A stretch of DNA of 64,000 nucleotides from Rhodosorus marinus CCMP1338 (taxonomy: Eukaryota; Plantae; Rhodophyta), in the NCBI GenBank assembly GCA_029953675.1, contig JAMWBK010000013.1, positions 806,001-870,000 of the forward strand. Direction: 5' to 3'. Positions within the stretch are counted from its first letter, which is position 1. Each line of letters opens with the position of its first letter. The translations under genes were made by a program, and so were the position numbers. Shown here one piece after another: positions 1 through 64,000 of this stretch. The notes under the pieces were generated by a model. That model ran no database searches. It saw only the letters and a program-made list of their open reading frames with translations, and had not been told where the DNA came from.

Positions 1-54
1 TACTGAATGTCTGGTTCATTCGTTTGCTAAAAAAAACAGGGGCTTTCTGGTCAC

Positions 55-841
55 ATGATGACAAAGCTTGCAAGGGAGCTCAGAAGCTTGCAAGATGAAC
101 CTGTTGACGGGGTCCGTGTACTAGTTAACGAGGGAAACCTATCTGTCGTCAAAGCTGAAATTGACGGGCCAGGTGAGTCAAGAAAGACAGCGTAGGATTC
201 TGAAAGCATTCGTCTACATTCTTCCTGACAATAGCAACATACAACCACTGGGATCTGGGGTTGGGGGTTACCATTTTATTTTGTATTTTTCAGTTGGAAC
301 ACCGTTCGAAGGAGGAGTTTTCAAGATGCGACTGGAATTCACTCATGAGTTTCCATCCGCTCCTCCCAAAGGCTTTTTCCAGACAAAGATCTTTCATCCA
401 AACGTTTCTGAAAAGGGGGAGATTTGTGTGAACACCTTGAAGAAAGATTGGAAGGCCGACTACGGCCTGAGACACATATTTCTCGTTATTCGGTGAGCAA
501 AGAGGTTGAAAGGGTGACATCAAAGACTGAACGGATGTCAATTTGACAAAACCTCTGAACGCTCTAGGTGTCTGTTGATCGATCCGAACCCGGAGTCGGC
601 TCTCAATGAGGAAGCGGGCAAATTATTGTTGGAATTCTACGATGAGTATGCGAAGATGGCGAAGTTGTGGACTGAAATCCACGCTCGAAGACGTGGTACG
701 GAGAACAGCGACGGGAACATTTCCAAGTTCAACTCTCAAACCTCTGCGGAATCCGAGTTGACCACGAAGTTGTCCGGTGGAAGTGTTGACTCTCAGTCCG
801 GAAAGAAGGAAGCAAGCAAGCGGCGGATGAAAAGATTGTAG
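55..841 (+). CDS. UBE2S: Ubiquitin-conjugating enzyme E2 S-like; exons ~40/55-172, 294-492, 568-841 (a short upstream exon may lie outside the window)
   Basis: Spliced translation gives [24 protein letters not shown]|[50 protein letters not shown]..|[22 protein letters not shown]. This is a UBC fold with catalytic Cys and the [16 protein letters not shown] signature of UBE2S. Introns are GT-AG and in phase. Confidence 0.9.
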
Positions 842-1655
842 ACAAAGAATAGAAGCATTTAAGCCACAAAGAAACAGAAACAGAACGAACCTTACAACGT
901 GAAAGATTGGCGATTCCAGCAAAAGGGTTTCCAAAACAGAGCAATATCTTTGCTCAAGAAAACTAACCAAGGATCAAGCGATTCTCTACAACAGACCAGG
1001 CGAAACAACGCCAGAGCGGAATCCAAGACCAGCCCGATTGAATATCCATCATCGTATACGACTATATGTATAATCGTATGCATTAGCTCCAAGGATCAAG
1101 GCTTGTTTCAAGTAGAACCCAAAGCGACCAGTCCCTACAACGACGATCCTGAGTCCTCAAAGCGCATCATCCGATTCAACAGATCATAGTACAAAAATAA
1201 GTATCATGTACTAATATTTAACTGGCCTGTGCTTGTACTAAGAATTCACCCGTTACTCTGCGAGGAAGGGGGGAGTTCAAGCCTTTTTTTCACATGCATA
1301 TTGGCCGACTATACCCCTTACCAATTTATTATAATTCCTATCCTTCGCATAACTCGAAATAAAAAGTACCCCTAATAATCTACAAATATGTGAATAATAA
1401 TTATATTTAAAAACTCGTATATAGGTTTTGGAATATGGTTTGAGGGGTAGTTATTCGAAAATAAACGAGGGGTACATATTAAAATGGAATTGGTGTGGAT
1501 CTATTTTATCAATGAGGTGGGGTGGGTGGGGGGGTAGGGGCTTAGAGAATAGATTTGTGGTGATTTTCGTTTGGTTCTCTGGAGGAATGACTTCTTTTTG
1601 GGTTTTTGAGCAGGTTGGGAGGGTGTCTGTTGGTTCGTGGAGCTGAACAGGACAG

Positions 1656-1709
1656 GGAAGGAGGAGAAGGAGGAGGAGGAGGAAGAGGAGGAGGAGGAGG
1701 AAGGAGGAG
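1656..1709 (+). repeat. (GAG/GGA)n purine-rich simple repeat upstream of UBC6
   Basis: Run of gaggaggag.. read directly from the sequence. Confidence 0.85.
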
Positions 1710-1879
1710 ACATATATCATATGAATGTCCTAAATGATAAGAATGGAATAATGATTTGAGTTATTCGACGAAGTACATTTTTAGATTCCCATAGTAGTCT
1801 TCTATTTAAGTATTATAGAGTAAGGCAGGAGGAGGACGGGGGGCGGAAAGGTGGGGGGAAGGAGGCTGAAGAGAAAGTC

Positions 1880-3057
1880 ATGTCTGCATGTGCTGTGGTA
1901 AGTCTAGGGTGTGTTTTCTCTCTCATTCTTGAGTTGAATTGGGAATGGGACTGCGTGGTTGGGTTGGGTTTTTGTTCCTGGGTTTCGAACTGTTTTTTTG
2001 CTGGAAGTTTGAGCGGGATTTTGCTTCCCTTTTTTTCTGGTTTGCAGAAGCGTTTGTCCGCAGAGCTGCGGAACGTCGAGAGGGATCCACCGCCTTATAT
2101 AACACCTCGACCGTTGCCCTCCGATATTTTGAAATGGTATTTTGTTATTCGAGGGCCGAAGGACACTCCATATGAGACGGGTATTTACATGGGGAAACTG
2201 GTATTTCCAGAAGATTACCCTTTCAAGCCTCCGGGTGAGCTGAGCTTTCATCTTGGATGCGTTTTCTTTGCTGCCTCCCCTGCTCCACAAATGCAGAATG
2301 CATACGTCCCTTCACGGGTCAATGTCGTGACCCGGGTTCCAAGACGATATGACCAGAGCTCTGTCTGAGAAAGGAGTTTCGTCTTCTTTTCTTATCGTTT
2401 GATCGTTGAACGGAGAAGCAATTTATATGTGCACTCCGAACGGAAGGTTTCGAACGAACGTGAAGCTTTGTCTTTCGATGTCAGATTTTCATCCGGAGAC
2501 GTGGAATCCTGTGTGGTCCGTGTCAGCGGTTTTGACAGGTTTGCTTTCATTTATGGTGGGCTCCGAGGACACTTTCGGTAGTATTGGGACATCTGAGGCT
2601 GAGAAAATGAAGATGGCAAAGGTATGGTTTATCAAGCAGTCCTAGTGGAATTCCCTAGTCTGAAGTACAAGTGATCATCTTCTCGCTTGTTCGTAGTGCT
2701 CCCACGAGTTCAACCAAAAGGACAGAATCTTCAAAGAACTGTTTCCAGATTTCATTAGGAATGGTGTGGAAAGAGGCGTACCTGGAAGAACCTCTGGCGA
2801 TTCCGTTAAGACAAAAACCTCCGGGGTAAGTTTCTTCGTACGTTCCTTTCCCCAGATTCAGCATCGAATGGGCTAAACCAAAATAGCAATTGTTCCACTT
2901 TCTCGGCCAATTCCAGCAGCTTCCCGAAGCTGATTCAAGAACGGGGAAGCCACCACAGGAAAGCGGGCTGGCGCTTATTTGGTGGATCGCCGTCCTGCTT
3001 GCCTTATGCTTTGGTGCCTGGAAGGTGTGCAGCGTGATTGGTGCATCGATGCCCTGA
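1880..3057 (+). CDS. UBC6: ER tail-anchored ubiquitin-conjugating enzyme (Ubc6/UBE2J family), about 5 exons
   Basis: KRLSAELRNVERDPPPYITPRPLPSDILKWYFVIRGPKDTPYETGIYMGKLVFPEDYPFKPP|AIYMCTPNGRFRTNVKLCLSMSDFHPETWNPVWSV.. and a last exon encoding a hydrophobic C-terminal anchor (GLALIWWIAVLLALCFGAWKV..MP*). Confidence 0.9.
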
Positions 3058-3272
3058 CCGACAAAAGGAAAATCAAGACGAGATGATATGGAAACCCAAG
3101 ACAAGCTCATAATATACCAAGGATAATAAAATTGACTTCTTACTGCTCGACTTACTCCAACTGTTCGTAACCAACGCTGTGATTCCTCAAAGCATTGGTC
3201 TGACTTACAAAGGCACCCTTATAGTCCTGCCAACTATCGTATCGAGCTGCAGAGCACAATTGCTGTATCACC

Positions 3273-3518
3273 TCACCAAGGCCCGACCTGTGTACCAGCC
3301 GGAACGAAGTCTACCGTCTGCACACCCTGAACGGCGTTTACCGTCTGCGGGACACCCTGAACGAACGATGCCGGCTCCGCACCCTGAACGAAGCCTTCTG
3401 CGTGTGCCTGAACCTGAACGCCTAACTGAACTTTCTCAGCAAGATGAATTTTCTGCATCAATGGAACCGCCATTGTGAACCCTAGCAGCGTCACAGGAGC
3501 TAAAGCACACAACCTCAT
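3273..3518 (-). CDS. Small secreted peptide-repeat protein, paralog 1 (81 aa; diversified ..VQG repeats)
   Basis: MRLCALAPVTLLGFTMAVPLMQKIHLAE is nearly identical to the N-terminus of the 35430-36119 ORF. It is followed by degenerate units AEGFVQG/AEPASFVQG/VPQTVNAVQG. The upstream ~500 bp is also homologous between the two genes. Confidence 0.65.
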   Translation of the reverse strand: MRLCALAPVTLLGFTMAVPLMQKIHLAEKVQLGVQVQAHAEGFVQGAEPASFVQGVPQTVNAVQGVQTVDFVPAGTQVGPW

Positions 3519-4365
3519 CAACAATGTTGTTCAATCCCCTCCCTCTGCACGAACTAGAAAACTTCTGCCGACTATCTACAAACTCGTTTACTCCTGCCCA
3601 AATTCAAATCTGAGCACGTATCACAATCTCTGGTTCTGGCAATGTACGACTTGTCACATATCCCTCATCCATCGCATACCAATCCTCAGGAGGCATCCCT
3701 ATGCTTATAACCCCAGGCCACGTATCCTCGCAAAGATCGTGGACCTTGCGGGCATTAAACGGTAGATGGGCTGAGCACAAATGTTTTTGTCCCTATGCCG
3801 TACCCAAATGAGTGTATTTACAATCAGAAAATTTATTTAGTCCGCGTGGAGGTTGCAGTCACTCAGGTCATTGCTATAAGCGGAACGGGGTACATTTCTC
3901 CATCAAGGAAGCATCGAACTGTTTCTTACTATGGTGTATGAACACTGCTTTGATGCTGTAAGCGCGTAAAGACCCCGCGCCTCCAGGGACAAAGCACAGT
4001 CCTTTTGCCCCCCGTTTTGTTTCTATTAAAATTATATAGGTGTTTCCTTCCTTTAAGAAATGTACCTCGTCCTGTCAATTGCAATGACCTCAGTGACTTC
4101 AACCTCCACGCTGCCTGATTGTACCATCAGTGCTCTCGCGGTTGAGCTTTTTAAGAAGGCGTATTTGATCCGTTTGGAAGTCTTCACTGTAATTTTCATA
4201 TTCGTTAATAATAAAGAGATTTTGGCCTTTGCAAAAGCGAATAATTTTCTAACGTAATTCAATGTCTATTAATAGACTTATCCGTTTTAGGGCCTGTTGT
4301 GTGTCGCAACAGAAATTTAGTGGATGGACGGATTTGCTTTAGTCCGACTAAATAAATTCATTCAG

Positions 4366-5350
4366 TGGTGGCAGTGGTGGTGGTGGTGGTGGTTTGACTG
4401 GAGTTTTATTAGCATAGCCTAAAGCGCTACGCAAGGCGTGAAAAAGGAACTAAGAACTAGGTGGGGAAGCGTGCAAACCCAGGCGCCGATAGCGCGCCTC
4501 GGCAATCAGCCTGCTGGAATATCGCCACAGAGAGACATTTAAACGGCGGAAGAGTTCCAACTATTCGGTAGGATGCTCAGCGAAACATTTCCGCGACCAC
4601 CCCAAACCCGACTTCTCCACTTGACCGAAGCTTTCCAGAATGAAAGGCTGGAACTGGTGGGAGCGACCCTCTGTGCGAGGCAGACTGGCCATACTCTCAG
4701 CATACCGTCGTTCCTACACTCGACGAAGGGCCGAAGCGGCTGCCCCCCGGCGGCGTGCGGCAGCAGTGAGATGGGCGCTTGCCACAGGGCATGTGATCGC
4801 GAGGGTCCACATATGCTGAGCGACTAGCGGCAGTGTCGGAGACGAGCAAATCTGCGTACACCGGGGCGGCGAAGTGTCCGAGACCGATCTGGGCAGTTCC
4901 GATTCCACCTCAACCGTGTGCCCTACCCGAGTCAAACATTCGCCGAGGATGTACTTGAAGCGAGTGTGACGCCTCGTACGCAGACCTCTCAACAGTCCGC
5001 ATGAACCCAACAAGTGGTGGCTACAAGCGTCAATCCAACTCTCACATCCCTGACAGAAAGACGGCCGATTAGAGTGCCACGGAGCTTGTGGCAAACCCAG
5101 GTAGATCCGCGCTGCAGAGCGAAACTGGAAGGCATCGAGACGGTGACCCAGTGACGAAGGTAGAGTGGTTAACCACAAGCGCGATAGATGGCCTCCCATG
5201 CACGGTGGTTTTACTAACATAGCCTGATGCGCTACGCAAGACGTAAAATGAAACTAGAGACTAGGAAGAAGAGCATGTAGTATGCACAGGCGACGGTGGC
5301 GCGCCTCGGCGAGCATTTTGCTAGAATACCGCCAGAGTGCGATACTTATC
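4366..5350 (-). mobile_element. Family A RLE-type non-LTR retrotransposon, 5'-truncated 3' fragment plus a second terminal stub (~5205-5350); (ACC)n tail
   Basis: CQGC..HHLLGSC zinc knuckle, RTRRHTRF, YVDLAITCP and FQPFILESFG endonuclease motifs. AATAAAA followed by an (ACC)n run at 4366-4394. Contains a frameshift and stops. Confidence 0.85.
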
Positions 5351-5479
5351 TGGTGCGGTGGAGCACCAGATATTCTTCAGGATGTTCGGTAAAACACTTA
5401 CGTAGCCACTCCAAGCTTGACTTTTCCAGATACCCAAAGATTTCCACAACAGGTATTTTTTTCTCGTTATCTAACGAAC

Positions 5480-6030
5480 TCTTTATAGTTCCGTATGTGA
5501 GGATTATTCGATTTTGTAAGCTTGCCTAATTTGCTTGAGCGTTTCCTCATAATCCCTTCAGCTGAACTATCTCAGCTTGATTTTTGCACCTCGTTTTACA
5601 GTTTTGATAAAACTCCAGTAAACCCTAAGCCCCGAGGAGCACTCAGAGTCCTGCCGCCTCCTCTGCGGTTTTTTTCTTTAATGAAATTTCGCAGTGATGC
5701 TGGTGGTTGTTTTGCTTGTTGTGATCGGATATTTCATGCTCAAGCGTAAATTCGTTTATAGACCCAATCCTATTGCTGCCGTCACTGAGTTTGCTCACAT
5801 ACGCTCGGATTTACTGCGTGGTGATAGGACTATGATAAAATCACTAGCACCGCGGTAAAAGCTTTGTTCAATATCATGAGATAATTAAGACCCGGCAAGG
5901 GATTCGAATCACGAAGAGGTGCTCAAAGAATACTGCCGCATGGTTTGCGACGGGTCCCTTAGCGCGATACTCGCGCACTGTCGAAATGCGTCGTGGTATC
6001 TGAGCAGACGAGAATAAAACCACCGTGTAT
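5480..6030 (+). repeat. Dispersed ~550-bp repeat X, copy 1
   Basis: Visible homology to 28040-28660 (+) and 30830-31400 (-). Confidence 0.75.
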
Positions 6031-6069
6031 GTGACGTTGGTGACATCAGTAAAACCACTGGGGTTTGAA

Positions 6070-6810
6070 GTAAACGCCTTTGTTCAATCGGAGACTGGAG
6101 AAAAATCCGAGGGGACAAAAACGCCTTTGTTCAATCGGAGACTGGAGAAAAATCCGAGGGGACAAAAAGACTATGTGCGGCGAAGATCGCGAGCATCCAA
6201 CATCTAAACAGCGTTCATACTCCACAGCAGGAAACTTAGACGGGTAAGCAACAGGGACAGATGGTCAGGGCGCTCGCGGAACAACTCCCGAAACACCAAC
6301 GAGAACCAACCGAAGAAATAAATCCAAAACACTCAATGACCAAAAATGGTATCAAGGTTTTGAACAAAACCGAAGCTCGTATTCCCCAGGAACATTCAAT
6401 GCGGCAACTGAAGGAGTCCCAGTACGCTGCAGCTATGTTGGACTCTATGCTCCGCGATTCGGCCTTGTCCTATCGGTTTGTTCCACTCATCATCGAGTGC
6501 TTTGGTTTAGTTGATTGTGTCGGCTCTCGCTGGCTTCGTGGGCTCTTTCGTCACAGCCCAAGTCGTCTTGATAGCCTCCTCACGGAGCTGTCCTTGACCT
6601 TATGGCGTTCCAACGCGGCCTTATTGTTCGACGCGCGTCATCAGCTCTTGTTTCTCGCTTCTCAGGGTTGTAGTTAGGCTCTGATAAACTGATGAGAACA
6701 TGTACATGAATGAATGAATTTGTTTAATCGGAGACTGAAAGAAAAAACGAGGGGAAAACAAACGTAACCCCACACTAAGAGCGGCGAAGATCGCGCACAG
6801 CCAATATCGA
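6070..6810. mobile_element. Cluster of 3'-terminal stubs: family C (-) at 6070-6330 with a tandem ~48-bp terminal duplication, family B (+) at ~6400-6695, family C (-) at ~6700-6800
   Basis: Terminal sequences match the longer copies. The B stub encodes RFVPLIIECFG..LWRSNAALLFDAR. Confidence 0.8.
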
Positions 6811-6862
6811 ACGAATGGTTTAATCGGAGGCTGAAAAAAAAAACCCCGAGGGGAAAAAAAGA

Positions 6863-9800
6863 CTAAGCGCGGCGAAGTACTCGCGCCTCCAACATCAAAG
6901 CGGCATTCATGCGCCACAGCAGGAAACTTAAGCGGGTAAACAACGATTGAAGACGGTCAGGGCGTTCGCGGAACAACTCCCGAAGCCAGCGAGAACCAAC
7001 AGAGTCCATGAACCCAAAGCACTCAATGATCGGGGGTACCAAGCGATGTGCTAGTGCCGAAGCACGAACACCAAGGGAAGAGTAAGCCCCCGCGTATTTG
7101 ATCTCTTTGCGGCGTCTCATGCTGGCAGCGGCAGATCCACGGCGCTCCCCCGCAGCCGGGAGATAACGACTAGCTTGAGGGTTAGGAACAGCAAGATCAA
7201 CGTATGTGGTACGGCGGCTGTCGTCACAGGTGATCACCAGGTCGGCTACACGGCGTTCATCATTTTGAAAGTCCGCGACGGGTAAAGGTTTCTCACGTTC
7301 GATTTCCAGACCGGCTTGCCGGACTATAGGCCGAAATTCCCGGTATAACAGGTTCAAGATCCGTGTATGGCGGCGGGTTCGCTCGAACCCGCCGCCATAC
7401 ACGGATCCGAGCACCTTTCACCGCCGGGCAACTAGCGAGCAGGTGGGCGCCAAAATCTGCGTTGTCTTCAGTCTGAGAGCAGAGAGGGCACGACGAACCC
7501 ATCTCGTACGGCCAAGGGGGCTGATGTAAGCCGAGGTATAAGCGCAGTGAAGTACGCACTTCGAAATCCGACAGTGTGAGTGGCGGAAAGGCTGGTACGG
7601 TCATGAGCCACTGAGAGCTAATAACCCCTCCAAGACTACGTAGGCGGGCGCGAGCGCGAGGAGTCGGCCATATGCAGCACGGTGCAAGTCCCAAGAAAGG
7701 ATATTTTGCAGCGCATCCGTGCGTGCTTGAGCTCGGCTCCCAACGCGCTGGGAATCATCAGGAGGATCAACTGGAACTTCTTCTTCTGCGGCAACCACTG
7801 GGTCAATCTCCCCTAGAACAGGTTCAGGCGCAGGACGAATCCCCGGGGCGGAGCCTCGAGAGCGGTCAAATACAGCTCGCCAGTCAGGAAGACGGGGTTG
7901 AACGGTTTCGGGGAGACTAGTACAGGAATTCAGGGCGGTTTGGAGCTCCAGAAACAAGTCTTGGGCGCTTTCCGGTACGCTGGGAAGCAAGACACCCCGC
8001 GAGAGGCTCGCCATCAAATTGCGGAACTTCGAGATACCCAAGCTGCTCAAAGTGGGAAGTGCGGTTCCCCAGGCCCCTACTGCGGCTGCAGGTTGGACCA
8101 CAACACGATTGCAGAGGCCCAGTCCCCCCAATCGCAATGGGAGGCCTACCTGGGCGCGCACAACATCACAGGTGGGTCGCGGCAGAGCGCTCAGCTCTTC
8201 ATCGAGAAAATACCCCAGGTCACGGAAACTTTCAGCATCCGCACGAGTGGCCAACCACCGGCCCCAATGAGTTGGAAGTGAGCGAAGCCAATAGGTTAAC
8301 CGCTGACTGCAACAATACCGAAACAGCAACAACGCGCACTGGAGAAAGCCCGGAGGGAGCCGTCGAAGCTCTGCAACCAGCTGTCTGTGCTTACCGAGGA
8401 GCTGCAGCAACTCGCCTTCAACGAAGGACGGCGACCCGTAGGGGATGCCTAAGTGGACAAAACCATCCGGTCTCCAAATATCCTGGAACGACGCAGGTAC
8501 CTGCTGCTCTTGTGCAGCTACACCTCCCCAGTAGAACGATTTGTGATGATTAACCTCCAAGTCAACCCGCGAAGCCAAGGAGCGGAGACGATCATAAGCG
8601 AGCGCTAGAGTATCAGGGGGCCCCAGGAGGCACACGTCGTCGTGGTATGCAACCGTACGAACCTGCGGGAATTAGGAGCGAAGACAAAGCAAGACGAGTT
8701 GTAGTCCTCAGGCATGTAGGAAAGGGGACAAGGGATCTCCCTGTTGTACCCCTGTGCGCGCCGCAAACGTGTGTGAGGAAGCGCCAAGGGTGTCATAGGT
8801 AGCCCCACGACCAAGCGGAGAATAAAGTCTACTAACAAAGGGAAAGCCTACAGGGAAGACTTCGCGCACCACGTGCATGAGAGCCGGACGAGAGACGCGG
8901 TTGAACGCATTGGTAAGATCTACAGAGAGGAGCCCAGAATCTGGTGAGTACGCCATTTCCGAACGGAGTAAAACAGACAACAACTCACAGCCACCACGAT
9001 AGCCCACGCCTAACTGCACGTGCCCAAAGAAACGGCGGGATTCGGGAACCAGGATTTTCACTAACCATCGCGCCGCCAATTTGCGGACCACCTCAACCAG
9101 GCCAATAGGGCGAATAGCAGGGCTCGAGGCCGTGTGGCCGGGCTTCGAAAACAGACACAACTGCGAACGCCCGACCAAGAACCACGCACACTCACACAGG
9201 GGATCACCATTCACAAGCGCTTCGACCACCCACGCCAACGCCTTCAAACCTTCATCACTTAAGAAACGGAGATATTCCACCCGCAGCCCCGAGGGCCCTG
9301 GGGAACGGCCCTTCGGAGCATCATGAACCAACTCACGCACCGCCTCCAGATTGACCACTAACCGCGCACTGGGATGTGGCGCGGCGCGGTACTCTTCCAA
9401 CACTGATTCAAACGAGGAGTCCCAAGGGGAGCCTTCCGAGGGAAAGAGCAAACGGAGCGGTGAAGAAAGATCATCGGAGTATGGAACCACAGGTTGCCGC
9501 TGCTGGAGGATCCCGGCTGCCCGCCGCAGATCACCGCCTGCCACCGCGTGACGCGCCCGATTCTGTCGAGAAGACCTAAAAGCTGAGGGAGCACTAGGAG
9601 AAAAGGAAGAGAGAGAAGCGAAATAAAGACGTTCGAGGTCCTCAAAGTCGCCGGAAAGGAACATTTGCAGTTTTCGGCGAGGGTGGACCCGGCGAGGATG
9701 TGGGTTGAGGGGGACGGTAGAGGAGGTGAGCACGAGGCGGGGAAAAAAGAACAAGAGTTCCCAGCGAAGAGAGCAGTGAGGGTTCGCGGCGACCTGCTGC

Positions 9801-10012
9801 CAGAGAAAATCCAACACCAATCCTAGGGGCTTATGAAGTCGACGAGGGAGCCGTACGGCCGTGCTCTGACGATAAAGGGGAAGGGAACCGTCCGGGTAGG
9901 AGGCGACAAGGTGCGAAAACCACGAGAGAACACGCTCATGCCAGGCTGAGCGGTCACTGGTAAACAGGGGTAACCGGGACGACACGCACGCGGAGGAGGA
10001 AGACTCAGACAT
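6863..10012 (-). pseudogene. Family C ORF2 (RT-CCHC-RLE), disabled
   Basis: Comparison with the 31.7-34.3 kb copy shows TGT>TGA at ~8708, a ~23-nt deletion/frameshift near 7660 and an inverted fold-back insertion at ~7382-7409. Confidence 0.85.
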
Positions 10013-11303
10013 CGGGCCTCCCCTCAGTCGGGAAGGCAGATCGAATATCCGGAGGAGGTGCCTCGGAGGGAGGCTCAGGAGCCGCACGACGCTTACGTGG
10101 GGGGCGCACGAAGGAACTAAAAGACCTGAAGAAAGTAGACACAGGGTTTTCAGCAGCGGAGTCTTGACTGAGGGTGTCCAGAGCCAGCGGATTCGGAGAG
10201 GCCGATGGTGCTTCTGCCATGTCGGTGTCACGAGCCTCGGAGACAGGGCGAGGGGAGGAAGGGTGCTCAGGAGTCGGCGGCAGAAGGTCAAACGCAGGGT
10301 GGGCTTCCAGCAGGGTGGCCTCAGTGGAAAGGAAGGCCTCTAGCGCGGTGCGGAGGACCCCGCGAGGAGGAAAACGCGCGAAGAGGCTCGCCTGTATGCG
10401 CGAGAGCCGCGCCGCATGAGTGTGTAGCGCGACAACCGAAGCCTGCGAGGCATCCAGGTTTTGCAAGGCCGACGGAGGAACCCAGCCGGCGTCAAAACGA
10501 TCGAACTCGACAAACAAAGAGACATGAGGACGAGTCAGTATCATGTTGGCCAGAGCAGAGCGCTGGGGCGCGGGGGTGGTTACAAGCGATTGAAGGAACT
10601 GGTAAGCCGAGTCAGTAACAAGAAAACAGGCATGAGGGCCCGTGAAGTCCACATATAGGAATTCAGACGGGGCGACCGCAAGGGAGGAAGCCATGGTGTC
10701 GCGAAAATCGCGGTAGTGGACGGGCGCGCGGCCCCGACCACGAGAGGGGGTCTGGGGACGCACGTTCGTCATCCAAACAAAGTGGAACGGAGATAGTTGG
10801 CGAGAAGAGTCAATGGGGATGTGTTGTGGCATCATACGCACCATTGCCGTCGTGCGTTGTTCAGAAGAGCCCCTGCGCAGGACCTGCGAATAGGTCGGAC
10901 GTGGGGCACTGGAGGGAGCAGGATTCGGGCCCGACGCGGGCCCAGGAGGCGTCTGTCCTTGAATAGGGGTAGGCCAGTCGGAATCAGGAATGACCGGAGC
11001 GGAGCGCTCGGGTCGGGTGTAGGCAGGCCCCGCTGTACCGTGCGGATCCGCGGGGACGGGCACCGGGGGGTATGGGGCAGGCGCGGAGGCGGAGAAGCGC
11101 TCCAAATAGGCGATCAGCAGGGGCAGGCGGTGTTCCTGGGAAGCAGTCACAAGAAGACTCGTCAGTTTCGAGCAGATCCCATGGGCTAACTCGTCAGCGC
11201 AGTCCGTGAGGGTGGCCGCGGTACTCAACCCGCCTACGCTGAGCTCCACACGCGCTGAGAGAACGGCTCCGTCCGCCGGAATGGGTGGGGAAACCCGAGC
11301 CAT
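10005..11303 (-). CDS. Family C ORF1, ~432 aa Pro-rich putative nucleic-acid-binding (gag-like) protein
   Basis: Long open frame directly upstream of the RT ORF. Homologous blocks (TYSQVLRRG, HYRDFRD, PSEFLYVDFxGPHACFLV, VSLFVEFDRF) recur in family B (24.0-24.5 kb) and at 51.8-52.3 kb. Confidence 0.75.
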   Translation of the reverse strand: MARVSPPIPADGAVLSARVELSVGGLSTAATLTDCADELAHGICSKLTSLLVTASQEHRLPLLIAYLERFSASAPAPYPPVPVPADPHGTAGPAYTRPERSAPVIPDSDWPTPIQGQTPPGPASGPNPAPSSAPRPTYSQVLRRGSSEQRTTAMVRMMPQHIPIDSSRQLSPFHFVWMTNVRPQTPSRGRGRAPVHYRDFRDTMASSLAVAPSEFLYVDFTGPHACFLVTDSAYQFLQSLVTTPAPQRSALANMILTRPHVSLFVEFDRFDAGWVPPSALQNLDASQASVVALHTHAARLSRIQASLFARFPPRGVLRTALEAFLSTEATLLEAHPAFDLLPPTPEHPSSPRPVSEARDTDMAEAPSASPNPLALDTLSQDSAAENPVSTFFRSFSSFVRPPRKRRAAPEPPSEAPPPDIRSAFPTEGRPDV

Positions 11304-11544
11304 AACGATTGGAAGGTGTGAAAAACCGATTCCCCCACGAAACCCCCAAAAAGAGAACTTGTTCCCAACGTTTGCAACCAAAGAAAAACCACCACGACCT
11401 CCAAGGGGCGCTAGCAACCCCCAGCACGCACCACACCACTAGAAAATGCGGGGGAAAGGTTGCAGAAAGAAGCGCCTCGCACCGAAGAACACAATTGCGA
11501 CTCAAAACCACCAAAAGCCAGCACCATACACCCTCACGAAACCA

Positions 11545-13400
11545 AGAACTGATCTTGGCATCCAATATCAAAGCACGATCTAGGGATGCATTTTTGGAGG
11601 ATGAATGAATCAGTCCTCCAAAAATGGACTCCTAGATACTCTTGGAACAGGAGGTGAGTCGACCATCGTTGCTCCGTCGGCTCGTATGTTTCTGGTGAGC
11701 GTTCTGCCGAAACCTCCCGCTCTAGTTCAGTCCATACCTGTATGGCCATTCATCTTCATTGTTCCGGAAGGTGTTTCTCCATGACGAGTAAAACGCAATG
11801 GGTTGGACGCGCTTTCGCGTAGCGAAACCCAACCCCCCCAAGCGGCAGGGCAGAGCGATTTGGTCCGAGATCAGCTCTGCGTACTCGTCGTCCTCTACAG
11901 CTGTCGTAGCGAGGCCTCCGAATAGAATTTCCTGATGATATCTGGTCATCACATCGGCCTCGCGTGCCAGGTTCTTCCAAACTCGTATGCGAGGCATCGT
12001 AGAATATGTTCTCATAGTCTCATAGTCCAGGTGCGTTTCGTAACCCCAAGTCTTGTTAAGTTTGCTGACCGAGTTGAAATCCCAGTACATGTCTCGGAAA
12101 CGTGCTGATGGAATCTATGAAAAGTGCAGCCCGTAGATAAGAAACATCTAGACACAACCGTATGGACTCTGATATTACTTAGAGTTTGGAGGAAACCCTA
12201 CGAGACCCATATTGTTGGCATACTATTCAGGGATACTCCAAGACAACAATATATAAAAGCATTGTCTGCTGCACAGCTGGCCAGATCTGTGCATCGTCGC
12301 GAGCAATACAACGGAGGCTCGGACCAGAAACCCCGCCGCGGATCTTGGCACTGGCTACCCTGCAACAACCGCGAGAAATATCTCTTCGAAGCGCACCGGG
12401 CGAGACTGCAGCTTGGACTAATGGTTCAATACAACAAACCCTCTCTCGAGAGGCACACCATTGTGCATTCCAAAGCTTGGTCACCAACCCACGAATCTCC
12501 CCTGAAAACCGAGCTCGAATACGTGGTCCGCCGCGGGATCCGGGTCGGGAGTCTGGCTGCGTGAAATACCAACGCTGACACCAAAAAAATTGAGTGCGGT
12601 TGAGATGCAGGTAAACGTTCGACTACTGCAGGGGCTGCCAATTCCGGGATTGCGGACCACCGAGAAGTGCACTAGTTGCCGGAGTAAACACGGAAGGACT
12701 GGGGTACAACGGTTTCATCACTGCCCAACATCAACTGGACTGTTGCAACGTAGGCACGACGAAATCTGCAGAGAGTTGGCACGGTGGCTGAGGCGATGGA
12801 ACTTCATGGACGTAGAGCAAGAACCTGAGGGGTACTTGGAGAACTACGGACTGCGACCTGATATCGTTGCTAGGCATCCGAGGACCATACAAAGGTATGC
12901 GCTGGATGTGACTGTGGTGTCACCATTGCAGGGAAAATATTTGCGGCCGAGCCAAGATGATAGCGGATACGCGGCGAGAGCTGCGGAGAAGTGGAAAATC
13001 GCTCACTACTAGGAAGCGATGGTGATCGAGAAAGCGGATGACAAGTTCATCCCGATAGCGATAGAGACGTTTGGGCGTACAGGGCAAATGGCACAAGAGT
13101 TCCTCCGCGACAGCTGCAAACACTTACTGCACAGGAGTGAGGAGCTGAGAGATGTGAGATCGCAGATGAACCGGCAACTATGGCGAGGTAATGCAGAGAT
13201 AGCACTAGGCGCTTTGCGCGGACCAGTTGGAGAATCCGCTGGTGCCTGTTTTTTCTTTTGAACGTAGCATGAGACCCCGGCAGCGGGGTTCCAGTAAGTT
13301 TCTCCCTAGATAGGATTAGACGTAGTGTTGCGCTGCAGTAGGCAGCTGCCCAGTAAAGCTTGCGCTTACGTACAAGTCTTGGGTACGTAGTCCCCATAGC
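11545..13400 (+). mobile_element. Family D RLE-type non-LTR retrotransposon 3' half with an inverted 5' segment (11545-~12095 on the - strand)
   Basis: The - strand segment encodes the thumb motif QIALPCRLGGLG. The + strand encodes CTSC..HHC, RRHDEI, LRPDIV, YALDVTV and FIPIAIETFG, with internal stops. Confidence 0.85.
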
Positions 13401-16029
13401 CTAGTCCTAGTCGTCGGACCGTGCTCGATGTGCAGCTTGACCAGACCATTTCCTGACAGATAAGCCACAGCAAGAAACCTAAGCGGGTAAACAACGAGGA
13501 CATAAGGGCTCGGCATGTTTCATTTATTTGCTACGTCTCATCATCGCAGCGGTAGTTCCACAGCGCTCTCCAGCAGCCGGCAAATAACGTCAGCCCGATG
13601 GTACAGGAAAAGCAACGTATTTAGTTCGACGGCTATCGTCACACTTGAACACGTGTAAGCTTACGACTTTACCTGGGCTTGCCGCAACCCCCTTGGCCTG
13701 TTGAGCGGGATGCTAGAGGCGCATTGTGCGGGGCCAATGTGCAGCGGGGTGATTATGGTGCGCATCTGTTGTTGTCTTGTGCGGAGGTTCAAGGGGCCCG
13801 GACCAGACGCCATACGCGGCTCAACCGCTTGCTTTTCCGCTACCTTCGTTCTCAATCGCTCGGTACGGGCCGAGAAGTGGAGTATGAGGTCCCTCTGGCC
13901 GTGGCATCGGAAATTGCTGATGAGGGTGACGCCCCAGCTGTACAGCGGGTGGCGGATTTCGTTGTGACTGACCTTAATGATGATCCGTTTATTCAGAGGC
14001 TAACTACCCTGAGAAGCGAGAGACAAGACGGTGATGCCGATCTCGAACTTCGTGTAAGCTTACGACTTTGCCTGGGCTTGCCGCAACCCCCTTGGCCTAT
14101 TGAGCAGGATTCTAGATGCGCATTGTGCCGGGCCAATGTGCCGTGGGGTGATTATGGTGCGCATCTGTAGGCGTCTTGTGCGGTGGTTCAAGGGGCCCGG
14201 ACCAGACGCCATACGCGGCTCAACCGCTTGCTTTTCCGCTACCTTCGTTCTCAATCGCTCGGTACGGACCGAGAAGTGGAGTATGAGGTCCCTCTGGCGG
14301 TGGCATCGGAAATTGCTGATGAGAGTGACGCCCCAGCGGTACAGCGGGTAGCGGATCTCGTTGTGACTGACCTCTATGCGTTTCGCAGTGAGTACATTGA
14401 CCTCTCCTTCCCTTGTCCTCAGGCGACCAGGTACCTGCCTGCGTCGGCTCGGCGTCGAGGAGCTGCAGCTCGGTCCATGCGGCAAGTTAAAGATTCGCAG
14501 TACGCGGCAGCGATGTCAAACCCTACCTTTCGCGATTCGGCGGTGACATACCGGTTCGTCCCCCTCATTATTGAGTGCTTTGGCTTGATAGATAGTGTAG
14601 GTTCTCGCTGGCTTCGAGCTCTGTTTCGCAACGACCCAGGGCGTTTAGATAGTCTGCTCACGGAGCCTTCTTTGACCCTGTGGTGCTCCAAATCTGCTTT
14701 GTTTGTGGACGCGCGTCATCAGCGTCTTGTTTCTCGCTTCTCAGGGTAGTTAGCCTCTGAATAAACGGATCTAAGATCACGCGCGTCCACAAACAAAGCA
14801 GAATTGGAGCGCCACAGGGTCATAGAAAGCTCCGTGAGCAGACTATCTAGGCGCCCTGGGTCGTTGCGAAACAGAGCTCGCAGCCAGCGAGAACCTACAC
14901 TATCTATCAAGCCAAAGTACTCAATGATGAGGGGGACGAACCGGTATGTCACCGCCGAATCGCGAAAGGTAGGGTTTGACATCGCTGCCGCGTACTGCGA
15001 ATCTTTAACTTGCCGCATGGACCGAGCTGCAGCTCCTCGACGCCGAGCCGACGCAGGCAGGTACCTGGTCGCCTGAGGACAAGGGATGGAGAGGTCAATG
15101 TACTCACTGCGAAGCGCATTGAGGTCAGTCACAACGAGATCCACCACCCGCTGTACCGCTGGGGCGTCACTCTCATCAGCAATTTCCGATGCCACCGCCA
15201 AAAGGACCTCATACTCCACTTCTCGGTCTGTACCGAACGATTGAGAACGAAGGTAGCGGAAAAGCACAGAGCAAGCGGTTGAGCCGCGGATGGCGTCTGC
15301 TCCGGGCCCCTTGAACCTCCGCACAAGACGCCAACGATGCGCACCATAATCACCCCACGGCACATTGGCCCCGCACAATGCGCATCTAGAATCCCGCTCA
15401 ACAGGCCAAGAGAGTTGCGGCAAACCCAGGTAAAGTCGCCCCTCACTGCGCGTCGCAGTGAGTGCATTGACCTCTCCATCTCTTGTCCTCAGGCGACCAG
15501 GTACCTGCCTGCGTCGGCTCGGCGTCGAGGAGCTGCAGCTCGGTCCATGCGGCAAGTTAAAGATTCGCAGTACGCGGCAGCGATGTCAAAACCTACCTTG
15601 CGCGATTCGGCGGTGACATATTGGTCCGTCCCCGTCATTATTGAGTGCTTTGGCTTGATAGATAGTGTAGGTTCCCGCTGGCTGCGAGCTCTGTTTCGTA
15701 ACGACCCAGGGCGTTTAGATAGTCTGCTCACGGAGCTTTCTTTGACCCTTTGGCGCTCCAAATTTGCTTTGTTTGTGGACGCCCGTCATCAGCGTCTTGT
15801 CTCTCGCTTCTCAGGGTAGTTAGCCTCTGAATAAACGGATCTTCTTCTTCTTCTTGAAGACGAGGTCTGCCTAGGCGATCGTTATTTTGGCAATGAGTGC
15901 ATTTAGTGAAAGACACGGGCGTGTCTGGTTCAATTTCAAGACCGATTTGCGAAGGTCAGGTCGAGTCAGTGCTTCATCCGATGCGAAGTCCAATCGACAA
16001 GAACTAAGTTTGAATGAATTAAAGTAAAG

Positions 16030-16640
16030 TGATGGTGGTTTTCTGGCTTCATTAGCATAGCCTAAAGCTCTGCGCAAACCGTGGAAAGAAACTAAGAACT
16101 AGGTAGGGAAGCGTGCAAACCCAGGCGCCGATGGCGCGCCTCGGCAAGCATGCTGCTCGAATATCGCCGCAGAGAGACACTTAAACGCCGCAAAAGTTCC
16201 AAGTATTCAACACGATGCTCAGCGAAACATTTCCGCAACCACTCCAAACCCACCTTCTCCACGTCACCAAAGCTGTCCACAATGAAACGCTGGAACCGGT
16301 GGGAGCAACCTTCAGCGCGAGGCAGACTGACCACACCCTCGGCATACCGTCGTTCCTTCACGCGGCGAAGGGCCGAAGCAGCTGCTCCCCGGCGGCGGGC
16401 GGCAACGGTGAGATGCGCGCTTGCCACAGGGCATGTAATCGCGAGGTCAACATGTTGAGCGTCTGGCAGCAGCATCGGAGACGAGAAAATCTGCGATACA
16501 GCGGGGCGGTGCCCTATCCGAGACCGATCTGGGTAGTTCCGATTCCACCTCAACCGTATCTTGAAGCGAGTGTGACGCCTCGTACGAAGACCTCTCAGCA
16601 GTCCGCATGAACCTAAAAAGTGGTAACCGCAAGCATCGAT
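16030..16640 (-). mobile_element. Family A 3' fragment
   Basis: VDLAITCPVASAHL..FQRFIVDSFG..HRRLGLHASLPSS* and the A-type 3' UTR. Confidence 0.85.
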
Positions 16641-16650
16641 CTGACTCTCA

Positions 16651-16682
<32 letters not shown>

Positions 16683-19600
16683 GTTTATCAGAGCCTAACT
16701 ACCCTGAGAAGCGAGAAACAAAACGCTGATGACGCGCGTCGAACAATAAAGCGATGATGATCCGTTTATTCAGAGGCTAACTACCCTGAGAAGCGAGAGC
16801 CAAGACGCTGATGACGCGCGTCCACAAACAAAGCAGATTTGGAGCGCCAAAGGGTCAAAGAAAGCTCCGTGAGCAGACTATCTAAACGCCCTGGGTCATG
16901 GCGAAACAGAGCTCGCAGCCAGCGAGAACCTACACTATCTATCAAGCCAAAGCACTCAATAATGAGGGGGACGAACCGGTATGTCACCGCCGAATCGCGA
17001 AAGATAGAGTTTGACATCGCTGCCGCGTACTGCGAATCTTTAACTTGCCGCATGGACCGAGCTGCAGCTCCTCGACGCCGAGCCGACGCAGGCAGGTACC
17101 TGGTCGCCTGAGGACAAGGGATGGAGAGGTCAATGTACTCACTGCGAAGCGCATTGAGGTCAGTCACAACGAGATCCGCCAGCCGCTGTACGGTTGGGCC
17201 GTCACTCTCGTCAGCAATTGCCGATGCCACCGCCAGAGGTCCCTCTGGCGGTGGCATCGGGAATTGCTATCAGGTCCCTCATACTCCACCTCTCGCTCCG
17301 TACCGAGCGATTGAGAACGAAGGTAGCGGAAAAGCAAGCGGTTGAGCCGCGTATGGCGTCTGGTCCGGGCCTCTTGAACCTCCGCACAAGACGCCAACAA
17401 ATGCGCACCATAATCGCTCGTCATCAGCGTCTTGTCTCTCGCTTCTCAGGGTAGTTAGCCTCTGAATAAACGGATCATCACCATAATCACCCCACGGCAC
17501 ATTGGCCCCCCACAATCCGCGGGTAAAATCCCGCTCAACAGGCCAAGGGGGTTGCGGCAAGCCCAGGTAAAGTCGTAAGCTTACACGAAGCTCGAGATCG
17601 GTAAGCGCCAACCGCGGATACGCAGGTATGACCGTGAAGAAGCGGGAGCTGAGACTCCCCCCCCAAGCCGCGCAGGCGAGCAAAAGTTGACGCCGAGCAC
17701 GAAGATTCACGGAGCTTTCTTTGACCCTGTGGCGCCCCAATTCTGCTTTGTTTGTGGACGCGCGTCATCAGCGGCTTGTCTCTCGCTTCTCAGGGTAGTT
17801 AGCCTCTGAATAAATGGATCATCAAGGTAAACTCAGAAGGGTGGCATACGTGTCCCGATGTATGTCCCACGAAAGGGTTTTTTTTGGATTACATCGGTCC
17901 TCGAAGGGGCTCCGGCCCCTTCGAGCTCCGGCCGACCGGGAAACGCCCTCCTCTGGCGGTCTCGACGGCACAGCCACGGCGTCAATCTCCTCGGCAGCTT
18001 CTACACCATTTCCAACACACGGTGCTTGCAGCAGAGACTCCAGATTGCTGGCCACCGAGTGAGTGAAGAACTGCGGCCCAGCAATCGCACCGAGCCTGGG
18101 TACCACTCGGCAGGGCGGTACATTGTTGAAAAACGGCCTCCAGTTCCGCAAAAAAACCCCCGAAGCAGTGGGGCGAGAGTCCCGTCCAGCGAGCTTCCTG
18201 CTTTCTTTCCGAGCCCAGGTAGCTTTGAGGACTGGCGTTCCCGCCTTTTCTCTTGGTTTGAAGGTTTTGTTGGGCGTTTTCCTTCTGGGGATATGCCTCT
18301 TTGCCCTCGTTCGCCCCCAGTCTCTCTCCTTCATCGTTTGCGCAGAAGCGTTTCTTTTGGATTTCCTGCTTATGGAGATGGCCGACCATCCTCAAGCAGC
18401 ACTTGCTTGGAAGCTTTTGTTTGTTTTTCCTCGGCTAGTGCTCACGGTCTCCCAGGGGTGCGATGCATATCCAATTAGACGCAAAGTTCAGTCTTCTCTA
18501 GCGGGGGACTTTGCTTTCTTAGAATGTTTATACCTCGTTAGTTCCTCTTCTTCCTCCTGCTTGCTTGCTCCGTTTATTCAGAGGCTAACTACCCTGAGAA
18601 GCGAGAGAAAAGACGCTGATGACGCGCGTCCACAAACAAAGCAGAATTGGAGCGCCACAGTGTCTCCAATTCTGCTTTGTTTGTGGACTGTTGAGTGGAC
18701 TTCGGGTTGGGCGGCTGGACGGGACTCTCGCCCAACGGCTCGGGGGTTTTTTTGCGGAACTGGAGGCCGCCTTTTTAATAATGTACCGCCCTGCCGAGTG
18801 GTACCCAGGCTCGTTGCGATTCCTGGGGGGCAGTTCGTGACTCCCTCGGTGGCCCAGCGTTCGGGAGTCTCTGCTGCAGCACCGTGTGTTGGAAATGGTG
18901 TAGAAACTGCCGAGGATGTTGACGCCGTGGCTGTGCCGTTGAGACGGCCAGAGGAGGGCGTTCCCGGTTGGGTCCGGCCCCTTCGAGGACCGAGTTAATC
19001 CAAAAAAACCCCTTCGTGGGACATACATCGGCACTCGTATGCCATCCTTCTGAGTTTACCTTCGTGCTCGGCGTCGATTTTAGCTCGCCTGCGCGGTTTC
19101 GGGGGGAGTCTCAGCTCCCGTCTCTTCACGGTCATACCTGCGCATCCGCGGTTGGCGCTTACCGATCTCGAACTTCGTGTAAGCTTACGACTTTACCTGG
19201 GTATGCCGCAACCCCCTTGGCCTGTGGAGCGGGATTCTAGATGCGCATTGTGCGGGGCTAATGTGCCGTGGGGTGATTATGGTGCGCATCTGTTGGCGTC
19301 TTGTGCGGAGGTTCAAGAGGCCCGGACCAGACGCCATACGCGGCTCAACCGCTTGCTTTTCCGCTACCTTCGTTCTCAATCGCTCGGTACGGACCGAGAA
19401 GTGGAGTATGAGGTCCTTCTGGCGGTGGCATCGGAAATTGCTGATGAGAGTGACGCCCCAACGGTACAGCGGGTGGCGGAACTCGTTGTGACTGACCTCA
19501 ATGCGCGTCGCAGTGAGTACATTGACCTCTCCATCCCTTGTCCTCAGACGACCAGGTACCTGCCTGCGTCGGCTCGACGTCGAGGAGCTGCAGCTCGGTC

Positions 19601-20024
19601 CATGCGGCAAGTTAAAGATTCGCAGTACGCGGCAGCGATGTCAAACCCTACCTTTCGCGATTCGGCGGTGACATACCGGTTCGACCCCCTCATTATTGAG
19701 TGCTTTGACCAAAACGCCCTAGTCCGGCCTACTGGCTCGCTCGAGCTCGATCGCATGAGTGATCAGTTCGCAACCCCTGGAAAATCCCACCCGTACCTGC
19801 CAAGGCGCCATAAAAGCGGTGACTCGCTGGCGCACGCGCTTGCATAGCCACCTCCCGCCGAGCTTCCGTAGAGTCTCGACCATGCCGATCTGCCGGAGAC
19901 GCAGGTGTGCCGGCTCGTGGTCGGGTTTCGTTAGCAAGCAAAGCTGTTGCCCGTCGCAGATGGTCCCGAGGGGCATACGCACCCCCCGCACCCTGGAACA
20001 GCGTATTCAGGATCTTTGCCTTAA

Positions 20025-23000
20025 ATCCATTTATTCAGAGGCTAACTACCCTGAGAAGCGAGAGACAAGACGCTGATGACGCGCGTCCACAAAGCATAGT
20101 TGGAGCACCACAGGGTCAAAGAAAGTTCCGTGAGCAGACTATCTAAACGCCCTGGGTCGTTGCGAAACAGAGCTCGCAGCCAGCGAGAACCTACACTATC
20201 TATCAAGCCAAAGCACTCAATAATGAGGGGGACGAACCGGTATGTCACCGCCGAATCGCGAAAGGTAGGGTTTGACATCGCTGCCGCGTACTGCGAATCT
20301 TTAACTTGCCGCATGGACCGAGCTGCAGCTCCTCGACGTCGAGCCGACGCAGGCAGGTACCTGGTCGTCTGAGGACAAGGGATGGAGAGGTCAATGTACT
20401 CACTGCGACGCGCATTGAGGTCAGTCACAACGAGTTCCGCCACCCGCTGTACCGTTGGGGCGTCACTCTCATCAGCAATTTCCGATGCCACTGCCAGAAG
20501 GACCTCATACTCCACTTCTCGGTCCGTACCGAGCGATTGAGTACGAAGGTAGCGGAAAAGCAAGTGATTGAGCCGCGCGCGCGTCTGGTCCGGGCCTCTT
20601 GAACCTCCGCACAAGACGCCAACAGATGCGCACCATAATCACCCCACGGCACATTGGCCCCGCACAATGCGCATCTAGAATCCTGCTCAACAGGCCAAGG
20701 GGGTTGCGGCATACCCACTTAAAGTCGTAAGCTTACACGAAGTTCGAGATCGGTAAGCGCCAACCGCGGATACGCAGGTATGACCGTGAAGAGACGGGAG
20801 CTGAGACCCCCCCCGAAACCGCGCAGGCGAGCTAAAATCGACGCCGAGCACGAAGGTAAACTCAGAAGGATGGCATACGAGTGCCGATGTATGTCCCACG
20901 AAGGGTTTTTTGTGGATTAACTCGGTCCTCGAAGGGGCCGGACCCAACCGGGAAACGCCCTCCTCTGGCCGTCTCAACGGCACAGCCACGGCGTCAACAT
21001 CCTCGGCGGTTTCTACACCATTTCCAACACACGGTGCTGCAGCAGAGACTCCCGAACGCTGGCCACCGAGGGAGTCAAGAACTGCCCCCCAGGAATCGCA
21101 ACGAGCCACTCGGCACGGCGGTACATTGTTGAAAAGGCGGCCTCCAGTTCCGCAAAAAACCCCCCGAGCCGTTGGGCGAGAGTCCCGTCCAGCCGCCCAA
21201 CCCGAAGTCCATTCAACAAACCACTCACATGCGGATCACACTCCGTAGACCATGTACTAAGCGCATTGGCCCACGAACTCACCACAGCCGCCGGCTGGAT
21301 CGCCGCGTAAGATCCCACAGCCAGCCCGCCCAACCGCACGGGCAACGCGATCTGCCGGTGAAGGACGTCCTTTTCTGCATCCCCGAAAACAGATAGCTCA
21401 GCATCCATCAGCGTGCCTAGCACGTCCCTCGCTCGTCGGTCTGCGCGGAGCGCCAGCCAAGACCCCCACTCGGAGGATAGCTGCCGCAAAAAATAGGTCA
21501 GCCTCTGGCACGCGCTGAACCGGAAGATGAGCAGAGCGGTCTGGAGGTACCCTTCTGGGAGACTGCACAGCTCAGCCAGGAGCTCATCATGATGACTCAG
21601 GAGCGCGGAGAGGCTGCGTTCAACAAATATCGGGGTGCCTACGGGGACACCGAACAGAAGGAAGCCCTCAGCTCGCCGAATTTCTCGGAACCTGGATGGA
21701 ACCGCGTCCGCGGTGCAGTGAGACCACCCCCCCCCCAGAAGTCGCACTTGGCATGGTTGATACGCAGCCCCACCAAGGAAGCCACCTCGCCGAGAAAATC
21801 ATAGGCCGGCACCAGATCGTCGGGAGTGCCAAGAAGCGTCACATCGTCATGGAAGGCGACTGCACGGACCCGCGGGAACTGATGTTTCAGCCGCAACAGC
21901 ACCAGTTGCAATCCACAGGCGTGCAGGAACGGCCCTAAGGGATCGCCCTGCTGCACACCCGTATGAGCCGCAAAGGTGTGGCTCTCGGCACCCAAGGTGA
22001 CAAATCGGGGCCCGTTCGGCGCTTCACCATATACGCGGCGTAAGAACGGGAAGCCAGAGGGGGAAAGCTGACGAACTACCTCAAGCGCGTGTGCTCGAGA
22101 CACACTGTTAAACGCGTTGGCGAAATCCACAGAAAGCGTGCCCAAGGGCTCATCGCGGAGACCGTCCAGCTGCAGGATACGCGTTATAAGTTTACAGCCA
22201 CCTGAATAGCCGACACCGACCTGGGTCAACTCAAAAAAAACCCTGGCCTCCCTAGTGAGCTGACGCGATAGAAAGCGGCTCGCCAGCTTCCGCAATGCTT
22301 CGCACATCCCGATTGGCCGAAGGGAAGGCGTCTGGTCGGAATGTCCAGGTTTGGGCAAGAGGACCAGTTGGGAGCGCGACAATAGTGCCCAGGCCTCTCC
22401 GCAAAAATCGTCCCCATTGACAAGACCCTCCAGTACCCGCGCAAGGGCGTCCAGCCCTTCTTCACCCAACCAGTGAAAAAGTTCGACCCGGAGTCCTGAG
22501 GGACCAGGTGCACGACCTTTCCGGGCGGACCGGAGCAGAGCCAGAACCTCATCCGGCCGAACAAGCAACCGACCCCTACCGCGTGAGGAATCGACAAAAG
22601 GATGTAAGACACGCTGGAACTCAGAGTTCCAACTCACGTCGCGCGCAGGGAACAACGCGGCGACTGGATCAGCCAGGTCAGTCCGATACGGCTCGACTGA
22701 AGCGCCTTGCGGGAGGATGGCCGCCCCACGCCGAATATCCCCCTGTGCCACTGCTGCCTTTTCCCGTACCTGCCTACGGGAACGAGAAGAAGGTGAAGTC
22801 CCGCACGAAGTGGATCTCGTTGTGACTGACCTCAATGCGCGTAGCAGTGAGTACATTGACCACTCCATCCCTTGTCCTCAGGCGACCAGGTACCTGCCTG
22901 CGTCGGCTCGACGTCGAGGAGCTGCAGCTCGGTCCATGCGGCAAGTTAAAGATTCGCAGTACGCGGCAGCGATGTCAAACCCTACCTTTCGCGATTCGAC

Positions 23001-24600
23001 AGTGACATACGGGTTCGTCCCCTCATTATTGAACGCTTTGGCTTGATAGATAGTGTAGGTTCTCGCTGGCTGCGAGCTCTGTTTCGCAACGACCCAGGGC
23101 GTTTAGATAGTCTGCTCACGGAGCTTTTTTTGACCCTGTGGCGCTCCAAATCTGTTTTGTTTGTGGACGCGCGTCATCAGCGTCTTGTCTCTCGCTTCTC
23201 AGGGTAGTTAGCCTCTGAATAAACGGATCAAGTGGAAGATGCGACACTAGCGAGGTATAAAGATTCTAAGAAAGCAAAGTCCCCCGCTAGAAAAGACTGA
23301 ACTTTGCGCTAATTGGACATGCATCGCGCCCCTGGGAGACCGTGAGCACTAGCCGAGGAAAAACAAACAAAAGCTTCCAAGCAAGTGCTGGTTGAGGATG
23401 GTCGGCCACCTCCATAAGCAGGAAATCCAAAAGAAACGCTTCTGCGCAAACGGTGAAGGAGAGAGACTGGGGGCGAACGAGCCCTCGCAAAGAGGGATAC
23501 CCCCAGAAGGAAAACGCCCAACAAAACCTTCGAACCAAGAGAAAAGGCGAGAACGCCAGTCCTCAAAGCTACCTGGGCTCGGAAAGAAAGCAGGAAGCTC
23601 GCAACGTTCCCTAAAAGACTAAGATATCCTGCTCCCTCACCATGGAGGAAGCGTCTACGAGATGCGAATCCGCAACGGAATCAGAAGAATTTCCCCCCGC
23701 AACTGGGGCCAAGAAGGGGCCTTGTGCGGAGGGGCACACAAAGAGGAGAGGGATGCATAGATAGCCCCTAAGGAGCCGGAGACCCTCCCCCGGACGCCAA
23801 AGGGCGAAGGGGTGCTCGGCTCAATGGCGAGCGGGTCCATCTCTGGATCGTAATTTACATCCATTGAGGGTAGTTCCCCCACGTCGTCACAAGGCTCCGC
23901 ACCGGCAGAAAGACGCCCAGCGGGAAACACCTGAGCAAAGTCAGGATGATTCTCCAAAAGCGAAGTTTCCGAGGCGAGGAAATCTTGGACCGCAGCATGG
24001 AGGAAACCCCTATTTGGGAGCCGATCTAGCAGGTTTTTCTGAACCCTTGAAAGCCGTTCAAAATGGGCCGAAACCGCCAAGGCAGAATGTCCTCTGCGCG
24101 AGCGCCAAGGAGATCCGAAGGGGCGAGGGATTCCGCAGAGAAACGATCAAAATCAAGCATTAAAGAAACACGGGCGCCTGTCAAAACCTTATTCGCTAAA
24201 ACAGGTCTCTGCGCAGGAGGCGCTTTCAACAAAGTAGATAGGATTTGGTGCGCAGTATCTGTCACCAAGAAGCAAGCATGGGGTCCCGAAAAATCAACGT
24301 AGAGAAAATCGCGGGGCGACGCGCCGAGACACGAGGCCATCGTGTCACGGAAATCGCGAACAGGAATGCGGGCCCATTAGCGCGAGGAGAGCTGGGGCCG
24401 CACGTTGGCCATCACAACCCAACGGAGAGGAGATATGGTCCGTTTAACAGAGTCAACGGCAGGCTCAGGAGGGAATGTACGTACCAGGGCCTCCGCGCGG
24501 GCCTCGACGGACCCACGACGGAGCACTTAGGAGTAGGAAGGCCGCACCGGGCGGGTAGCGGCGGCAGGGGGCACAGGACCAGACACAGAAGAGTCGGCCC
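20025..24600 (-). mobile_element. Family B long copy (partial ORF1 + disrupted RT-RLE ORF2), interrupted by an opposite-strand B insertion at 22815-23229
   Basis: ORF1 block RDFLYVDFSGPHACFLV. RT motifs GRAPGPSG, VDFANAFNSVSR, GVQQGDPLGP, AFHDD and QIALPVRLGGL. RLE domain and B terminus at ~20025. Frameshifts present. Confidence 0.88.
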
Positions 24601-24811
24601 CCTCATTGTTGAGGCCTTTGGCTTGATAGATAGTGTAGGTTCTCTCTGGCTGCGAGCCCTGTTTCGCAACGACCCAGGGCGTTTAGATAGTCTGCTCACG
24701 GAGCTTTCTTTGACCCTGTAGCGCTCCAATTCTGTTTTGTTTGTGGACGCGCGTCATCAGCGTCTTGTCTCTCGCTTCTCAGGGTAGTTAGCCGCTGAAT
24801 AAATGGATCTA

Positions 24812-27690
24812 AGGCAAAGATCCTGAAGACGCTGTTCCGGGGTGCAGGGGGTGCGTATGCCCCTCGGGACCATCTGCGACGGGCAACAGCTTTGCTTGCT
24901 AACGAAACCCAACCACGAGCCGGCACACCTGCGTCTCCGGCCGATCGGCATGGTCGAGAGTCTACGGAAGCTCGGCGGGAGGTGGCTATGCAAGCGCCTA
25001 CGCCAGCGAGTCACCGCTTTTATGGCGCCTTGGCAGGTGGGGGTGGGATTTTCCAGGGGTTGCGAACTGAGCACTCATGCGATCGAGCTCGAGCGAGCCA
25101 GTAGGCCGGACTGGGGCGTTTTGGTGGTTGACTTCCGCAACGCGTTCAAAAGCGTCTCGCGGACGCCTGCCTTGGAGGTGATTCGAAGGGCATTCCCGGA
25201 GGCGTGGCCGTTCCTATCCGGTATTTACGGAGTAGGGAGCCTCCCTTACTTGACGACGCAGGGCTCTGTTTTCGCAGCACGTACTGGCGTTCAACAGGGT
25301 GATCCTTGTGGGCCTGTACTTTACGCCTATGCCTTGCAGCTGGTGCTCCAGCTCCGTTTATTCAGAGGCTAGCTACCCTGAGAAGCGAGAGACAAGACGC
25401 TGATGACGCGCGTCCACAAACAAAGCAGAATTGGAGCGCCACAGGGTCAAAGAAGGCTCCGTGAGCAGACTATCCAAACGCCCTCAGTCGTTGCGAAACA
25501 GAGCTCGCAGCCAGCGAGAACCTACACTGTCTATCAAGCCAAAGCACTCAATAATGAAGGGGACGAACCGGTATGTCACCGCCTAATCGCGAAAGGTAGG
25601 GTTTGACATCGCTGCCGCGTACTGCGAATCTTTCACTTGCCGCATGGACCGAGCTGCAGCTCCTCGACGTTGAGCCGACGCAGGCAGGTACCTGGTGGCC
25701 TGGAGACAAGGGATGGGGAGGTCAATGTACTCACTGCGACGCGCATTGAGGTCAGTCACAACGAGATCCGCCACCCGCTGTACCGCAGGGGCGTCACTCT
25801 CATCAGCAATTTCCAGCGACTGGCGGCTGAGGTGCCGGAGCTTCGCATCTGTGCTTACCATGACGACGTGGCGTTGCTGGGCACCCCTGAGCACTTGGCT
25901 CGGGGATTGACCCAAATCAAAGGAATCGCACATGGAGTAGGTCTAACCGTGGAACCCGAAAAATGCCGTTTTCTCGGCCCGCGGGCTCCCTGCAACCTAG
26001 TCTCTGAGCCTTTGGTGAACGTCCGGGGCTCGAGCACCATGGCGTCGGTTTGGGGAATGACAACTTTGTCCAAGACTCTTGCGAACGAGTTTTAGCACGC
26101 CATAAGCAGCTCAACGACGCTGCTTTTGAGAGCGCCTACCGGACAGCATGCTCCAATCGGCTTGCCTGCTCTCCCGCTTTTGTGCCGGCCCCCGACTGAA
26201 TTACTGAATGCGACGCCTTCCCTCGCACTGGGGCTCCTGAATGTCAGCCAAGGCGGACGAGGCGATGCTGAAGCACTGGGGAACGCTTTTGGATGAACCC
26301 CTGGATGTGGAAGCGGCTCCTGACGGGGACCTAATTCGTGGCCAGATTGCCCTACCTTTACGATTAGGCGGATTTGGAGTCGCCGACCGGTGGACTCGTA
26401 CGCTCGCCTGCGGCGGTCGCTCCTCCGCATCGCACCCTGGTGAGTTTTCGGATGCGAAGTGCTTGCCTTTTGGCTAGAGCACTGACTAGCGAAGACCCCA
26501 TGGCCCTTCCGCCACCGCTTTTGAGTATCTACGATGCTCTGCAACAGGCGTTAAGTAGAAGATCCGTTTATTCAGAAACGGATGAGTAAGTGCAACGCCG
26601 TGCCGGACGAGAGCCGATCCAGATTTCGCTCCTGGAAGGAGCTGTTATGGGGACGAACTGAGGCACTCGAAGACTCTCCCATCGACAGAGTACTCGCGGA
26701 CGAGGGGAAAGCTAGCCCCGGGTCTCCGGTTGCCGATTACCCTGGTCTGAGCCGATTGTGGAGCTCGCGCACTGATGTGATTCAACATAGCCTCACCTGT
26801 GGCCAACAAAGTGCCGCTCACACAATCTTGCTCAACTCTCCCCTCACTCCGTCTACCACCGCTCGCCTCCGCGGCATGGGAGGCCATCTATCACATTTGT
26901 GGTTAACGACGATGATGATCCGTTTCGACCCTGCCGCCATCACTGGGTCACCGCCTAGATGCCTTCCAGTTTAGCTCTGCCGTGCGGATCTACCTGGGTT
27001 TGCCACAAGCTCCGTGGCACTCTAATCGGCCGTCTTTCTGTCAGGGATGTGAGAGTCGGAACGATGCTTGTGGTTACCATTTCTTAGGTTCACGCGGACT
27101 GTTGAGAGGTCTTCGTACGAGGCGTCACACTCGCTTCAAGTACATTCTCAGTGAATATTTGACTCGGGTAGGGCATACGGTTGAGGTGGAATCGGAACTA
27201 CCCAGATCGGTCTGATAGGGCACCGCCCCGCTGTATCGCAGATCTCCTCGTCTCCGATGCTGCCGCCAGACGCTCAGCATATGCTGACCTCGCGATTACA
27301 TGCCCTGTGGCAAGCGCCCCTCTCACGGCTGCCGCCCGCCGCCGGGGAGCAGCTGCTTCGGCCCTTCGCCGCGTGAAGGAACGACGGTATGCTGAGAGTG
27401 TGGCCAGTCTGCCTCGCGCTGAAGGTCGCTGCCACCGGTTCCAGCGTTTCATTGTGGAAAGCTTTGGTCACGTGGAGAAGGCGGGTTTGGAGTGGTTTCG
27501 GAAATGTTTCACTGAGCATCCTGTTGAATACTTGGAACTTTTGCGGCGTTTAAGTGTCTCTCTGTGGCGATATTCGAGCAGCATGCTTGCCGAGGCGCGC
27601 CATCGGTGCCTGGGTTTGCACGCTTCCCTACCTAGTTCTTAGTTCCTTTTCACGGTTTGCGTAGCGCTTTAGGCTATGCCAATAAAGCCA
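24812..27690 (+). mobile_element. Family A long 5'-truncated copy (disrupted RT-RLE) carrying nested family B insertions
   Basis: LRPIG, QVGVG..GCE, VDFRNAFKSVSR, GVQQGDPCGP, AYHDD, QIALPLRLGGFG, CQGC, RHTRF and HRCLGLHASLPSS*. B inserts at 25353-25811, 26557-26586 and ~26908-26925. Confidence 0.88.
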
Positions 27691-27935
27691 GCTCATCGCC
27701 TGACACCTCTGGTCATTGAGTGCTTTGGGTTTATGGATTCCGCTGGTCTCGTTGGCCTCGGGAATTGTTCCGCGAAGGCCCTGACCGTCTGTCCTCGTTG
27801 TTTACCCGTCTAAGTTTCTTGCTGTAGCGTATGAACGCTGCTTTGATGTTGGAGGGCCTCGATCTTCACCGCGCTTAGTCTTTTTTTTTTCGCTCGGGGT
27901 GTTTTTCGTTCAGCCTCCGATTAAATAAATTCATC
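27690..27935 (+). mobile_element. Family C 3' stub
   Basis: Matches the C terminus (..GAACGCTGCTTTGATGTTGGAGG..CAGCCTCCGATTAAA). Confidence 0.75.
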
Positions 27936-28039
27936 GATTTTGTAGCGAGATTCAATGTCTATTAATAGACTTATCCGCAGCCCGGCCCTGGAAACAGAAA
28001 TTAGGGGATCGGTGGATTTATCTCAGTAGGAGGTACGTT

Positions 28040-28660
28040 TCTCTTTTTCTAGCGAACTCTCTATAGTTCCGTATGTGCTCATTGATTATGCGTTTTTTGA
28101 ATGCGTTTTTAGCGCATGCCTGATGGCCTCAGCGTTTTCTCATAATCACACCAGTTGAACTGTCTCAGCTTGGTTTTTGCAGTTTGTTTTAGAGTTTTTA
28201 TAAAACTTCAGTGGACCGGAAGCCCCGGGGAACACTCGGAGTACCGATACATCGTTTACGGCTAGACTCTTTAATGAAATTTCGCGGTGGTGGTTGTTGT
28301 TGTTGTTTTGCTTTGTTGTGATCGGACGTTTCATGCTCGAGCACAAAGTCGTCTATGAATCCAATCGTATTGCTGACGTCACTGTCTTTGCTCTCGTATG
28401 CTGGGATTTACTGCGTAGTGACGAGAACTACGATAAAACTACTGACACCGCAATAAAAGCTTGGTCCAAGATCAGGACATAATTTAGACCCAGCAAGAGA
28501 TTAAAATCACGAACAGGGAGGAGCTGCTCAAAGAATACTTCCGCATAGTTTGCGACGGGGCCCGTAGGCAATACTCACTTGCCGCCGAAATTCGTTGTGG
28601 TATCTGAGTAGACTACGAGAATAAAAACCAACATGTATGTGACGTAGTTGACATCAGCAA
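28040..28660 (+). repeat. Dispersed repeat X, copy 2
   Basis: Homologous to 5480-6030. Preceded by the GTCTATTAATAGAC palindrome (~27957-27970) and followed by a tail-to-tail family C stub, as in copy 1. Confidence 0.75.
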
Positions 28661-28679
28661 ACCACTTCGGATTAGAGTA

Positions 28680-29280
28680 AATCACTTTGTTCAATCGGAG
28701 ACTGAAAAAGAAATCGAGGGAAAAACAGGACAACGCGGGGCGAAGATCGCGAGCAGCCAACATCTAAACAAAACGTTCATACGCCACACCAGGAAACTTA
28801 AACTGGTAAACAAGCGAGGAGAGATGGTCAGGGCGTCGCGGAACAACTCCCCCAACCACTCGAGAACCAACGGAATCAATGAACCCAAAACACCCAATGA
28901 ACAAAAACTGTATCAGGCGATGAGGTAAAGCCGAAGCTCGTATTCCAGGGGATGACAAGCTCCGGCATATTTCATTCATTTGCGACGTCTCATGGTGGCA
29001 GCGGTAATTCCACGGCGCTCTCCCGCAGACGGCAAATAACCGCTAGCCTGATGTTTAGGTAGAGAAAGATCAACGTATTTAGTTCGACGGCTATGTAACG
29101 GGTGACCACGAGGTCGGCTACTCGGCGTTTGTCACTTTGGTAGTCTACTATAGGCACGGGTTTGTCTCGTTCCATTTCAAGACCGCCTTGCTAAGGTCAG
29201 GTCGAACCAGCGCTTCATCCGACGTAAATTCCAATCAACAAGAATTAAGATCTAGGAACACATTCTTGGAAGATGAATGA
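28680..29280 (-). mobile_element. Internally deleted, degenerate family C 3' fragment
   Basis: MERDKP..RRVADLVVT..; similar pieces occur at 13440-13650 and ~15850-16020. Confidence 0.7.
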
Positions 29281-29479
29281 ACCAGTTCAAATGAATGGAC
29301 TCTGCTAGTCTGGGGTTCCGTTAGCTATGTGATGTGGAGACTGAAAGAAAACAGCTTTGATGGGAAAAAAGAACTACTGCAGGCGGAGACCGCGCGCCTC
29401 CAACATCAAAGCGGCGTTGCAGGGATAATATCCAGTTCTTTAATAATTTTTCAAACGTGAGGGTTGTTTTACTGGTTTT

Positions 29480-30095
29480 TACTAGGGTAGTTTTACTAGT
29501 GGTTTTATTAGCGTGGCCGAAAGCGCCACGCTAAGCGTGAAAAGGAACTAAGAACTAGGTAGGGAAGCGTGCAAACCCAGGCGCCGATGGCGCGCCTCGG
29601 CAAGCATGCTGCTCGAATATCGCCACAGAAAGACACTCAAACGCCGCAAAAGTTCCAAGTATTCAACAGGATGCTCAGTGAAACATTTCCGCAACCACTC
29701 CAAACCCGAATTCTCCACGTGACCAAAGCTTTCCACAATGAAACGCTGGAACCGGTGGGAGCGACCCTCAGCGCGAGGCAGACTGGCCATACTCTCAGCA
29801 TACCGTCGTTCCTTCACGCAGCGAAGGGCCGAAGCAGCTGCTCCCCGGCGGCGGGCGGCAACCGTGAGATAGGCGCTTGCCACAGGGCATGTAATCGCGA
29901 GGTCAACATATGCTGAGCGTCTGGCGGCAGCATCGGAGACGAGGAGATCTGCGATACAGCGGGACGGTGCCGTGTCCGAGACCGATCTGGGCAGTTCCGA
30001 TTCCACCTCAACCGTATGCCCTACCCGAGTCAAAACTTGGTTTTTACTAGCCTAGCCTGAAGCGCTATGCAGGGCGTAAGAGGGAACGTTATGAA
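29480..30095 (-). mobile_element. Family A 3' fragment plus second terminal stub
   Basis: ORF 29548-30033 carries an intact RLE tail: IADLLVSD..YVDLAITCP..FIVESFG..LHASLPSS*. Confidence 0.85.
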
Positions 30096-30829
30096 CGTCT
30101 TTAGTCGGAGACTGAAAAAAAGAAACAAACGAGAAAAAAGACTACCGAAGGCGAAGATCAAGCTGCAGAACATCAAAGCAGCTGATATGCTACAGCAGGA
30201 AACCCAAACCGGATAAACATCGAGGTGAGCCGGTCGGGACGTCCGTAAAAGCTCTCGTTCTCGCCGTTGACTTCAAAAGAAGATAGATTTTTTCAGAACT
30301 AATTTTGCTTTCTGCTAGTGGATCACTGCCGGCAGCAGTCTCCATAGCACATTCGTGCAGATGACAGGGATAGACGGAGAGAGACGTTAGCAAACGTGGA
30401 CAGTCGAAGCGACTTCCGCCACCATGAGGATTTTGTCAAAGTTGATGATACAGTTGTCGTTCCAGCACATGGCTCTGAACATGTCGACGGAGACAATGAA
30501 CGTGCAGGCCCTAGGGGAGAGCACCGTGGATTTGCCGCTGCCAATATGAGACGTCCCAAAGAGTTGACATATGTGGGGCGCTCGTCTTCCCCATTCGTGC
30601 TTCGGCTCTAGCTCATCGCCTGGTACCTCCGGTCATTGAGTGCTTTGGGTTTAAGGATTCCGTTGGTTCTCGTTGGCTTCGGGAATTGTTCCGCGAAGGC
30701 CCTGACTGTCTGATCTCGTTATTTACCCGTTTAAGTTTCTTTCTGTGGCGAATGAACGCTGCTTTGATGTTGGAGGGGCGCGATCTTCGCCGCTCTTAGT
30801 CTGTTTTTTTTCCCTCGGGGTGTTTTCCT

Positions 30830-31400
30830 TCCGCTCCAATCAAATAAGTTCATTCAGAGCGGGAACTAATGTGTTCAATCGAGGCAGACACGTGTAGACT
30901 ATGAAGTGACCCAGGAGCGTTAGGGGTAACCAATTTTGATGCTTATTTAAGCCAAGCTCATTGACATACTTGCGGGGGAGACTCCAAGATAAAAGCAACA
31001 AGATACACAGAAAGGGACCATTTGTCAACAAATCTGAGCATAGGTTAGCAAGCTCAGTGACGTCAGCAATACTATTTGATTTATAAACAGCTTTGAGCTC
31101 AAGCATGAAATATCCGATCCGAACAAAACAAAACAAAAACTACCACCACGACCGCGAAATTTCACTGAAGAGTCCGGCCGCAAACGATGCATCAGGACTC
31201 TGAGTGCTCCCCGGGGGCTTAGGGTTTACTGAAATTCTATAAAAAGCGTAAAGCAAAGTGCAAAATCAAGCTGAGATAGTTCAGATGATGTGATTATGAG
31301 AAAACGCTCAAGCAATTAGGTAAGCTTACGAAAGCGCCCAATCATCACATACGGAACTATAGAGACTTCGTCAGAAAAAGAGAAAAGTACCTAATACCAA
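30830..31400 (-). repeat. Dispersed repeat X, copy 3 (inverted)
   Basis: Reverse-complement homology to 5480-6030 and 28040-28660. Confidence 0.7.
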
Positions 31401-31673
31401 ATTTCTGCTATCCGGCGCGGGATGTCTATTAATAGACATTGAATTACGGTAGAAAAATATTGGTATTTGCGCAAGTGACAAACCTCTTTATTATTAACGA
31501 ATATGAAAGTCTCCGCGAAGGTTTCCAAACGGCCAACCGCGCCGCAGCAAAAAACTTAAACTGCGAGCACTGGTTACAATCAGGAGCGGTACGCGGTACG
31601 CAGCGTGGAGGTTGCAGTCACTCAGGTCATTGCTATTGGCGGAACGAACGAACAAGGTACATTTCAGTATGAA

Positions 31674-34258
31674 TGAATGGTTTAATCGGAGGCTGAAAAA
31701 AAACCCCGAGGGGAAAAAAAGACTAAGCGCGGCGAAGTACTCGCGCCTCCAACATCAAAGCGGCATTCATGCGCCACAGCAGGAAACTTAAGCGGGTAAA
31801 CAACGATTGAAGACGGTCAGGGCGTTCGCGGAACAACTCCCGAAGCCAGCGAGAACCAACAGAGTCCATGAACCCAAAGCACTCAATGATCAGGGGTACC
31901 AAGCGATGTGCTAGTGCCGAAGCACGAACACCAGGGGAAGACAAAGCCCCCGCGTATTTGATCTTTTTGCGGCGTCTCATGCTGGCGGCGGCAGATCCAC
32001 GGCGCTCCCCCGCAGCCGGGAGATAACGACTAGCTTGAGGGTTAGGAACAGCAAGATCAACGTATGTGGTACGGCGGCTGTCGTCACAGGTGATCACCAG
32101 GTCGGCTACACGGCGTTCATCATTTTGAAAGTCCGCGACGGGTAAAGGTTTCTCACGTTCGATTTCCAGACCGGCTTGCCGGACTATAGGCCGAAGTTCC
32201 CGGTATAACAGGTTCAAGATCCGTGTATGGCGGCGGGTTCGAGCACCTTTCACCGCCGGGCAACTAGCGAGCAGGTGGGCGCCAAAATCTGCGTTGTCTT
32301 CAGTCTGAGAGCAGAGAGGGCACGACGAACCCATCTCGTACGGCCAAGGGGGCTGATGTAAGCCGAGGTATAAGCGCAGTGAAGTACGCACTTCGAAATC
32401 CGACAGTGTGAGTGGCGGAAAGGCTGGTACGGTCATGAGCCACTGAGAGCTAATAACCCCTCCAAGACTACGTAGGCGGGCGCGAGCGCGAGAAGATGAG
32501 ACCATCTGCGCGAGGAGTCGGCCATATGCAGCACGGTGCAAAGTCCCAAGAAAGGATATTTTGCAGCGCATCCGTGCGTGCTTGAGCTCGGCTCCCAGCG
32601 CGCTGGGAATCATCAGGAGGATCAACTGGAACTTCTTCTTCTGCGGCAACCACTGGGTCAATCTCCCCTAGAACAGGTTCAGGCGCAGGACGAATCCCCG
32701 GGGCGGAGCCTCGAGAGCGGTCAAATACAGCTCGCCAGTCAGGAAGACGGGGTTGAACGGTTTCGGGGAGACTAGTACAGGAATTCAGGGCGGTTTGGAG
32801 CTCCAGAAACAAGTCTTGGGCGCTTTCCGGTACGCTGGGAAGCAAGACACCCCGCGAGAGGCTCGCCATCAAATTGCGGAACTTCGAGATACCCAAGCTG
32901 CTCAAAGTGGGAAGTGCGGTTCCCCAGGCCCCTACTGCGGCTGCAGGTTGGACCACAACACGATTGCAGAGGCCCAGTCCCCCAATCGCAATGGGAGGCC
33001 TACCTGGGCGCGCACAACATCACAGGTGGGTCGCGGCAGAGCGCTCAGCTCTTCATCGAGAAAATACCCCAGGTCACGGAAACTTTCAGCATCCGCACGA
33101 GTGGCCAACCACCGGCCCCAATGAGTTGGAAGTGAGCGAAGCCAATAGGTTAACCGCTGACTGCAACAATACCGAAACAGCAACAACGAGCACTGGAGAA
33201 AGCCCGGAGGTAGCCGACGAAGCTCTGCAACCAGCTGTCTGTGCTTACCGAGGAGCTGCAGCAACTCGCCTTCAACGAAGGACGGCGACCCGTAGGGGAT
33301 GCCTAAGTGGACAAAACCATCCGGTCTCCAAATATCCTGGAACGACGCAGGTACATGCTGCTCTTGTGCAGCTACACCTCCCCAGTAGAACGATTTGTGA
33401 TGATTAACCTCCAGGTCAACCCGCGAAGCCAAGGAGCGGAGACGATCATAAGCGAGTGCTAGAGTATCAGGGGGCCCCAGGAGGCACACGTCGTCGTGGT
33501 ATGCAACCGTACGAACCTGCGGGAATTCGGAGCGAAGACAAAGCAAGACGAGTTGTAGTCCACAGGCATGTAGGAAAGGGGACAAGGGATCACCCTGTTG
33601 TAGCCCTGTGCGCGCCGCAAACGTGTGTGAGGAAGCGCCAAGGGTGTCATAGGTAGCCCCACGACCAAGCGGAGAATAAAGTCTACTAACAAAGGGAAAG
33701 CCTACAGGGAAGACTTCGCGCACCACGTGCATGAGAGCCGGACGAGAGACGCGGTTGAACGCATTGGTAAAATCTACAGAGAGGAGCCCAGAATCTGGGG
33801 AGTACGCCATTTCCGAACGGAGTAAAACAGACAACAACTCACAGCCACCACGATAGCCCACGCCTAACTGCACGTGCCCAAAGAAACGGCGGGATTCGGG
33901 AACCAGGATTTTCACTAACCATCGCGCCGCCAATTTGCGGACCACCTCAACCAGGCCAATAGGGCGAATAGCAGGGCTCGAGGCCGTGTGGCCGGGCTTC
34001 GAAAGCAGACACAACTGCGAACGCCCGACCAAGAACCACGCACACTCACACAGGGGATCACCATTCACGAGCGCTTCGACCACCCACGCCAACGCCTTCA
34101 AACCTTCATCACTTAAGAAACGGAGATATTCCACCCGCAGCCCCGAGGGCCCTGGGGAACGGCCCTTCGGAGCATCATGAACCAACTCACGCACCGCCTC
34201 CAGATTGACCGCTAACCGCGCACTGGGATGTGGCGCGGCGCGGTACTCTTCGAACACT
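31674..34258 (-). mobile_element. Family C 5'-truncated copy (~2.6 kb) with 7-bp TSD GTATGAA
   Basis: Nearly identical to 6818-9400. RT AYHDD and RLE present, with small frameshifts. GTATGAA at 31667-31673 and 34259-34265. (TTCA)n tail. Confidence 0.92.
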
Positions 34259-34544
34259 GTATGAAGGTATTTTCAATAGAAAAAAAACGAGGGGAAAAAA
34301 AGACTATGCACGGCAAAGATCGCGGACCTCCAGCATCAAAGCAGTGTTCATACGCCATAGTAAGAAACAAGTCGCTGCTTCCTTGATGGAGAACTATTCC
34401 CCGTTCCGACAATAGCAATGACCTGAGTGACTGCAACCTCCACGCTGACTAAATGAATTTTCCGATTGGTAGTAGACTCATTTGGGTGGGGTATAAGGCA
34501 CGCCGCATGGGGGCCTGCCTGATCCTACCTGGGAAAGTACTTGA

Positions 34545-34815
34545 ATGAAGATAGAAAATTACTTTCTATTCTGTTGTGACCGGACTTAAAACGCCAATCA
34601 ATGTTGATTGGAGTAGAAGGTTTTCAAGATTTTCATGGAAGTTTCATTGGTTGTTGGTTGTCCCAATGAAGATAGAAAATTACTTATTATTCTGTTGTAG
34701 GTTGACCTGACTTAAAACACCAATCAATGTTGATTGGAGTAGAAGGTTTTCAAAATTTTCATGGAAGTTTCATTGGTTGTTGGGATAACCAACAACCAAT
34801 GAAACGTTTCCATGC
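34545..34815. repeat. Two tandem ~125-bp units ending in a hairpin
   Basis: gaagatagaaaattact..ccaatcaatgttgattgg..tttcatggaagtttcattggttgttgg occurs twice, followed by a 17-bp inverted repeat at 34767-34805. Confidence 0.75.
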
Positions 34816-35429
34816 GGTATAGGGAAAAAAACATTGGTCCTCAGCCATCTTACCGATGTACATTTCTGCAAGGAAAGAAACACTTGCGTAAACTTCAATA
34901 GAAAACAAAACGAACGCATAAAAACAGACTCCGCTTTTATGCTGGAGGTGCGTAAAGATCGTTCGCCTTCCAGCATCAAAGCAGTGTTCATACGCCAAAG
35001 TAAGAAACCAGTCGGTGCTAACTTGATGGAGAAATAAGCCCGTTCCGACAATAGCAATGACCTGAGTGAGTGCAACCTCCACGCTGCCTAAATGAATTTT
35101 CTGATTGTAAATAGACTCATTTGGGTGGGATATAGGGCACGCCTCTTGGCGGCATAGGGACAAAAAACATTGGTCCTCAGCCATCTTACCGTTCAGTACC
35201 TGCTCACAAGGTCCACGATCTTTGCGAGGATACGCGGCCTGGGGTTATAAGTAAGCCGATGCTTCCTGAGGATTGGGATGCGTTGGAGGAGGGATATGTG
35301 ACAAGTCGTACATTGCCAGAGCAGGGATTGTGATAAGCGCTCAGATCTGAATTTGGGTAAACGAGTTTGTAGGCAGTTGGCAGAAATTTGGGAAAGTTGT
35401 CTAGTTCGTGAGGAGGGAGCAGATTGAAT

Positions 35430-36119
35430 ATGATGAAGTTGTGTAGTTTAATTTTTGTCACCCTGTTAGGGTTCACAATGGCGGTTCCCTTGATGCAGAA
35501 AATTCATCTTGCGGAGCCGGCAGCCTTCGTTACGGGTGCGGAACCGGCAGCCTTCGTTACGGGTGCGGAGCCAGCAGCCTTCGTTACGGGTGCGGAACCG
35601 GCAGCCTTCGTTACCGGTGCGGAACCGGCAGCCTTCGTTACCGGTGCGGAACCGGCAGCCTTCGTTACCGGTGCGGAACCGGCAGCCTTCGTTACGGGTG
35701 CGGAACCGGCAGCCTTCGTTACCGGTGCGGAGCCGGCAGCCTTCGTTACCGGTGCGGAGCCGGCAGCCTTCGTTACCGGTGCGGAGCCGGCAGCCTTCGT
35801 TACCGGTGCGGAACCGGCAGCCTTCGTTACCGGTGCGGAACCGGCAGCCTTCGTTACCGGTGCGGAGCCGGCAGCCTTCGTTACCGGTGCGGAGCCGGCA
35901 GCCTTCGTTACCGGTGCGGAGCCGGCAGCCTTCGTTACCGGTGCGGAACCGGCAGCCTTCGTTACCGGTGCGGAACCGGCAGCCTTCGTTACGGGTGCGG
36001 AGCCGGCAGCCTCCGTTACGGGTGCGGAACCGGCAGCCTTCGTTACCGGTGCGGAACCGGCAGCCTTCGTTACGGGTGCGGAGCCAGCAGCCTTCGTTAC
36101 GGGTGCGGAGGTAAAGTAG
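35430..36119 (+). CDS. Secreted tandem-repeat peptide precursor-like protein, paralog 2: signal/leader + (AEPAAFVTG)x22 + AEVK
   Basis: Hydrophobic N-terminus MMKLCSLIFVTLLGFTMA shared with the paralog at 3273-3518. The frame is open through the whole array. A TATA-like TTATAA lies ~190 nt upstream in both paralogs. Confidence 0.75.
   Translation: MMKLCSLIFVTLLGFTMAVPLMQKIHLAEPAAFVTGAEPAAFVTGAEPAAFVTGAEPAAFVTGAEPAAFVTGAEPAAFVTGAEPAAFVTGAEPAAFVTGAEPAAFVTGAEPAAFVTGAEPAAFVTGAEPAAFVTGAEPAAFVTGAEPAAFVTGAEPAAFVTGAEPAAFVTGAEPAAFVTGAEPAAFVTGAEPAASVTGAEPAAFVTGAEPAAFVTGAEPAAFVTGAEVK
35511..36104 (+). repeat. 27-bp minisatellite, 22 units (GCGGARCCRGCAGCCTTCGTTACSGGT)
   Basis: Read directly: 594 bp = 22 x 27, no spacers. 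Confidence 0.97.
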
Positions 36120-36329
36120 TGACCCTGAGGAGGAGCCAGCATCCCACGTTCAGGCTGAGTATCCTGCAGCTGGGGTTGAATGAAAATTCCCACACAGAAA
36201 CAATTCGCTGTAATGTTGGATACCCGAGATCGTATGCTCAATAACTTGAACTAGAGTGAATTTTTTAACCAACTGCGCCCGCTTGCTGCAGCCACGTTGC
36301 GCTAGTCTAAGCATATTAAACAAATGCTT

Positions 36330-38280
36330 TCAGTCTAATCCCAGACAAGCGTAACCCTATGTTTTTCCTCGCATAGTCATCGAATTAGTGTTGGGTTACA
36401 TTAGGCAGCACCAGCTTGTGTACTTCGCCGATTGAAGGAACAACGATATTCTGAGAGAATGGCCAGTCTCCCACGTGCAGAGGGCCGGTCTCACAGGTTC
36501 CAGCCTTTTGTTGTGGAGAACTATGGGCATCTAGAAAAGTCGAGCTTGGAATGGCTGCGGAAATGTCTTACTGACCACCCGGTTGAATTTATGGGAGTCC
36601 TATGCCGGTTAAGTGTCGCTCTCTGGCGATATTCTAGAAGTATGCTCGCCGAGGTGCGCCATCGCCGCGTCATCGCCGCCTGAGTTTGCATGCTTTTCTC
36701 CGTAGTTTCTAGTTCCTTCTCACGCCCTGCGTAAACGCTTCAAGCTATGCTAGTAAATCCATCCACGCTTCCCTACCTAGTTGTTAATTCCTTTTCACGC
36801 TTTGCTTAGCGCTTTAGGCTATACTAATAAAACCACCAGTAAATCCATCCAGCAAAGAATGCAGTTCTGTTTGTCTGGGGTAACACCGACCCACTTTTTA
36901 ATTAATTAAGGCTTTATTGTTAGCAAACGTGTACAATCGAAGCGACTCCCTTCACCGACGAAGAGTTTGTCAGACTTGCTGATGCAAATGCCATCCTAGC
37001 ACGTGGCCCTGGAACGTGTTGATGACCAACAAAATGGGCGTGCAGACTCTAGGATGGAAGCTAACCTGATGAATCAAGACACACGCGCGTATACCATGCA
37101 GTGACTGAGGGTTAACCAAGTCTGATGCCTATATAAGCCAAGATCGTTTTGTCATCCTAGTGAGGAAGACTCTGGGAGACATAACAATATAAAAGAAACA
37201 GGCACATGAACACCTAATTTGTCAACATTTATTAGCAAATTGATTAGCGGCTGACCTGACTGTAGAAGGTATTGATCGAGCACGAGTCTGGTTTGCAGCC
37301 TGGTATGGGAGCAGGACCTGGTTGCCAGACATGCCCACAACTGGCACGAGGAAGCTGTAGCGACGAGAAACGATGTGTAGCATTCGGATGCTCCTTGGGC
37401 TCCCTTTACCTGGGCTTCGCTGGGAGTTCACGCAAGATGTTTAAAAAACCGTCCCAGAAACCACTGTAGCTAGACATTGAGTGTTGGATGCTCTATATAG
37501 GGTTGTGCCAAGAGGGTCGGGTTTTTTGCTGTTTACGACCCGGAAGTGGGTAAAATTCCCTGTGTAGCCCAGGCAAAGGGAGTCCTAGGAGCATTCGAAT
37601 ACTACACATCATTTCTCATCCCTACAGCTTCCTCGTGCCAGTTGTGGGCAACTCTGGCAACTAGGCCGTGCTCCCATACTAGGCTGCAAAACCAGACTTG
37701 TGCTCGATCAATACCTTCTACCGTCGGATCAGCGACTAGTTCCTCAAAGCGTGTCGGTGTAATCCCAGACAAACAGAACTGCATTCTTTACTGGATGGAT
37801 TTACTAGCATAGTTTGGAGCGTTACGCAGGGCGTGAGAGGGAACTAGAAACTAGGGAGAAAAGCGTGCAAACTCAGGCGGCGATGACGCGGCGATGGCGC
37901 GCTTCGGCGAGCATGCTGATAGAATATCGCCAGAGAGCGACACTTAACCGGCATAGGACTCTTATAAATTCAATCAACACATTCAGTAACCAACAGGTCA
38001 GTAAGACATTTCCGCAGCAATGCCAAGCGGGACTTTTCTGGATGCCCAAAGCTTTCCACAATAATAGGCTGGAACCTGTGAGAACGGTCAGTGCAGTGGC
38101 ACAGGGGAGACTGGCCATATGCTCTCAGCATGCAGTCTTTCCTTCAATCGGCGAAGTACACAAACTGTTGCTGCCTAATGGAAACCAGCACTAATTCGAT
38201 CATTGCGCAAGCAGAAGTATGGAACTCCATACTTCTGCTCTAGCCCAGACAAACGTAACTACGTTTGTCTGGGCTAGACT
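36330..38280. repeat. ~2-kb imperfect foldback: arms 36330-36900 vs 37745-38280 (each with a family A 3' end) and 37240-37430 vs 37556-37740
   Basis: Arms are reverse complements, for example aaatccatccagcaaagaatgcagttctgtttgtctggg vs cccagacaaacagaactgcattctttactggatggattt. Confidence 0.8.
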
Positions 38281-38688
38281 GGTTGTGGTGGCTGGCGGTG
38301 GTGGTGGCTAGACTGAATCAATAGTATTTGGTTTGGTTGTTGGGGTGCGATGGTTACCCATCGAAATAAATTGCGGGTGCGTCAGCGAAATGAACGGCTG
38401 TTGTCTCATCGAATGAATGTTTCTCAGCGTTATCTTTCCCGTTTCTCACCGCATGTAAGTTCTTAACGAAATGGTTTGGAGCATTAGTGTGTGAAGGTTG
38501 GAGCGTCCCGAGCCTGCCTCTTTCGAATTGTGTTGATTATCTACGTGCGCCATAAGCCTCAATTCAGGAAAATTGATTTCTAGTTAAGTGGACGCACTTC
38601 TAAATGAACGCAGATTTTCTTGCGAACCGGCGACAGGTGATCAAGATACTATTCACATCCAACAATCAGCGTGTGCTCACTTGAAGAT

Positions 38689-41600
38689 CTACAGTTTCTC
38701 CTTGCACGCACACACGGTCTCGCTTTCCGTGACAAACGCGAATTCCTTGGTGCGCACGACCGTAGGATATTGAGGTGAGTTGCGAAGCGACGGAACCAGG
38801 CGAGCACGTGGTAGAAGAGTGCGCAATGCGGGTGCGGGAAGACTTACCCCAAGGCCTGTACTCATAGGACATCGGTCACCCAGAACCCTATCAGTGTGGT
38901 TGCAAGTTCCGGGGCCGCGACAAACCACGTTGTAGCATCGATTTGCTTCAAAACCGGTCTCACAAGTACACTTGCTTGGATCGCTCACATCCTCAACGAC
39001 CGTCTGCATATAAACAAAGAGGAAAATGAGAATGTCAGAAGGCGGCACCAACACCGGAGCGCACAAACCTCTCTTCCAAACGCCTCCATTGCCTTCTTAT
39101 TCACACTTACTCCAAGACGTGCTCTGTCGTGACAAGTATCACCAGGATTCGCATATGCGGCGATAGTAGTACCTGACGGACCACCGGAGCCCTCGCTCAG
39201 TTTGAATCGATAACTGCATTGCTGCGTCGCGCATGTGCATTCGCCCGGATTGTCACCCGGAGTGAGAAGCTGGTTTCGAAAACGAGCGGTTGATGAAACA
39301 TTAGTCAGCGGAGATGTCTCCTACTTCCCCCTGGTCTAAAGAGCATCGGTTTTGCATACTCCTGTGCTATCCCCATCGGTCTTTGGCACACAGATGTCTC
39401 CAATTTTGCCTTGCTGTGGCGAGCATCCCGCAATTCCAGCCGGACAATCAATGTTGACACACTTTTGCGTGCATTTACAATTGCCCCGCTGGTCCACAGT
39501 GATGACCTTCGCATCCGGAAGAAGACAGAAAACACAAAACCGTACGTGAGCTTTTGAGGCTTTGGCCTTTCCTTGAACCTTCACTGTCAAGCATACAACC
39601 AAACAAAAAAAAAAAAGACTCACCCCGTTTCCGTTATCGCAGGGTTCTCCAAACTCGCCCTCAAAAGTCTCACAGCCATCTCCTTCGCAGCTTGATAGAG
39701 TGCACTTATCAAGCCGGCAGCGACAGGAAATGAAATCTCCCGGATGGGATTCAACCACCACCTGTATTCCGAATACAGGAACGTTTCCTGAAAGCTCAGT
39801 CTAGATCTTTTTCTCGGTTCTCTTATCGCCGGAGATCGCATGTATCGAGGTACTCACGCCTGCCAACGGACCGACAGCACATCCATAACCGGGAATGCCA
39901 TCAAGAGCACCATTAGTTGTTTTCTGATTGCAAGAATTTTCGCACCTGCATAATCCTCCACCGCTTGCTCGCTTAAGAGTCTTCCAAAACGGTAAAACAA
40001 ACCAAGCAGGAAAGAAAGGGGAGGTTAAGTAGGTCATGACCTTCGTCCATTCCTCAAGAAAGCGCGACCATCATCTAACGTACCAGGGTCTGAAGGTAGT
40101 CGCTAATACACTCTTCCCCAACAGGAATACATCCAGCATCGCGATGGTAACATTGTGAGCTCGGACAGTCCTCGACGGACTGACAGAAACACACTCCTTC
40201 ATCCCCAACGACCCCCGTAGCGACCTAACCCAAGCCAATTAAGGAAATAGAAAAGCAGGAGGACAAGGCAGCGGTCAGTAGATGTGAAACGGATTCGACT
40301 GCAACCCTAGGCACAACACGTGTTTGGCCAAGTGAACTGACCCCTTCAATCGAGCCCTCTTGAAGGGTGCACCTTTCGCCAGTGTAAGTGTCACAGTTTC
40401 TCGTGCACTCGGGACTCTGCAGGGTGCACTGAATCGCGCAAGCACACGCGCCGGAATGCTTGTCCTGGACCAGGTTCTATGCAAAGAGACAAACATTGCT
40501 CCTCCATAAGACGCAAGAAACATCCCCTCGCCCCTCAACATGTTGAACATCTTTTCGGGAGGCCCTACCCCGCTTCCAAAATCTTCAGTGCAACTATCTC
40601 CAGCGCTTTGGCCGGTGAACTTACAGCCAAGGACTCCCGGCGGACACTGACAAGTTCTTGTTTGTTGACATTCACAATCATACTCTCCCACAGGTTCTGC
40701 GAGCGGCAAGAGCACCTGTGGCAAAGGTGGAAGCGACCTCGGTTCAACTCTCAAAACAATCACGCTCGAGAGAAAGACCGTGGCAAGATCCCTACTCCGG
40801 ACGCATCCCAGTTTGTACAGGAGTTCCTATAGGGCTCATCCTGTATAGCCCTCGGATAACTACGACTATCATCAAGTGTGGAGTTCCGCTCGTAGTTGCA
40901 TTGATTATTGATTTCAAGGGCCGGTGCACAGTAGCAGATCCCTTCGTCCTTCTCAAGGAGAACCTGCAGAAGGGAAACAAACATATCATTTTTGTCCTTC
41001 CCTTAGCAAATTGTGTCAAGAGCAGTTGCCATGCTTCCGCGGGAACTTCTTTACCCCTTCAACAGATCCATCAACACCCACCACTGTGGAGCTACACGCT
41101 TGACCGCCATATCCTTTGGCTACACACTCCGGACAACCCAAGGGGTCAGGAATGTACTCGCACGGTGCAGTACATGAGCACTAGGGGGTCCGCATTCAAA
41201 GCAAAGAGAAAGAGTGAGGATACGTGGGCCAGTTTCTCAAGCTCGTGTTTGGGGAGCTGAGCGGCTTACGAATCTCATGCCTGGTCGGTAGGCCCCGTCG
41301 GGAAGCGCCAGCACGACCTGGAAGTTTGGAGACACGTCCAGGGACGAATTGGTGAGATTGCCTTATCGCAGACACTTCTTTGGAACAAATTCTTCTGCAA
41401 TTTGTTTTCATATCTTGCTCTTACCCCAGGGGCTCCCGCCGCGCTCGTACAGACCTGTCCCGCTATCGAGTTGTAGACTTCGATATCCGTGGCAAGGCTA
41501 TCTGAGACCACCGTGCACGTCAGCCCACCCAACTCCTCACAGCTACATTGATTAGTGGTCGTCCCGAGTACACGTTTCACCGTCCCGAACTCGCCACACG

Positions 41601-42596
41601 CATCTCCTGGGTACAGCTCTTCGCAGTCTGGCTGTCCAGCTAACCCGCAAGAGTCGAAGGTACACTGCGCAGGTTCCTCGCACGGTTGGCATACACAGTC
41701 GGCAGTGACTTTAGAACCTTTTTGGAGGGTCTAATCACGAAACGAGAACGAGGTTAGGATACTTTCCCTGAAACCAACACATCCGTGCGAGTTCCCAAAC
41801 TCACTCCAAGGTCTCCGAAATGATCACATGATTCGTTGATCCGCGCATTCCTCAAGGTGCAGTCGATCGGTGCTACCAAAGACCCCACATGGGGACAGGT
41901 AGAGACGATGCAGGTTCCTCCAGAGATACCAGTCTCGTCCAATGGGCACCCGCTGCAGGTGAAATCCATCTCACAGATCCTTTGCTTTGTGCCCGCCCTT
42001 CGTTTGCAAAAGGCCGTAACGCTGGTACCACCTGAGGGATGGACAGTCATTTGCTTTGGGACATTGCCAGCGTAAGTCGTCGGACCGACTACAGCGGTCC
42101 ACATGACAATGATCCCGTCACGGCAACAGTCGCGATCGATCTCATCGAGCGCCAATACGAGGGTATGCTTTTCGACCTCCTTCGGGAATGATTCGCTCGT
42201 AGCGTACGCTTCATCAAAGTCTGTCGGGATTTCATCTTCCGTGGCATAAACGCCGCCGCGGACTTGCGTGAATCCAAAACCAATATCATCAATTTTAAAC
42301 CTAAGTTCAACCTTGTCCCCGTCTTCATTCAGCGCTACGCAGACCCGTCCCATCCGCCTTGGGACGCCGGATAGGTCGAATCCGGCAATGCGCTTTCGCC
42401 TCAACAGAGGCCGACATTTTTTAGTACTCGTCGAGTCCACTCCAAGCCTCACTAGACCCGCCCTTGACAGGGATGCTGCACAAGATACCCCATCCGTCTC
42501 CCTTACCGAAGCCTTCAACGATACAGGAGAAGCATAGCATAACCCCACAAACAGCGAAACCACAACGCCTATCCGCAGATTCCTCATCCCCATCAT
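38689..42596 (-). CDS. Large multi-exon secreted Cys-rich repeat protein (signal peptide, ~200-aa N-terminal domain, then repeated C-x(5-6)-C..GD-x-C..CxC modules); exon structure only partly resolved
   Basis: MRNLRIGVVVSLFVGLCYA signal. Successive ORF pieces CPHVGSLVAPIDC..ESC, CPPGVLGCKFTGQSAGDSC, CPAGIAGCSPQQGKIGDIC and CRGPGTCNHTDRVLGDRC are separated by GT-AG introns. Confidence 0.7.
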
Positions 42597-43049
42597 TTTC
42601 TCTCGCCCATCCACCAACCAGCTCGCTACCGGCCGCCTTGACTTTTGCACGCTTTCGTTCCGCGTTCCTAGCTTGTATTACGCCCTTCGTAGCGCGTAAA
42701 ACCACCAACCAGATCAGAATAACGATAGCGAAAGTGACGTCCCTCGTCCTAATCCAAACCGCTTCCTAACACCCGGCGAACGAGTGGCTAAGTAGTAACA
42801 TTTTCATGTTTCCAGCAGACAGACCCATTCTCCTCACAACTCAATCACAGATCCTAATCCTAACCAATTGCAAGTAAAACCGTTATTATTCGTCTGGCAA
42901 AAAAGTATAAAAAAGAGTAAAATGGAAACGACTTTGGGGGGGGGGGGGTATCCAGCTCCCGCACGTGCAGAGACCAAATAAAAATTAAAAACTTGGCCTG
43001 TTAATGTAGAATTCCTTACCAAATCACTTCTCTAAAATGAAATTTGCTT

Positions 43050-43320
43050 AATCGGAGAGTGACGAAAAAATCACGAGGGGAAACAAAGATGAAGCAAAGC
43101 GAAGCGAAGATCGCCAGCCTCTCCTATGTCAAAATCATTAGGTGCGGCACAGCAAGAAACTAACTAAAAACGGGTAAACAACGAGGGAAGACGGTCAGGG
43201 CGTTCGCGGAACAACTCCTCAAGCCAAGGAGAGGGAACCCAATGGGAATCCATAAAACTCAAAGCACTCAAACGACCGTCTAAATCGTGACGGGTTGCCG
43301 CAAAAACGACTACACAAAAA
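43050..43320 (-). mobile_element. Old, diverged family C 3' stub
   Basis: ..WLEELFRERPDRLPSLFTRF.. and a degenerate C terminus. Confidence 0.65.
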
Positions 43321-44649
43321 GAATAAAAAGCGACAGGCGTTGGGTTGGAGTTTGGGACGGACACAGTCGAGCCAAAGACAGATTTAAAAAAAAAACAATT
43401 ACCAGGAGCCCGAGAAAAGAGAAACGGAGACGGTGACAGTTTGGTTCAGTAGATGCAATGAAGAGGATGTTACTTACGGTTCAACATCGTGGCGACACAG
43501 ATTTTGCGGTCGACCTATAATCCTCATGATTATGGAAGTCATACGTGACGATACAAGCGCGATTCCTAACCTGATCTATATTCACCACCGAGAAACACTA
43601 TGGCAGCCTTGGACGAAAATTCTTCACTCACTCCATGTGGGACTCAAATCCTGTACGCGCCCGTGTTTCCGGGGGTGGAGCGGCTCTTCCCCTCCCAGCA
43701 AACACAAACACAAAAATTCCATTCGATTGGTAAGTAACGGGAACATCTCAAAAAGGCCGTTGGGGGAGCGGCCGGTCCTTCCCCCCCCCCCCACCCCAAC
43801 CAACAGAGACTAAAGAAAGGAAAAGCGCTCTTTCAGTCAAACAATATCAGTCAACAACTAAGTCAGTAAGAGTAGAAAGCGGAGATTTTTTTAATTGATG
43901 GTGTTACTCCCAAAAAGAACGTTGGGAGCGGGCAGGGATGATAAAGCCAATCAAAGACTACGAAACAAAAGCAAGTAACAGCCCGAGGACCGCTGAGCAT
44001 TTTCACTCCCCCCCAGAGAGCTCTTTTTGACCCTCAGGTTTACTGGAGAACTAACAACCCCCGCAGGTGGGCTTCGCGAAATGTTGTGTGGTCCCGCGGA
44101 CCGGCTTTCGCCGGTGGTGCTAACCTGTGCCCTGTTGTGGCCTATGAACGCAAGCGGCTTTGATGTTGGAGGCGAGTGATCTTCGGCTTCAGTGGTCAAC
44201 CCCTAGCGTAACCCCAGCAGAATTATTAGCGAACTACGATTGTAGGGTTTACCTTGTAAGGGAAACCCGACAAGAAAACTACTCGAATTTATTCGCCTTC
44301 AAAGGATTGCGAACAGGCTGGCATGATTTCGTGGCAAGTTTTGCGGCCTAAGAATCTTAGCGAGAAGGTTGGAATCGCCGGTGTGGCCGCTAATTGCTGG
44401 GTGGCAAAGGGGACATCAAAACAGTTGTGAGCTATTTACGGTGTCTCATGATCGTGTGTAGCAAAATCCTGATTGAGAGAATGCTTTCTCTCAATCAGGA
44501 TTTTGACTTGTCTCCAGACTCTCTGTGCTATCATCTGTTTCTTCAGACTTCAGTCTTATCTTTGCCGAACGATCTAAAGATTTTCAGAACTCGTCCATCC
44601 ATTCCTCGGATTCACCTTCTCCGTGCTCGATTCTGCACCAGCACTAATG

Positions 44650-46510
44650 TCCAGCCTTGAATATACCCTTGTCACCTTGTAGGCGACACCAGTTGCAGTT
44701 TTCTGCTCAAACAAGTCCAACTATCGATTCTTGTTTCTTCATTGACTTGATGCCTCGCTATTCTCGCTTTGTGACATCCTCGTCATTCTCGATATGGAAC
44801 TTCCTTTCTTCAAGCAGGGATATCCATTCATGGACAGAAACAGTTCCTAAATTTATTGGAACTTTCCTTGAACATGTTTCTCATTCCCAAATTTGTTGGA
44901 ACTTTTCTTGCACATTTTGTAATGCTTCATTACCGCGCAGCTTTTCTACATATGTTTTCTAGTGCTTCAGTATAGCTCTATTTCGTCAGCGCGACCAGTG
45001 TTGGTTTCTCATCGTGTTCCATAGCAGCGTTTCAACATCTTTCAACAAGCATTTTGACCATTCGTTTAATAGTCAGCGAGCTTTCACTCAGCTACCGCTT
45101 TTCTCTTGCTTGCAATTCTTTCCATCGACTGCCTCGTGGTTATGTCGATATTCTGCGTTTTATTCATTCATTGAAGAAATGCTTTCCTTCGACTGCCTCC
45201 TGGGTATCATAAAACTTGCTCCAGGGTATGTCGGTATTCTGCGCTTAGATCAAGCTTGGTTATTAGTATGAGTGTGACATTCAAGCGGACGATTTCTACA
45301 GGGATTTCCGGCTGAGCCATATCACATGAGCTCAAAAGCCCGACCAAAGCTCGAACCTGAACTCCACCCAAAACTGCGCAGGCGCACTGCCCGTTTCGCA
45401 AGGCAGAGAGTCGAAAAGACCGTACTATAAAAAAAAACTGTAAAAAACCGCCGCCAGGACCACTCCTGTTTTGCTTTGTTTTTGTTTTCTCGACTACCGT
45501 TTCTAGCATGATATTCTCTTATGAATCCAATCACTGTAAAGCGCTTCTGCATTTGTGCTGTCACCTAAATGTTTCATGTAATAACCGGTCTGCTCCAAAA
45601 ATAGTGCATCGTTCTCCCGCTCGTTTGAGTCATCGGCAACCTCCTGCACAATAAGTTCCGCGATCTTTTCAAAAGTTTCCCGTCAGTCCGTAGGCGCAGT
45701 TACGACCATAGTTCCAAAAAGATTGGCTTCGCCCTCAGTTACGCGAACAGTTTTCGCTGCTGAAGCTATCTGGTAAATCACGAGGGATTCTATCAAGTCC
45801 TCCTATTTCGCAAAGAGCACCATTCTCACCTTCGCCCTCAGTTACGCGAACAATTTCGCTGCTGAAGGTAGGGTTAATCACAATGGATTCGATGAAGTCT
45901 TATTTCGAAAGAGCACCATTCTCAGTCTTCCGACTTCAACTTCTCCAGGTTGGTGCAATATTTATTCCTGTACATTATGTCTCTGGAGTTGCGACGCCGC
46001 GGCGTCGTCATCATGACGGCTACTAAACTCTCCTTTCATCGTCCAACTAATAGGCGGTCAGTCTGTGAGAAACCAAGTCAGTCGACATCGTGAATGATTG
46101 ACATGGGGTCAATAATTTACTCGTGCTTCAGTCAACACCAGAGTGTTCGTGTAAACTGCCCGCGGTGGTTTTCACTGTCATCCGGATGCAATTGGAAAAA
46201 CATAGTCCATGTTCTCCGCCTAGCGCAATCTTTGTCTCCTTCCTCCCAGGGGTCTTTGCAGCCATGCTTCACCCGAGTTCGTGGCTCTCCGCGCCCGAAT
46301 GGCCGTCAGCATCAGTGCTCAATTGCGAACTTCACCTCTGCTTTGCCCAAGGACTCCCACCACCCGTTGACCTTCTCCGTACCCTCCAGTCCCGGTTCTC
46401 CGGGAACACCCTGTCGTCAAAACCTTCTAATCTCCAAGGGAACAATTTCACCGCCGGCTTGCCTTCCAGCATGCTGGTCCCTAACGTAACCCCAGACTTT
46501 TGGATTGTCC
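44650..46510 (-). pseudogene. Possible decayed gag-like (LTR-retrotransposon) coding relic
   Basis: Stop-riddled but protein-like minus-strand translation (WEEGDKDC..RTLW.LK; ETFEKIAELIVQEV; CNWC) loosely resembling copia gag patterns. Weak evidence. Confidence 0.25.
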
Positions 46511-47007
46511 ATCCATTAGTCTGGCGTCAGGACTCCTTTTTCTGCCACTCGTGGACAGAACAACCAAATCAAGTTCAATCCTGCCCTAAATAGTCCAAGG
46601 TACTAAAACTAGAATAGTGGAATGATCCAGTACGAACGCACTAATTATAGCTCCACTGTCAGCAAGAGGCGAGCAGAGGTTGGTATGTAAACCGTCTCGA
46701 AGGGATTCCGCTGGAGACTTGTAAGAAAAACGGTCGAAACTAAACCTTAGCAAGATCTAGACCATTCCGAAGAGGGCCCAACAGGGGCATACGCGCCCTA
46801 CCATAATCCTGGATATAGTTGACACTTCAGTCGCTTGATTGAGTTTGAATGAAGGAAGGCAAGAAACGAGCAGGAACAACTTGATGCAGGTTGCGAGTAT
46901 CCATTTTCCGGGTTTCTTTGAAGGCAGAGTGGATGGATAAATCTGGGTTTGTAGTGGGCCTCCATGGTGGTGTGCCTGGAGCAAGGAGGAGCCTTAAAGT
47001 AGCAAAG

Positions 47008-48198
47008 ATGTCACTGTCTCCAATGCGCGGGGGTTGCCGGGTGGGTGTGTTGGACTTGGAGATGCCAAGGGTAAAAGACCGGAGTGCCTTTCTTGCTCGA
47101 GTGTTCTATCCAACCGATGAGGAGGTTGGGAATCCTGTTCAGTGGATTCCTTGGGGTAGAGTCATCGCCAAATACTTTGCGGCGTGCTTTGTGACATTAC
47201 CCAACTGGGCAACTGCTGTACTGGGCTGGATTTTCGCTCAGACGGTGGGGAAAAGGGTGGTTCCAGACACATATTATGGAGCGAGGGTTATGAAACCAAA
47301 GAAAAAGTTTCCCACGGTCGTGCATTGCCACGGTTTGATTGCGGATCGATTTACTTATACGGCGATGTGTCGCAGCATTGCTTCTGACGGAAACATCGTG
47401 TTCGCGTTAGAGCATCGCGATGGATCTGCCCCTATTACCAAAGTTACGGATGAAAGAACTGCTGAGAAAACTGAAATTGAATACAGGAGGTTACCGAAAG
47501 ATAGCACAGGGGAATTTGCGAATAAGCTCAGCAGGCAGATGCTGAGCGTACGTGTTCAAGAGGTCGAGGCGGTCGTTGACTACATAAAGGAGCTCGCCGT
47601 TGGAGTAGAACCGCTCAATCTTCTTGATCCAGAAGGGAACTATCGGGACTTGCTGAGTTCGTTTGCTGGGAAGATCGATCCAAACAAACCCAGCGTGGTC
47701 GGTCACTCTTTTGGGGCAACGACGGCGCTTCTGTGTTGTAGCAAGCATCCCAAGTTGTACAGTAGCTGCGTCTTGCAGGACCCTTGGATGGATCCATTGC
47801 AAAACAGTCTCAAGGCTGAGGATGGTCCCGAAGTGCGGATTCCTTTCGTAGCGGTTTTGAACGAGCTAACAGTCTGGCCCGAGAATCATGAAACGGTGAA
47901 CAAATTCGCCCGACGAGCGCCGAACGGGGAGTTTCTGACGCTGAAGAAAGCATCCCATCACGTTCAATCAGACATCCCCGTTATGATTGGCCCTCACATA
48001 GCGAAGTTTCTGAAGCTCAGCCAGAACGGCGAGGACCGGGAGCCGCTGTACGAATCAATAGCTGTCTCCCTAAAGTTTCTCCGGAAGCACTTCCACCGTG
48101 AAGGACCCGTTGTTCTGGAATCGGAACGTCTGATGCATATTGAACCTTACAAGGTCGAGCAAAAAACGAGAAATTCGCCCCAGGTGCAGTTCATCTGA
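47008..48198 (+). CDS. PAF-acetylhydrolase-family (group VII phospholipase A2-like) alpha/beta hydrolase, copy 1, 396 aa, intronless
   Basis: FPTVVHCHGL..Y..C..IASDGNIVFALEHRDGSA, nucleophile GHSFG, QDPWM and HHVQSD match the PAF-AH Ser/Asp/His motif arrangement. Start taken at MSLSP. Confidence 0.85.
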   Translation: MSLSPMRGGCRVGVLDLEMPRVKDRSAFLARVFYPTDEEVGNPVQWIPWGRVIAKYFAACFVTLPNWATAVLGWIFAQTVGKRVVPDTYYGARVMKPKKKFPTVVHCHGLIADRFTYTAMCRSIASDGNIVFALEHRDGSAPITKVTDERTAEKTEIEYRRLPKDSTGEFANKLSRQMLSVRVQEVEAVVDYIKELAVGVEPLNLLDPEGNYRDLLSSFAGKIDPNKPSVVGHSFGATTALLCCSKHPKLYSSCVLQDPWMDPLQNSLKAEDGPEVRIPFVAVLNELTVWPENHETVNKFARRAPNGEFLTLKKASHHVQSDIPVMIGPHIAKFLKLSQNGEDREPLYESIAVSLKFLRKHFHREGPVVLESERLMHIEPYKVEQKTRNSPQVQFI

Positions 48199-48819
48199 AA
48201 TCTCTTTTTCCCCGTAGTCCTAATGCCGAAGGACGATTGCGCTCTTCTCCCCTCTAACTTAATAGACCAGTGCCCTTTAAACAAATTTATAAGTAAAACA
48301 TACTTTTTGTACAAAATTTTCGATGCTGGACTAGACGCCGAGAAGCTGTCCAGCCTCGCATGGTGGGGGGACTCCAATTTTGTGTCGTACGCTCTTTTTG
48401 AGAATTTTAAGCTTTTTATTTCTCTTGTCACTTTTGTCACTGTTTTACACTTTTTATCACTGGAGCATCTAAGGTCGACTGACCCTAAAATCATCCATTT
48501 ATGTATAGACTTTATCCAAAAACACTGCAGGAGCCTGTTCAGAGTAGATAAGACATTCACGGGTTCTCAAGAGAGCGGGAACTTCATCTAGCGGTCATTG
48601 TTCTGAGACTCCGAGCAGCTCCGAGCCCGCTATAGACAGTGGTTTCTGAGCTTTTCTTAGAGCATTTTTTTCACTTTTTGGCACTTTTTTGCCTTTTTAG
48701 CACCTTTTTTGCACTCGTATATTTTTTTATATGGTACAAATCCAGGTGGGAGTGCTGCCCCCTTGGCCTCACGTGCGTGAGAGAATCTTATTGAGCATTG
48801 AAAGCCCGGAGTCTCGTTG

Positions 48820-49025
48820 AGTTGCAGAACGGCGAGGACCGGGAGCCTCTATACGATTCAATGGCTGTCCCCCTACTGTTTCTCCGGAAGCGCTTCCACC
48901 GCGAAGGACTCGTTTGCTCTGGAATCGGGAAGTCTGAAGCATATTGAACCTTACAAGGTCGAGAAAACAAGGACAAAATCGTCCCACATGCAGGTCATCC
49001 GAAGTCTCTTTTTCCCGTACTCCTA
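48820..49025 (+). pseudogene. Duplicated 3' fragment of the PAF-AH-family gene
   Basis: cagaacggcgaggaccgggagcc..KHIEPYKVEK.. matches the 3' ends of both full copies; frame disrupted. Confidence 0.8.
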
Positions 49026-49197
49026 ATTCCGATCGCCTTCCAAGGACGAGCCCTGTTGACCACAAGCCACCAACCCGATACCCGATCAAATCGTCTCCTC
49101 TAGCTGGATCATGTGATAGAGAGATTGCGCTCTTCTCCCCTGCAAATTATAAGCAAGTACAGTGTTGTCCTGGGCCGTCCAATAAACGCTATAAATA

Positions 49198-49317
49198 GGA
49201 TTGTGCCAAGTGGGTCGGGTTTTTCCCTGTTTTTACCCCTTGAACCCCCTGTTTTCGCTGGTTTAGCCACTTCTGGGTCGTGAACAGCGAAAACCCCGAC
49301 CCGCTTGGCACAACCCC
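49198..49317. mobile_element. ~120-bp MITE-like element with ~25-bp terminal inverted repeats
   Basis: GGATTGTGCCAAGTGGGTCGGGTTT ... AAACCCCGACCCGCTTGGCACAACCC. One matching end also occurs at 37500-37525. No clear TSD. Confidence 0.55.
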
Positions 49318-49701
49318 ACCTTAAATAAAAAGGAGGGGTTAAACGTTACCGGACGTTCCGAAATTTTTTCGAAGTGGATAAACTATTGAAAAACAATTAC
49401 CTTGTCTGATTGAAATTCTTCGCAAAAACAGGTTCGATTACAAGTTCGATAAACGGGTCCTATAAATCGTCCGATATTCAATCAATGTTGGTCAAACAAT
49501 CAATCACCTCCGGTCCAAGCATAGAATCATGATTACTTCTTGTCATGACAAGCTCTCAATCGCATATCATGAATCATGATTATTTTTCCACATCGCGCAA
49601 GCTGCCATTATCATCCGATGAATCATCATTACTTCTGAACTCGACAGGCTGTCATAGCATTGTTGAAAACCACCTTTGGGATCGACCACATAATCATAAC
49701 T

Positions 49702-50215
49702 GAATGAATTTGTTTTATCGGAGGCTGAAAGAAAAAAAAAAGGAGGGGAAAGACAAGACCAAGCGCGGTGAAGATCGCGAGCCTCCAACATCAAAGCGGC
49801 GTTCATACGCCATAGCAAGAAACTTAAACGGGTAAACAACGAGGACAGACGGTCAGAGCGGTCGCGGAACAATTCCCGAAGCCAACGAGAACCAACGGAA
49901 TCCAGAAACCCAAAGGGCTCAATGACCAGAGGTACCAGGCGATGAGCTAGACCCGACGCACAAACACCTGGGGAAGACAAAGCCCCGGCGTATTTCAATG
50001 CGATGTCTCATATTGGCAGCGGCAAATCCACGGCGCTCTCCTATGCAGCCGGCAAGTAGCGACTAGCCTGAGGATTAGGCAAGATCAACGTACGTCGTAC
50101 GGAGGCTATCGTCACAGGTGACCACGAGATCAGCCACTCGGCGTTCATCATTCTGGTAGTCTGCAACAGGCAGGGGCTTCTCACGTTCAATTTCAAGACC
50201 GGCTTACCAGGTAAT
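49702..50215 (-). mobile_element. Family C-related 3' fragment
   Basis: KYAGALSSPG..HRLVPLVIEPFG..LWRMNAALMLEAR and a (TTCA)n tail. Confidence 0.85.
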
Positions 50216-50449
50216 CATAACTAGGGTCGTCAGGAAGAACGTGTTGGAAATCTGGTTCTGGCATTGAATAGTTAACATTTCGGGTGCGACAGACCGTCAT
50301 TCGCGATTTAATGGTTTTTTCTATGTGCATGATGAATCATAGCAACCGTCGATTAGCGACATACGGACTTCGTATAATATCGTAAGTCCGAACAGTGATA
50401 GGGGGGATAGAGTAGAGAAAAGGGAAGTGAAGAGAGATCTGCAGTAATG

Positions 50450-50645
50450 GCAGAAGTTGAAATTCTTGAACGGATGAGTTCTCAAGTGGATTATTGTATC
50501 TGTTGCGTATTGGTGTGAGCTTCACCATCGAATCGCGGATGGGGGAGTATCCACGAACATTGCTCAGCAACTCGAGATTGCCGAACACGTGAGTGAAAGC
50601 TCCACTGTCAAGCACGATGTCCCAATTGGACACCTGTGTTGGCAT
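50450..50645 (-). mobile_element. Ty1/copia-like protease-region remnant
   Basis: WDIVLDSGAFTHVFGNLELLSNVR resembles the copia W-x-x-DSGA-x-x-H-M-x-G motif. Confidence 0.55.
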
Positions 50646-51231
50646 CCCAATCCACAGCAGTGTCTCCGAGTCGCGTTGGGGTTCGCCTGGATGTTGATTC
50701 CGAGATCTCCCAGCTTCTCTGAAGGTTCTTCTACCGATTGTCCGGACCTTCCTCTACAATACTTCAGGGAACCTCTGTTCGCAGGTTGTTCGCCCCGTCC
50801 AATACCACCTATGCTGTAACAGCACCCGTTTGATATTGCCGATATTACCGAGATGCCAACCAAACTATAAATCGTCCAATATTCAATCAACGTTAGTCTA
50901 ATAATCAATCATCTCCGGTCCAGGAATTGAATTCAGGGAATGACAAGCTCTCATCGCATATCATGAATCATGATTATTTTTCGGCGTGACAGGCTGCTAC
51001 TATCATCCAATCAATCATGAATACTTCTGCCCTCGACAGGCTGTTTATTGCATTGCTGAAAACCATCTTTGGGATCCACCACCGAAAAAGGTAATCATAA
51101 CCTCTCGTATTGATGAAAATCAGACCTTAATCGTGGAGCAAACGACCATGTTGTTTTCTTTCACCGAAAACGATGAAAAGCTCGTTGAAAAAAATAACGG
51201 ACGCAATCTATCGTTATCGGACCATTTATCA

Positions 51232-51668
51232 GACGAACGAACGAACGAACGAACGAATGGTTTAACCGGAGGCTGAAAGAAAAAACCCCGAGGCGAAAAA
51301 AACACTAAGTGCGGCGAAGAACTCGCGCCTCCAACATCAAAGCGGCATTCATGCGCCACAGCAAGAAACTTAAGCGGGTAAACAACGATTGAAGACGGTC
51401 AGGGCGTTCGCGGAACAACTCCCGAAGCCAGCGAGAACCAACAGAGTCCATGAACCCAAAGCACTCAATGATCAGGGGTACCAAGCGATGGGCTAGTGCC
51501 GAAGCACGAACACCAGGGGAAGACAAAGCCCCCGCGTATTTGATCTCTTTGCGGCGTCTCATGCTGGCGGCGGCAGATCCACGGCGCTCCCCCGCAGCCG
51601 GGAGATAACGACTAGCTTGAGGGTTAGGAACAGCAAGATCAACGTATGTGGTACGGCGGCTGTCGGAC
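51232..51668 (-). mobile_element. Family C 3' fragment, young, (TTCG)n tail
   Basis: Almost identical to the 3' ends at 6.8 and 31.7 kb. GACGAACGAACGAACGAACGAACGAATGG tail. Confidence 0.88.
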
Positions 51669-51799
51669 AGCAACAAATGTGCTTTGTCTTATCAGACAAA
51701 GCACATTTGTTCTTTTAGATTCAGGTCAGGTCCGATAACTCATATCGGACGGACAGGGGTCCGAAGAAAATACCTTTTATTATTACTAAATACGAGTGT

Positions 51800-54010
51800 C
51801 TCTCGGCCCTCCTATTCCCAGGTCCTTCGTCGGGGCTAAACAACGCACGAGGGCCATGCTACGTATGATGCCTTACCCCGTGCCCACTCCTGAATTCTCT
51901 CACCAGCTCTCTCCGTTTCACCCCGACTGGATGACGAACGTGCTCCCCCAGACTCCTTCTCGTGGTCGGGGTCGCGCGACCGTTCACTACCGTGATTTCC
52001 GCGATAGCCTCTTCCCTTGGGGTCGCTCCATCTGAGTTCCTCTATGTGGATTTCGCTGGATCACGCGAGCCTGTTTCCTCGTCACAGAATCGGCTTACCA
52101 ATTCGTTACTTCGCTTGTTGCCACCCCTGAGCCTCCGCGCTCTGCCCTTGCGAACATCATACTGCCTCGTGCCCACGTGTCATTGTTTGTTGAGTTTGAC
52201 CGCTTCGACGCAGGTTTGGTTCCCCCGTCGGTGATGCCCGAGCCACCCTGCCACGCGAGCTCCTGTCATCGCGGTGCGAGCTCATGCGGCTCGACCGTTT
52301 TCCCCCTCGGGGTGTCCTCCGCTCGGCGTTGGAGGACTTCCTCTCCGCTGAGGCCGCTCTGATGGAAGCAGCGCGTCAAAAGACGGGTCCCACCCAGAGC
52401 CTGCAGCGGCGAAAAGCGAGCGTAGCGTAGAAGCAAGATCGTCAGAATACTCGACCACAGTTTACCGTTGCTGGGGGATACCGGCAGCCCTCCGGAGATC
52501 ACCGCCTGCCACAGCGAGCGGATCGGGGGAGCACGTGGGGCCGCCGACATGTCGGTATCAGGGACTTCAACTGCCCGAGGCTGCTCTGATGGAAGCTCTA
52601 CCGGCCTTTGACCTCTCGCAAGCGACTTCTGACCGCCCCTCCTCCCCTCCTTGGGCAGCTGCAGTTCCTGATGCCGACATGTCGGCGGCCCCATGTGCTC
52701 CCCCGATCCGCTCGCTGTGGCAGGCGGTGATCTCCGGAGGGCTGCCGGTATCCCCCCAGCAACGGCAACCTGTGTTCGAGTATTCTGACGATCTTGCTTC
52801 TCCGCCATGCTCGCTTTTCCACGCAGCAGGCTCTGGGTGGGACCCGTCTTTTGACGCGGTGCTGGAGGCGTTTCAGGTAGCGTCCGATGAGGGTGAGCGG
52901 CTGGTGGTCACCTCGGAGGCGGTGTGTGAGCTGATCCAGTCTGCTCCAGAAGGTCGTTCTCCTCGGCCCTCTGGTTTGCGGGTGGAATACCTCCGTTTTT
53001 TGGGTGAGGACGGTATGAAAGCGTTAGCGTTCGTGTTGGAGGGAATCGTCGATGGCCATCCTTTCTGTAATCGCGCATGGTTTTTACTGGGACGGACGCA
53101 GCTATGTTTGCTCTCCAAGCCGGATCACACACTGCGTCGACTCCTGCCCTTCGCCCTATTGGCATGGTGGAAGTGGTCGCGCCCGCCTGCGTGGTCTTGG
53201 GGGCTTAGTAGCTCTCTGTGGCCATGACCGTCCCCGCTTTTCCCCCACTCACACTCACAGATTTCGAAGTGCGCACTTCTCTGCGCTTATGCCTTGGCTT
53301 GCATCAGCCGCCCTGGCCTTCCGAGATGGGTTCGCCGTGCCCTCTATGCTCTCAGAACAAAGCCACCGCGGATTTTGGCGCCCACCTGCTCGCCAGCTGC
53401 CCAGCTGTGAAAGGCGCCCGAACCCAACGACATACGCGGATCTTGAACCTGTTTATACCGCGAACTTTGCCCTATCGTACGGCAAGCCGGTCTTGAAATT
53501 GAACCGGAGAACCCCCTGAACAGGAGAAGCCCCTGCTGCCTGTCGCTGACTACCAAAATGATGAACACCGCGTCGCCGACCTCGTGGTCACCTGTGACGA
53601 TAGCCGACGTACGACGTACGTTGATCTTGCTGTTCCTACTCCTCAAGCTAGTCGTTATTTGACCACTGCATAGAGAGCGCCGTGGATTTGCCGCTACCAG
53701 TATGAGACGTCGCAAGGAGTTGAACTATGCAGGGGCTTTGTCTTCCCCAGACATTGGTGCTTCTGCTCTAGCTCATCGCCTGGTACCTCTGGTCTTTGAG
53801 TGCTTTGGGATCATGGATTCCGTTGGCTCTCGTTGGCCCCGGGAATTGTCCCGCGAGCGCACCGACCGTCTGTCCTCGTTGTTTAACCCTGTTTAAGTTT
53901 CTTGCTGTGGCGTATGAACGCTGCTTTGATGTTGGAGGCGCGCGATCTTCGCCGCGCTCAGTCTTTTTTCTCCCCTCGGAGTTTTGTCTGGGGCCTCCGA
54001 TTAAACAACT
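51800..54010 (+). mobile_element. Degenerate, internally deleted family C-related element (ORF1, RT N-terminal and RLE pieces) with an internal ~200-bp inverted duplication
   Basis: PSYSQVLRRG, HYRDFRD, EGRSPRPSGLRVEYLRFL, CPLC..HLLASC and PLVFECFG. C-type terminus near 54000. Confidence 0.82.
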
Positions 54011-54554
54011 TCTTCTATTATCACACGTCATCCAGAGGGCTTCGTCTTTTTCTCCCACTCATGGACAGAACAACCAAATCAAGTTCAATCCTGCCCTAAA
54101 TGGTCCTTCAAGGTTCTAAAACTAGAATAGTGGAATGATCCGGTACGAGCGCATTACTGCCACGAACCAGGCGAACTATAAGTGGACCTATAATGCACCA
54201 TCACAGCACCTGGGCGAGCAGACTTTGGGACTTAACCCATCTCGAAAGTATTCCGTGGAGACTTGTAAGAGAAATGATCGAAACTAAACGTTAGCAAAAT
54301 CTAGACCAATTCCGACGTCCGTTTGGCACGGGACTGGCCCCGTTGGCCGTAGTTCGGTGAAGAATTGACATCTTCGAACTTTGCTTGGGTTCAGTTTGGA
54401 TGAAGGCAAGAGGAAGCGGACGAACGACTTGATGCAGGCTGCGCGTATCCTTTTTTGCTGGGTTTCTTTTAAGGGAGAGTGGATGGATAAAACTGGCTTT
54501 GTAGTGGGTCTCCGTTGTGTACTAGGAGTGAGAAGGAGCATTAAAGTTGCAAAG

Positions 54555-55745
54555 ATGTCACTGTCTCCATTGCGCGGGGGGTGTCGAGTGGGTGTGTTGG
54601 ATTTAGAGATGCCAAAGGTAAGAGACCGGAGTGCCTTTCTTGCTCGGGTGTTCTATCCCACCGATGATGAGTTTGGGAAAGCTGTTCGGTGGATTCCTGA
54701 TGGTGGAGTCATCGCCAAGTACCTTGCGGCCTGGTTTGTGATACTACCCCAATGGGCATGCGCTGTACTAGGCTGGATTTTGGCTCAGACGGTCGGGAAA
54801 AGGGTAGTTCCAGACACATATTATGGAGCGAGGGTTATGAAACCAAAGAAAAAGTTCCCCACGATTGTGTACTGCCACGGTTTGACGGGGGATCGACTTA
54901 CATATACAGCGATGTGTCGCAGCATGGCTTCTGACGGAAACATCGTGTTCGCCTTAGAGCATCGAGATGGATCTGCCTCTTCTACCAAAGTTACGGATGA
55001 AAGAACTGCTGAGAAAACTGAAATTGAATACAGGACGTTGCCGAAAGGTAGCACAGGGGAATTTGCGCATAAGTTCAGAACGCAGATGCTGAGCGTACGT
55101 GTTCAAGAGGTCGAGGCGGTCGTTGACTACACAAAGGAGCTCGCCGTTGGAGTAGAACCGCTCAATCTTCTAGATCCAGAAGGAAACTATCGGGACTTGC
55201 TGAGTTCATTTGCTGGGAAGATCGATCCAAACAAACCCAGCGTGGTCGGTCACTCTTTCGGGGGAACGACGGCGCTTCTGTGTTGTAGCAAGCATCCCAA
55301 GTTGTACAGTAGCTGCGTCTTGCAGGACCCTTGGATGTATCCATTGCCAAACAGTCTCAAGGCTGAGGATGGTCCCGAAGTGCGGATTCCTTTCGTAGCG
55401 GTTTTGAACGAGCTAACAGTCTGGCCCGAGAATCATGAAACGGTGAACAAATTCGCCGGACGGGCGCCGAATGGGGAGTTTCTGACGCTGAAGAAAGCAT
55501 CTCATCAAGCTCAATCAGACGTCCCCGTTATGCTTGGTCCTCGGGTATCTAAGTTTCTAAAGCTCAGCCAGAACGGCGACGACTGGGAGCCGCTATACGA
55601 ATCAATAGCTGTCTCCCTAAAGTTTCTCCGGAAGCACTTCCAGCGTGAAGGACTCGTTGCTCTGGAATCGGGAAGTCTGAAGCATATTGAACCTTACAAG
55701 GTCGAGAAAGAAACGAGAAAATCGTCACAAGTTCAGGTCAGCTGA
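54555..55745 (+). CDS. PAF-acetylhydrolase-family alpha/beta hydrolase, copy 2, 396 aa, intronless
   Basis: Same length and motifs as copy 1 (GHSFG, QDPWM, HQAQSD). Flanks are homologous (46535-48360 vs 54045-55985). Confidence 0.85.
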   Translation: MSLSPLRGGCRVGVLDLEMPKVRDRSAFLARVFYPTDDEFGKAVRWIPDGGVIAKYLAAWFVILPQWACAVLGWILAQTVGKRVVPDTYYGARVMKPKKKFPTIVYCHGLTGDRLTYTAMCRSMASDGNIVFALEHRDGSASSTKVTDERTAEKTEIEYRTLPKGSTGEFAHKFRTQMLSVRVQEVEAVVDYTKELAVGVEPLNLLDPEGNYRDLLSSFAGKIDPNKPSVVGHSFGGTTALLCCSKHPKLYSSCVLQDPWMYPLPNSLKAEDGPEVRIPFVAVLNELTVWPENHETVNKFAGRAPNGEFLTLKKASHQAQSDVPVMLGPRVSKFLKLSQNGDDWEPLYESIAVSLKFLRKHFQREGLVALESGSLKHIEPYKVEKETRKSSQVQVS

Positions 55746-55999
55746 AGTCTCTTTTTCCCGTAGTCCTAATGCCGATCGCCTCGAAGGACGGGCTTAGTTG
55801 ACCACAAGACACCAACCCGATAGCCGATCAAATCGTCTCCTCTCGCTGGACCATGAGACAGAGAGATTGCGCTCTTCTCCCGTATAACTTATAGACAAGC
55901 GCCTTTTAAATAAAATAAATTCATTGCTAAAACATTGTACGAAATTTTCGACGCTGGATCAGACGCCGAGAAGCTGTTCAGCCTCACGTGCGTGAGAGA

Positions 56000-57403
56000 C
56001 TCTATGTGAGCATTGAAACCGGAGTGTCCTTGAGTTGCAGACTTTCTGTTGATAATTGTTGATAAGCACATGACCGTTCTTGGTCCCCGCGAGCATCAGG
56101 CCCACCAACAGCCGAGATCCTGCGTAGCTCCTGCCGTCGAAGGAAGGGCAACATCGATTTCGCAACGGACATCGCATTGCCCCTGATCACCAGTCCTTGT
56201 CTGAGGACCGCATCTTGAATATCAAACTGAGTCTCTAGCGAACGCCGCCACCCGCACCGCCGGTGTCGAGACCGGCGGGGGTTGTCGAACTGGCTGATCG
56301 CGAGCAACAAGTTCGACTACAATCATCCAACTTGGATGATTTCTTCGTCCATGTTTCGAAGAGTCAGCGATCGCACGCTTCATCGGACCTTAACATGCAT
56401 ACGTTTAAGAGACGATTCGGCGAGACTCTCTCATGTTCAATGCCTGCACATCGGAGACTCATAGACCGTGAGGAGTCCGGATAGCCTCCCAGCACATCGA
56501 CGGTAAGCTCCATTGTCTGTCAAAACGAGGTCTTTCAGGCGCGTTTGCAAGCCCTGGCAAAAGCAAAGGATGTCCTTCCAGGGTGTCCAGCCAACTAGTC
56601 TCAACCGAAGAATCATAAACAGAGACGCTCTGGATACACAACCCAACCCCCTGTAAAAGCAACCGCGACTACTTGGCAACGTCTAACTGGCAGTAGCACC
56701 ATGCTCCTTGGCTGGATTGCTACCAAAGACCTCATCGTTCGTCTTCGCCTGTAGTGTTTCCAGTCGACGTTTGCTCATATCCGTTCTTCCAGCTTCTGAC
56801 AACGTGAAGCCGCCGTTGGGACTTGCGCAGATTTAACGTTAAGAACTCTCGTCGGCTACTCTTCAACCAGCTTGTCATCCTCATTGTCTTCTTGACGAAC
56901 AGTTGGAGAGCTCTCTAGACTAGTAGCAGTGCTGTCAAGTTGGAGTGAGATTCACCCTAGTTGACCCTCCGAAGATTTCCTCAAATGCAGCCGTTCTCTA
57001 CAGCTTTTCGACGAAACCACTTCAGCGCTCGTCTTAGCCACACCTTAAATCTTCTCTCGATTTCTCTTCAACCTCGTCAACGTCGTCGTAATGGTCATCG
57101 TCTTCTTCGACGAACAGTTGAGAGTAGATTAGATACCTTCATCAGAATGTCTCGTCGCTTTGCCTATACCAACGGTAATCAACGTTTTCACACTTGGTCA
57201 TGTTCGCATATCGCTTGAATCTCGTGGTCAACCAGCTGGTCGTCCTCAATGGTCTGCTTTAACCAAGCAGAGAGGAAGGAGAGCTCTCGAGACGAAGTCT
57301 GGATGATGAAGTTAAATGACTCGAGTTGAGGTTTGCTGTGATGTAAGAGATGATGAGTAGTGCAGAATAGTATCCAAGCTTTCTTCCTGAAGAGGGAGAG
57401 CAA
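56000..57403 (-). other. Possible uncharacterised gene or relic with an acidic internal repeat
   Basis: Fragmentary ORFs (57188-57403, 56002-56310) and a duplicated ..caactgttcgtc(g)aagaagac.. motif. No family recognised. Confidence 0.2.
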
Positions 57404-57451
57404 GCGCAGACCTTAGGGCGGAGGTTCTCTTTTAAGTAATTTCTAAGAAGA

Positions 57452-57455
<4 letters not shown>

Positions 57456-57492
<37 letters not shown>
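57456..57492 (+). repeat. (GA)n microsatellite upstream of AAAS
   Basis: Read directly. Confidence 0.95.
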
Positions 57493-57496
<4 letters not shown>

Positions 57497-57845
57497 TTGT
57501 CAAGTCTTCGTAAAGACGTTTCCGTGGAGGAGGGCTTCTTCTACGTGTTTAGTCTCTGTGGGAACCAAAAATTGGGAGATCCGACGGGTATATTAGGAGA
57601 TGGTCTGTAAGGTTTGGTTCTAGGCAGTTTCTGAGAAGAGAGAACGCTACTGGTGTTGCTTTCAGTAAGAGTGTTCCAGAAGGAGTACAAAGGTTGGGAG
57701 CACGGTGGATCTGTTGAGAGTTTTTTTGCTGGGAGTAGGCGGGGAGGAGGGCGGGAGGGAAAGGACGGAAGGGAGACCAGTTGGCGGATGCTTTTGTGTG
57801 TATATATATATTTTTGTCGCTTTTAGGGGGGGGTGTCTGCTCTAA

Positions 57846-59487
57846 ATGAGACATTCCTCGTTTGAAGAATATGGAGTATTTCCTCCTGGTGCTGGGAGGG
57901 TTACGCTTGGGGAGGTGAAGGCTGAATGGGTAGAGCGGGATGAAGACGAGTATGATGTAGAAGGTTTCGGACGGAAGTGGACGAGTATAGTCCATGAGCC
58001 AGAGGGGCTTAGAGTCCATGGCGCGTCGTTTGATGTTTTCGCTCACTCGGAGGAGGCGGCTGGGGATCGATTCTTCAAGGCGGCAGGTGACTTTGTTGAG
58101 TTGATGATTCAGTCAGCCAGGCTAGGTTTTTCGCGAGGGGATCAGCAAGCTCATGGAGGGCTACCGAGGATCTCTTTTCACTGGAGCGATGAGAGAATGG
58201 CGGTGGTTTCAGGGGACAGCGATGCAATCCACATCCTCGGCCTGGGCGGAGAGAGCGAACTGGAGTGGGAGCGCCCGGCTCTGAAGAGCAATAAGATGAC
58301 CAATATCAACGCCATCGCGTTCAGGCCCTTCTCAGGTTCCACTATCGCAGCTGGTTGCGAAAGGGGCATTGCGATATGGAGAAGGCGGGAGGTATCATAT
58401 TTAATACGACGGGCTCACACTCAGGTCTGCGGTCTCGATTGGACTAGAGATGGATCATTGCTAGCGAGTGCTTCACCAAACGAAGGATCAGTTGTGCTGT
58501 GGGATGTTGGATCGAAAGAAGCATCACCTCTTCAATCAATTCAAGGGGGTGCGAGACTACCTAACTGGTCTCCTGACGATTGTAAGTCCCTGGCAAACAA
58601 AAAAGGATTCCTTCCTGCTGATATCCAGCCAATTCTAAAGTTTCCTTGCGTCCGATCTTTCACGTGTTCGTTCGTTTGGAGCAGCTTCGTTGCTGTTCGT
58701 ATCGTCGGCCAGAAAACCCACATTCCAAGTATGGAAGAAGGGTTCTTGGCTCTCCGACAGCTGGGTGGAGATGTCCGGCCCGATCGCGTGTTGCTGTTGG
58801 AGTAGGGATGGCAGTACTCTCATCTTCGCTCCGGAGAACGAGCCGGCCATCCATGCGATACGTTTCGAACAGGAGTACAATAGCAAATCAAGCCCAGCCG
58901 CTAGATCTCACTATTTGGCTCTCGAGCGTACAGACTCTTGCCGGGTACCTTGCAAAACCAATGAAGCTGGTGAGGAGCCTATTCAACTGGCTGATGCACT
59001 TACGTGAGCGATCGTTCGAATCGCAGCCTTGCTCAAAGTTCTCCATGCTTTTCACTAATGTACAAACAGAGACGGCATTGGTGGGTGGAATGGCCAGGCA
59101 AATGGCTTGGGATCCGACCGGCGAACGATTGGCAATACTATTCGAAAGTCAAGAAGGGGCGGAGGACGCGGACAACTTGGTAGCGATTTACTCAACTAGA
59201 CTCCGACCGACTTTCCAGATGAACCCAATCGGTTGGGTACGAGGCACCAGGGATTCAGGTCCGGCTTTGTCAATTGCATTCAAGCCCTGCTTTAAGTCGG
59301 GATCGTTACTTGGTAAGCATTAACACAATTACTTCTCCGTGTACTTGTCCAGTTCCTCACTGACTTTGCTGTTATCCTCATCTGTCTGTTCTCATCCGTA
59401 GCGGTTCTGTGGGCAAACCGCACGATTTCATTTGTACAGATGCTATTCAAGCCAAGCGCGGACAGAGTTCAAGCGGCGACTTCCTAA
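57846..59487 (+). CDS. AAAS: Aladin (AAAS) WD40 nucleoporin ortholog, about 4 exons
   Basis: N-terminal GVFPPGAGRVTLGE (Aladin GLFPPP..GQVTLYE), then AFRPFSGSTIAAGC, WTRDGSLLASASPNEGSVVLWDV, CCWSRDGSTLIFA, MAWDPTGERLAILF, FKPCFKSGSLL|AVLWANRTISF. Confidence 0.82.
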
Positions 59488-61519
59488 ATACCTTGAAGAA
59501 ATTCAACTGGAAACTGAAAAAAATGCCGCCAAACATATCGTAATTCTGCAGAGTATGAAGGCGGCGTTGGTTGAGACACCCAGAAGAGGAAAAACACTCA
59601 AGACTGCTGCTCTTGAGGAAGGTGTTTTGGGCCTCATCGCCTTGCTTTCAGCCGTGCGATGACCGAGCCACGTTTTCTAGTCTGGAAGCGGCCTCGTGAT
59701 TGTCTGTTCGAGCTTTCATGATTTCTGGACGGCAGTCTTCAGGCCGATCGTCAATACTGCCCGTTCCAATTCGACCTTGGACCTGTGAGAGTGTGAAAGT
59801 TTGGCACAGCCGATTATGAGCTCGCTCGCTCGTATCTCATCGCTCGGAACAATTCTTCACCAGCAAGGTCATCCGCCAGCATCCGCAACGACTGAACAGA
59901 CCAGATCGATCTCAAAAGCAGTCGTTGCTTCGCATCCCATTCTACCAGCGTCATATAGCTTTCCCACCACCCCTCCCTCCAGTCATAACTACCACGTAAA
60001 ATATGTTCATTCTTTTTTTCATAAATCAAGTGTTCACGTGGTCAAACGCACCATCCAACCCCTACTAAAGAGACATGGGTAGGTCCATACCAGAGTTTGT
60101 ACTAGTACTCTGCCATTTAGTCTGTAAATCTAAAATGAGATCATTTTAGATTTACAAAATCTTGATTTGATTAATTTCATTATTCTGAAATTATGACTGG
60201 AAGGTCCTCAGTCGAGATTCTAGACGAATTTCTTTGAAATTCGAATAGGATGACAAGTTGAAGCTTTTATTCTTTTTTGAAAAGAAAAATGAATTGCTCT
60301 AAAATTTGGGTCAAAAAATGAAATGATTGGTTGCTGACATAAGAGCAATGGGTCGTTGGGATGGAGTAAGAGTCGAGGCGAATGCCTTGGGAGTCGAAAA
60401 GAGGCTTTCAGCTGCCTAAGATAGATCATAACATGTGATAGATCAGAACATGTGTTTCCTAGGTCGCAACTCTACGAGAAGATTGATCACCAGTGATCGA
60501 GGTCATGGCAGTAGCCGACTGGAGCTTGAACGGCATATGGGTTTGTGCTGAGCGCACATCGCTAACATACAGAAAAAGTGGCCCAGACTTACTCTTCGGT
60601 GATTGAGGAAAGCCTCAAAGCACGGGTATAGTGGGGTGCAGTAAATGAACCTTTGATGGGGCAGGTGTTGAGTTAGAATGTTGTTTGTACCATCGTCACT
60701 CGTACACACGAATCGGATCCGCTTCTGTTCCAGCCTGGTGTCGTTTTTCATTGACTAAACATCTCTATCCGTTGATCGCATGCACACATGTTCTGCAACG
60801 AGCCTGTGACCCCAAAGTCATCAAACAAAGATACCCAAACCCTCCCCTCCACTAATATAGATCAGCCAGCATCTAGATCAAGTCCACACTGTCCTATATT
60901 TTATATCCAAAAAACACCTATAATGATTTTTAGAAAATAATTATGGTACCTATTTAGACCAGTTCGGATTTACTTCAGATACGAATTGTCCTTTTTCATG
61001 TGAGCAAGATTTGACCTCGTTGTAATGGCTAATGATACCCCTGATTTTTGAAAAACGGGTTTAAGAAAAGCGTTGGGGAGCTTTGGGGAGGTTTTGGGGG
61101 AAGAGGAGGAAGGGATGAAGGAGGAGAACTGTTTCGTATGGTATTCTTGTAGGATAAAGAATTTTGTAACTATATGGTAGAAGCTATAAGAACGGAGCTA
61201 CGGAGTGAGAAACCAGTGCCCTTCTCATAGAGCGAGAAGAACAAGCAGGAGAGGTCGTTTCTGCTCCGTTTTTTTGCTGCAAAAGCAGATTGTCAAAATT
61301 AAAGCTACAGAAGAATAGAAGGGACAGATTGGAAGCTTTTTGGCGCCAGTTTGGATCTGCTTTTGTTGATTCCAAGTGGGTGTCCGAAGGTGATGGAATT
61401 GTGTGTCTGCACTTTGTCTTTGTGGTCCCGAACGTACTAGTTGGAGTGATCTTGAGGCTCTTTTCGGGAGAGCAGAGGTTTTTTTTTAGGTCCCGAGGGG
61501 TTTTTACGTTCGACGAGAG

Positions 61520-64000
61520 ATGAATCGCGGACGGGTTTTCCAGATTCAGGTGAGCCAAATGAGAAGGAACATTGACCCTTCGTATGGGGTCTCATCCTGG
61601 GAAACTTTGCGGGAGGCGATCAAGCTGATCTACGCTCGTGGAGATACAATGAGCTTGTCCTACGAGGAGCTTTACAGGATTGGTTACAACATGTCCCAGT
61701 ATAACTTTGGGGAGATACTCCACAACGGACTCCAAGAAGTAATCAAGGAGCACCTGGGGGTCGTGTACGAGCGAATCAATTCAGCCCCACAGGCCACCTT
61801 TCTGCAGCAGATGAAGAGCGAATGGGATTCTTTCAACATTTCTAGATCACAAGTACAGGATATCCTCATGTACTTTGACCGCAGCTATCCAGTGAAGAGA
61901 AGAAAGATGACCTCTGGCAGCTTGACGATGGCTTTGTTCCGTGATATGATCATTTGCGACTCCGAGGTAGGAGAACGTCTTGTTAAAATCCTTCTCGACC
62001 AGATTGAGAACGAGAGAAACGGTGAAAGCATCGATTGGTTCGTGGTCAGTGCGATGACTCGCCTTCTGGTGGAACTCGGAGCGGATTCACAGGGACGGAG
62101 CGTTTATGGTCATTACTTTGAGAAGAGGCTTTTGGAAGCGACCACAGAGTACTACAGAAAGGAGAGCAAGTTGTACGTGTCCGAGGGTACCCTGTCGGAG
62201 TACATGATAAGGGTGGAGCGACGGATTAATGAGGAGGTTGATCGAGTCGAGAGATACCTCGACAGATGCACGCTCAGCCAGTTGAAATGGATAACCGAGA
62301 CAGAGCTTCTGCTGCGAAACCAGGAGAAGATTCTGTACATGCCCACCACCGGCTTTCGATGGATGTTGCGGAATGACAAGTACGAAGACATTCACCGAAC
62401 GTACAGGCTACTCTCCCGCGTGGAGAACGGGCAGAAAATGGTGCTCTCACAATTAAGGACTGAGGTAGTCGACAGGGGAATGGAAATTGTCGAGAACCAG
62501 GAGTACGCATCAGAATTTCAACCGATGATCAATGCCTTCTTGGCATTAAAGGCAAAATACGACAAAGTCGTTGCAGGTGAGAAGTTCTCCAAAACCAGCC
62601 TCGCCGGCTTTTGATCGGAACTCGTCCAAAACCTCTAACGGGAAGAACGGGATTATGTCGTCGACCCTCAGATCCCAAGTCTGGAGATAAAACGGCAGAC
62701 AAGACGCTCTTGTTTCCTGTGAACGAGGCCTTTGAGCACTTCCTGAACGCGTTTGAGGGAACGCCCGAATTCCTTTCGCTCTACATTGACAAACTTCTCC
62801 GGCAGGAGTTTAAGGGCTTGTCCGAGGACGAGATCGAGCAGCATCTCGACAGCCTCATTGCACTGTTCAGATACCTGCAGAACAAGGACGTGTTCCAGAA
62901 GTATTATTCGTTGCATCTTTCCAAGCGTCTACTTTACGGAAGGTTTGTGCAGCTGAGCGGACAGCAAACCCTGACTCGGAGTCGAATCCTTGGACTCACA
63001 TTGCTGGTCCTGTTTTTCCTCTGTGTTTGGTGTAGATCCGTCTCGGAGGACGCCGAAAAGTATTTTGCGATCAAACTGAAGGAAGAATGTGGATCGGAAT
63101 ACACTCGGAAAGTGGAGGGCATGTTTAACGACATGAAGACTAGCGAAGAGACGAATGCTGCTTTCAAGAACTCGCTGACCGAGGCGGAAAAGCAGGCTTT
63201 GCCATGCAGCTTGGACCTGAACGTCTCCGTCCTAAAAATTGGTGTCTGGCCAGTTAGCGAGGTGGCGTCTAACGGGCTCCCAATTCTCCCGCATGACGTC
63301 ACGGAACATCTGAAGGTATGATCTGTTTCTAAGAGCCATGCTGACTGTAGCTTCTAACACAAGGTTTCGTCATTCACGTACTTCATCTGATTCACGCTAC
63401 AGCTGTTCATCTCGAAGTACAATGAAGGCCACGATGGTAGGATCCTCAAAGTGCAGAACAGCCTTGGCACCGCTGAATTGCGAGCAAAATTCTCCAAGAG
63501 CGAACACGAACTGGTGGTTTCTACTTGGCAAATGTGTGTATTGATGAATTTCAACGATCAAGACTCGCTAACTTACAAAGAGCTTCAAGAGGTACGTTGG
63601 AAGCGCATACGCTGCCTAGCGCGTCCCAGATTTTCTGAAACGCTTTGCCCACCTCTTTTCTGACTGTTCATGCTCTTATTCATTGTTTTCTCAAAAAAGG
63701 CTACCGGGATATCGGAGCAAGTTCTCTGCCGTACCCTTCAGAGCCTTGCCTGTGCCAAGTACAAGATTCTGCTCAAGGAGCCACGGGGACGCGATGTTGG
63801 TGAGACTGATGTCTTCAGTTTCAATGCAGCGTTTACCAATAGGGGTTTCCGAATTCGAGTTCCAACAATCTCCTCATCAAAGGTAAGACGATTGGATTGA
63901 GAGCCAGCGGTGACATCGAAACGGCCGGCGCTGTACTTTGATCCGGAACTGAATCGCGTACATGTCATCACTCGCAGGAGAATGATAAGGAAAGAGAAGA
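61520..64000 (+). CDS. CUL3: Cullin (Cullin-3 type), multi-exon, runs off the window end
   Basis: SWETLREAIKLIY..LSYEELYR, QDILMYFDR, FEKRLLEATTEYYRKES, PEFLSLYIDKLLR, LFRYLQNKDVFQKYY..HLSKRLL, KLKEECG..YTRKVEGMFNDM, RTLQSLACAKYKILLKEP. Confidence 0.85.

Follow-up and report, generated by a model that had tools for sequence, protein, structure and literature searches.

Two open reading frames (ORFs) in the 64-kb stretch of Rhodosorus marinus CCMP1338 DNA analysed here (hereafter the window), one near 3 kb and one near 35 kb, share a leader and a nine-residue repeat pattern. The best explanation, which we hold with better than even though not high confidence, is that they belong to a Rhodosorus family of secreted, acidic, 9-residue-repeat proteins that act intact, whose arrays were reshaped by repeat turnover and whose two loci in the window are the arms of an old inverted duplication.

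Two Repeat-Protein ORFs with a Common Leader

The features of the two ORFs are as follows.

3273 to 3518, minus strand: 3-kb paralog ORF, 81 aa plus stop, comprising the leader, four to five diverged nonapeptide-type units and TQVGPW
3468 to 3518, minus strand: putative signal peptide of the 3-kb copy, MRLCALAPVTLLGFTMA, with putative cleavage after T-M-A
3296 to 3405, minus strand: diverged repeat units of the 3-kb copy, four copies spaced 27/30/27 nt and 69-81% alike (repeat search)
35430 to 36119, plus strand: 35-kb paralog ORF, 229 aa plus stop, comprising the leader, 22 x AEPAAFVTG and AEVK
35430 to 35483, plus strand: putative signal peptide of the 35-kb copy, MMKLCSLIFVTLLGFTMA, mean hydropathy 1.82
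35510 to 36109, plus strand: tandem array, 27-nt unit, 22.2 copies, 96% matches (TRF)

The 3-kb frame is open over 3273-3524 (minus strand) with its ATG at 3518, and its translation is MRLCALAPVTLLGFTMAVPLMQKIHLAEKVQLGVQVQAHAEGFVQGAEPASFVQGVPQTVNAVQGVQTVDFVPAGTQVGPW. Read in parts, the protein consists of MRLCALAPVTLLGFTMAVPLMQKIHLAE followed by KVQLG, VQVQAH, AEGFVQG, AEPASFVQG, VPQTVNAVQG, VQTVDFVPAG and TQVGPW, so that the diverged repeat units with V-x-G endings listed in a preliminary description of this DNA are indeed present (four to five units). TRF did not report the units at the 3-kb locus, their divergence being too high. An ORF of 99 aa overlaps the 3-kb copy on the opposite strand.

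The 35-kb frame is open over 35424-36119 (plus strand), with ATGs at 35430 and 35433, and encodes MMKLCSLIFVTLLGFTMAVPLMQKIHLAE followed by 22 x PAAFVTGAE and VK. The “AE” previously taken to close the leader belongs to the first unit, which it opens; when it is assigned to the units the leader becomes MMKLCSLIFVTLLGFTMAVPLMQKIHL, followed by 22 x AEPAAFVTG and AEVK. Only four positions in the 594 nt of the 22-unit array are polymorphic, three of them third codon positions and one a singleton F to S change, and the 22 units have the same amino-acid sequence except for one residue. This near-homogeneity points to a recent expansion of one unit. The array (198 aa) contains no K and no R, hence no dibasic site. 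Two further ORFs cross it in other frames (35504-36241, minus strand, 245 aa; 35509-36114, plus strand, 201 aa) and are open only because the repeat unit has no stops.

Relatives and Distribution

Two relatives of these ORFs provide the transcript link of the family. The first, a transcriptome-derived peptide of 135 aa (P0001; MMETSP, sample not stated), has the same leader and the same unit types, and consists of MMRSCILVFVTLVGFTMAVPLMEKIHL, the units LDTVDSVEG, AKLAAHVQA, AETVDLVEG and AEPAASVVS, the insert YYDPYYNTLSGESKVSVED, the units AEQAARVQA, AMTVDLVEG, AETVDLVEG and AEPAVLVEG, and GKLGGCKGTAECHDCCP. It thus comprises eight 9-residue units, a Tyr-rich insert and a Cys-rich C-terminal tail, with one R in a unit and K/R in the non-repeat parts. 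The second (P0070) is a 33-aa fragment from R. marinus MMETSP0315 that reads MAVPLMEKIDL, VETADLVQG, AEPTAFVQG and EDAM. Within the window, neither an exon downstream of GAG/GTAAAG at the end of the 35-kb array nor a Cys-rich tail like that of P0001 was found, and tblastn recovered no third leader-bearing copy.

A filter-only HMMER scan of 1.84 billion representative proteins yielded no leader-bearing protein beyond P0001 and P0070. A 45-column leader profile retrieved P0070 only, and the A2 profile in a word-indexed database retrieved P0001 only. Some 108 further HMMER matches (snail, phage-tail-like and others) were rejected as low-complexity look-alikes, matching in the repeat part only and having no leader. 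The leader (VTLLGFTMAVPLMQKIHL), searched as a degenerate DNA pattern, had no match in JGI metagenome contigs, nor did exact-sequence look-ups of the 35-kb ORF, the 3-kb ORF, P0001, P0070 and two neighboring ORFs in an assembly collection, and no account of such proteins in Rhodosorus was found in the literature. So far as searched, the family looks restricted to Rhodosorus, with at least four members.

An Inverted Duplication with Retroelements between Its Arms

The near-exact leader match of the two ORFs, noted previously, is borne out (24/28 aa and 72/84 nt identical), and the similarity continues for ~550 nt past the leader into the 5' flank. A blastn alignment of 679 nt pairs 3435-4069 with 35516-34854 in inverted orientation at 78.5% identity (E = 6e-110), far beyond chance. 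The two copies are the arms of an inverted duplication of ~680 bp. The flanks common to both are given below.

3519 to 4069, minus strand: 5' flank on the 3-kb side, a promoter/5'UTR candidate whose distal part is repeat- or TE-derived
34854 to 35429, plus strand: 5' flank on the 35-kb side (pairwise alignment with the 3-kb flank)

The copies agree at 85.7% of nucleotides in the leader, at 87% in the 300 nt next to it upstream and at 83.5% across 560 alignment columns of the upstream flank. The leader is therefore not the better conserved part, as had been supposed, relative to its immediate flank (85.7% vs 87% in the 300 nt upstream). The preliminary description had named three findings that would have to coincide to overturn it (only two copies in existence, an untranscribed 3-kb copy and a leader conserved no better than the flank); the last of the three is what we observe. 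The flank itself carries non-triplet indels and a neutral substitution pattern.

The distal flank is a dispersed repeat, with further copies of 3802-3958 (3-kb flank) within the window. In the 35-kb flank a 186-nt piece is duplicated (34329-34514 vs 34969-35153, 89%), and the same piece matches 3802-3958; this repeat family is also present beside reverse transcriptase (RT)-encoding elements. Between both copies of the 186-nt piece, a 126-nt unit is repeated 1.9 times in tandem at 34544-34783.

The two genes point away from each other across ~31-32 kb rich in retroelement ORFs and nested repeats. From ~4400 to 34300 this interval is packed with retroelement remains, including three ORFs with RT domains by Pfam.

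8708 to 10291, minus strand: RT-domain ORF
21639 to 22868, minus strand: RT-domain ORF
32932 to 34257, minus strand: RT-domain ORF

Near-identical segments ~24.86 kb apart (6836-8424 vs 31696-33278, 98-100%) also lie here, as do many long inverted repeats, for example one with 492-nt arms at 14229-14720 and 14775-15266 (96%).

We propose that the coding start and ~550 nt of 5' flank were copied together in an old inverted segmental duplication, and that retrotransposons would later have filled the space between the arms. The unique sequence of the duplicated block would then have diverged at the ordinary substitution rate, by ~15%. Coding minisatellite arrays change through slippage and unequal exchange, and the minisatellite-like coding array of this family may likewise turn over fast, through unequal exchange or slippage during replication. 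On this view the 35-kb array would have recently expanded and been homogenized to 22 copies of one unit, with the 3-kb copy keeping a short array of old, diverged units. The appearance of the same leader with different repeats would thus arise because the array turns over quickly while unique sequence diverges at the ordinary rate. If this is correct, the locus pair provides a small, clean case in which a coding minisatellite mimics the pattern of a conserved leader and hypervariable cores in the absence of diversifying selection, and a caution for screens that seek peptide precursors by sequence only.

Coding Constraint and Reading Frame

Evidence that the ORFs encode protein comes from the distribution of differences between the copies. 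In leader codons 9-28 there are five synonymous and no nonsynonymous differences between the 3-kb and 35-kb copies (pS 0.35, pN 0). With 24% synonymous sites, five of five synonymous changes would occur by chance with P about 8e-4, a figure to be read in light of the small number of substitutions (five) and of boundaries chosen post hoc. The seven nonsynonymous changes in the leader all fall in codons 2-8, which correspond to the n- and h-region of the signal peptide. Over the whole leader pN/pS is 0.40; in the best conserved frame of the upstream flank it is about 0.9. That upstream frame (KVHDLCEDT..) was considered as an exon and rejected, given this ratio, a 1-nt alignment gap directly after it and a shifted frame. 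The indels in the coding part of the alignment measure 33 and 3 nt, both multiples of three, and those in the flank are mostly not. The sense frame is the only one open in both copies, since the antisense register without stops along the 35-kb array is interrupted by six of them in the 3-kb copy. One antisense register shares third codon positions with the sense frame in the 27-nt array, and the third-position polymorphisms of the array are for this reason ambiguous by themselves. Judged from the pattern of codon changes, leader residues 9-28 are under amino-acid constraint.

These observations bear on whether either ORF is a gene at all. A GC-rich 27-nt minisatellite within a transposon-associated duplicate could be open by construction, the “leader” being no more than adjoining duplicated DNA. 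Three frames are open across the 35-kb array, the 3-kb copy is overlapped by the 99-aa ORF on the opposite strand, the flank is as conserved as the leader and in its distal part belongs to the repeat family found also beside RT-encoding elements, and the 35-kb ORF has no database protein, all of which such an origin would accommodate. It would not, however, account for P0001 and P0070 joining the same leader in frame to the same unit types, for an ATG followed by signal-peptide-like sequence in all three full-length members, or for a synonymous-only pattern in the leader against a neutral flank with the sense frame alone open in both copies, and we regard it as very unlikely. The earlier suggestion that both ORFs are real genes of an undescribed family is upheld by the P0001/P0070 relatives and by the synonymous-only codons 9-28 beside a neutral flank (pN/pS about 0.9).

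A narrower doubt concerns the 3-kb copy, which might be a decaying relic of the duplication that is open by chance, with function confined to the 35-kb gene or to the loci that encode P0001 and P0070. The copy has only 81 aa, with a degenerate array (units 69-81% alike) and a non-repeat tail at its end, most of its acidic residues have been lost (pI 5.36 vs about 4.1), the core of its signal peptide has undergone I to A and F to P replacements, and it has been annotated only as part of a chimera. Yet the ORF runs unbroken from its ATG to its stop and has kept its frame through ~15% divergence, the indels that set it apart from the 35-kb copy preserve the frame, its N-terminus retains strong hydrophobicity (2.05), and the five of five synonymous substitutions in codons 9-28 would not be expected under free drift of one lineage. 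We therefore consider decay of the 3-kb copy a serious but minority possibility.

Protein Architecture

All three full-length members begin with an n-region containing K/R, a hydrophobic core of 12-13 residues (hydropathy 1.8-2.05) and T-M-A at positions -3 to -1. On composition and the -3/-1 rule, residues 1 to 17 or 18 resemble a signal peptide. In the 3-kb copy, residues 3-18 have a mean Kyte-Doolittle hydropathy of 2.05 with small residues at -3/-1, although, compared with the 35-kb copy, its hydrophobic core has A for I and P for F. AlphaFold places an N-terminal helix in the 35-kb protein (residues 2-22) and in P0001. We infer that the products are exported from the cell, each gene encoding an endoplasmic reticulum signal peptide that would probably be cut after ..GFTMA, followed by the VPLMQKIHL stretch and a run of 9-residue units. 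The stretch after the signal peptide, VPLM[QE]KI[HD]L (~9 residues; VPLMQKIHL in both window copies), is the most conserved part of the family.

The units follow the pattern A-E-[P/T/Q]-[A/V]-x-hydrophobic-V-x-G with a strict 9-residue period, and two unit themes, AEP[AT][AS]xVxG and xxT[VA]DxVxG, recur in all four members. The best-matching units between the paralogs are 7/9 identical, about as similar as the leaders. The cores had been described as hypervariable, which is difficult to reconcile with two themes common to four members and with a 35-kb array made uniform as 22 copies of a single unit. The 3-kb copy has V-P, V-Q and T-Q in place of the A-E unit boundary. Apart from His, its mature product has just two basic residues, K22 within the conserved stretch and K29 within the first diverged unit (AEKVQLG), and neither lies in a dibasic pair. 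The predicted mature pI is 5.36 for the 3-kb copy and 4.05 and 4.15 for the other two full-length members.

One of five AlphaFold models of the 35-kb protein has a strand (AAFVT) and a turn (GAEP) every nine residues in a beta-solenoid-like arrangement, with a pLDDT of 86.8; the other four are poor. For P0001 the pLDDT is 47.9 and the solenoid-like fold is not reproduced. Foldseek found only weak beta-helix look-alikes in the PDB (E >= 0.6), and a PDB sequence search was empty. We distrust the beta-solenoid-like fold, because only one of five models is confident, a perfect repeat was folded without an alignment, P0001 disagrees and there is no PDB match. The only Pfam match on the array, the suprabasin GxHH repeat (PF21009), scored 34.9 bits against a cut-off of 31 and was dismissed as compositional, the array having no histidine.

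The preliminary description saw in these genes the hallmark of a peptide-precursor family, in which nonapeptides would be released as signaling, pheromone, toxin or RiPP-like peptides, the cores evolving under positive selection and the leader being kept for recognition. A signal peptide, a short conserved pro-region and many fixed-length units do resemble multi-core precursors. The units end in a conserved G and mostly begin with A-E, points at which some non-canonical protease might conceivably cleave, and crude pN/pS reaches about 1.15 in the units vs 0.40 in the leader. The former value, from a crude Nei-Gojobori comparison of four arbitrarily paired units (pN 0.31, pS 0.27), has few sites behind it and is compatible with relaxed or neutral change, which leaves the proposed diversifying selection on the cores indistinguishable from neutrality. 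Processing of the array faces further difficulties: it has no K/R or dibasic site in the 35-kb protein, and the A-E boundary is replaced in the 3-kb copy. Moreover, the 22 near-identical units of the 35-kb protein and the themes common to all four members do not describe hypervariable cores, the leader DNA is no better conserved than neutral flank, P0001 has non-repeat segments, and no peptidase, DUF3328, tyrosinase or cyclase-type gene was detected among the 18 other long ORFs of the window. With neither basic sites in the 35-kb array, nor an A-E boundary in the 3-kb copy, nor a maturation enzyme detected in the window, the hallmark finds no support, and we judge the release of peptides unlikely. 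A specific form of this idea, that Rhodosorus makes secreted AEPAAFVTG-type nonapeptides, possibly cyclized or modified, from multi-copy precursors via non-dibasic processing, seems to us similarly improbable. If true, these precursors would be the first multi-core peptide-precursor system in red algae, one in which gene copies differ in core themes and copy number.

Most likely, the proteins function without being cut, in the extracellular matrix or on the cell surface. We propose this because they have no processing sites, the A-E boundary has been lost in the 3-kb copy, and the Tyr-rich insert and Cys-rich tail of P0001 would be unneeded by a string of cores. Should such intact proteins prove abundant in the extracellular matrix of Rhodosorus, they would offer an entry point to its little-known protein component.

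Annotation Status

The public gene models of the CCMP1338 nuclear assembly (GCA_029953675.1; the window lies on contig JAMWBK010000013.1) were built by BRAKER with RNA-seq data (PMC10250338). Searches of protein databases returned nothing identical or nearly identical to the 35-kb ORF, which thus seems to be missing from these models. The last 75 residues encoded by the 3-kb ORF recur unchanged at the C-terminus of KAJ8900921.1 (P0002; NDN08_000219, Rhodosorus marinus), a protein labeled “reverse transcriptase domain-containing”, which is a chimeric gene model assembled from three pieces.

9664 to 8861, minus strand: P0002 residues 1-268, inside a multi-copy retrotransposon RT ORF
7484 to 7416, minus strand: P0002 residues 262-284, a short middle piece
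3500 to 3276, minus strand: P0002 residues 285-359, the 3-kb repeat-protein ORF as last exon

The last two pieces are joined over an “intron” of ~3.9 kb, and RNA-seq-trained BRAKER used the 3-kb ORF only inside this model. The present analysis brings to light an orphan gene family that the genome annotation of this red alga misrepresents, one copy having no database protein and the other being fused to a retrotransposon ORF.

Other Genes in the Window

A gene for a ubiquitin-conjugating enzyme (UQ_con), with one intron or more (1880-2645, plus strand), converges on the 3' end of the 3-kb ORF, and a second UQ_con gene lies just outside the start of the window (locus L001, 16608-19726). Beyond the 35-kb ORF, a run of Cys-rich ORFs with no Pfam match (38689-42650, minus strand) includes CKCTQKCVNIDCPAGIAGC and CECQQTRTCQCPPGVLGC, and the upstream one begins with the signal-peptide-like MRNLRIGVVVSLFVGLCYA. 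No exact product of these ORFs is on record; together they may form a single gene, split by introns, whose Cys-rich product would be secreted. Two ORFs for alpha/beta-hydrolases of the platelet-activating-factor acetylhydrolase type (PF03403; 46891-48198 and 54381-55745, both plus strand) lie 7.5 kb apart and are ~86% identical over the 300 nt compared. Ordinary housekeeping genes occupy the right end of the window, namely an aladin-like WD40 ORF (57846-58805, plus strand) and a cullin gene over two ORFs (61520-63321, plus strand), split probably by an intron or frame change near 62611.

Comparison with Known Systems

RTX nonapeptide beta-roll repeats (PMC3034196, PMC6891781) share the nine-residue period of the Rhodosorus units, and one AlphaFold model of the 35-kb protein likewise has a strand and turn per nine residues. 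However, the calcium-binding RTX consensus GGxGxDxUx is absent, AEPAAFVTG having one G and no D, and the 35-kb protein has no RTX/HemolysinCabind match in Pfam. RTX proteins leave bacteria by type I secretion and carry their signal at the C-terminus (PMC3034196, PMC6891781), unlike the Rhodosorus protein, which is eukaryotic and has a predicted N-terminal signal peptide; the fold prediction behind the likeness is not robust.

Multi-core precursors processed by Kex2, such as yeast alpha-factor, fungal KEPs and dikaritins of the ustiloxin/phomopsin type, resemble the Rhodosorus proteins in combining a signal peptide, a short pro-region and many fixed-length units. In the Kex2 type, dibasic KR/RR sites lie on either side of every core, and maturation genes cluster with the precursors of the RiPP types. 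In contrast, the 35-kb array has no basic residue, and no maturation neighbor was detected: Pfam searches of the 18 other long window ORFs returned only RT, hydrolases of the PAF-AH type, cullin and WD40, and no DUF3328/UstYa, tyrosinase, macrocyclase or prolyl oligopeptidase, a survey that intron-split genes may escape.

Families with a conserved prepro region, such as conotoxins and the amphibian dermaseptin type, also have paralogs that share an N-terminal secretory leader and differ downstream. Unlike in these families, the Rhodosorus leader is no more conserved than the adjacent non-coding DNA, and the downstream part differs mainly by repeat turnover in which two conserved unit themes are reused. 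The Rhodosorus genes are, moreover, a single exon-like block with no pro/mature cleavage site.

By this comparison, the Rhodosorus family would work most like the lineage-specific secreted tandem-repeat proteins encoded by coding minisatellites. Such proteins include mucin-type repeat domains, the repeats of fungal Flo/Als adhesins and Plasmodium circumsporozoite-type repeats. There is no sequence relationship to any of these, the Rhodosorus unit being nine residues long, acidic and A/E/P/V/G-rich rather than Ser/Thr/Pro-rich, and the Rhodosorus proteins differ further in being very small (7-20 kDa mature) and in having no anchor signal or adhesion domain. The organization is nevertheless alike: a signal peptide is followed by an in-frame tandem array, the units vary fast in number and sequence between paralogs while the unique N-terminus stays, and near-identical units within one array indicate recent expansion or homogenization. 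The arrays of the Rhodosorus family are in frame and differ between paralogs (27 nt x 22.2 in the 35-kb copy, 27/30/27 in the 3-kb copy and eight units in P0001), as is characteristic of coding minisatellites.

Follow-up and report, generated by a model that had tools for sequence, protein, structure and literature searches.

A 12-14-kb part of a chromosome of the red alga Rhodosorus marinus is a real "Russian doll", in which truncated copies of an R2-like retroelement, family B, are nested in older copies. We analysed 64 kb of contig JAMWBK010000013.1 (the window). With a probability of about 0.75, the nest was built mainly by ordinary target-primed reverse transcription of B into earlier B copies and the neighbouring family A, with a preference for B sequence. 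Self-nesting is an already known kind of behaviour; the orientation rule is unusual, and a target site carried by the element itself is likely.

Architecture of the nest

BLAST mapping over the whole window showed that family B DNA is confined to positions 13652-25822. These positions lie within a LINE island of about 35 kb that contains several families and few genes, has a GC content above that of its flanks and is bordered by genes less than 10 kb away on either side. The nest is internal, with about 300 kb to the contig end. The host of B is a red alga and not a trypanosomatid; its genome is compact (31 Mb, 13 chromosomes), gene-dense and 15% repetitive, and the published RepeatMasker table assigns 2.82 Mb (9.04%) of it to CRE/SLACS. 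A scan of metagenome contigs found nothing.

A motif scan of the window found 11 complete B 3' termini (...CTCAGGGTAGTTAGCCTCTGAATAAACGGATC), six on the plus strand (ends at 14771, 15841, 17476, 17820, 23229 and 24809) and five on the minus strand (starts at 13982, 16759, 18567, 20024 and 25351). A variant terminus at 16684-16752(-) belongs to the sister family B2 (93% to L003), and the A copy carries two ultra-short B-end scars of 9-16 nt. Thus, the earlier note's count of at least 13 termini is reached when B2 and the scars are included (11 + 1 + 2), but not by full B ends alone. The termini at 20024 and 24809 have the same B/A junction (19708-20235 and 24594-25125) and therefore represent one event, not two. 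The alternating orientation described earlier is partly due to this duplicated junction and to snap-back repair.

Each insert retains the exact 3' end ...CTGAATAAACGGA(TC), followed by a short variable tail: TC, (ATC)1-2, TAA or (TTC)n in B and (TGA)10 in B2. The 5' truncation point differs from insert to insert, so that 11 identical 3' termini are set against 5' ends at 11 different B coordinates, with lengths from 61 nt to 4.1 kb. The 5' joins show 2-3 nt of microhomology, the inserts are flanked by host duplications of 3-10 bp, and no LTR-like direct repeats bound any copy. The intact 3' ends, variable truncation, target site duplications (TSDs) and microhomology bear out the view that these are genuine retrotransposition products.

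All four TSDs reported earlier were confirmed by host colinearity or reading-frame continuity. When one copy of CACCATAATC is removed, the host gives a gap-free alignment to the B reference; the frame of the host around AAGTGGA is open only if a single copy is retained; and the empty site at TCCAGC restores the A reverse-transcriptase frame ...YAYALQLVLQRLAAEV...AYHDDVALLG. The fourth, GTATGAA (31667-73 / 34259-65), bounds a copy of family C. We also found the duplications CCTCAATG, GATGACG and AAG, plus a 27-nt duplication. The inverted arms are 92-96% identical and not 100%, which argues that the nest junctions, judged by their sequence, are not chimeric-read artefacts.

The segment 13652-15841 is a three-level nest, B(+) > B(-) > B(+), with TSDs of 8 and 7 bp. 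It contains two successive insertions into targets of less than 1 kb, and the deeper a copy lies, the less it departs from the local consensus (3.5, 2.3 and 1.9% for levels 1 to 3). The level-2 tail is AT at 13980-81 (plus strand), the junction in B sense being GGATC-AT-CATTAAGG; the level-1 3' terminus at 15841 is followed by a (TTC)n tail. What looks like a 492-nt palindrome at 14229-15266 consists of nested insertions once these are resolved.

Features of the nest and adjoining elements (window positions)
Feature	Position	Strand	Details
Level-1 B, left half	13652-13979	+	B 2069-2395; closing TSD copy CCTTAATG at 13972-13979
Level-2 B, 3'-terminal 57 nt	13982-14039	-	B 2783-2727; TSD copy GATGCCG at 14033-14039
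Level-3 B	14037-14771	+	B 2055-2783; antisense in level 2 at recurrent site; tail TAA 14772-74
Level-2 B, 5' part	14775-15438	-	B 2733-2081; opening TSD copy GATCACG at 14775-14781
Level-1 B, right half	15441-15855	+	B 2388-2783; TSD copy CCTCACTG at 15441-48
Family A 3' fragment	16043-16654	-	A 3' terminus at 16043; last in head-to-tail chain B -> B2 -> A
B2 3'-terminal ~70 nt	16650-16752	-	(TGA)10 tail, (CAT)n on + strand
B copy	16759-18190	-	B 2783-1615; host of two antisense micro-inserts; 34-nt snap-back templated insertion at 17238-17271
61-nt B 3' end + tail	17416-17478	+	Antisense to host; 10-bp TSD CACCATAATC at 17406-15 / 17479-88
114-nt B 3' end	17705-17823	+	Antisense to host; 3-bp TSD AAG at 17702-04 / 17824-26
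B 5'-region fragment	18189-18542	+	B5p 992-1348; probably 5' part of the + copy going on at 18683 and 24594
98-nt B 3' end	18567-18688	-	Antisense between + host pieces; 25-nt snap-back hairpin at 5' end (18665-18688); ~1.6 kb of host absent
B copy	18683-19707	+	B 1584-2599; final 27 nt (19681-19707) recur at 24594-24620
Family A, 316 nt	19708-20023	-	Joins B 3' terminus at the A position also found at 24809/24810; inverted copy, 96%
Longest B copy	20024-24593	-	4.14 kb, 5'-truncated, frameshifted; RVT_1 ORF; RLE-coding 3' part; broken by insert at 22808-23236
418-nt B 3' end	22808-23236	+	Antisense in long copy; 7-bp TSD AAGTGGA at 22808-14 / 23230-36
B 3' 216 nt	24594-24809	+	B 2573-2783; resumes + copy from 19707; adjoins A at 24810
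Family A copy	24810-27690	+	Reverse transcriptase + RLE, frameshifted; A 3' terminus at 27690; host of one B insert and two B-end scars
~460-nt B 3' end	25347-25817	-	Antisense in A; 6-bp TSD TCCAGC at 25347-52 / 25812-17
B-end scar	26561-26583	-	16 nt of B 3' terminus (26561-26576) + 7-nt snap-back, in A; read as abortive reverse-transcription remnant
B-end scar	26907-26929	-	9 nt of B terminus + ATCATC tail (26911-25); CGAC/CGAC TSD (26907-10 / 26926-29); missing from other A copy at 5105-5230
Family C 3' fragment	27691-27926	+	Directly after A terminus; head-to-tail chain B -> A -> C

Encoded proteins and classification of family B

The coding capacity of family B comprises a reverse transcriptase and, C-terminal to it, a zinc-knuckle/PD-(D/E)XK endonuclease. 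Pfam RVT_1 was found in the ORFs of B (21639-22868, E 3e-12), A and C, and the nearest PDB sequences are L1 ORF2p and R2. The motifs CCHC...RH...ADLVV...YVDL...K..KY of the C-terminal domain are conserved in A, B, C and a fourth family. RVT_1 lies upstream of the endonuclease domain in six of seven long homologues. Sequence-only PDB searches with the endonuclease domain were negative, and the sequence similarity between B and R2 is limited to the reverse transcriptase. To compare structures, we used an AlphaFold model (pLDDT 89) of the endonuclease domain of family C, which is 53% identical to that of B, and not a model of B's own domain. The core of the C-domain model is alpha-beta-beta-beta-alpha-beta. 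In a Foldseek search of the PDB its seven best matches were all R2 proteins (E 6e-9 to 2e-5, query-normalised TM 0.51-0.69). No Pfam domains beyond RVT_1, and no N-terminal AP-type endonuclease, were detected in the C and B ORFs and six long homologues. The N-terminal ORF of the sister family C, which is apparently complete, has no visible C2H2 zinc finger; B is 5'-truncated in the window.

Thus, B has the features of a non-LTR (LINE) element: a reverse transcriptase, an exact 3' end with variable 5' truncation, TSDs and no terminal repeats. It shares with the R2 group an RLE located C-terminally to the reverse transcriptase, a CCHC knuckle and a PD-(D/E)XK fold, the fold being taken from the family C model. 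Insertion into existing copies and a cluster composed mostly of 3' ends are Zepp-like, but B is of the RLE type and does not belong with Zepp in the L1 clade. The earlier assignment to the CRE clade agrees with the published RepeatMasker table, where LINE/CRE is an automated RepeatClassifier label for about 24 families, not tied to B individually. The SL-RNA and telomeric targets mentioned with that assignment do not apply, as the B sites lie inside B and A: an Rfam search of the window detected no RNA genes, SL-RNA included, and the junctions that were read showed no telomeric repeats.

Target preference, orientation and alternative explanations

Within the window, about 10 B insertions fall in 12 kb and none in 23.8 kb of other LINE-derived DNA (P at most 5e-4 to 6e-5 under uniform insertion over TE DNA). 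For four of the five nicks mapped in B, a GCGTC on the sense strand follows 1-11 nt to the 3' side. The site GACGCGCGTCATC^AGCGTC, whose TSD is GATGACG, is located within B at a distance of about 50 nt from the 3' end of the element. Besides its use in the window, exactly the same nucleotide was hit in two independent transcript contigs (L006 and L007), short assemblies of another sample, which is not necessarily R. marinus. In the window this site was taken by one of about nine events and about 10 intact copies of its palindrome are unoccupied; therefore, the preference is loose. The events in A (the insert at 25347 and the two scars) have no GCGTC close by. Related transcript contigs of the other sample have 3' fragments resembling B, B2 and A next to ordinary genes, so targeting is a preference and not a rule. 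The suggestion that B targets related retroelements thus stands as a preference for B and adjacent A in the window, supported by the lack of B elsewhere in LINE DNA, the nest in targets below 1 kb and the reused site. Its other part, hyperparasitism, finds no support: dead 3' fragments of 61-735 nt have been placed in copies that are dead themselves, nothing is exploited, and the notion is not needed to explain the nest.

Could the locus instead be a passive trap or safe haven? Here B would insert almost at random, without targeting, and only hits in dead repeats would survive selection in the compact genome. The several LINE families of the island, the 9% share of CRE-type LINEs in the genome, the head-to-tail stacking of A and C as well in the window, and the transcribed B-like fragments next to genes are consistent with this explanation. 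However, we consider it unlikely, because it fits poorly with the empty 23.8 kb, with two consecutive insertions into targets of less than 1 kb and with reuse of an identical nucleotide at independent loci, and it does not predict a strict orientation.

It turned out that all interior insertions (8-10 of 8-10) are antisense to their host, a rule stronger than that given in the earlier note for the TSD-bounded cases. This is because the first nick in the host element falls on its sense strand in every interior case, whatever the absolute orientation. GCGTC is about as common on one strand as on the other (14 vs 15), and the sense strand has only 2.4 times as many T-rich nick-like motifs as the antisense strand. 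Therefore, sequence alone predicts about 60-70% antisense inserts, not 100%. This shortfall, together with the invariable nicking of the sense strand and the transcription of B-like sense/antisense composites in the other sample (L001, L006, L007), would suit RNA:DNA hybrids (R-loops) made by transcribed B copies or by B RNA in trans, in which the displaced sense strand is nicked, so that antisense inserts would arise specifically in B; alternatively, sense inserts may arise just as often but have been lost afterwards by direct-repeat recombination. We regard this explanation as improbable, since A, another target of B, has diverged too far for pairing with B RNA, and in L007 the recurrent site carries one tandem (sense) junction.

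That the alternation stems mainly from fold-back inverted duplication, inversion between inverted repeats or gene conversion acting on a few initial copies is quite improbable. Such DNA-level rearrangement would explain the B/A junction shared by 20024 and 24809 with its 27-nt flanking duplication, the patch 18961-19707 / 20209-20954 (98-99% identical, while other copies are about 95% identical to each other) and three snap-back palindromes. But ten junctions have a complete B 3' terminus with its own 5' truncation point and flanks, six of these have TSDs and exact host colinearity, and the 492-nt palindrome is accounted for by nested insertions. A centromeric role of the island on this chromosome, with a cluster-forming LINE as the marker in the manner of Zepp/ZeppL in green algae, is very improbable: the nesting into existing copies, mostly as 3' ends, is Zepp-like (PMC8226300) and the island is gene-poor with raised GC, but 2.8 Mb of CRE-type LINEs over 13 chromosomes is far above one 35-kb island each, and genes lie close on both sides. 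An assembly artefact is hardly credible, for although palindromic repeats assemble poorly and the assembly is Nanopore-based (PMC10250338), the arms show 4-8% divergence, the two copies of each TSD match exactly, host reading frames are restored, and independent transcript contigs show the same architecture.

On the main reading, target-primed reverse transcription into B and A, the B endonuclease probably favours the palindrome-containing sequence at the recurrent site, and any B fragment that measures at least about 60 nt carries this sequence along. Thus, each insertion would seed the next one and flip its orientation. Abortive events may have left the 9-16-nt scars and breaks, and the breaks may have been mended by snap-back templated synthesis (17238-71, 18665-88, 26577-83). 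The shared junction 20024/24809 could stem from a single B-A chimera that inserted again or from a larger inverted duplication. The chains B-B2-A and B-A-C would fit end-to-end template jumping by the reverse transcriptase.

Comparison with known systems

In domain order (reverse transcriptase, zinc knuckle, PD-(D/E)XK endonuclease) B is like R2, the endonuclease model of family C matches R2 structures, and both systems lack a poly(A) tail and cut the two target strands in a staggered manner. The R2 reverse transcriptase is known to jump end to end between templates, which would account for the head-to-tail chains of the nest. R2 inserts at one fixed position of the 28S rDNA and binds DNA through N-terminal zinc-finger/Myb domains. 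In contrast, B uses many sites, with TSDs of 3-10 bp and merely a preferred site within itself, and the related C element has no visible N-terminal zinc finger.

L1 5' inversions (twin priming) and the templated snap-backs of polymerase-theta end joining produce inverted segments and short hairpin-like duplications at junctions of retrotransposition or break repair, which the 25-34-nt snap-backs of the nest (17238, 18665, 26577) resemble. In twin priming, the inverted segment belongs to the same insertion as the sense part and lies immediately upstream of it, whereas the inverted B pieces have their own complete 3' ends and TSDs and are therefore separate insertions.

Zepp is a member of the L1 clade, with poly(A) tails and an AP-type endonuclease at the N terminus. 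It is described as building tandem arrays at putative centromeres, with a single cluster on each chromosome. B differs in its C-terminal R2-like endonuclease, short (ATC)n-type tails and antisense inserts (Russian dolls). New copies of Zepp/ZeppL in Chlorella, Coccomyxa and Chlamydomonas enter copies of the same family, their clusters are composed largely of 3' ends of 5'-truncated copies, and the DNA around the clusters is devoid of the family (PMC8226300); B is similar in its self-nesting, 3'-end-rich cluster and absence from the rest of the window.

The CRE clade includes array formers: Cnl1, MoTeR/FoTeR (Magnaporthe, Fusarium), CRE1/2, SLACS and CZAR. Cnl1 of Cryptococcus (bioRxiv 10.1101/2021.08.11.455996) and MoTeR of Magnaporthe (PMC3636483) form dynamic arrays of full and truncated copies. 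The dominant R. marinus LINEs are classed as CRE/SLACS by the published RepeatMasker run. However, the arrays of the elements named above are head-to-tail and are subtelomeric or in spliced-leader genes, whereas the B nest is internal and antisense-nested.

Nested B copies and other rearrangements

The nest, in which copies of the LINE family B lie within one another and within a copy of family A, is a real feature of this locus. The fragment coordinates at 13652–15841 describe a three-level Russian doll of B copies (levels 1–3 in the table), and the divergence from the local consensus is 3.5% in the outermost copy, 2.3% in the middle one and 1.9% in the innermost. The 492-nt apparent palindrome that a repeat finder placed at 14229–15266 is not a fold-back. 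Its coordinates are those of two nested insertions with target-site duplications (TSDs), and the same coordinates reject 13982–14039 as a 57-nt insert. Twin priming does not account for the inverted pieces, which carry 3' ends of their own. All four TSDs listed in the earlier note are correct. Removal of the insert and one copy of CACCATAATC leaves a host that is gap-free and colinear with the B reference, and the same operation on TCCAGC restores the reverse-transcriptase frame of A. For AAGTGGA, the host frame is open only if one copy of the duplication is kept, and GTATGAA flanks a 2.58-kb copy of family C. The same note counted at least 13 B termini. Eleven occurrences of the B 3' terminus stand (six on the plus strand, five on the minus strand); the remainder are one terminus of the sister family B2 (16684–16752, 93% identical to the transcript contig L003) and two ultra-short B-end scars inside the A copy. 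The flanking open reading frame (ORF) of L003 showed no similarity to any part of the window. The B DNA of the window is confined to 13652–25822.

Features of the nest, the island and its flanks (positions in the window; for L006 and L007, positions in transcript contigs from another sample)
Feature	Position	Strand	Details
B copy, level 1	13652-13979 + 15441-15841	+	halves overlap by 8 nt, the TSD CCTCAATG
B copy, level 2	13982-14039 + 14775-15438	-	7-nt overlap, the TSD GATGACG, one substitution per copy
B copy, level 3	14037-14771	+	
B host	16759-18190	-	two antisense micro-inserts, 61 and 114 nt; TSDs 10 and 3 bp
B end, 98 nt	18567-18664		parts of a B(+) copy on either side; 1.6 kb of host missing there
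B host, 4.14 kb	20024-24593	-	418-nt insert; 7-bp TSD
A host		+	~460-nt B insert, 6-bp TSD; two scars
Scar 1	26561-76		16 nt of the B end
Scar 2	26911-25		9 nt + tail, CGAC on both sides; missing from another A copy
L007, antisense host	397-453 + 775 to ~845		split by sense B-like copy 454-774; tandem junction at the same place
L006			sense B-like copy, then GATGACGTGCGTCCA and degenerate antisense endonuclease coding sequence
Tandem-stacked C-type 3' ends	6078-6163, 6705-6840	-	47-nt unit at 6082/6129; termini 6722, 6818
B2 3' fragment, 295 nt	6396-6690	+	91% to L003; between C-type (-) fragments, antisense to neighbours
C copy, 2.58 kb	31674-34258	-	TSD GTATGAA; head-to-tail, immediately behind the tail of a further C-like 3' end
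27-bp tandem repeat array	35375-36238		~30 units, core 95-97% identical
PAF-acetylhydrolase (PF03403) paralogues	46891-48198, 54381-55745	+	~88% identical at DNA level
Aladin-like WD40 gene	57846-59323	+	two overlapping/adjacent ORFs
Cullin gene	61520-63321	+	two overlapping/adjacent ORFs

Several features of the nest are not simple insertions. At 20024 and at 24809, the B terminus is joined to one and the same nucleotide of A, and the two are a single junction by descent. The same 27 nt of a B(+) host stand, as a duplication, on both sides of the block of 316 nt of A(-) and 4.14 kb of B(-) (19681–19707 and 24594–24620). The shared junction arose either by inverted duplication through template switching or by re-insertion of a chimeric or read-through B–A RNA. 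The inverted copies 18961–19707 and 20209–20954 are 98–99% identical over a 747-nt patch and about 95% identical elsewhere, and this suggests gene conversion of the patch. Three short perfect hairpins (17238–71, 18665–88, 26577–83) look like products of snap-back templated repair. The head-to-tail chains B–B2–A (minus strand) and B–A–C (plus strand), with no TSDs between their members, are both compatible with template jumping and with serial insertion at 5' junctions.

Endonuclease domain of the elements

The reverse transcriptases of B, A and C are about 50% identical in amino acids between the three families, and each is followed downstream by a conserved domain, a C-terminal restriction-like endonuclease (RLE) with the pattern C-x2-C...H-x4-C, RH, ADLVV, YVDL, K-x2-KY and IIE-x-FG. 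Comparison of this domain with the PDB by sequence (single sequence, profile or long homologues) gave no match or chance matches. A profile search gathered 97 representatives of the domain; among the seven long ones, six have RVT_1, the Pfam reverse transcriptase, upstream and the RLE domain at the extreme C-terminus, with no further Pfam domain in the protein. A word-based homology search, whose index lacks most transposable-element ORFs of the R. marinus genome, returned one close relative each for the reverse transcriptase and the RLE domain of B. For AlphaFold2, we used the domain of family C (53% identical to that of B) with a 43-sequence alignment; a run with eight sequences was discarded at a pLDDT of 50. 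The model reached a pLDDT of 89 and has an alpha-beta-beta-beta-alpha-beta core. In Foldseek against the PDB, its best seven matches are R2 retrotransposon proteins (E 6e-9 to 2e-5), and other PD-(D/E)XK nucleases rank after them. Given the domain order and the R2 matches of the predicted fold, we assign B, A and C to the R2-group LINEs. The CRE label for these elements comes from published automated classification only.

A fourth, divergent RLE domain at 12605–13213 (+), 25% identical to that of B, adjoins the 5' end of a C element; its sequence points to one more LINE family within the island. The families also have a related 3'-terminal motif (AGCCTCTGAATAAAC in B, e.g. 14740–14771; GCTATGCCAATAAAGCC in A, e.g. 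27666–27691; CAGCCTCCGATTAAAC in C, e.g. 6818–6833), which in B includes AATAAA. The likeness suggests a common 3'-UTR element that the reverse transcriptases of B, A and C may recognise.

Orientation of inserts and choice of target

The earlier note described the insert as antisense to its host in the clearly TSD-bounded cases. This holds for all 8–10 interior insertions, for either absolute orientation of the host (two-sided P about 0.008 or lower against a 50:50 expectation). Thus, the priming nick is always on the sense strand of the host. The sense strands are A-poor (14–19% A) and have 2.4 times as many T-rich nick-like motifs as the antisense strands (56 vs 23). This asymmetry predicts about 70% of antisense inserts, not 100%. 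Further candidate causes of the rule are R-loop-guided nicking and the loss of sense inserts, which form direct repeats. The antisense rule, the 9–16-nt scars and the putative snap-back repairs may be read as traces, in the sequence, of target-primed reverse transcription that failed or succeeded.

The insertion sites differ from one another, and B therefore lacks strict site specificity. In the 3' 2.8 kb of B, where GCGTC occurs only seven times on the sense strand, four of five mapped nicks lie 1–11 nt 5' of such a motif; a simple binomial estimate puts the chance of such proximity at about 1e-5 to 1e-4. The strict nick consensus ^CG is weak (4/9 sites), and GCGTC is absent near the insertions into A. 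One site, GACGCGCGTCATC^AGCGTC, is recurrent. A 10-bp palindrome, then ATCA and then GCGTC make up this sequence, which is about 50 nt away from the 3' end of B. In the window it forms the level-3/level-2 junction, and in L007 it is used to the nucleotide, with the same 7-bp TSD. The three inserts at this site (window, L007 and L006) are independent events, since their truncation points differ (2055, 2473, and 1391 or earlier) and they are only 72–86% identical to B. The site at 1953–1955 is not reused in L001, where the junction is about 10 nt off and shows no recurrence. In the window, about 10 intact copies of this palindrome have no insert.

Every B fragment of at least about 60 nt contains the recurrent site, and one insertion can therefore supply the target for the following one. 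Such self-seeding is a concrete mechanism for the self-nesting of B, and it is partly shown. We tentatively propose, with a probability of about 0.3, that B-type LINEs home to themselves. The RLE would recognise the self-carried GACGCGCGTC-ATCA-GCGTC and cut it with a 7-bp stagger, and the new copy would be inserted in the opposite orientation. Because the target is carried by the element and the insertion is reversed, every insertion would provide a fresh target and build inverted-repeat Russian dolls. With its target on board, the element would have a safe haven of its own, and a hairpin RNA that holds the family in check could arise from the inverted repeats. B-like sense/antisense composites are found in transcript contigs of the JGI sample 3300017118 (L001 379–1342, L007 340–960, L006 5–1600). 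Thus, a relative transcribes nests of this kind, and a hairpin RNA from such transcripts is possible.

About 35.8 kb of the window is LINE-like, and the 23.8 kb outside the B span contains no B insertions. If insertion were uniform over transposable-element DNA, the clustering of B within the window would have P at most 5e-4 to 6e-5. The foreign transcript sample has 3' fragments that resemble those of B, B2 and A next to ordinary genes (zinc-knuckle, octopine-dehydrogenase-like, alpha/beta-hydrolase and PPR), in assemblies biased towards element copies beside genes. An exact scan for the B 3' terminus gave zero matches in a collection of metagenome contigs that does not include the transcript samples holding L003. 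The word hyperparasitism, offered earlier for the nest, is not warranted. It is also unlikely that the island is a centromere, as the genome contains 2.8 Mb of such LINEs.

The island in its genome and among known systems

The GCA_029953675.1 assembly of the red alga is Nanopore-based and pseudo-chromosomal (PMC10250338). An exact protein match of the PAF-acetylhydrolase gene at 46.9 kb puts the window on its contig JAMWBK010000013.1, which rejects a trypanosomatid origin. CRE/SLACS LINEs occupy 2.82 Mb, or 9.04%, of the 31.2-Mb genome (supplementary RepeatMasker tables, PMC10250338) and fall into about 24 RepeatModeler families. Two of these, at Kimura distances close to 1%, are very young (PMC10250338). 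No paper on CRE-type retrotransposons of Rhodosorus or of red algae came up in a full-text literature search. To our knowledge, transposons of red algae are almost unstudied. Family C was recently active, because its copies are 98–100% identical (6836–8424 vs 31696–33278); it is probably among the published families at about 1%. The stacked C-type 3' ends have (ATTC)n/(GTTC)n-like tails. Between the two PAF-acetylhydrolase paralogues there are 3' fragments of family C (termini 49712, 51260 and 53991), and this arrangement suggests a LINE-flanked segmental duplication. The Pfam SBSN_GxHH match in the 27-bp array is spurious, a translation of the tandem repeat. The Aladin-like WD40 and cullin ORFs are presumably split by short introns. 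The word-based search for the cullin returned nothing at E<=1e-30, a cut-off that is too strict. Rfam and tRNA scans found no RNA genes in the window.

If B carries its own preferred target, it would be a compact natural example of a retrotransposon that limits damage in a gene-dense genome. If the genome-wide self-preference fails, this is only an ordinary repeat island. Recognition of a short palindrome and its cleavage with a defined stagger, if true, would be open to a direct test in vitro. Enzymes of the R2-type endonuclease class are currently being adapted to insert genes at specific sites, and R2 has the machinery closest to that of B. Cnl1 and MoTeR are CRE-clade elements that form arrays at chromosome ends (bioRxiv 10.1101/2021.08.11.455996). 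In contrast to these, the B nest is internal and its Russian dolls are antisense, in an element whose endonuclease is of the R2 type. B also differs from the known systems in that its preferred target would lie inside the element and its host is a red alga. If the self-targeting is true, B would be a counterpart of the green-algal Zepp that uses an R2-type endonuclease; arrays of 3' ends, such as the stacked C-type ends in the window, are typical of Zepp too.

Follow-up and report, generated by a model that had tools for sequence, protein, structure and literature searches.

The genomic window analysed here, a 64-kb stretch from the red alga Rhodosorus marinus CCMP1338, contains a 27-bp tandem array embedded in an open reading frame (ORF) on the + strand (Table 1). 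It belongs to the 1.1-Mb contig JAMWBK010000013.1 of assembly GCA_029953675.1, with position 1 at about 806,001 of the record and the orientation unchanged. Tandem Repeats Finder places the array at 35510–36109, with a period of 27, 22.2 copies, 96% matches, 0 indels and a score of 1053. The ORF encodes 229 aa and reads MMKLCSLIFVTLLGFTMAVPLMQKIHL, followed by 22 copies of AEPAAFVTG and a tail of AEVK before the stop codon. Both results agree with the original prediction, which had described 22 units of 9 aa behind a signal-like N-terminus and the sequence VPLMQKIHL. Divided from 35511 onwards, the array yields 22 units of six sequence types, which vary at only 4 of the 27 positions. Three of these are third codon positions and silent, namely position 6 (GAA/GAG, 12:10), position 9 (CCG/CCA, 20:2) and position 24 (ACC/ACG, 14:8), while the fourth, position 17, carries a TTC>TCC (F>S) change in unit 19 only; the variation between units is thus almost all silent, with a single F>S, just as first noticed. 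The unit types are arranged in the order a b c d d d b d e e e d d e e e d b f d b c, in which block duplications are visible, as unequal exchange would give. A degenerate, out-of-frame unit is located 44 nt past the AEVK tail. Separately, we observed that GAG↓GTAAAG at 36107–36115, within the tail of the gene, resembles a splice donor.

Table 1 Features of the array locus, of its paralogue and of the neighbouring DNA (window coordinates)
Feature	Position	Strand	Remarks
Array ORF	35430–36119	+	Start ATG ATG AAG; TAG stop at 36117–36119
Signal-peptide coding part	35430–35483	+	MMKLCSLIFVTLLGFTMA, aa 1–18; predicted cleavage TMA↓VP
Conserved leader VPLMQKIHL	35484–35510	+	aa 19–27; identical in copy2; 8/9 in P0001 (VPLMEKIHL)
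Array, 22 x 27 bp	35511–36104	+	(AEPAAFVTG)22; unit 19 = AEPAASVTG
Tail AEVK and TAG stop	36105–36119	+	Array ORF
Array-gene upstream region	34854–35429	+	Putative promoter/5'UTR; common to copy2 by blastn/alignment
copy2 paralogue	3273–3521	-	(L)MRLCALAPVTLLGFTMAVPLMQKIHLAEKVQLGVQVQAHAEGFVQGAEPASFVQGVPQTVNAVQGVQTVDFVPAGTQVGPW and stop; ATG at 3518, one codon inside listed TTG ORF
copy2 upstream region	3522–4069	-	Homologous to 34854–35429
163-aa reverse-transcriptase-fragment model	31723–34358	-	GenBank call in 28689–52596
P0003 (NDN08_000225)	38689–42596	-	GenBank call in 28689–52596
PAF-AH gene	46933–48198	+	GenBank call in 28689–52596
RVT_1 ORFs	8708–11417; 21639–22868; 32932–34257		Pfam

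The length of the ORF alone is no evidence of a gene, because three of six possible frames run through the array without interruption; they stay open since the 27-bp unit contains no stops. The antisense frame, (APVTKAAGS)n, shows the same three silent sites and only one K>E change, and the probability that at least three of four variable sites are synonymous is about 0.07. With so few variable sites and an antisense frame that shares the silent ones, the silent-variation argument is weak and does not identify the strand. The frequencies of the variants, with silent ones spread over 10/22, 8/22 and 2/22 units and the only amino-acid change being a singleton, point in the direction expected under purifying selection, with very few events underlying the pattern.

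Reading the locus as a minus-strand gene (ORF 35504–36241), or as a non-coding satellite within a transposable element, is in our judgement highly improbable. Although the antisense frame remains open for 245 codons with the silent sites and the K>E change described above, it lacks both a signal peptide and relatives and ends on leaving the array, at 35504, inside the leader. Only the + frame joins the ATG, the hydrophobic N-terminus, the leader and the array. Transposon fragments do flank the locus, but the gene unit and the reverse-transcriptase element are arranged differently at the array and at its paralogue copy2, and Rfam yielded 0 matches in the whole window. Additionally, a homologue of the array unit lies in the + frame ORF of copy2, and the related protein P0001 reads the same frame; the comparison with these two relatives supports fixing the strand and frame of the array gene as +.

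For the CCMP1338 assembly, ONT long reads size-selected at 6 kb were combined with Illumina reads, and RNA-seq of the strain was reported alongside the genome (PMC10250338). Given this size selection, the 600-bp array was plausibly spanned by single reads. GenBank contains no gene call over 35430–36119 on either strand, and the region inspected around P0003 (window 28689–52596) holds only the three calls listed in Table 1. Gene prediction is commonly preceded by masking of tandem repeats, and short-read transcript assemblies collapse them, so the missing annotation is weak evidence. We conclude that the array ORF is probably a real, unannotated protein-coding gene of Rhodosorus marinus.

The N-terminus consists of a basic n-region, MMK, and an 11-residue core, LCSLIFVTLLG, with a mean Kyte-Doolittle value of 2.48, and a cleavage after residue 18 (TMA↓VP) fits the -3/-1 rule. 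The check applied was crude and rule-based (hydrophobic core plus -3/-1 rule), not SignalP, and at this level the N-terminus is indeed signal-like. The predicted mature protein comprises 211 aa with a mass of ~20 kDa, a pI of 4.05, a net charge of -21 (23 Glu vs 2 Lys) and a GRAVY of +0.67; it contains 32% Ala, while Val, Pro, Glu, Phe, Thr and Gly account for ~10–11% each. Among all 229 aa there are 0 Asn, 0 Asp, 0 Arg and 3 Lys, and none of the dibasic pairs KR, RR, KK or RK occurs, which bears out their previously noted absence. Rauscher and colleagues reportedly formulated a rule that separates elastomers from amyloids by composition; with a 2P+G value of 0.32, the array protein falls on the beta/aggregation-prone rather than the elastomeric side of it. 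The Glu and Pro of each unit might serve as regular breakers in this beta-prone sequence.

The structure predicted by AF2 without alignment is a beta-solenoid with one 4-residue strand (AFVT) per unit (pLDDT 75, pTM 0.69), which appears in two of the five models, the remaining ones scoring 35–41. As a control, the imperfect paralogue P0001 was modelled and proved disordered apart from the signal peptide (pLDDT 48). A Foldseek search of the array-protein model against the PDB returned nothing significant (best E 0.31), with RTX beta-rolls, pentapeptide-repeat proteins and pectate-lyase-type helices as the top rows (E at least 0.3). Perfect repeats are known to give confident but unrealistic AF2 models (Pratt et al. 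2025, PMC11795689). On the basis of the P0001 control, the Foldseek result and this known behaviour, we rejected the solenoid as structural evidence; it is probably an artefact of the perfect repeat, and the units may in fact form an extended or a disordered chain. Confident AF2 solenoids obtained for perfect repeats are therefore not evidence of structure, a lesson of method that stands beside the finding that silent differences among units do not tell which strand is coding.

The paralogue copy2 comprises 82 codons from its ATG, MRLCALAPVTLLGFTMAVPLMQKIHLAEKVQLGVQVQAHAEGFVQGAEPASFVQGVPQTVNAVQGVQTVDFVPAGTQVGPW, and is annotated only as the last exon of NDN08_000219 (P0002), a chimeric reverse-transcriptase model. 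The upstream exons of this model derive from a retroelement, while its last exon is identical to window 3273–3521 (-). By blastn, 34854–35516 matches window 4069–3435 in reverse, with 78.5% identity over 679 nt, and the non-coding DNA adjoining both copies is about 78–85% identical. Specifically, we compared the 20 codons VTLLGFTMAVPLMQKIHLAE (codons 9–28, which reach from the last part of the signal peptide through the leader into the first two codons of unit 1), which differ at 5 synonymous and 0 non-synonymous sites; with 23% of possible changes being synonymous, five out of five has a probability of ~7e-4. The first half of the signal peptide, by comparison, shows 4 amino-acid changes between the two copies. 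This alignment carries a clear signature of purifying selection on the + reading frame of the leader region. The repeat part of copy2 has unit lengths of 9–11 aa and includes one unit, GCGGAGCCGGCATCGTTCGTTCAGGGT (AEPASFVQG), with 23/27 nt in common with the array unit. Because copy2 carries this single-copy homologue, we take the array as an amplified single unit of an older, degenerate repeat region.

The array gene, copy2 and P0001 are the three members found of a family that we define by the N-terminus ...VTL[LV]GFTMA↓VPLM[QE]KIHL followed by ~9-aa units of the form A-E-x-[AV]-x-x-V-x-G. The three share 19 invariant residues among the first 27 positions, the unit type and the overall architecture, with a Met start in 2/3 members, and the conserved unit positions A1, E2, V7 and G9 recur periodically. 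P0001, a complete ORF of 135 aa, comes from an MMETSP transcript, presumably of a Rhodosorus strain, and shares the signal peptide and leader; at least one family member is therefore transcribed. P0001 opens with MMRSCILVFVTLVGFTMAVPLMEKIHL, continues with the units LDTVDSVEG AKLAAHVQA AETVDLVEG AEPAASVVS, and after these four is interrupted by an irregular 19-aa insert, YYDPYYNTLSGESKVSVED; the units AEQAARVQA AMTVDLVEG AETVDLVEG AEPAVLVEG and the Cys-rich tail GGKLGGCKGTAECHDCCP follow. In P0001, conservation is higher at the unit boundaries, V-[EQ]-[GA]-A-E, than at the four residues in between. A downstream exon for a Cys-rich tail like that of P0001 (GCKGTAECHDCCP) was not found near the array, where no C..C..CC pattern occurs in the six frames. 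The leader family with variable repeats that the original prediction had suggested looking for exists, in the form of copy2 and P0001.

A homology search with the array protein led to P0002 and P0001. Beyond these members, looking for exact matches to the array protein and P0001 in public assemblies gave no record, and no protein in a 5.8-billion-protein collection carries the array repeat. Among 5.8 billion proteins searched with a profile of the leader alone, four share 5-mers with it, of which 0 scored; P0001 and P0002 went unscored too, which makes this a weak null. An exhaustive phmmer search with P0001 against 1.84 billion representative proteins returned only P0001 itself. Scans of JGI metagenome contigs with leader DNA and leader peptide patterns, and of prokaryotic genomes with the unit DNA pattern, detected no relatives, which makes bacterial contamination or transfer unlikely. 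Together, these searches characterise the family as a very small, taxonomically restricted orphan.

The array locus sits among transposon fragments and palindromes. A 2.6-kb retroelement segment is duplicated with 96.9% identity (6802–9405 and 31665–34259), 36363–38216 (~1.85 kb) is a palindrome of retroelement 3' fragments, the DNA upstream of the array gene is partly duplicated (34329–34514 ~ 34969–35153), and a 30-nt exact repeat occurs at 34826 and 35162, also upstream of the gene. The reverse-transcriptase fragment is divergent from the array gene, while at copy2 the two are in tandem, with the fragment upstream. We considered the array gene unit as a fixed part of a reverse-transcriptase element and rejected this, since orientation and position differ at copy2.

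Such surroundings bear on a further explanation, which we regard as possible but doubtful: the array gene could be a silent or decaying paralogue, that is, a young minisatellite in a duplicated family gene within transposon-rich DNA that yields no functional product, and whose ORF survives because 27 is divisible by three, no stop codon occurs in the unit and the youth of the array has left it undamaged. The neighbouring reverse-transcriptase fragments, palindrome and duplicated upstream segments are consistent with this, yet neither the start codon nor the signal peptide or leader shows damage. The 3/6 open frames and the chance of 0.07 for three silent sites among four weigh in the same direction, and near-identical units in a young array could by themselves explain the open frame; however, the silent variants occur in many units and the amino-acid change in one. 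Likewise, the lack of a GenBank call on either strand and the absence of the product from protein collections, including transcriptome-derived ones, would be expected of a silent copy, but repeat masking and short-read collapse make absent annotation weak evidence. The abrupt AEVK end with a degenerate out-of-frame unit shortly behind it also suits decay, whereas the 5 synonymous and 0 non-synonymous leader differences from copy2 argue for selection in at least one lineage after the duplication.

We favour, with slightly better than even confidence, a repeat protein that is secreted and acts intact in the matrix or wall, that belongs to a lineage-specific family and whose coding minisatellite expanded recently. 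In the proposed mechanism, the 18 N-terminal residues would direct entry into the ER and be cleaved off at TMA↓VP, releasing a ~20-kDa acidic polypeptide made of VPLMQKIHL and then 22 nonapeptides. Each unit would alternate a beta-prone, hydrophobic AAFV with a Thr-Gly-Ala-Glu-Pro turn or spacer. We infer secretion, function as an intact polymer and localisation to the matrix; the protein would act in the mucilaginous wall or extracellular matrix and not as a source of excised peptides. Mucilaginous cell walls are stated for Stylonematophyceae (PMC10250338). The intact-polymer reading follows from the architecture, the degenerate periodicity of structural type in the paralogues and the lack of a processing motif. 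The near-identical units, the block pattern and the single-copy unit in copy2 show that one ancestral unit of a degenerate-repeat gene was recently amplified, by unequal recombination or replication slippage. The copy number of the array would then be set by recombination and probably varies between strains.

The original prediction had instead placed a secreted, RiPP-like precursor first and a structural or wall protein second. In the former case the leader would serve for recognition, and cleavage after Pro or at V-x-G↓A-E by a protease other than Kex2 would free 22 nonapeptides, possibly cyclised or trimmed, which we consider unlikely. A signal peptide, a selected leader and variable repeats form a pattern shared by many ribosomal peptide and toxin precursors, but a conserved N-terminus with variable repeats is equally typical of surface and matrix repeat proteins. 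Except for unit 19, the units are identical at the protein level and, in P0001, the V-[EQ]-[GA]-A-E boundaries are better kept than the residues they enclose, both of which favour this reading; the paralogue repeats, however, are irregular, with 9–11 aa and the insert YYDPYYNTLSGESKVSVED in P0001. The periodic A1/E2/V7/G9 positions and the 9–11 aa unit lengths suit a structural repeat better than identical excised cores. Moreover, the array protein offers neither dibasic sites nor any Asn, Asp or Arg. A multi-core peptide precursor has, to our knowledge, no precedent in red algae.

The DNA around the gene was also searched for processing enzymes. The Pfam scan covered 46 ORFs of at least 150 aa outside the array in the 64-kb window, a scope that shorter or spliced genes could escape, and the only families found were RVT_1, Cullin, PAF-AH, Aladin and UQ_con. 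No prolyl oligopeptidase, UstYa/DUF3328, BURP, cyclase or other tailoring enzyme, and no other peptidase or modifying enzyme, was found among these ORFs. The Peptidase_S9 matches were sub-threshold (E 6e-4, 19.6–19.8 bits vs a cut-off of 22.6) and fell on two PAF-AH lipase-type hydrolases. A more specific version, in which the leader recruits a protease or cyclase independent of Kex2 and asparaginyl endopeptidase that cuts at V-x-G↓A-E or post-Pro, with the array gene giving 22 nonapeptide copies and the paralogues mixed peptides, appears very unlikely. Thus, of the predicted secreted RiPP-like precursor, the secreted repeat protein is supported, with its signal-like N-terminus and leader family, while the RiPP-like part lacks both a processing motif in the protein and an enzyme among the window ORFs; the structural alternative, backed by the degenerate periodic repeats of the paralogues, has become the better-supported reading.

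These results add the array gene and a small orphan family of secreted-repeat type to the only chromosome-level genome of Stylonematophyceae, and expose the chimeric gene model NDN08_000219 as hiding a second family member. If the product is a wall component, unicellular red algae, for which very few candidate matrix proteins are known, would gain another, and strains could conveniently be told apart by the length of the array. Should the peptide-precursor reading hold, multi-core ribosomal peptides would reach into the red algae, with this as the first tandem-core peptide precursor family in Rhodophyta; nothing found favours that reading. Overall, rather than a new kind of system, the locus amounts to a gap in the annotation of an alga that has received little study, together with an orphan gene family.

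Comparison with known systems further delimits these readings. Fungal KEP/dikaritin precursors (e.g. UstA) have in common with the array protein a signal peptide followed by tandem short units, but they carry Kex2 sites between units, where the array protein has no KR or RR. Their clustered partners, UstYa/DUF3328 and tyrosinase, were not found near the array gene (46 ORFs, 64 kb), and their hosts are fungi, whereas the present host is a red alga. Yeast alpha-factor and honeybee apidaecin precursors, with their X-Ala/X-Pro spacer dipeptides, are likewise multi-copy and secreted, and each unit of the array protein contains Glu-Pro and Ala-containing dipeptides. Precursors of this type require a dibasic endoproteolytic cut before dipeptidyl aminopeptidase trimming; the array protein, unlike them, has no such cut site, and its units are not consecutive X-Ala/X-Pro pairs. 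MSDIN/cycloamanide precursors are ~35 aa long, have no signal peptide and contain one Pro-flanked core that is processed by a dedicated prolyl oligopeptidase. The array protein, in contrast, has 229 aa, a signal peptide and 22 units, and no S9A prolyl oligopeptidase was found in the window ORFs. The plant peptides released by asparaginyl endopeptidase (cyclotides, PawS-derived/orbitides) end their cores in Asn or Asp, and the array protein has neither.

Among structural repeats, the RTX beta-roll (GGxGxDxUx) shares the 9-residue periodicity and the one short strand per unit of the probably artefactual AF2 model; AEPAAFVTG departs from its consensus, with no GG, no Asp and no Ca-binding turn, and the Foldseek E values were at least 0.3. 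By hmmscan, the protein also matched the Suprabasin GxHH repeat (PF21009) with 35 bits against a cut-off of 31. This assignment was rejected: the sole His lies in the leader and no unit contains GxHH, and the match is compositional, arising from an Ala/Gly/Val-rich periodic sequence. Schultz 2002 and Showalter 2010 are said to have screened for arabinogalactan proteins (AGPs) by a 50% PAST cut-off. The classical AGP screen would retain the array protein, with its signal peptide, a PAST (Pro+Ala+Ser+Thr) content of 53.6% in the mature protein and one Pro-Ala per unit. Unlike in the AGPs and HRGPs of plants and green algae, however, its Pro follows Glu rather than Ala, Ser, Thr or Val and occurs in the units only as Glu-Pro-Ala, with no clustered glycomotifs; its tail AEVK provides no hydrophobic C-terminus and no GPI signal, as a classical AGP would have, and Phe and Val are high. 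AGPs and extensins are described as Viridiplantae classes (PMC3797821).

By analogy, the array protein is most like the surface and matrix proteins with intragenic coding minisatellites, which would be its closest working analogue. This class includes the yeast FLO/ALS adhesins and the VNTR domains of mucins. The comparison is one of architecture, with no sequence relationship: the unit of the array protein is only 9 aa long and hydrophobic/acidic, whereas the FLO/ALS and mucin repeats are Ser/Thr-rich, and the array protein has no GPI signal or globular domain, unlike this class. What the two have in common is a signal peptide, near-identical in-frame units homogenised by recombination, a conserved N-terminus with variable repeats among paralogues, and a presumed extracellular location.

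Inspection of copy2, the paralogue of the array gene, shows that the GenBank model containing it, NDN08_000219, is chimeric. In this model (359 aa; 3273–9664, reverse strand; locus L001 10001–16392), a reverse-transcriptase element supplies the upstream exons and the last exon begins within the copy2 signal peptide, so that the true copy2 ORF, with its ATG at 3518, is masked. A search with the family leader alone among 5.8 billion proteins returned no match at E ≤ 10, although NDN08_000219 and the 135-aa MMETSP transcript protein, the third family member, carry the leader almost exactly. This probably reflects a filter or short-profile effect, and the negative result is therefore unreliable.

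The ORF of the array gene ends in ...GCG GAG/GTAAAG TAG (36105–36183 region). Here, a 44-nt segment (36110–36153) starts with GT and ends with TTCAG. Directly after it comes GCTGAGTATCCTGCAGCTGGGGTTGAATGA, which encodes AEYPAAGVE*; this degenerate repeat unit falls in frame with the array gene if the 44 nt are taken out. The segment is either a very short intron or an insertion severing AEYPAAGVE* as a relic unit. On the other side of the gene, the proximal upstream segment (34969–35191) has a second copy farther upstream (34329–34514 plus 34826–34855), and a tandem repeat (126 bp x 1.9; 34544–34783) is inserted between the duplicated pieces.

The protein encoded by the neighboring gene NDN08_000225 has a signal-like N-terminus of its own and contains many Cys-rich segments; its sole match among 5.8 billion proteins was itself. 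It is thus a second orphan protein near the array, and is probably secreted.

Retroelement-related sequence surrounds the family. A 2.6-kb retroelement segment is present in two copies (6802–9405 and 31665–34259; 96.9% identity), each near one repeat-protein family member and in differing relative orientation, while related pieces of 200–500 bp recur at 27690, 28689, 30514, 49700, 51250, and 53600. Directly downstream of the array lies a large imperfect palindrome (36363–38216), with arms of ~400 nt in total and 81–93% complementarity, which is composed of 3' fragments of a retroelement ORF (e.g., ORF 36432–36683, ...FQPFVVENYGHLEKSSLEWL...). Additionally, a 12-kb block (13650–25820) consists of 60–1000-bp segments, mutually 91–97% identical and in both orientations, with RVT_1 ORFs inside (e.g., 21639–22868); the block is either a higher-order repeat or a cluster of nested or rearranged retroelements.

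Genes accompanying the repeat-protein family in the window
Gene	Position	Strand	Description
NDN08_000225	38689–42596	-	355 aa, multi-exon, ~2.6 kb from array
PAF-acetylhydrolase family (PF03403), two genes	46668–48229 and 54213–55775	+	88% DNA identity to each other
PF03403, third copy	48825–49139		partial, 3' end
Ubiquitin-conjugating enzyme	1880–2368	+	housekeeping
Aladin-type WD40 protein	57846–59323	+	housekeeping
Cullin	61520–63321	+	housekeeping

The PAF-acetylhydrolase copies represent a local tandem duplication. The repeat-rich stretch as a whole is bordered by the ordinary ubiquitin-conjugating enzyme, Aladin-type WD40, and cullin genes, all three of which have long, unbroken exons.
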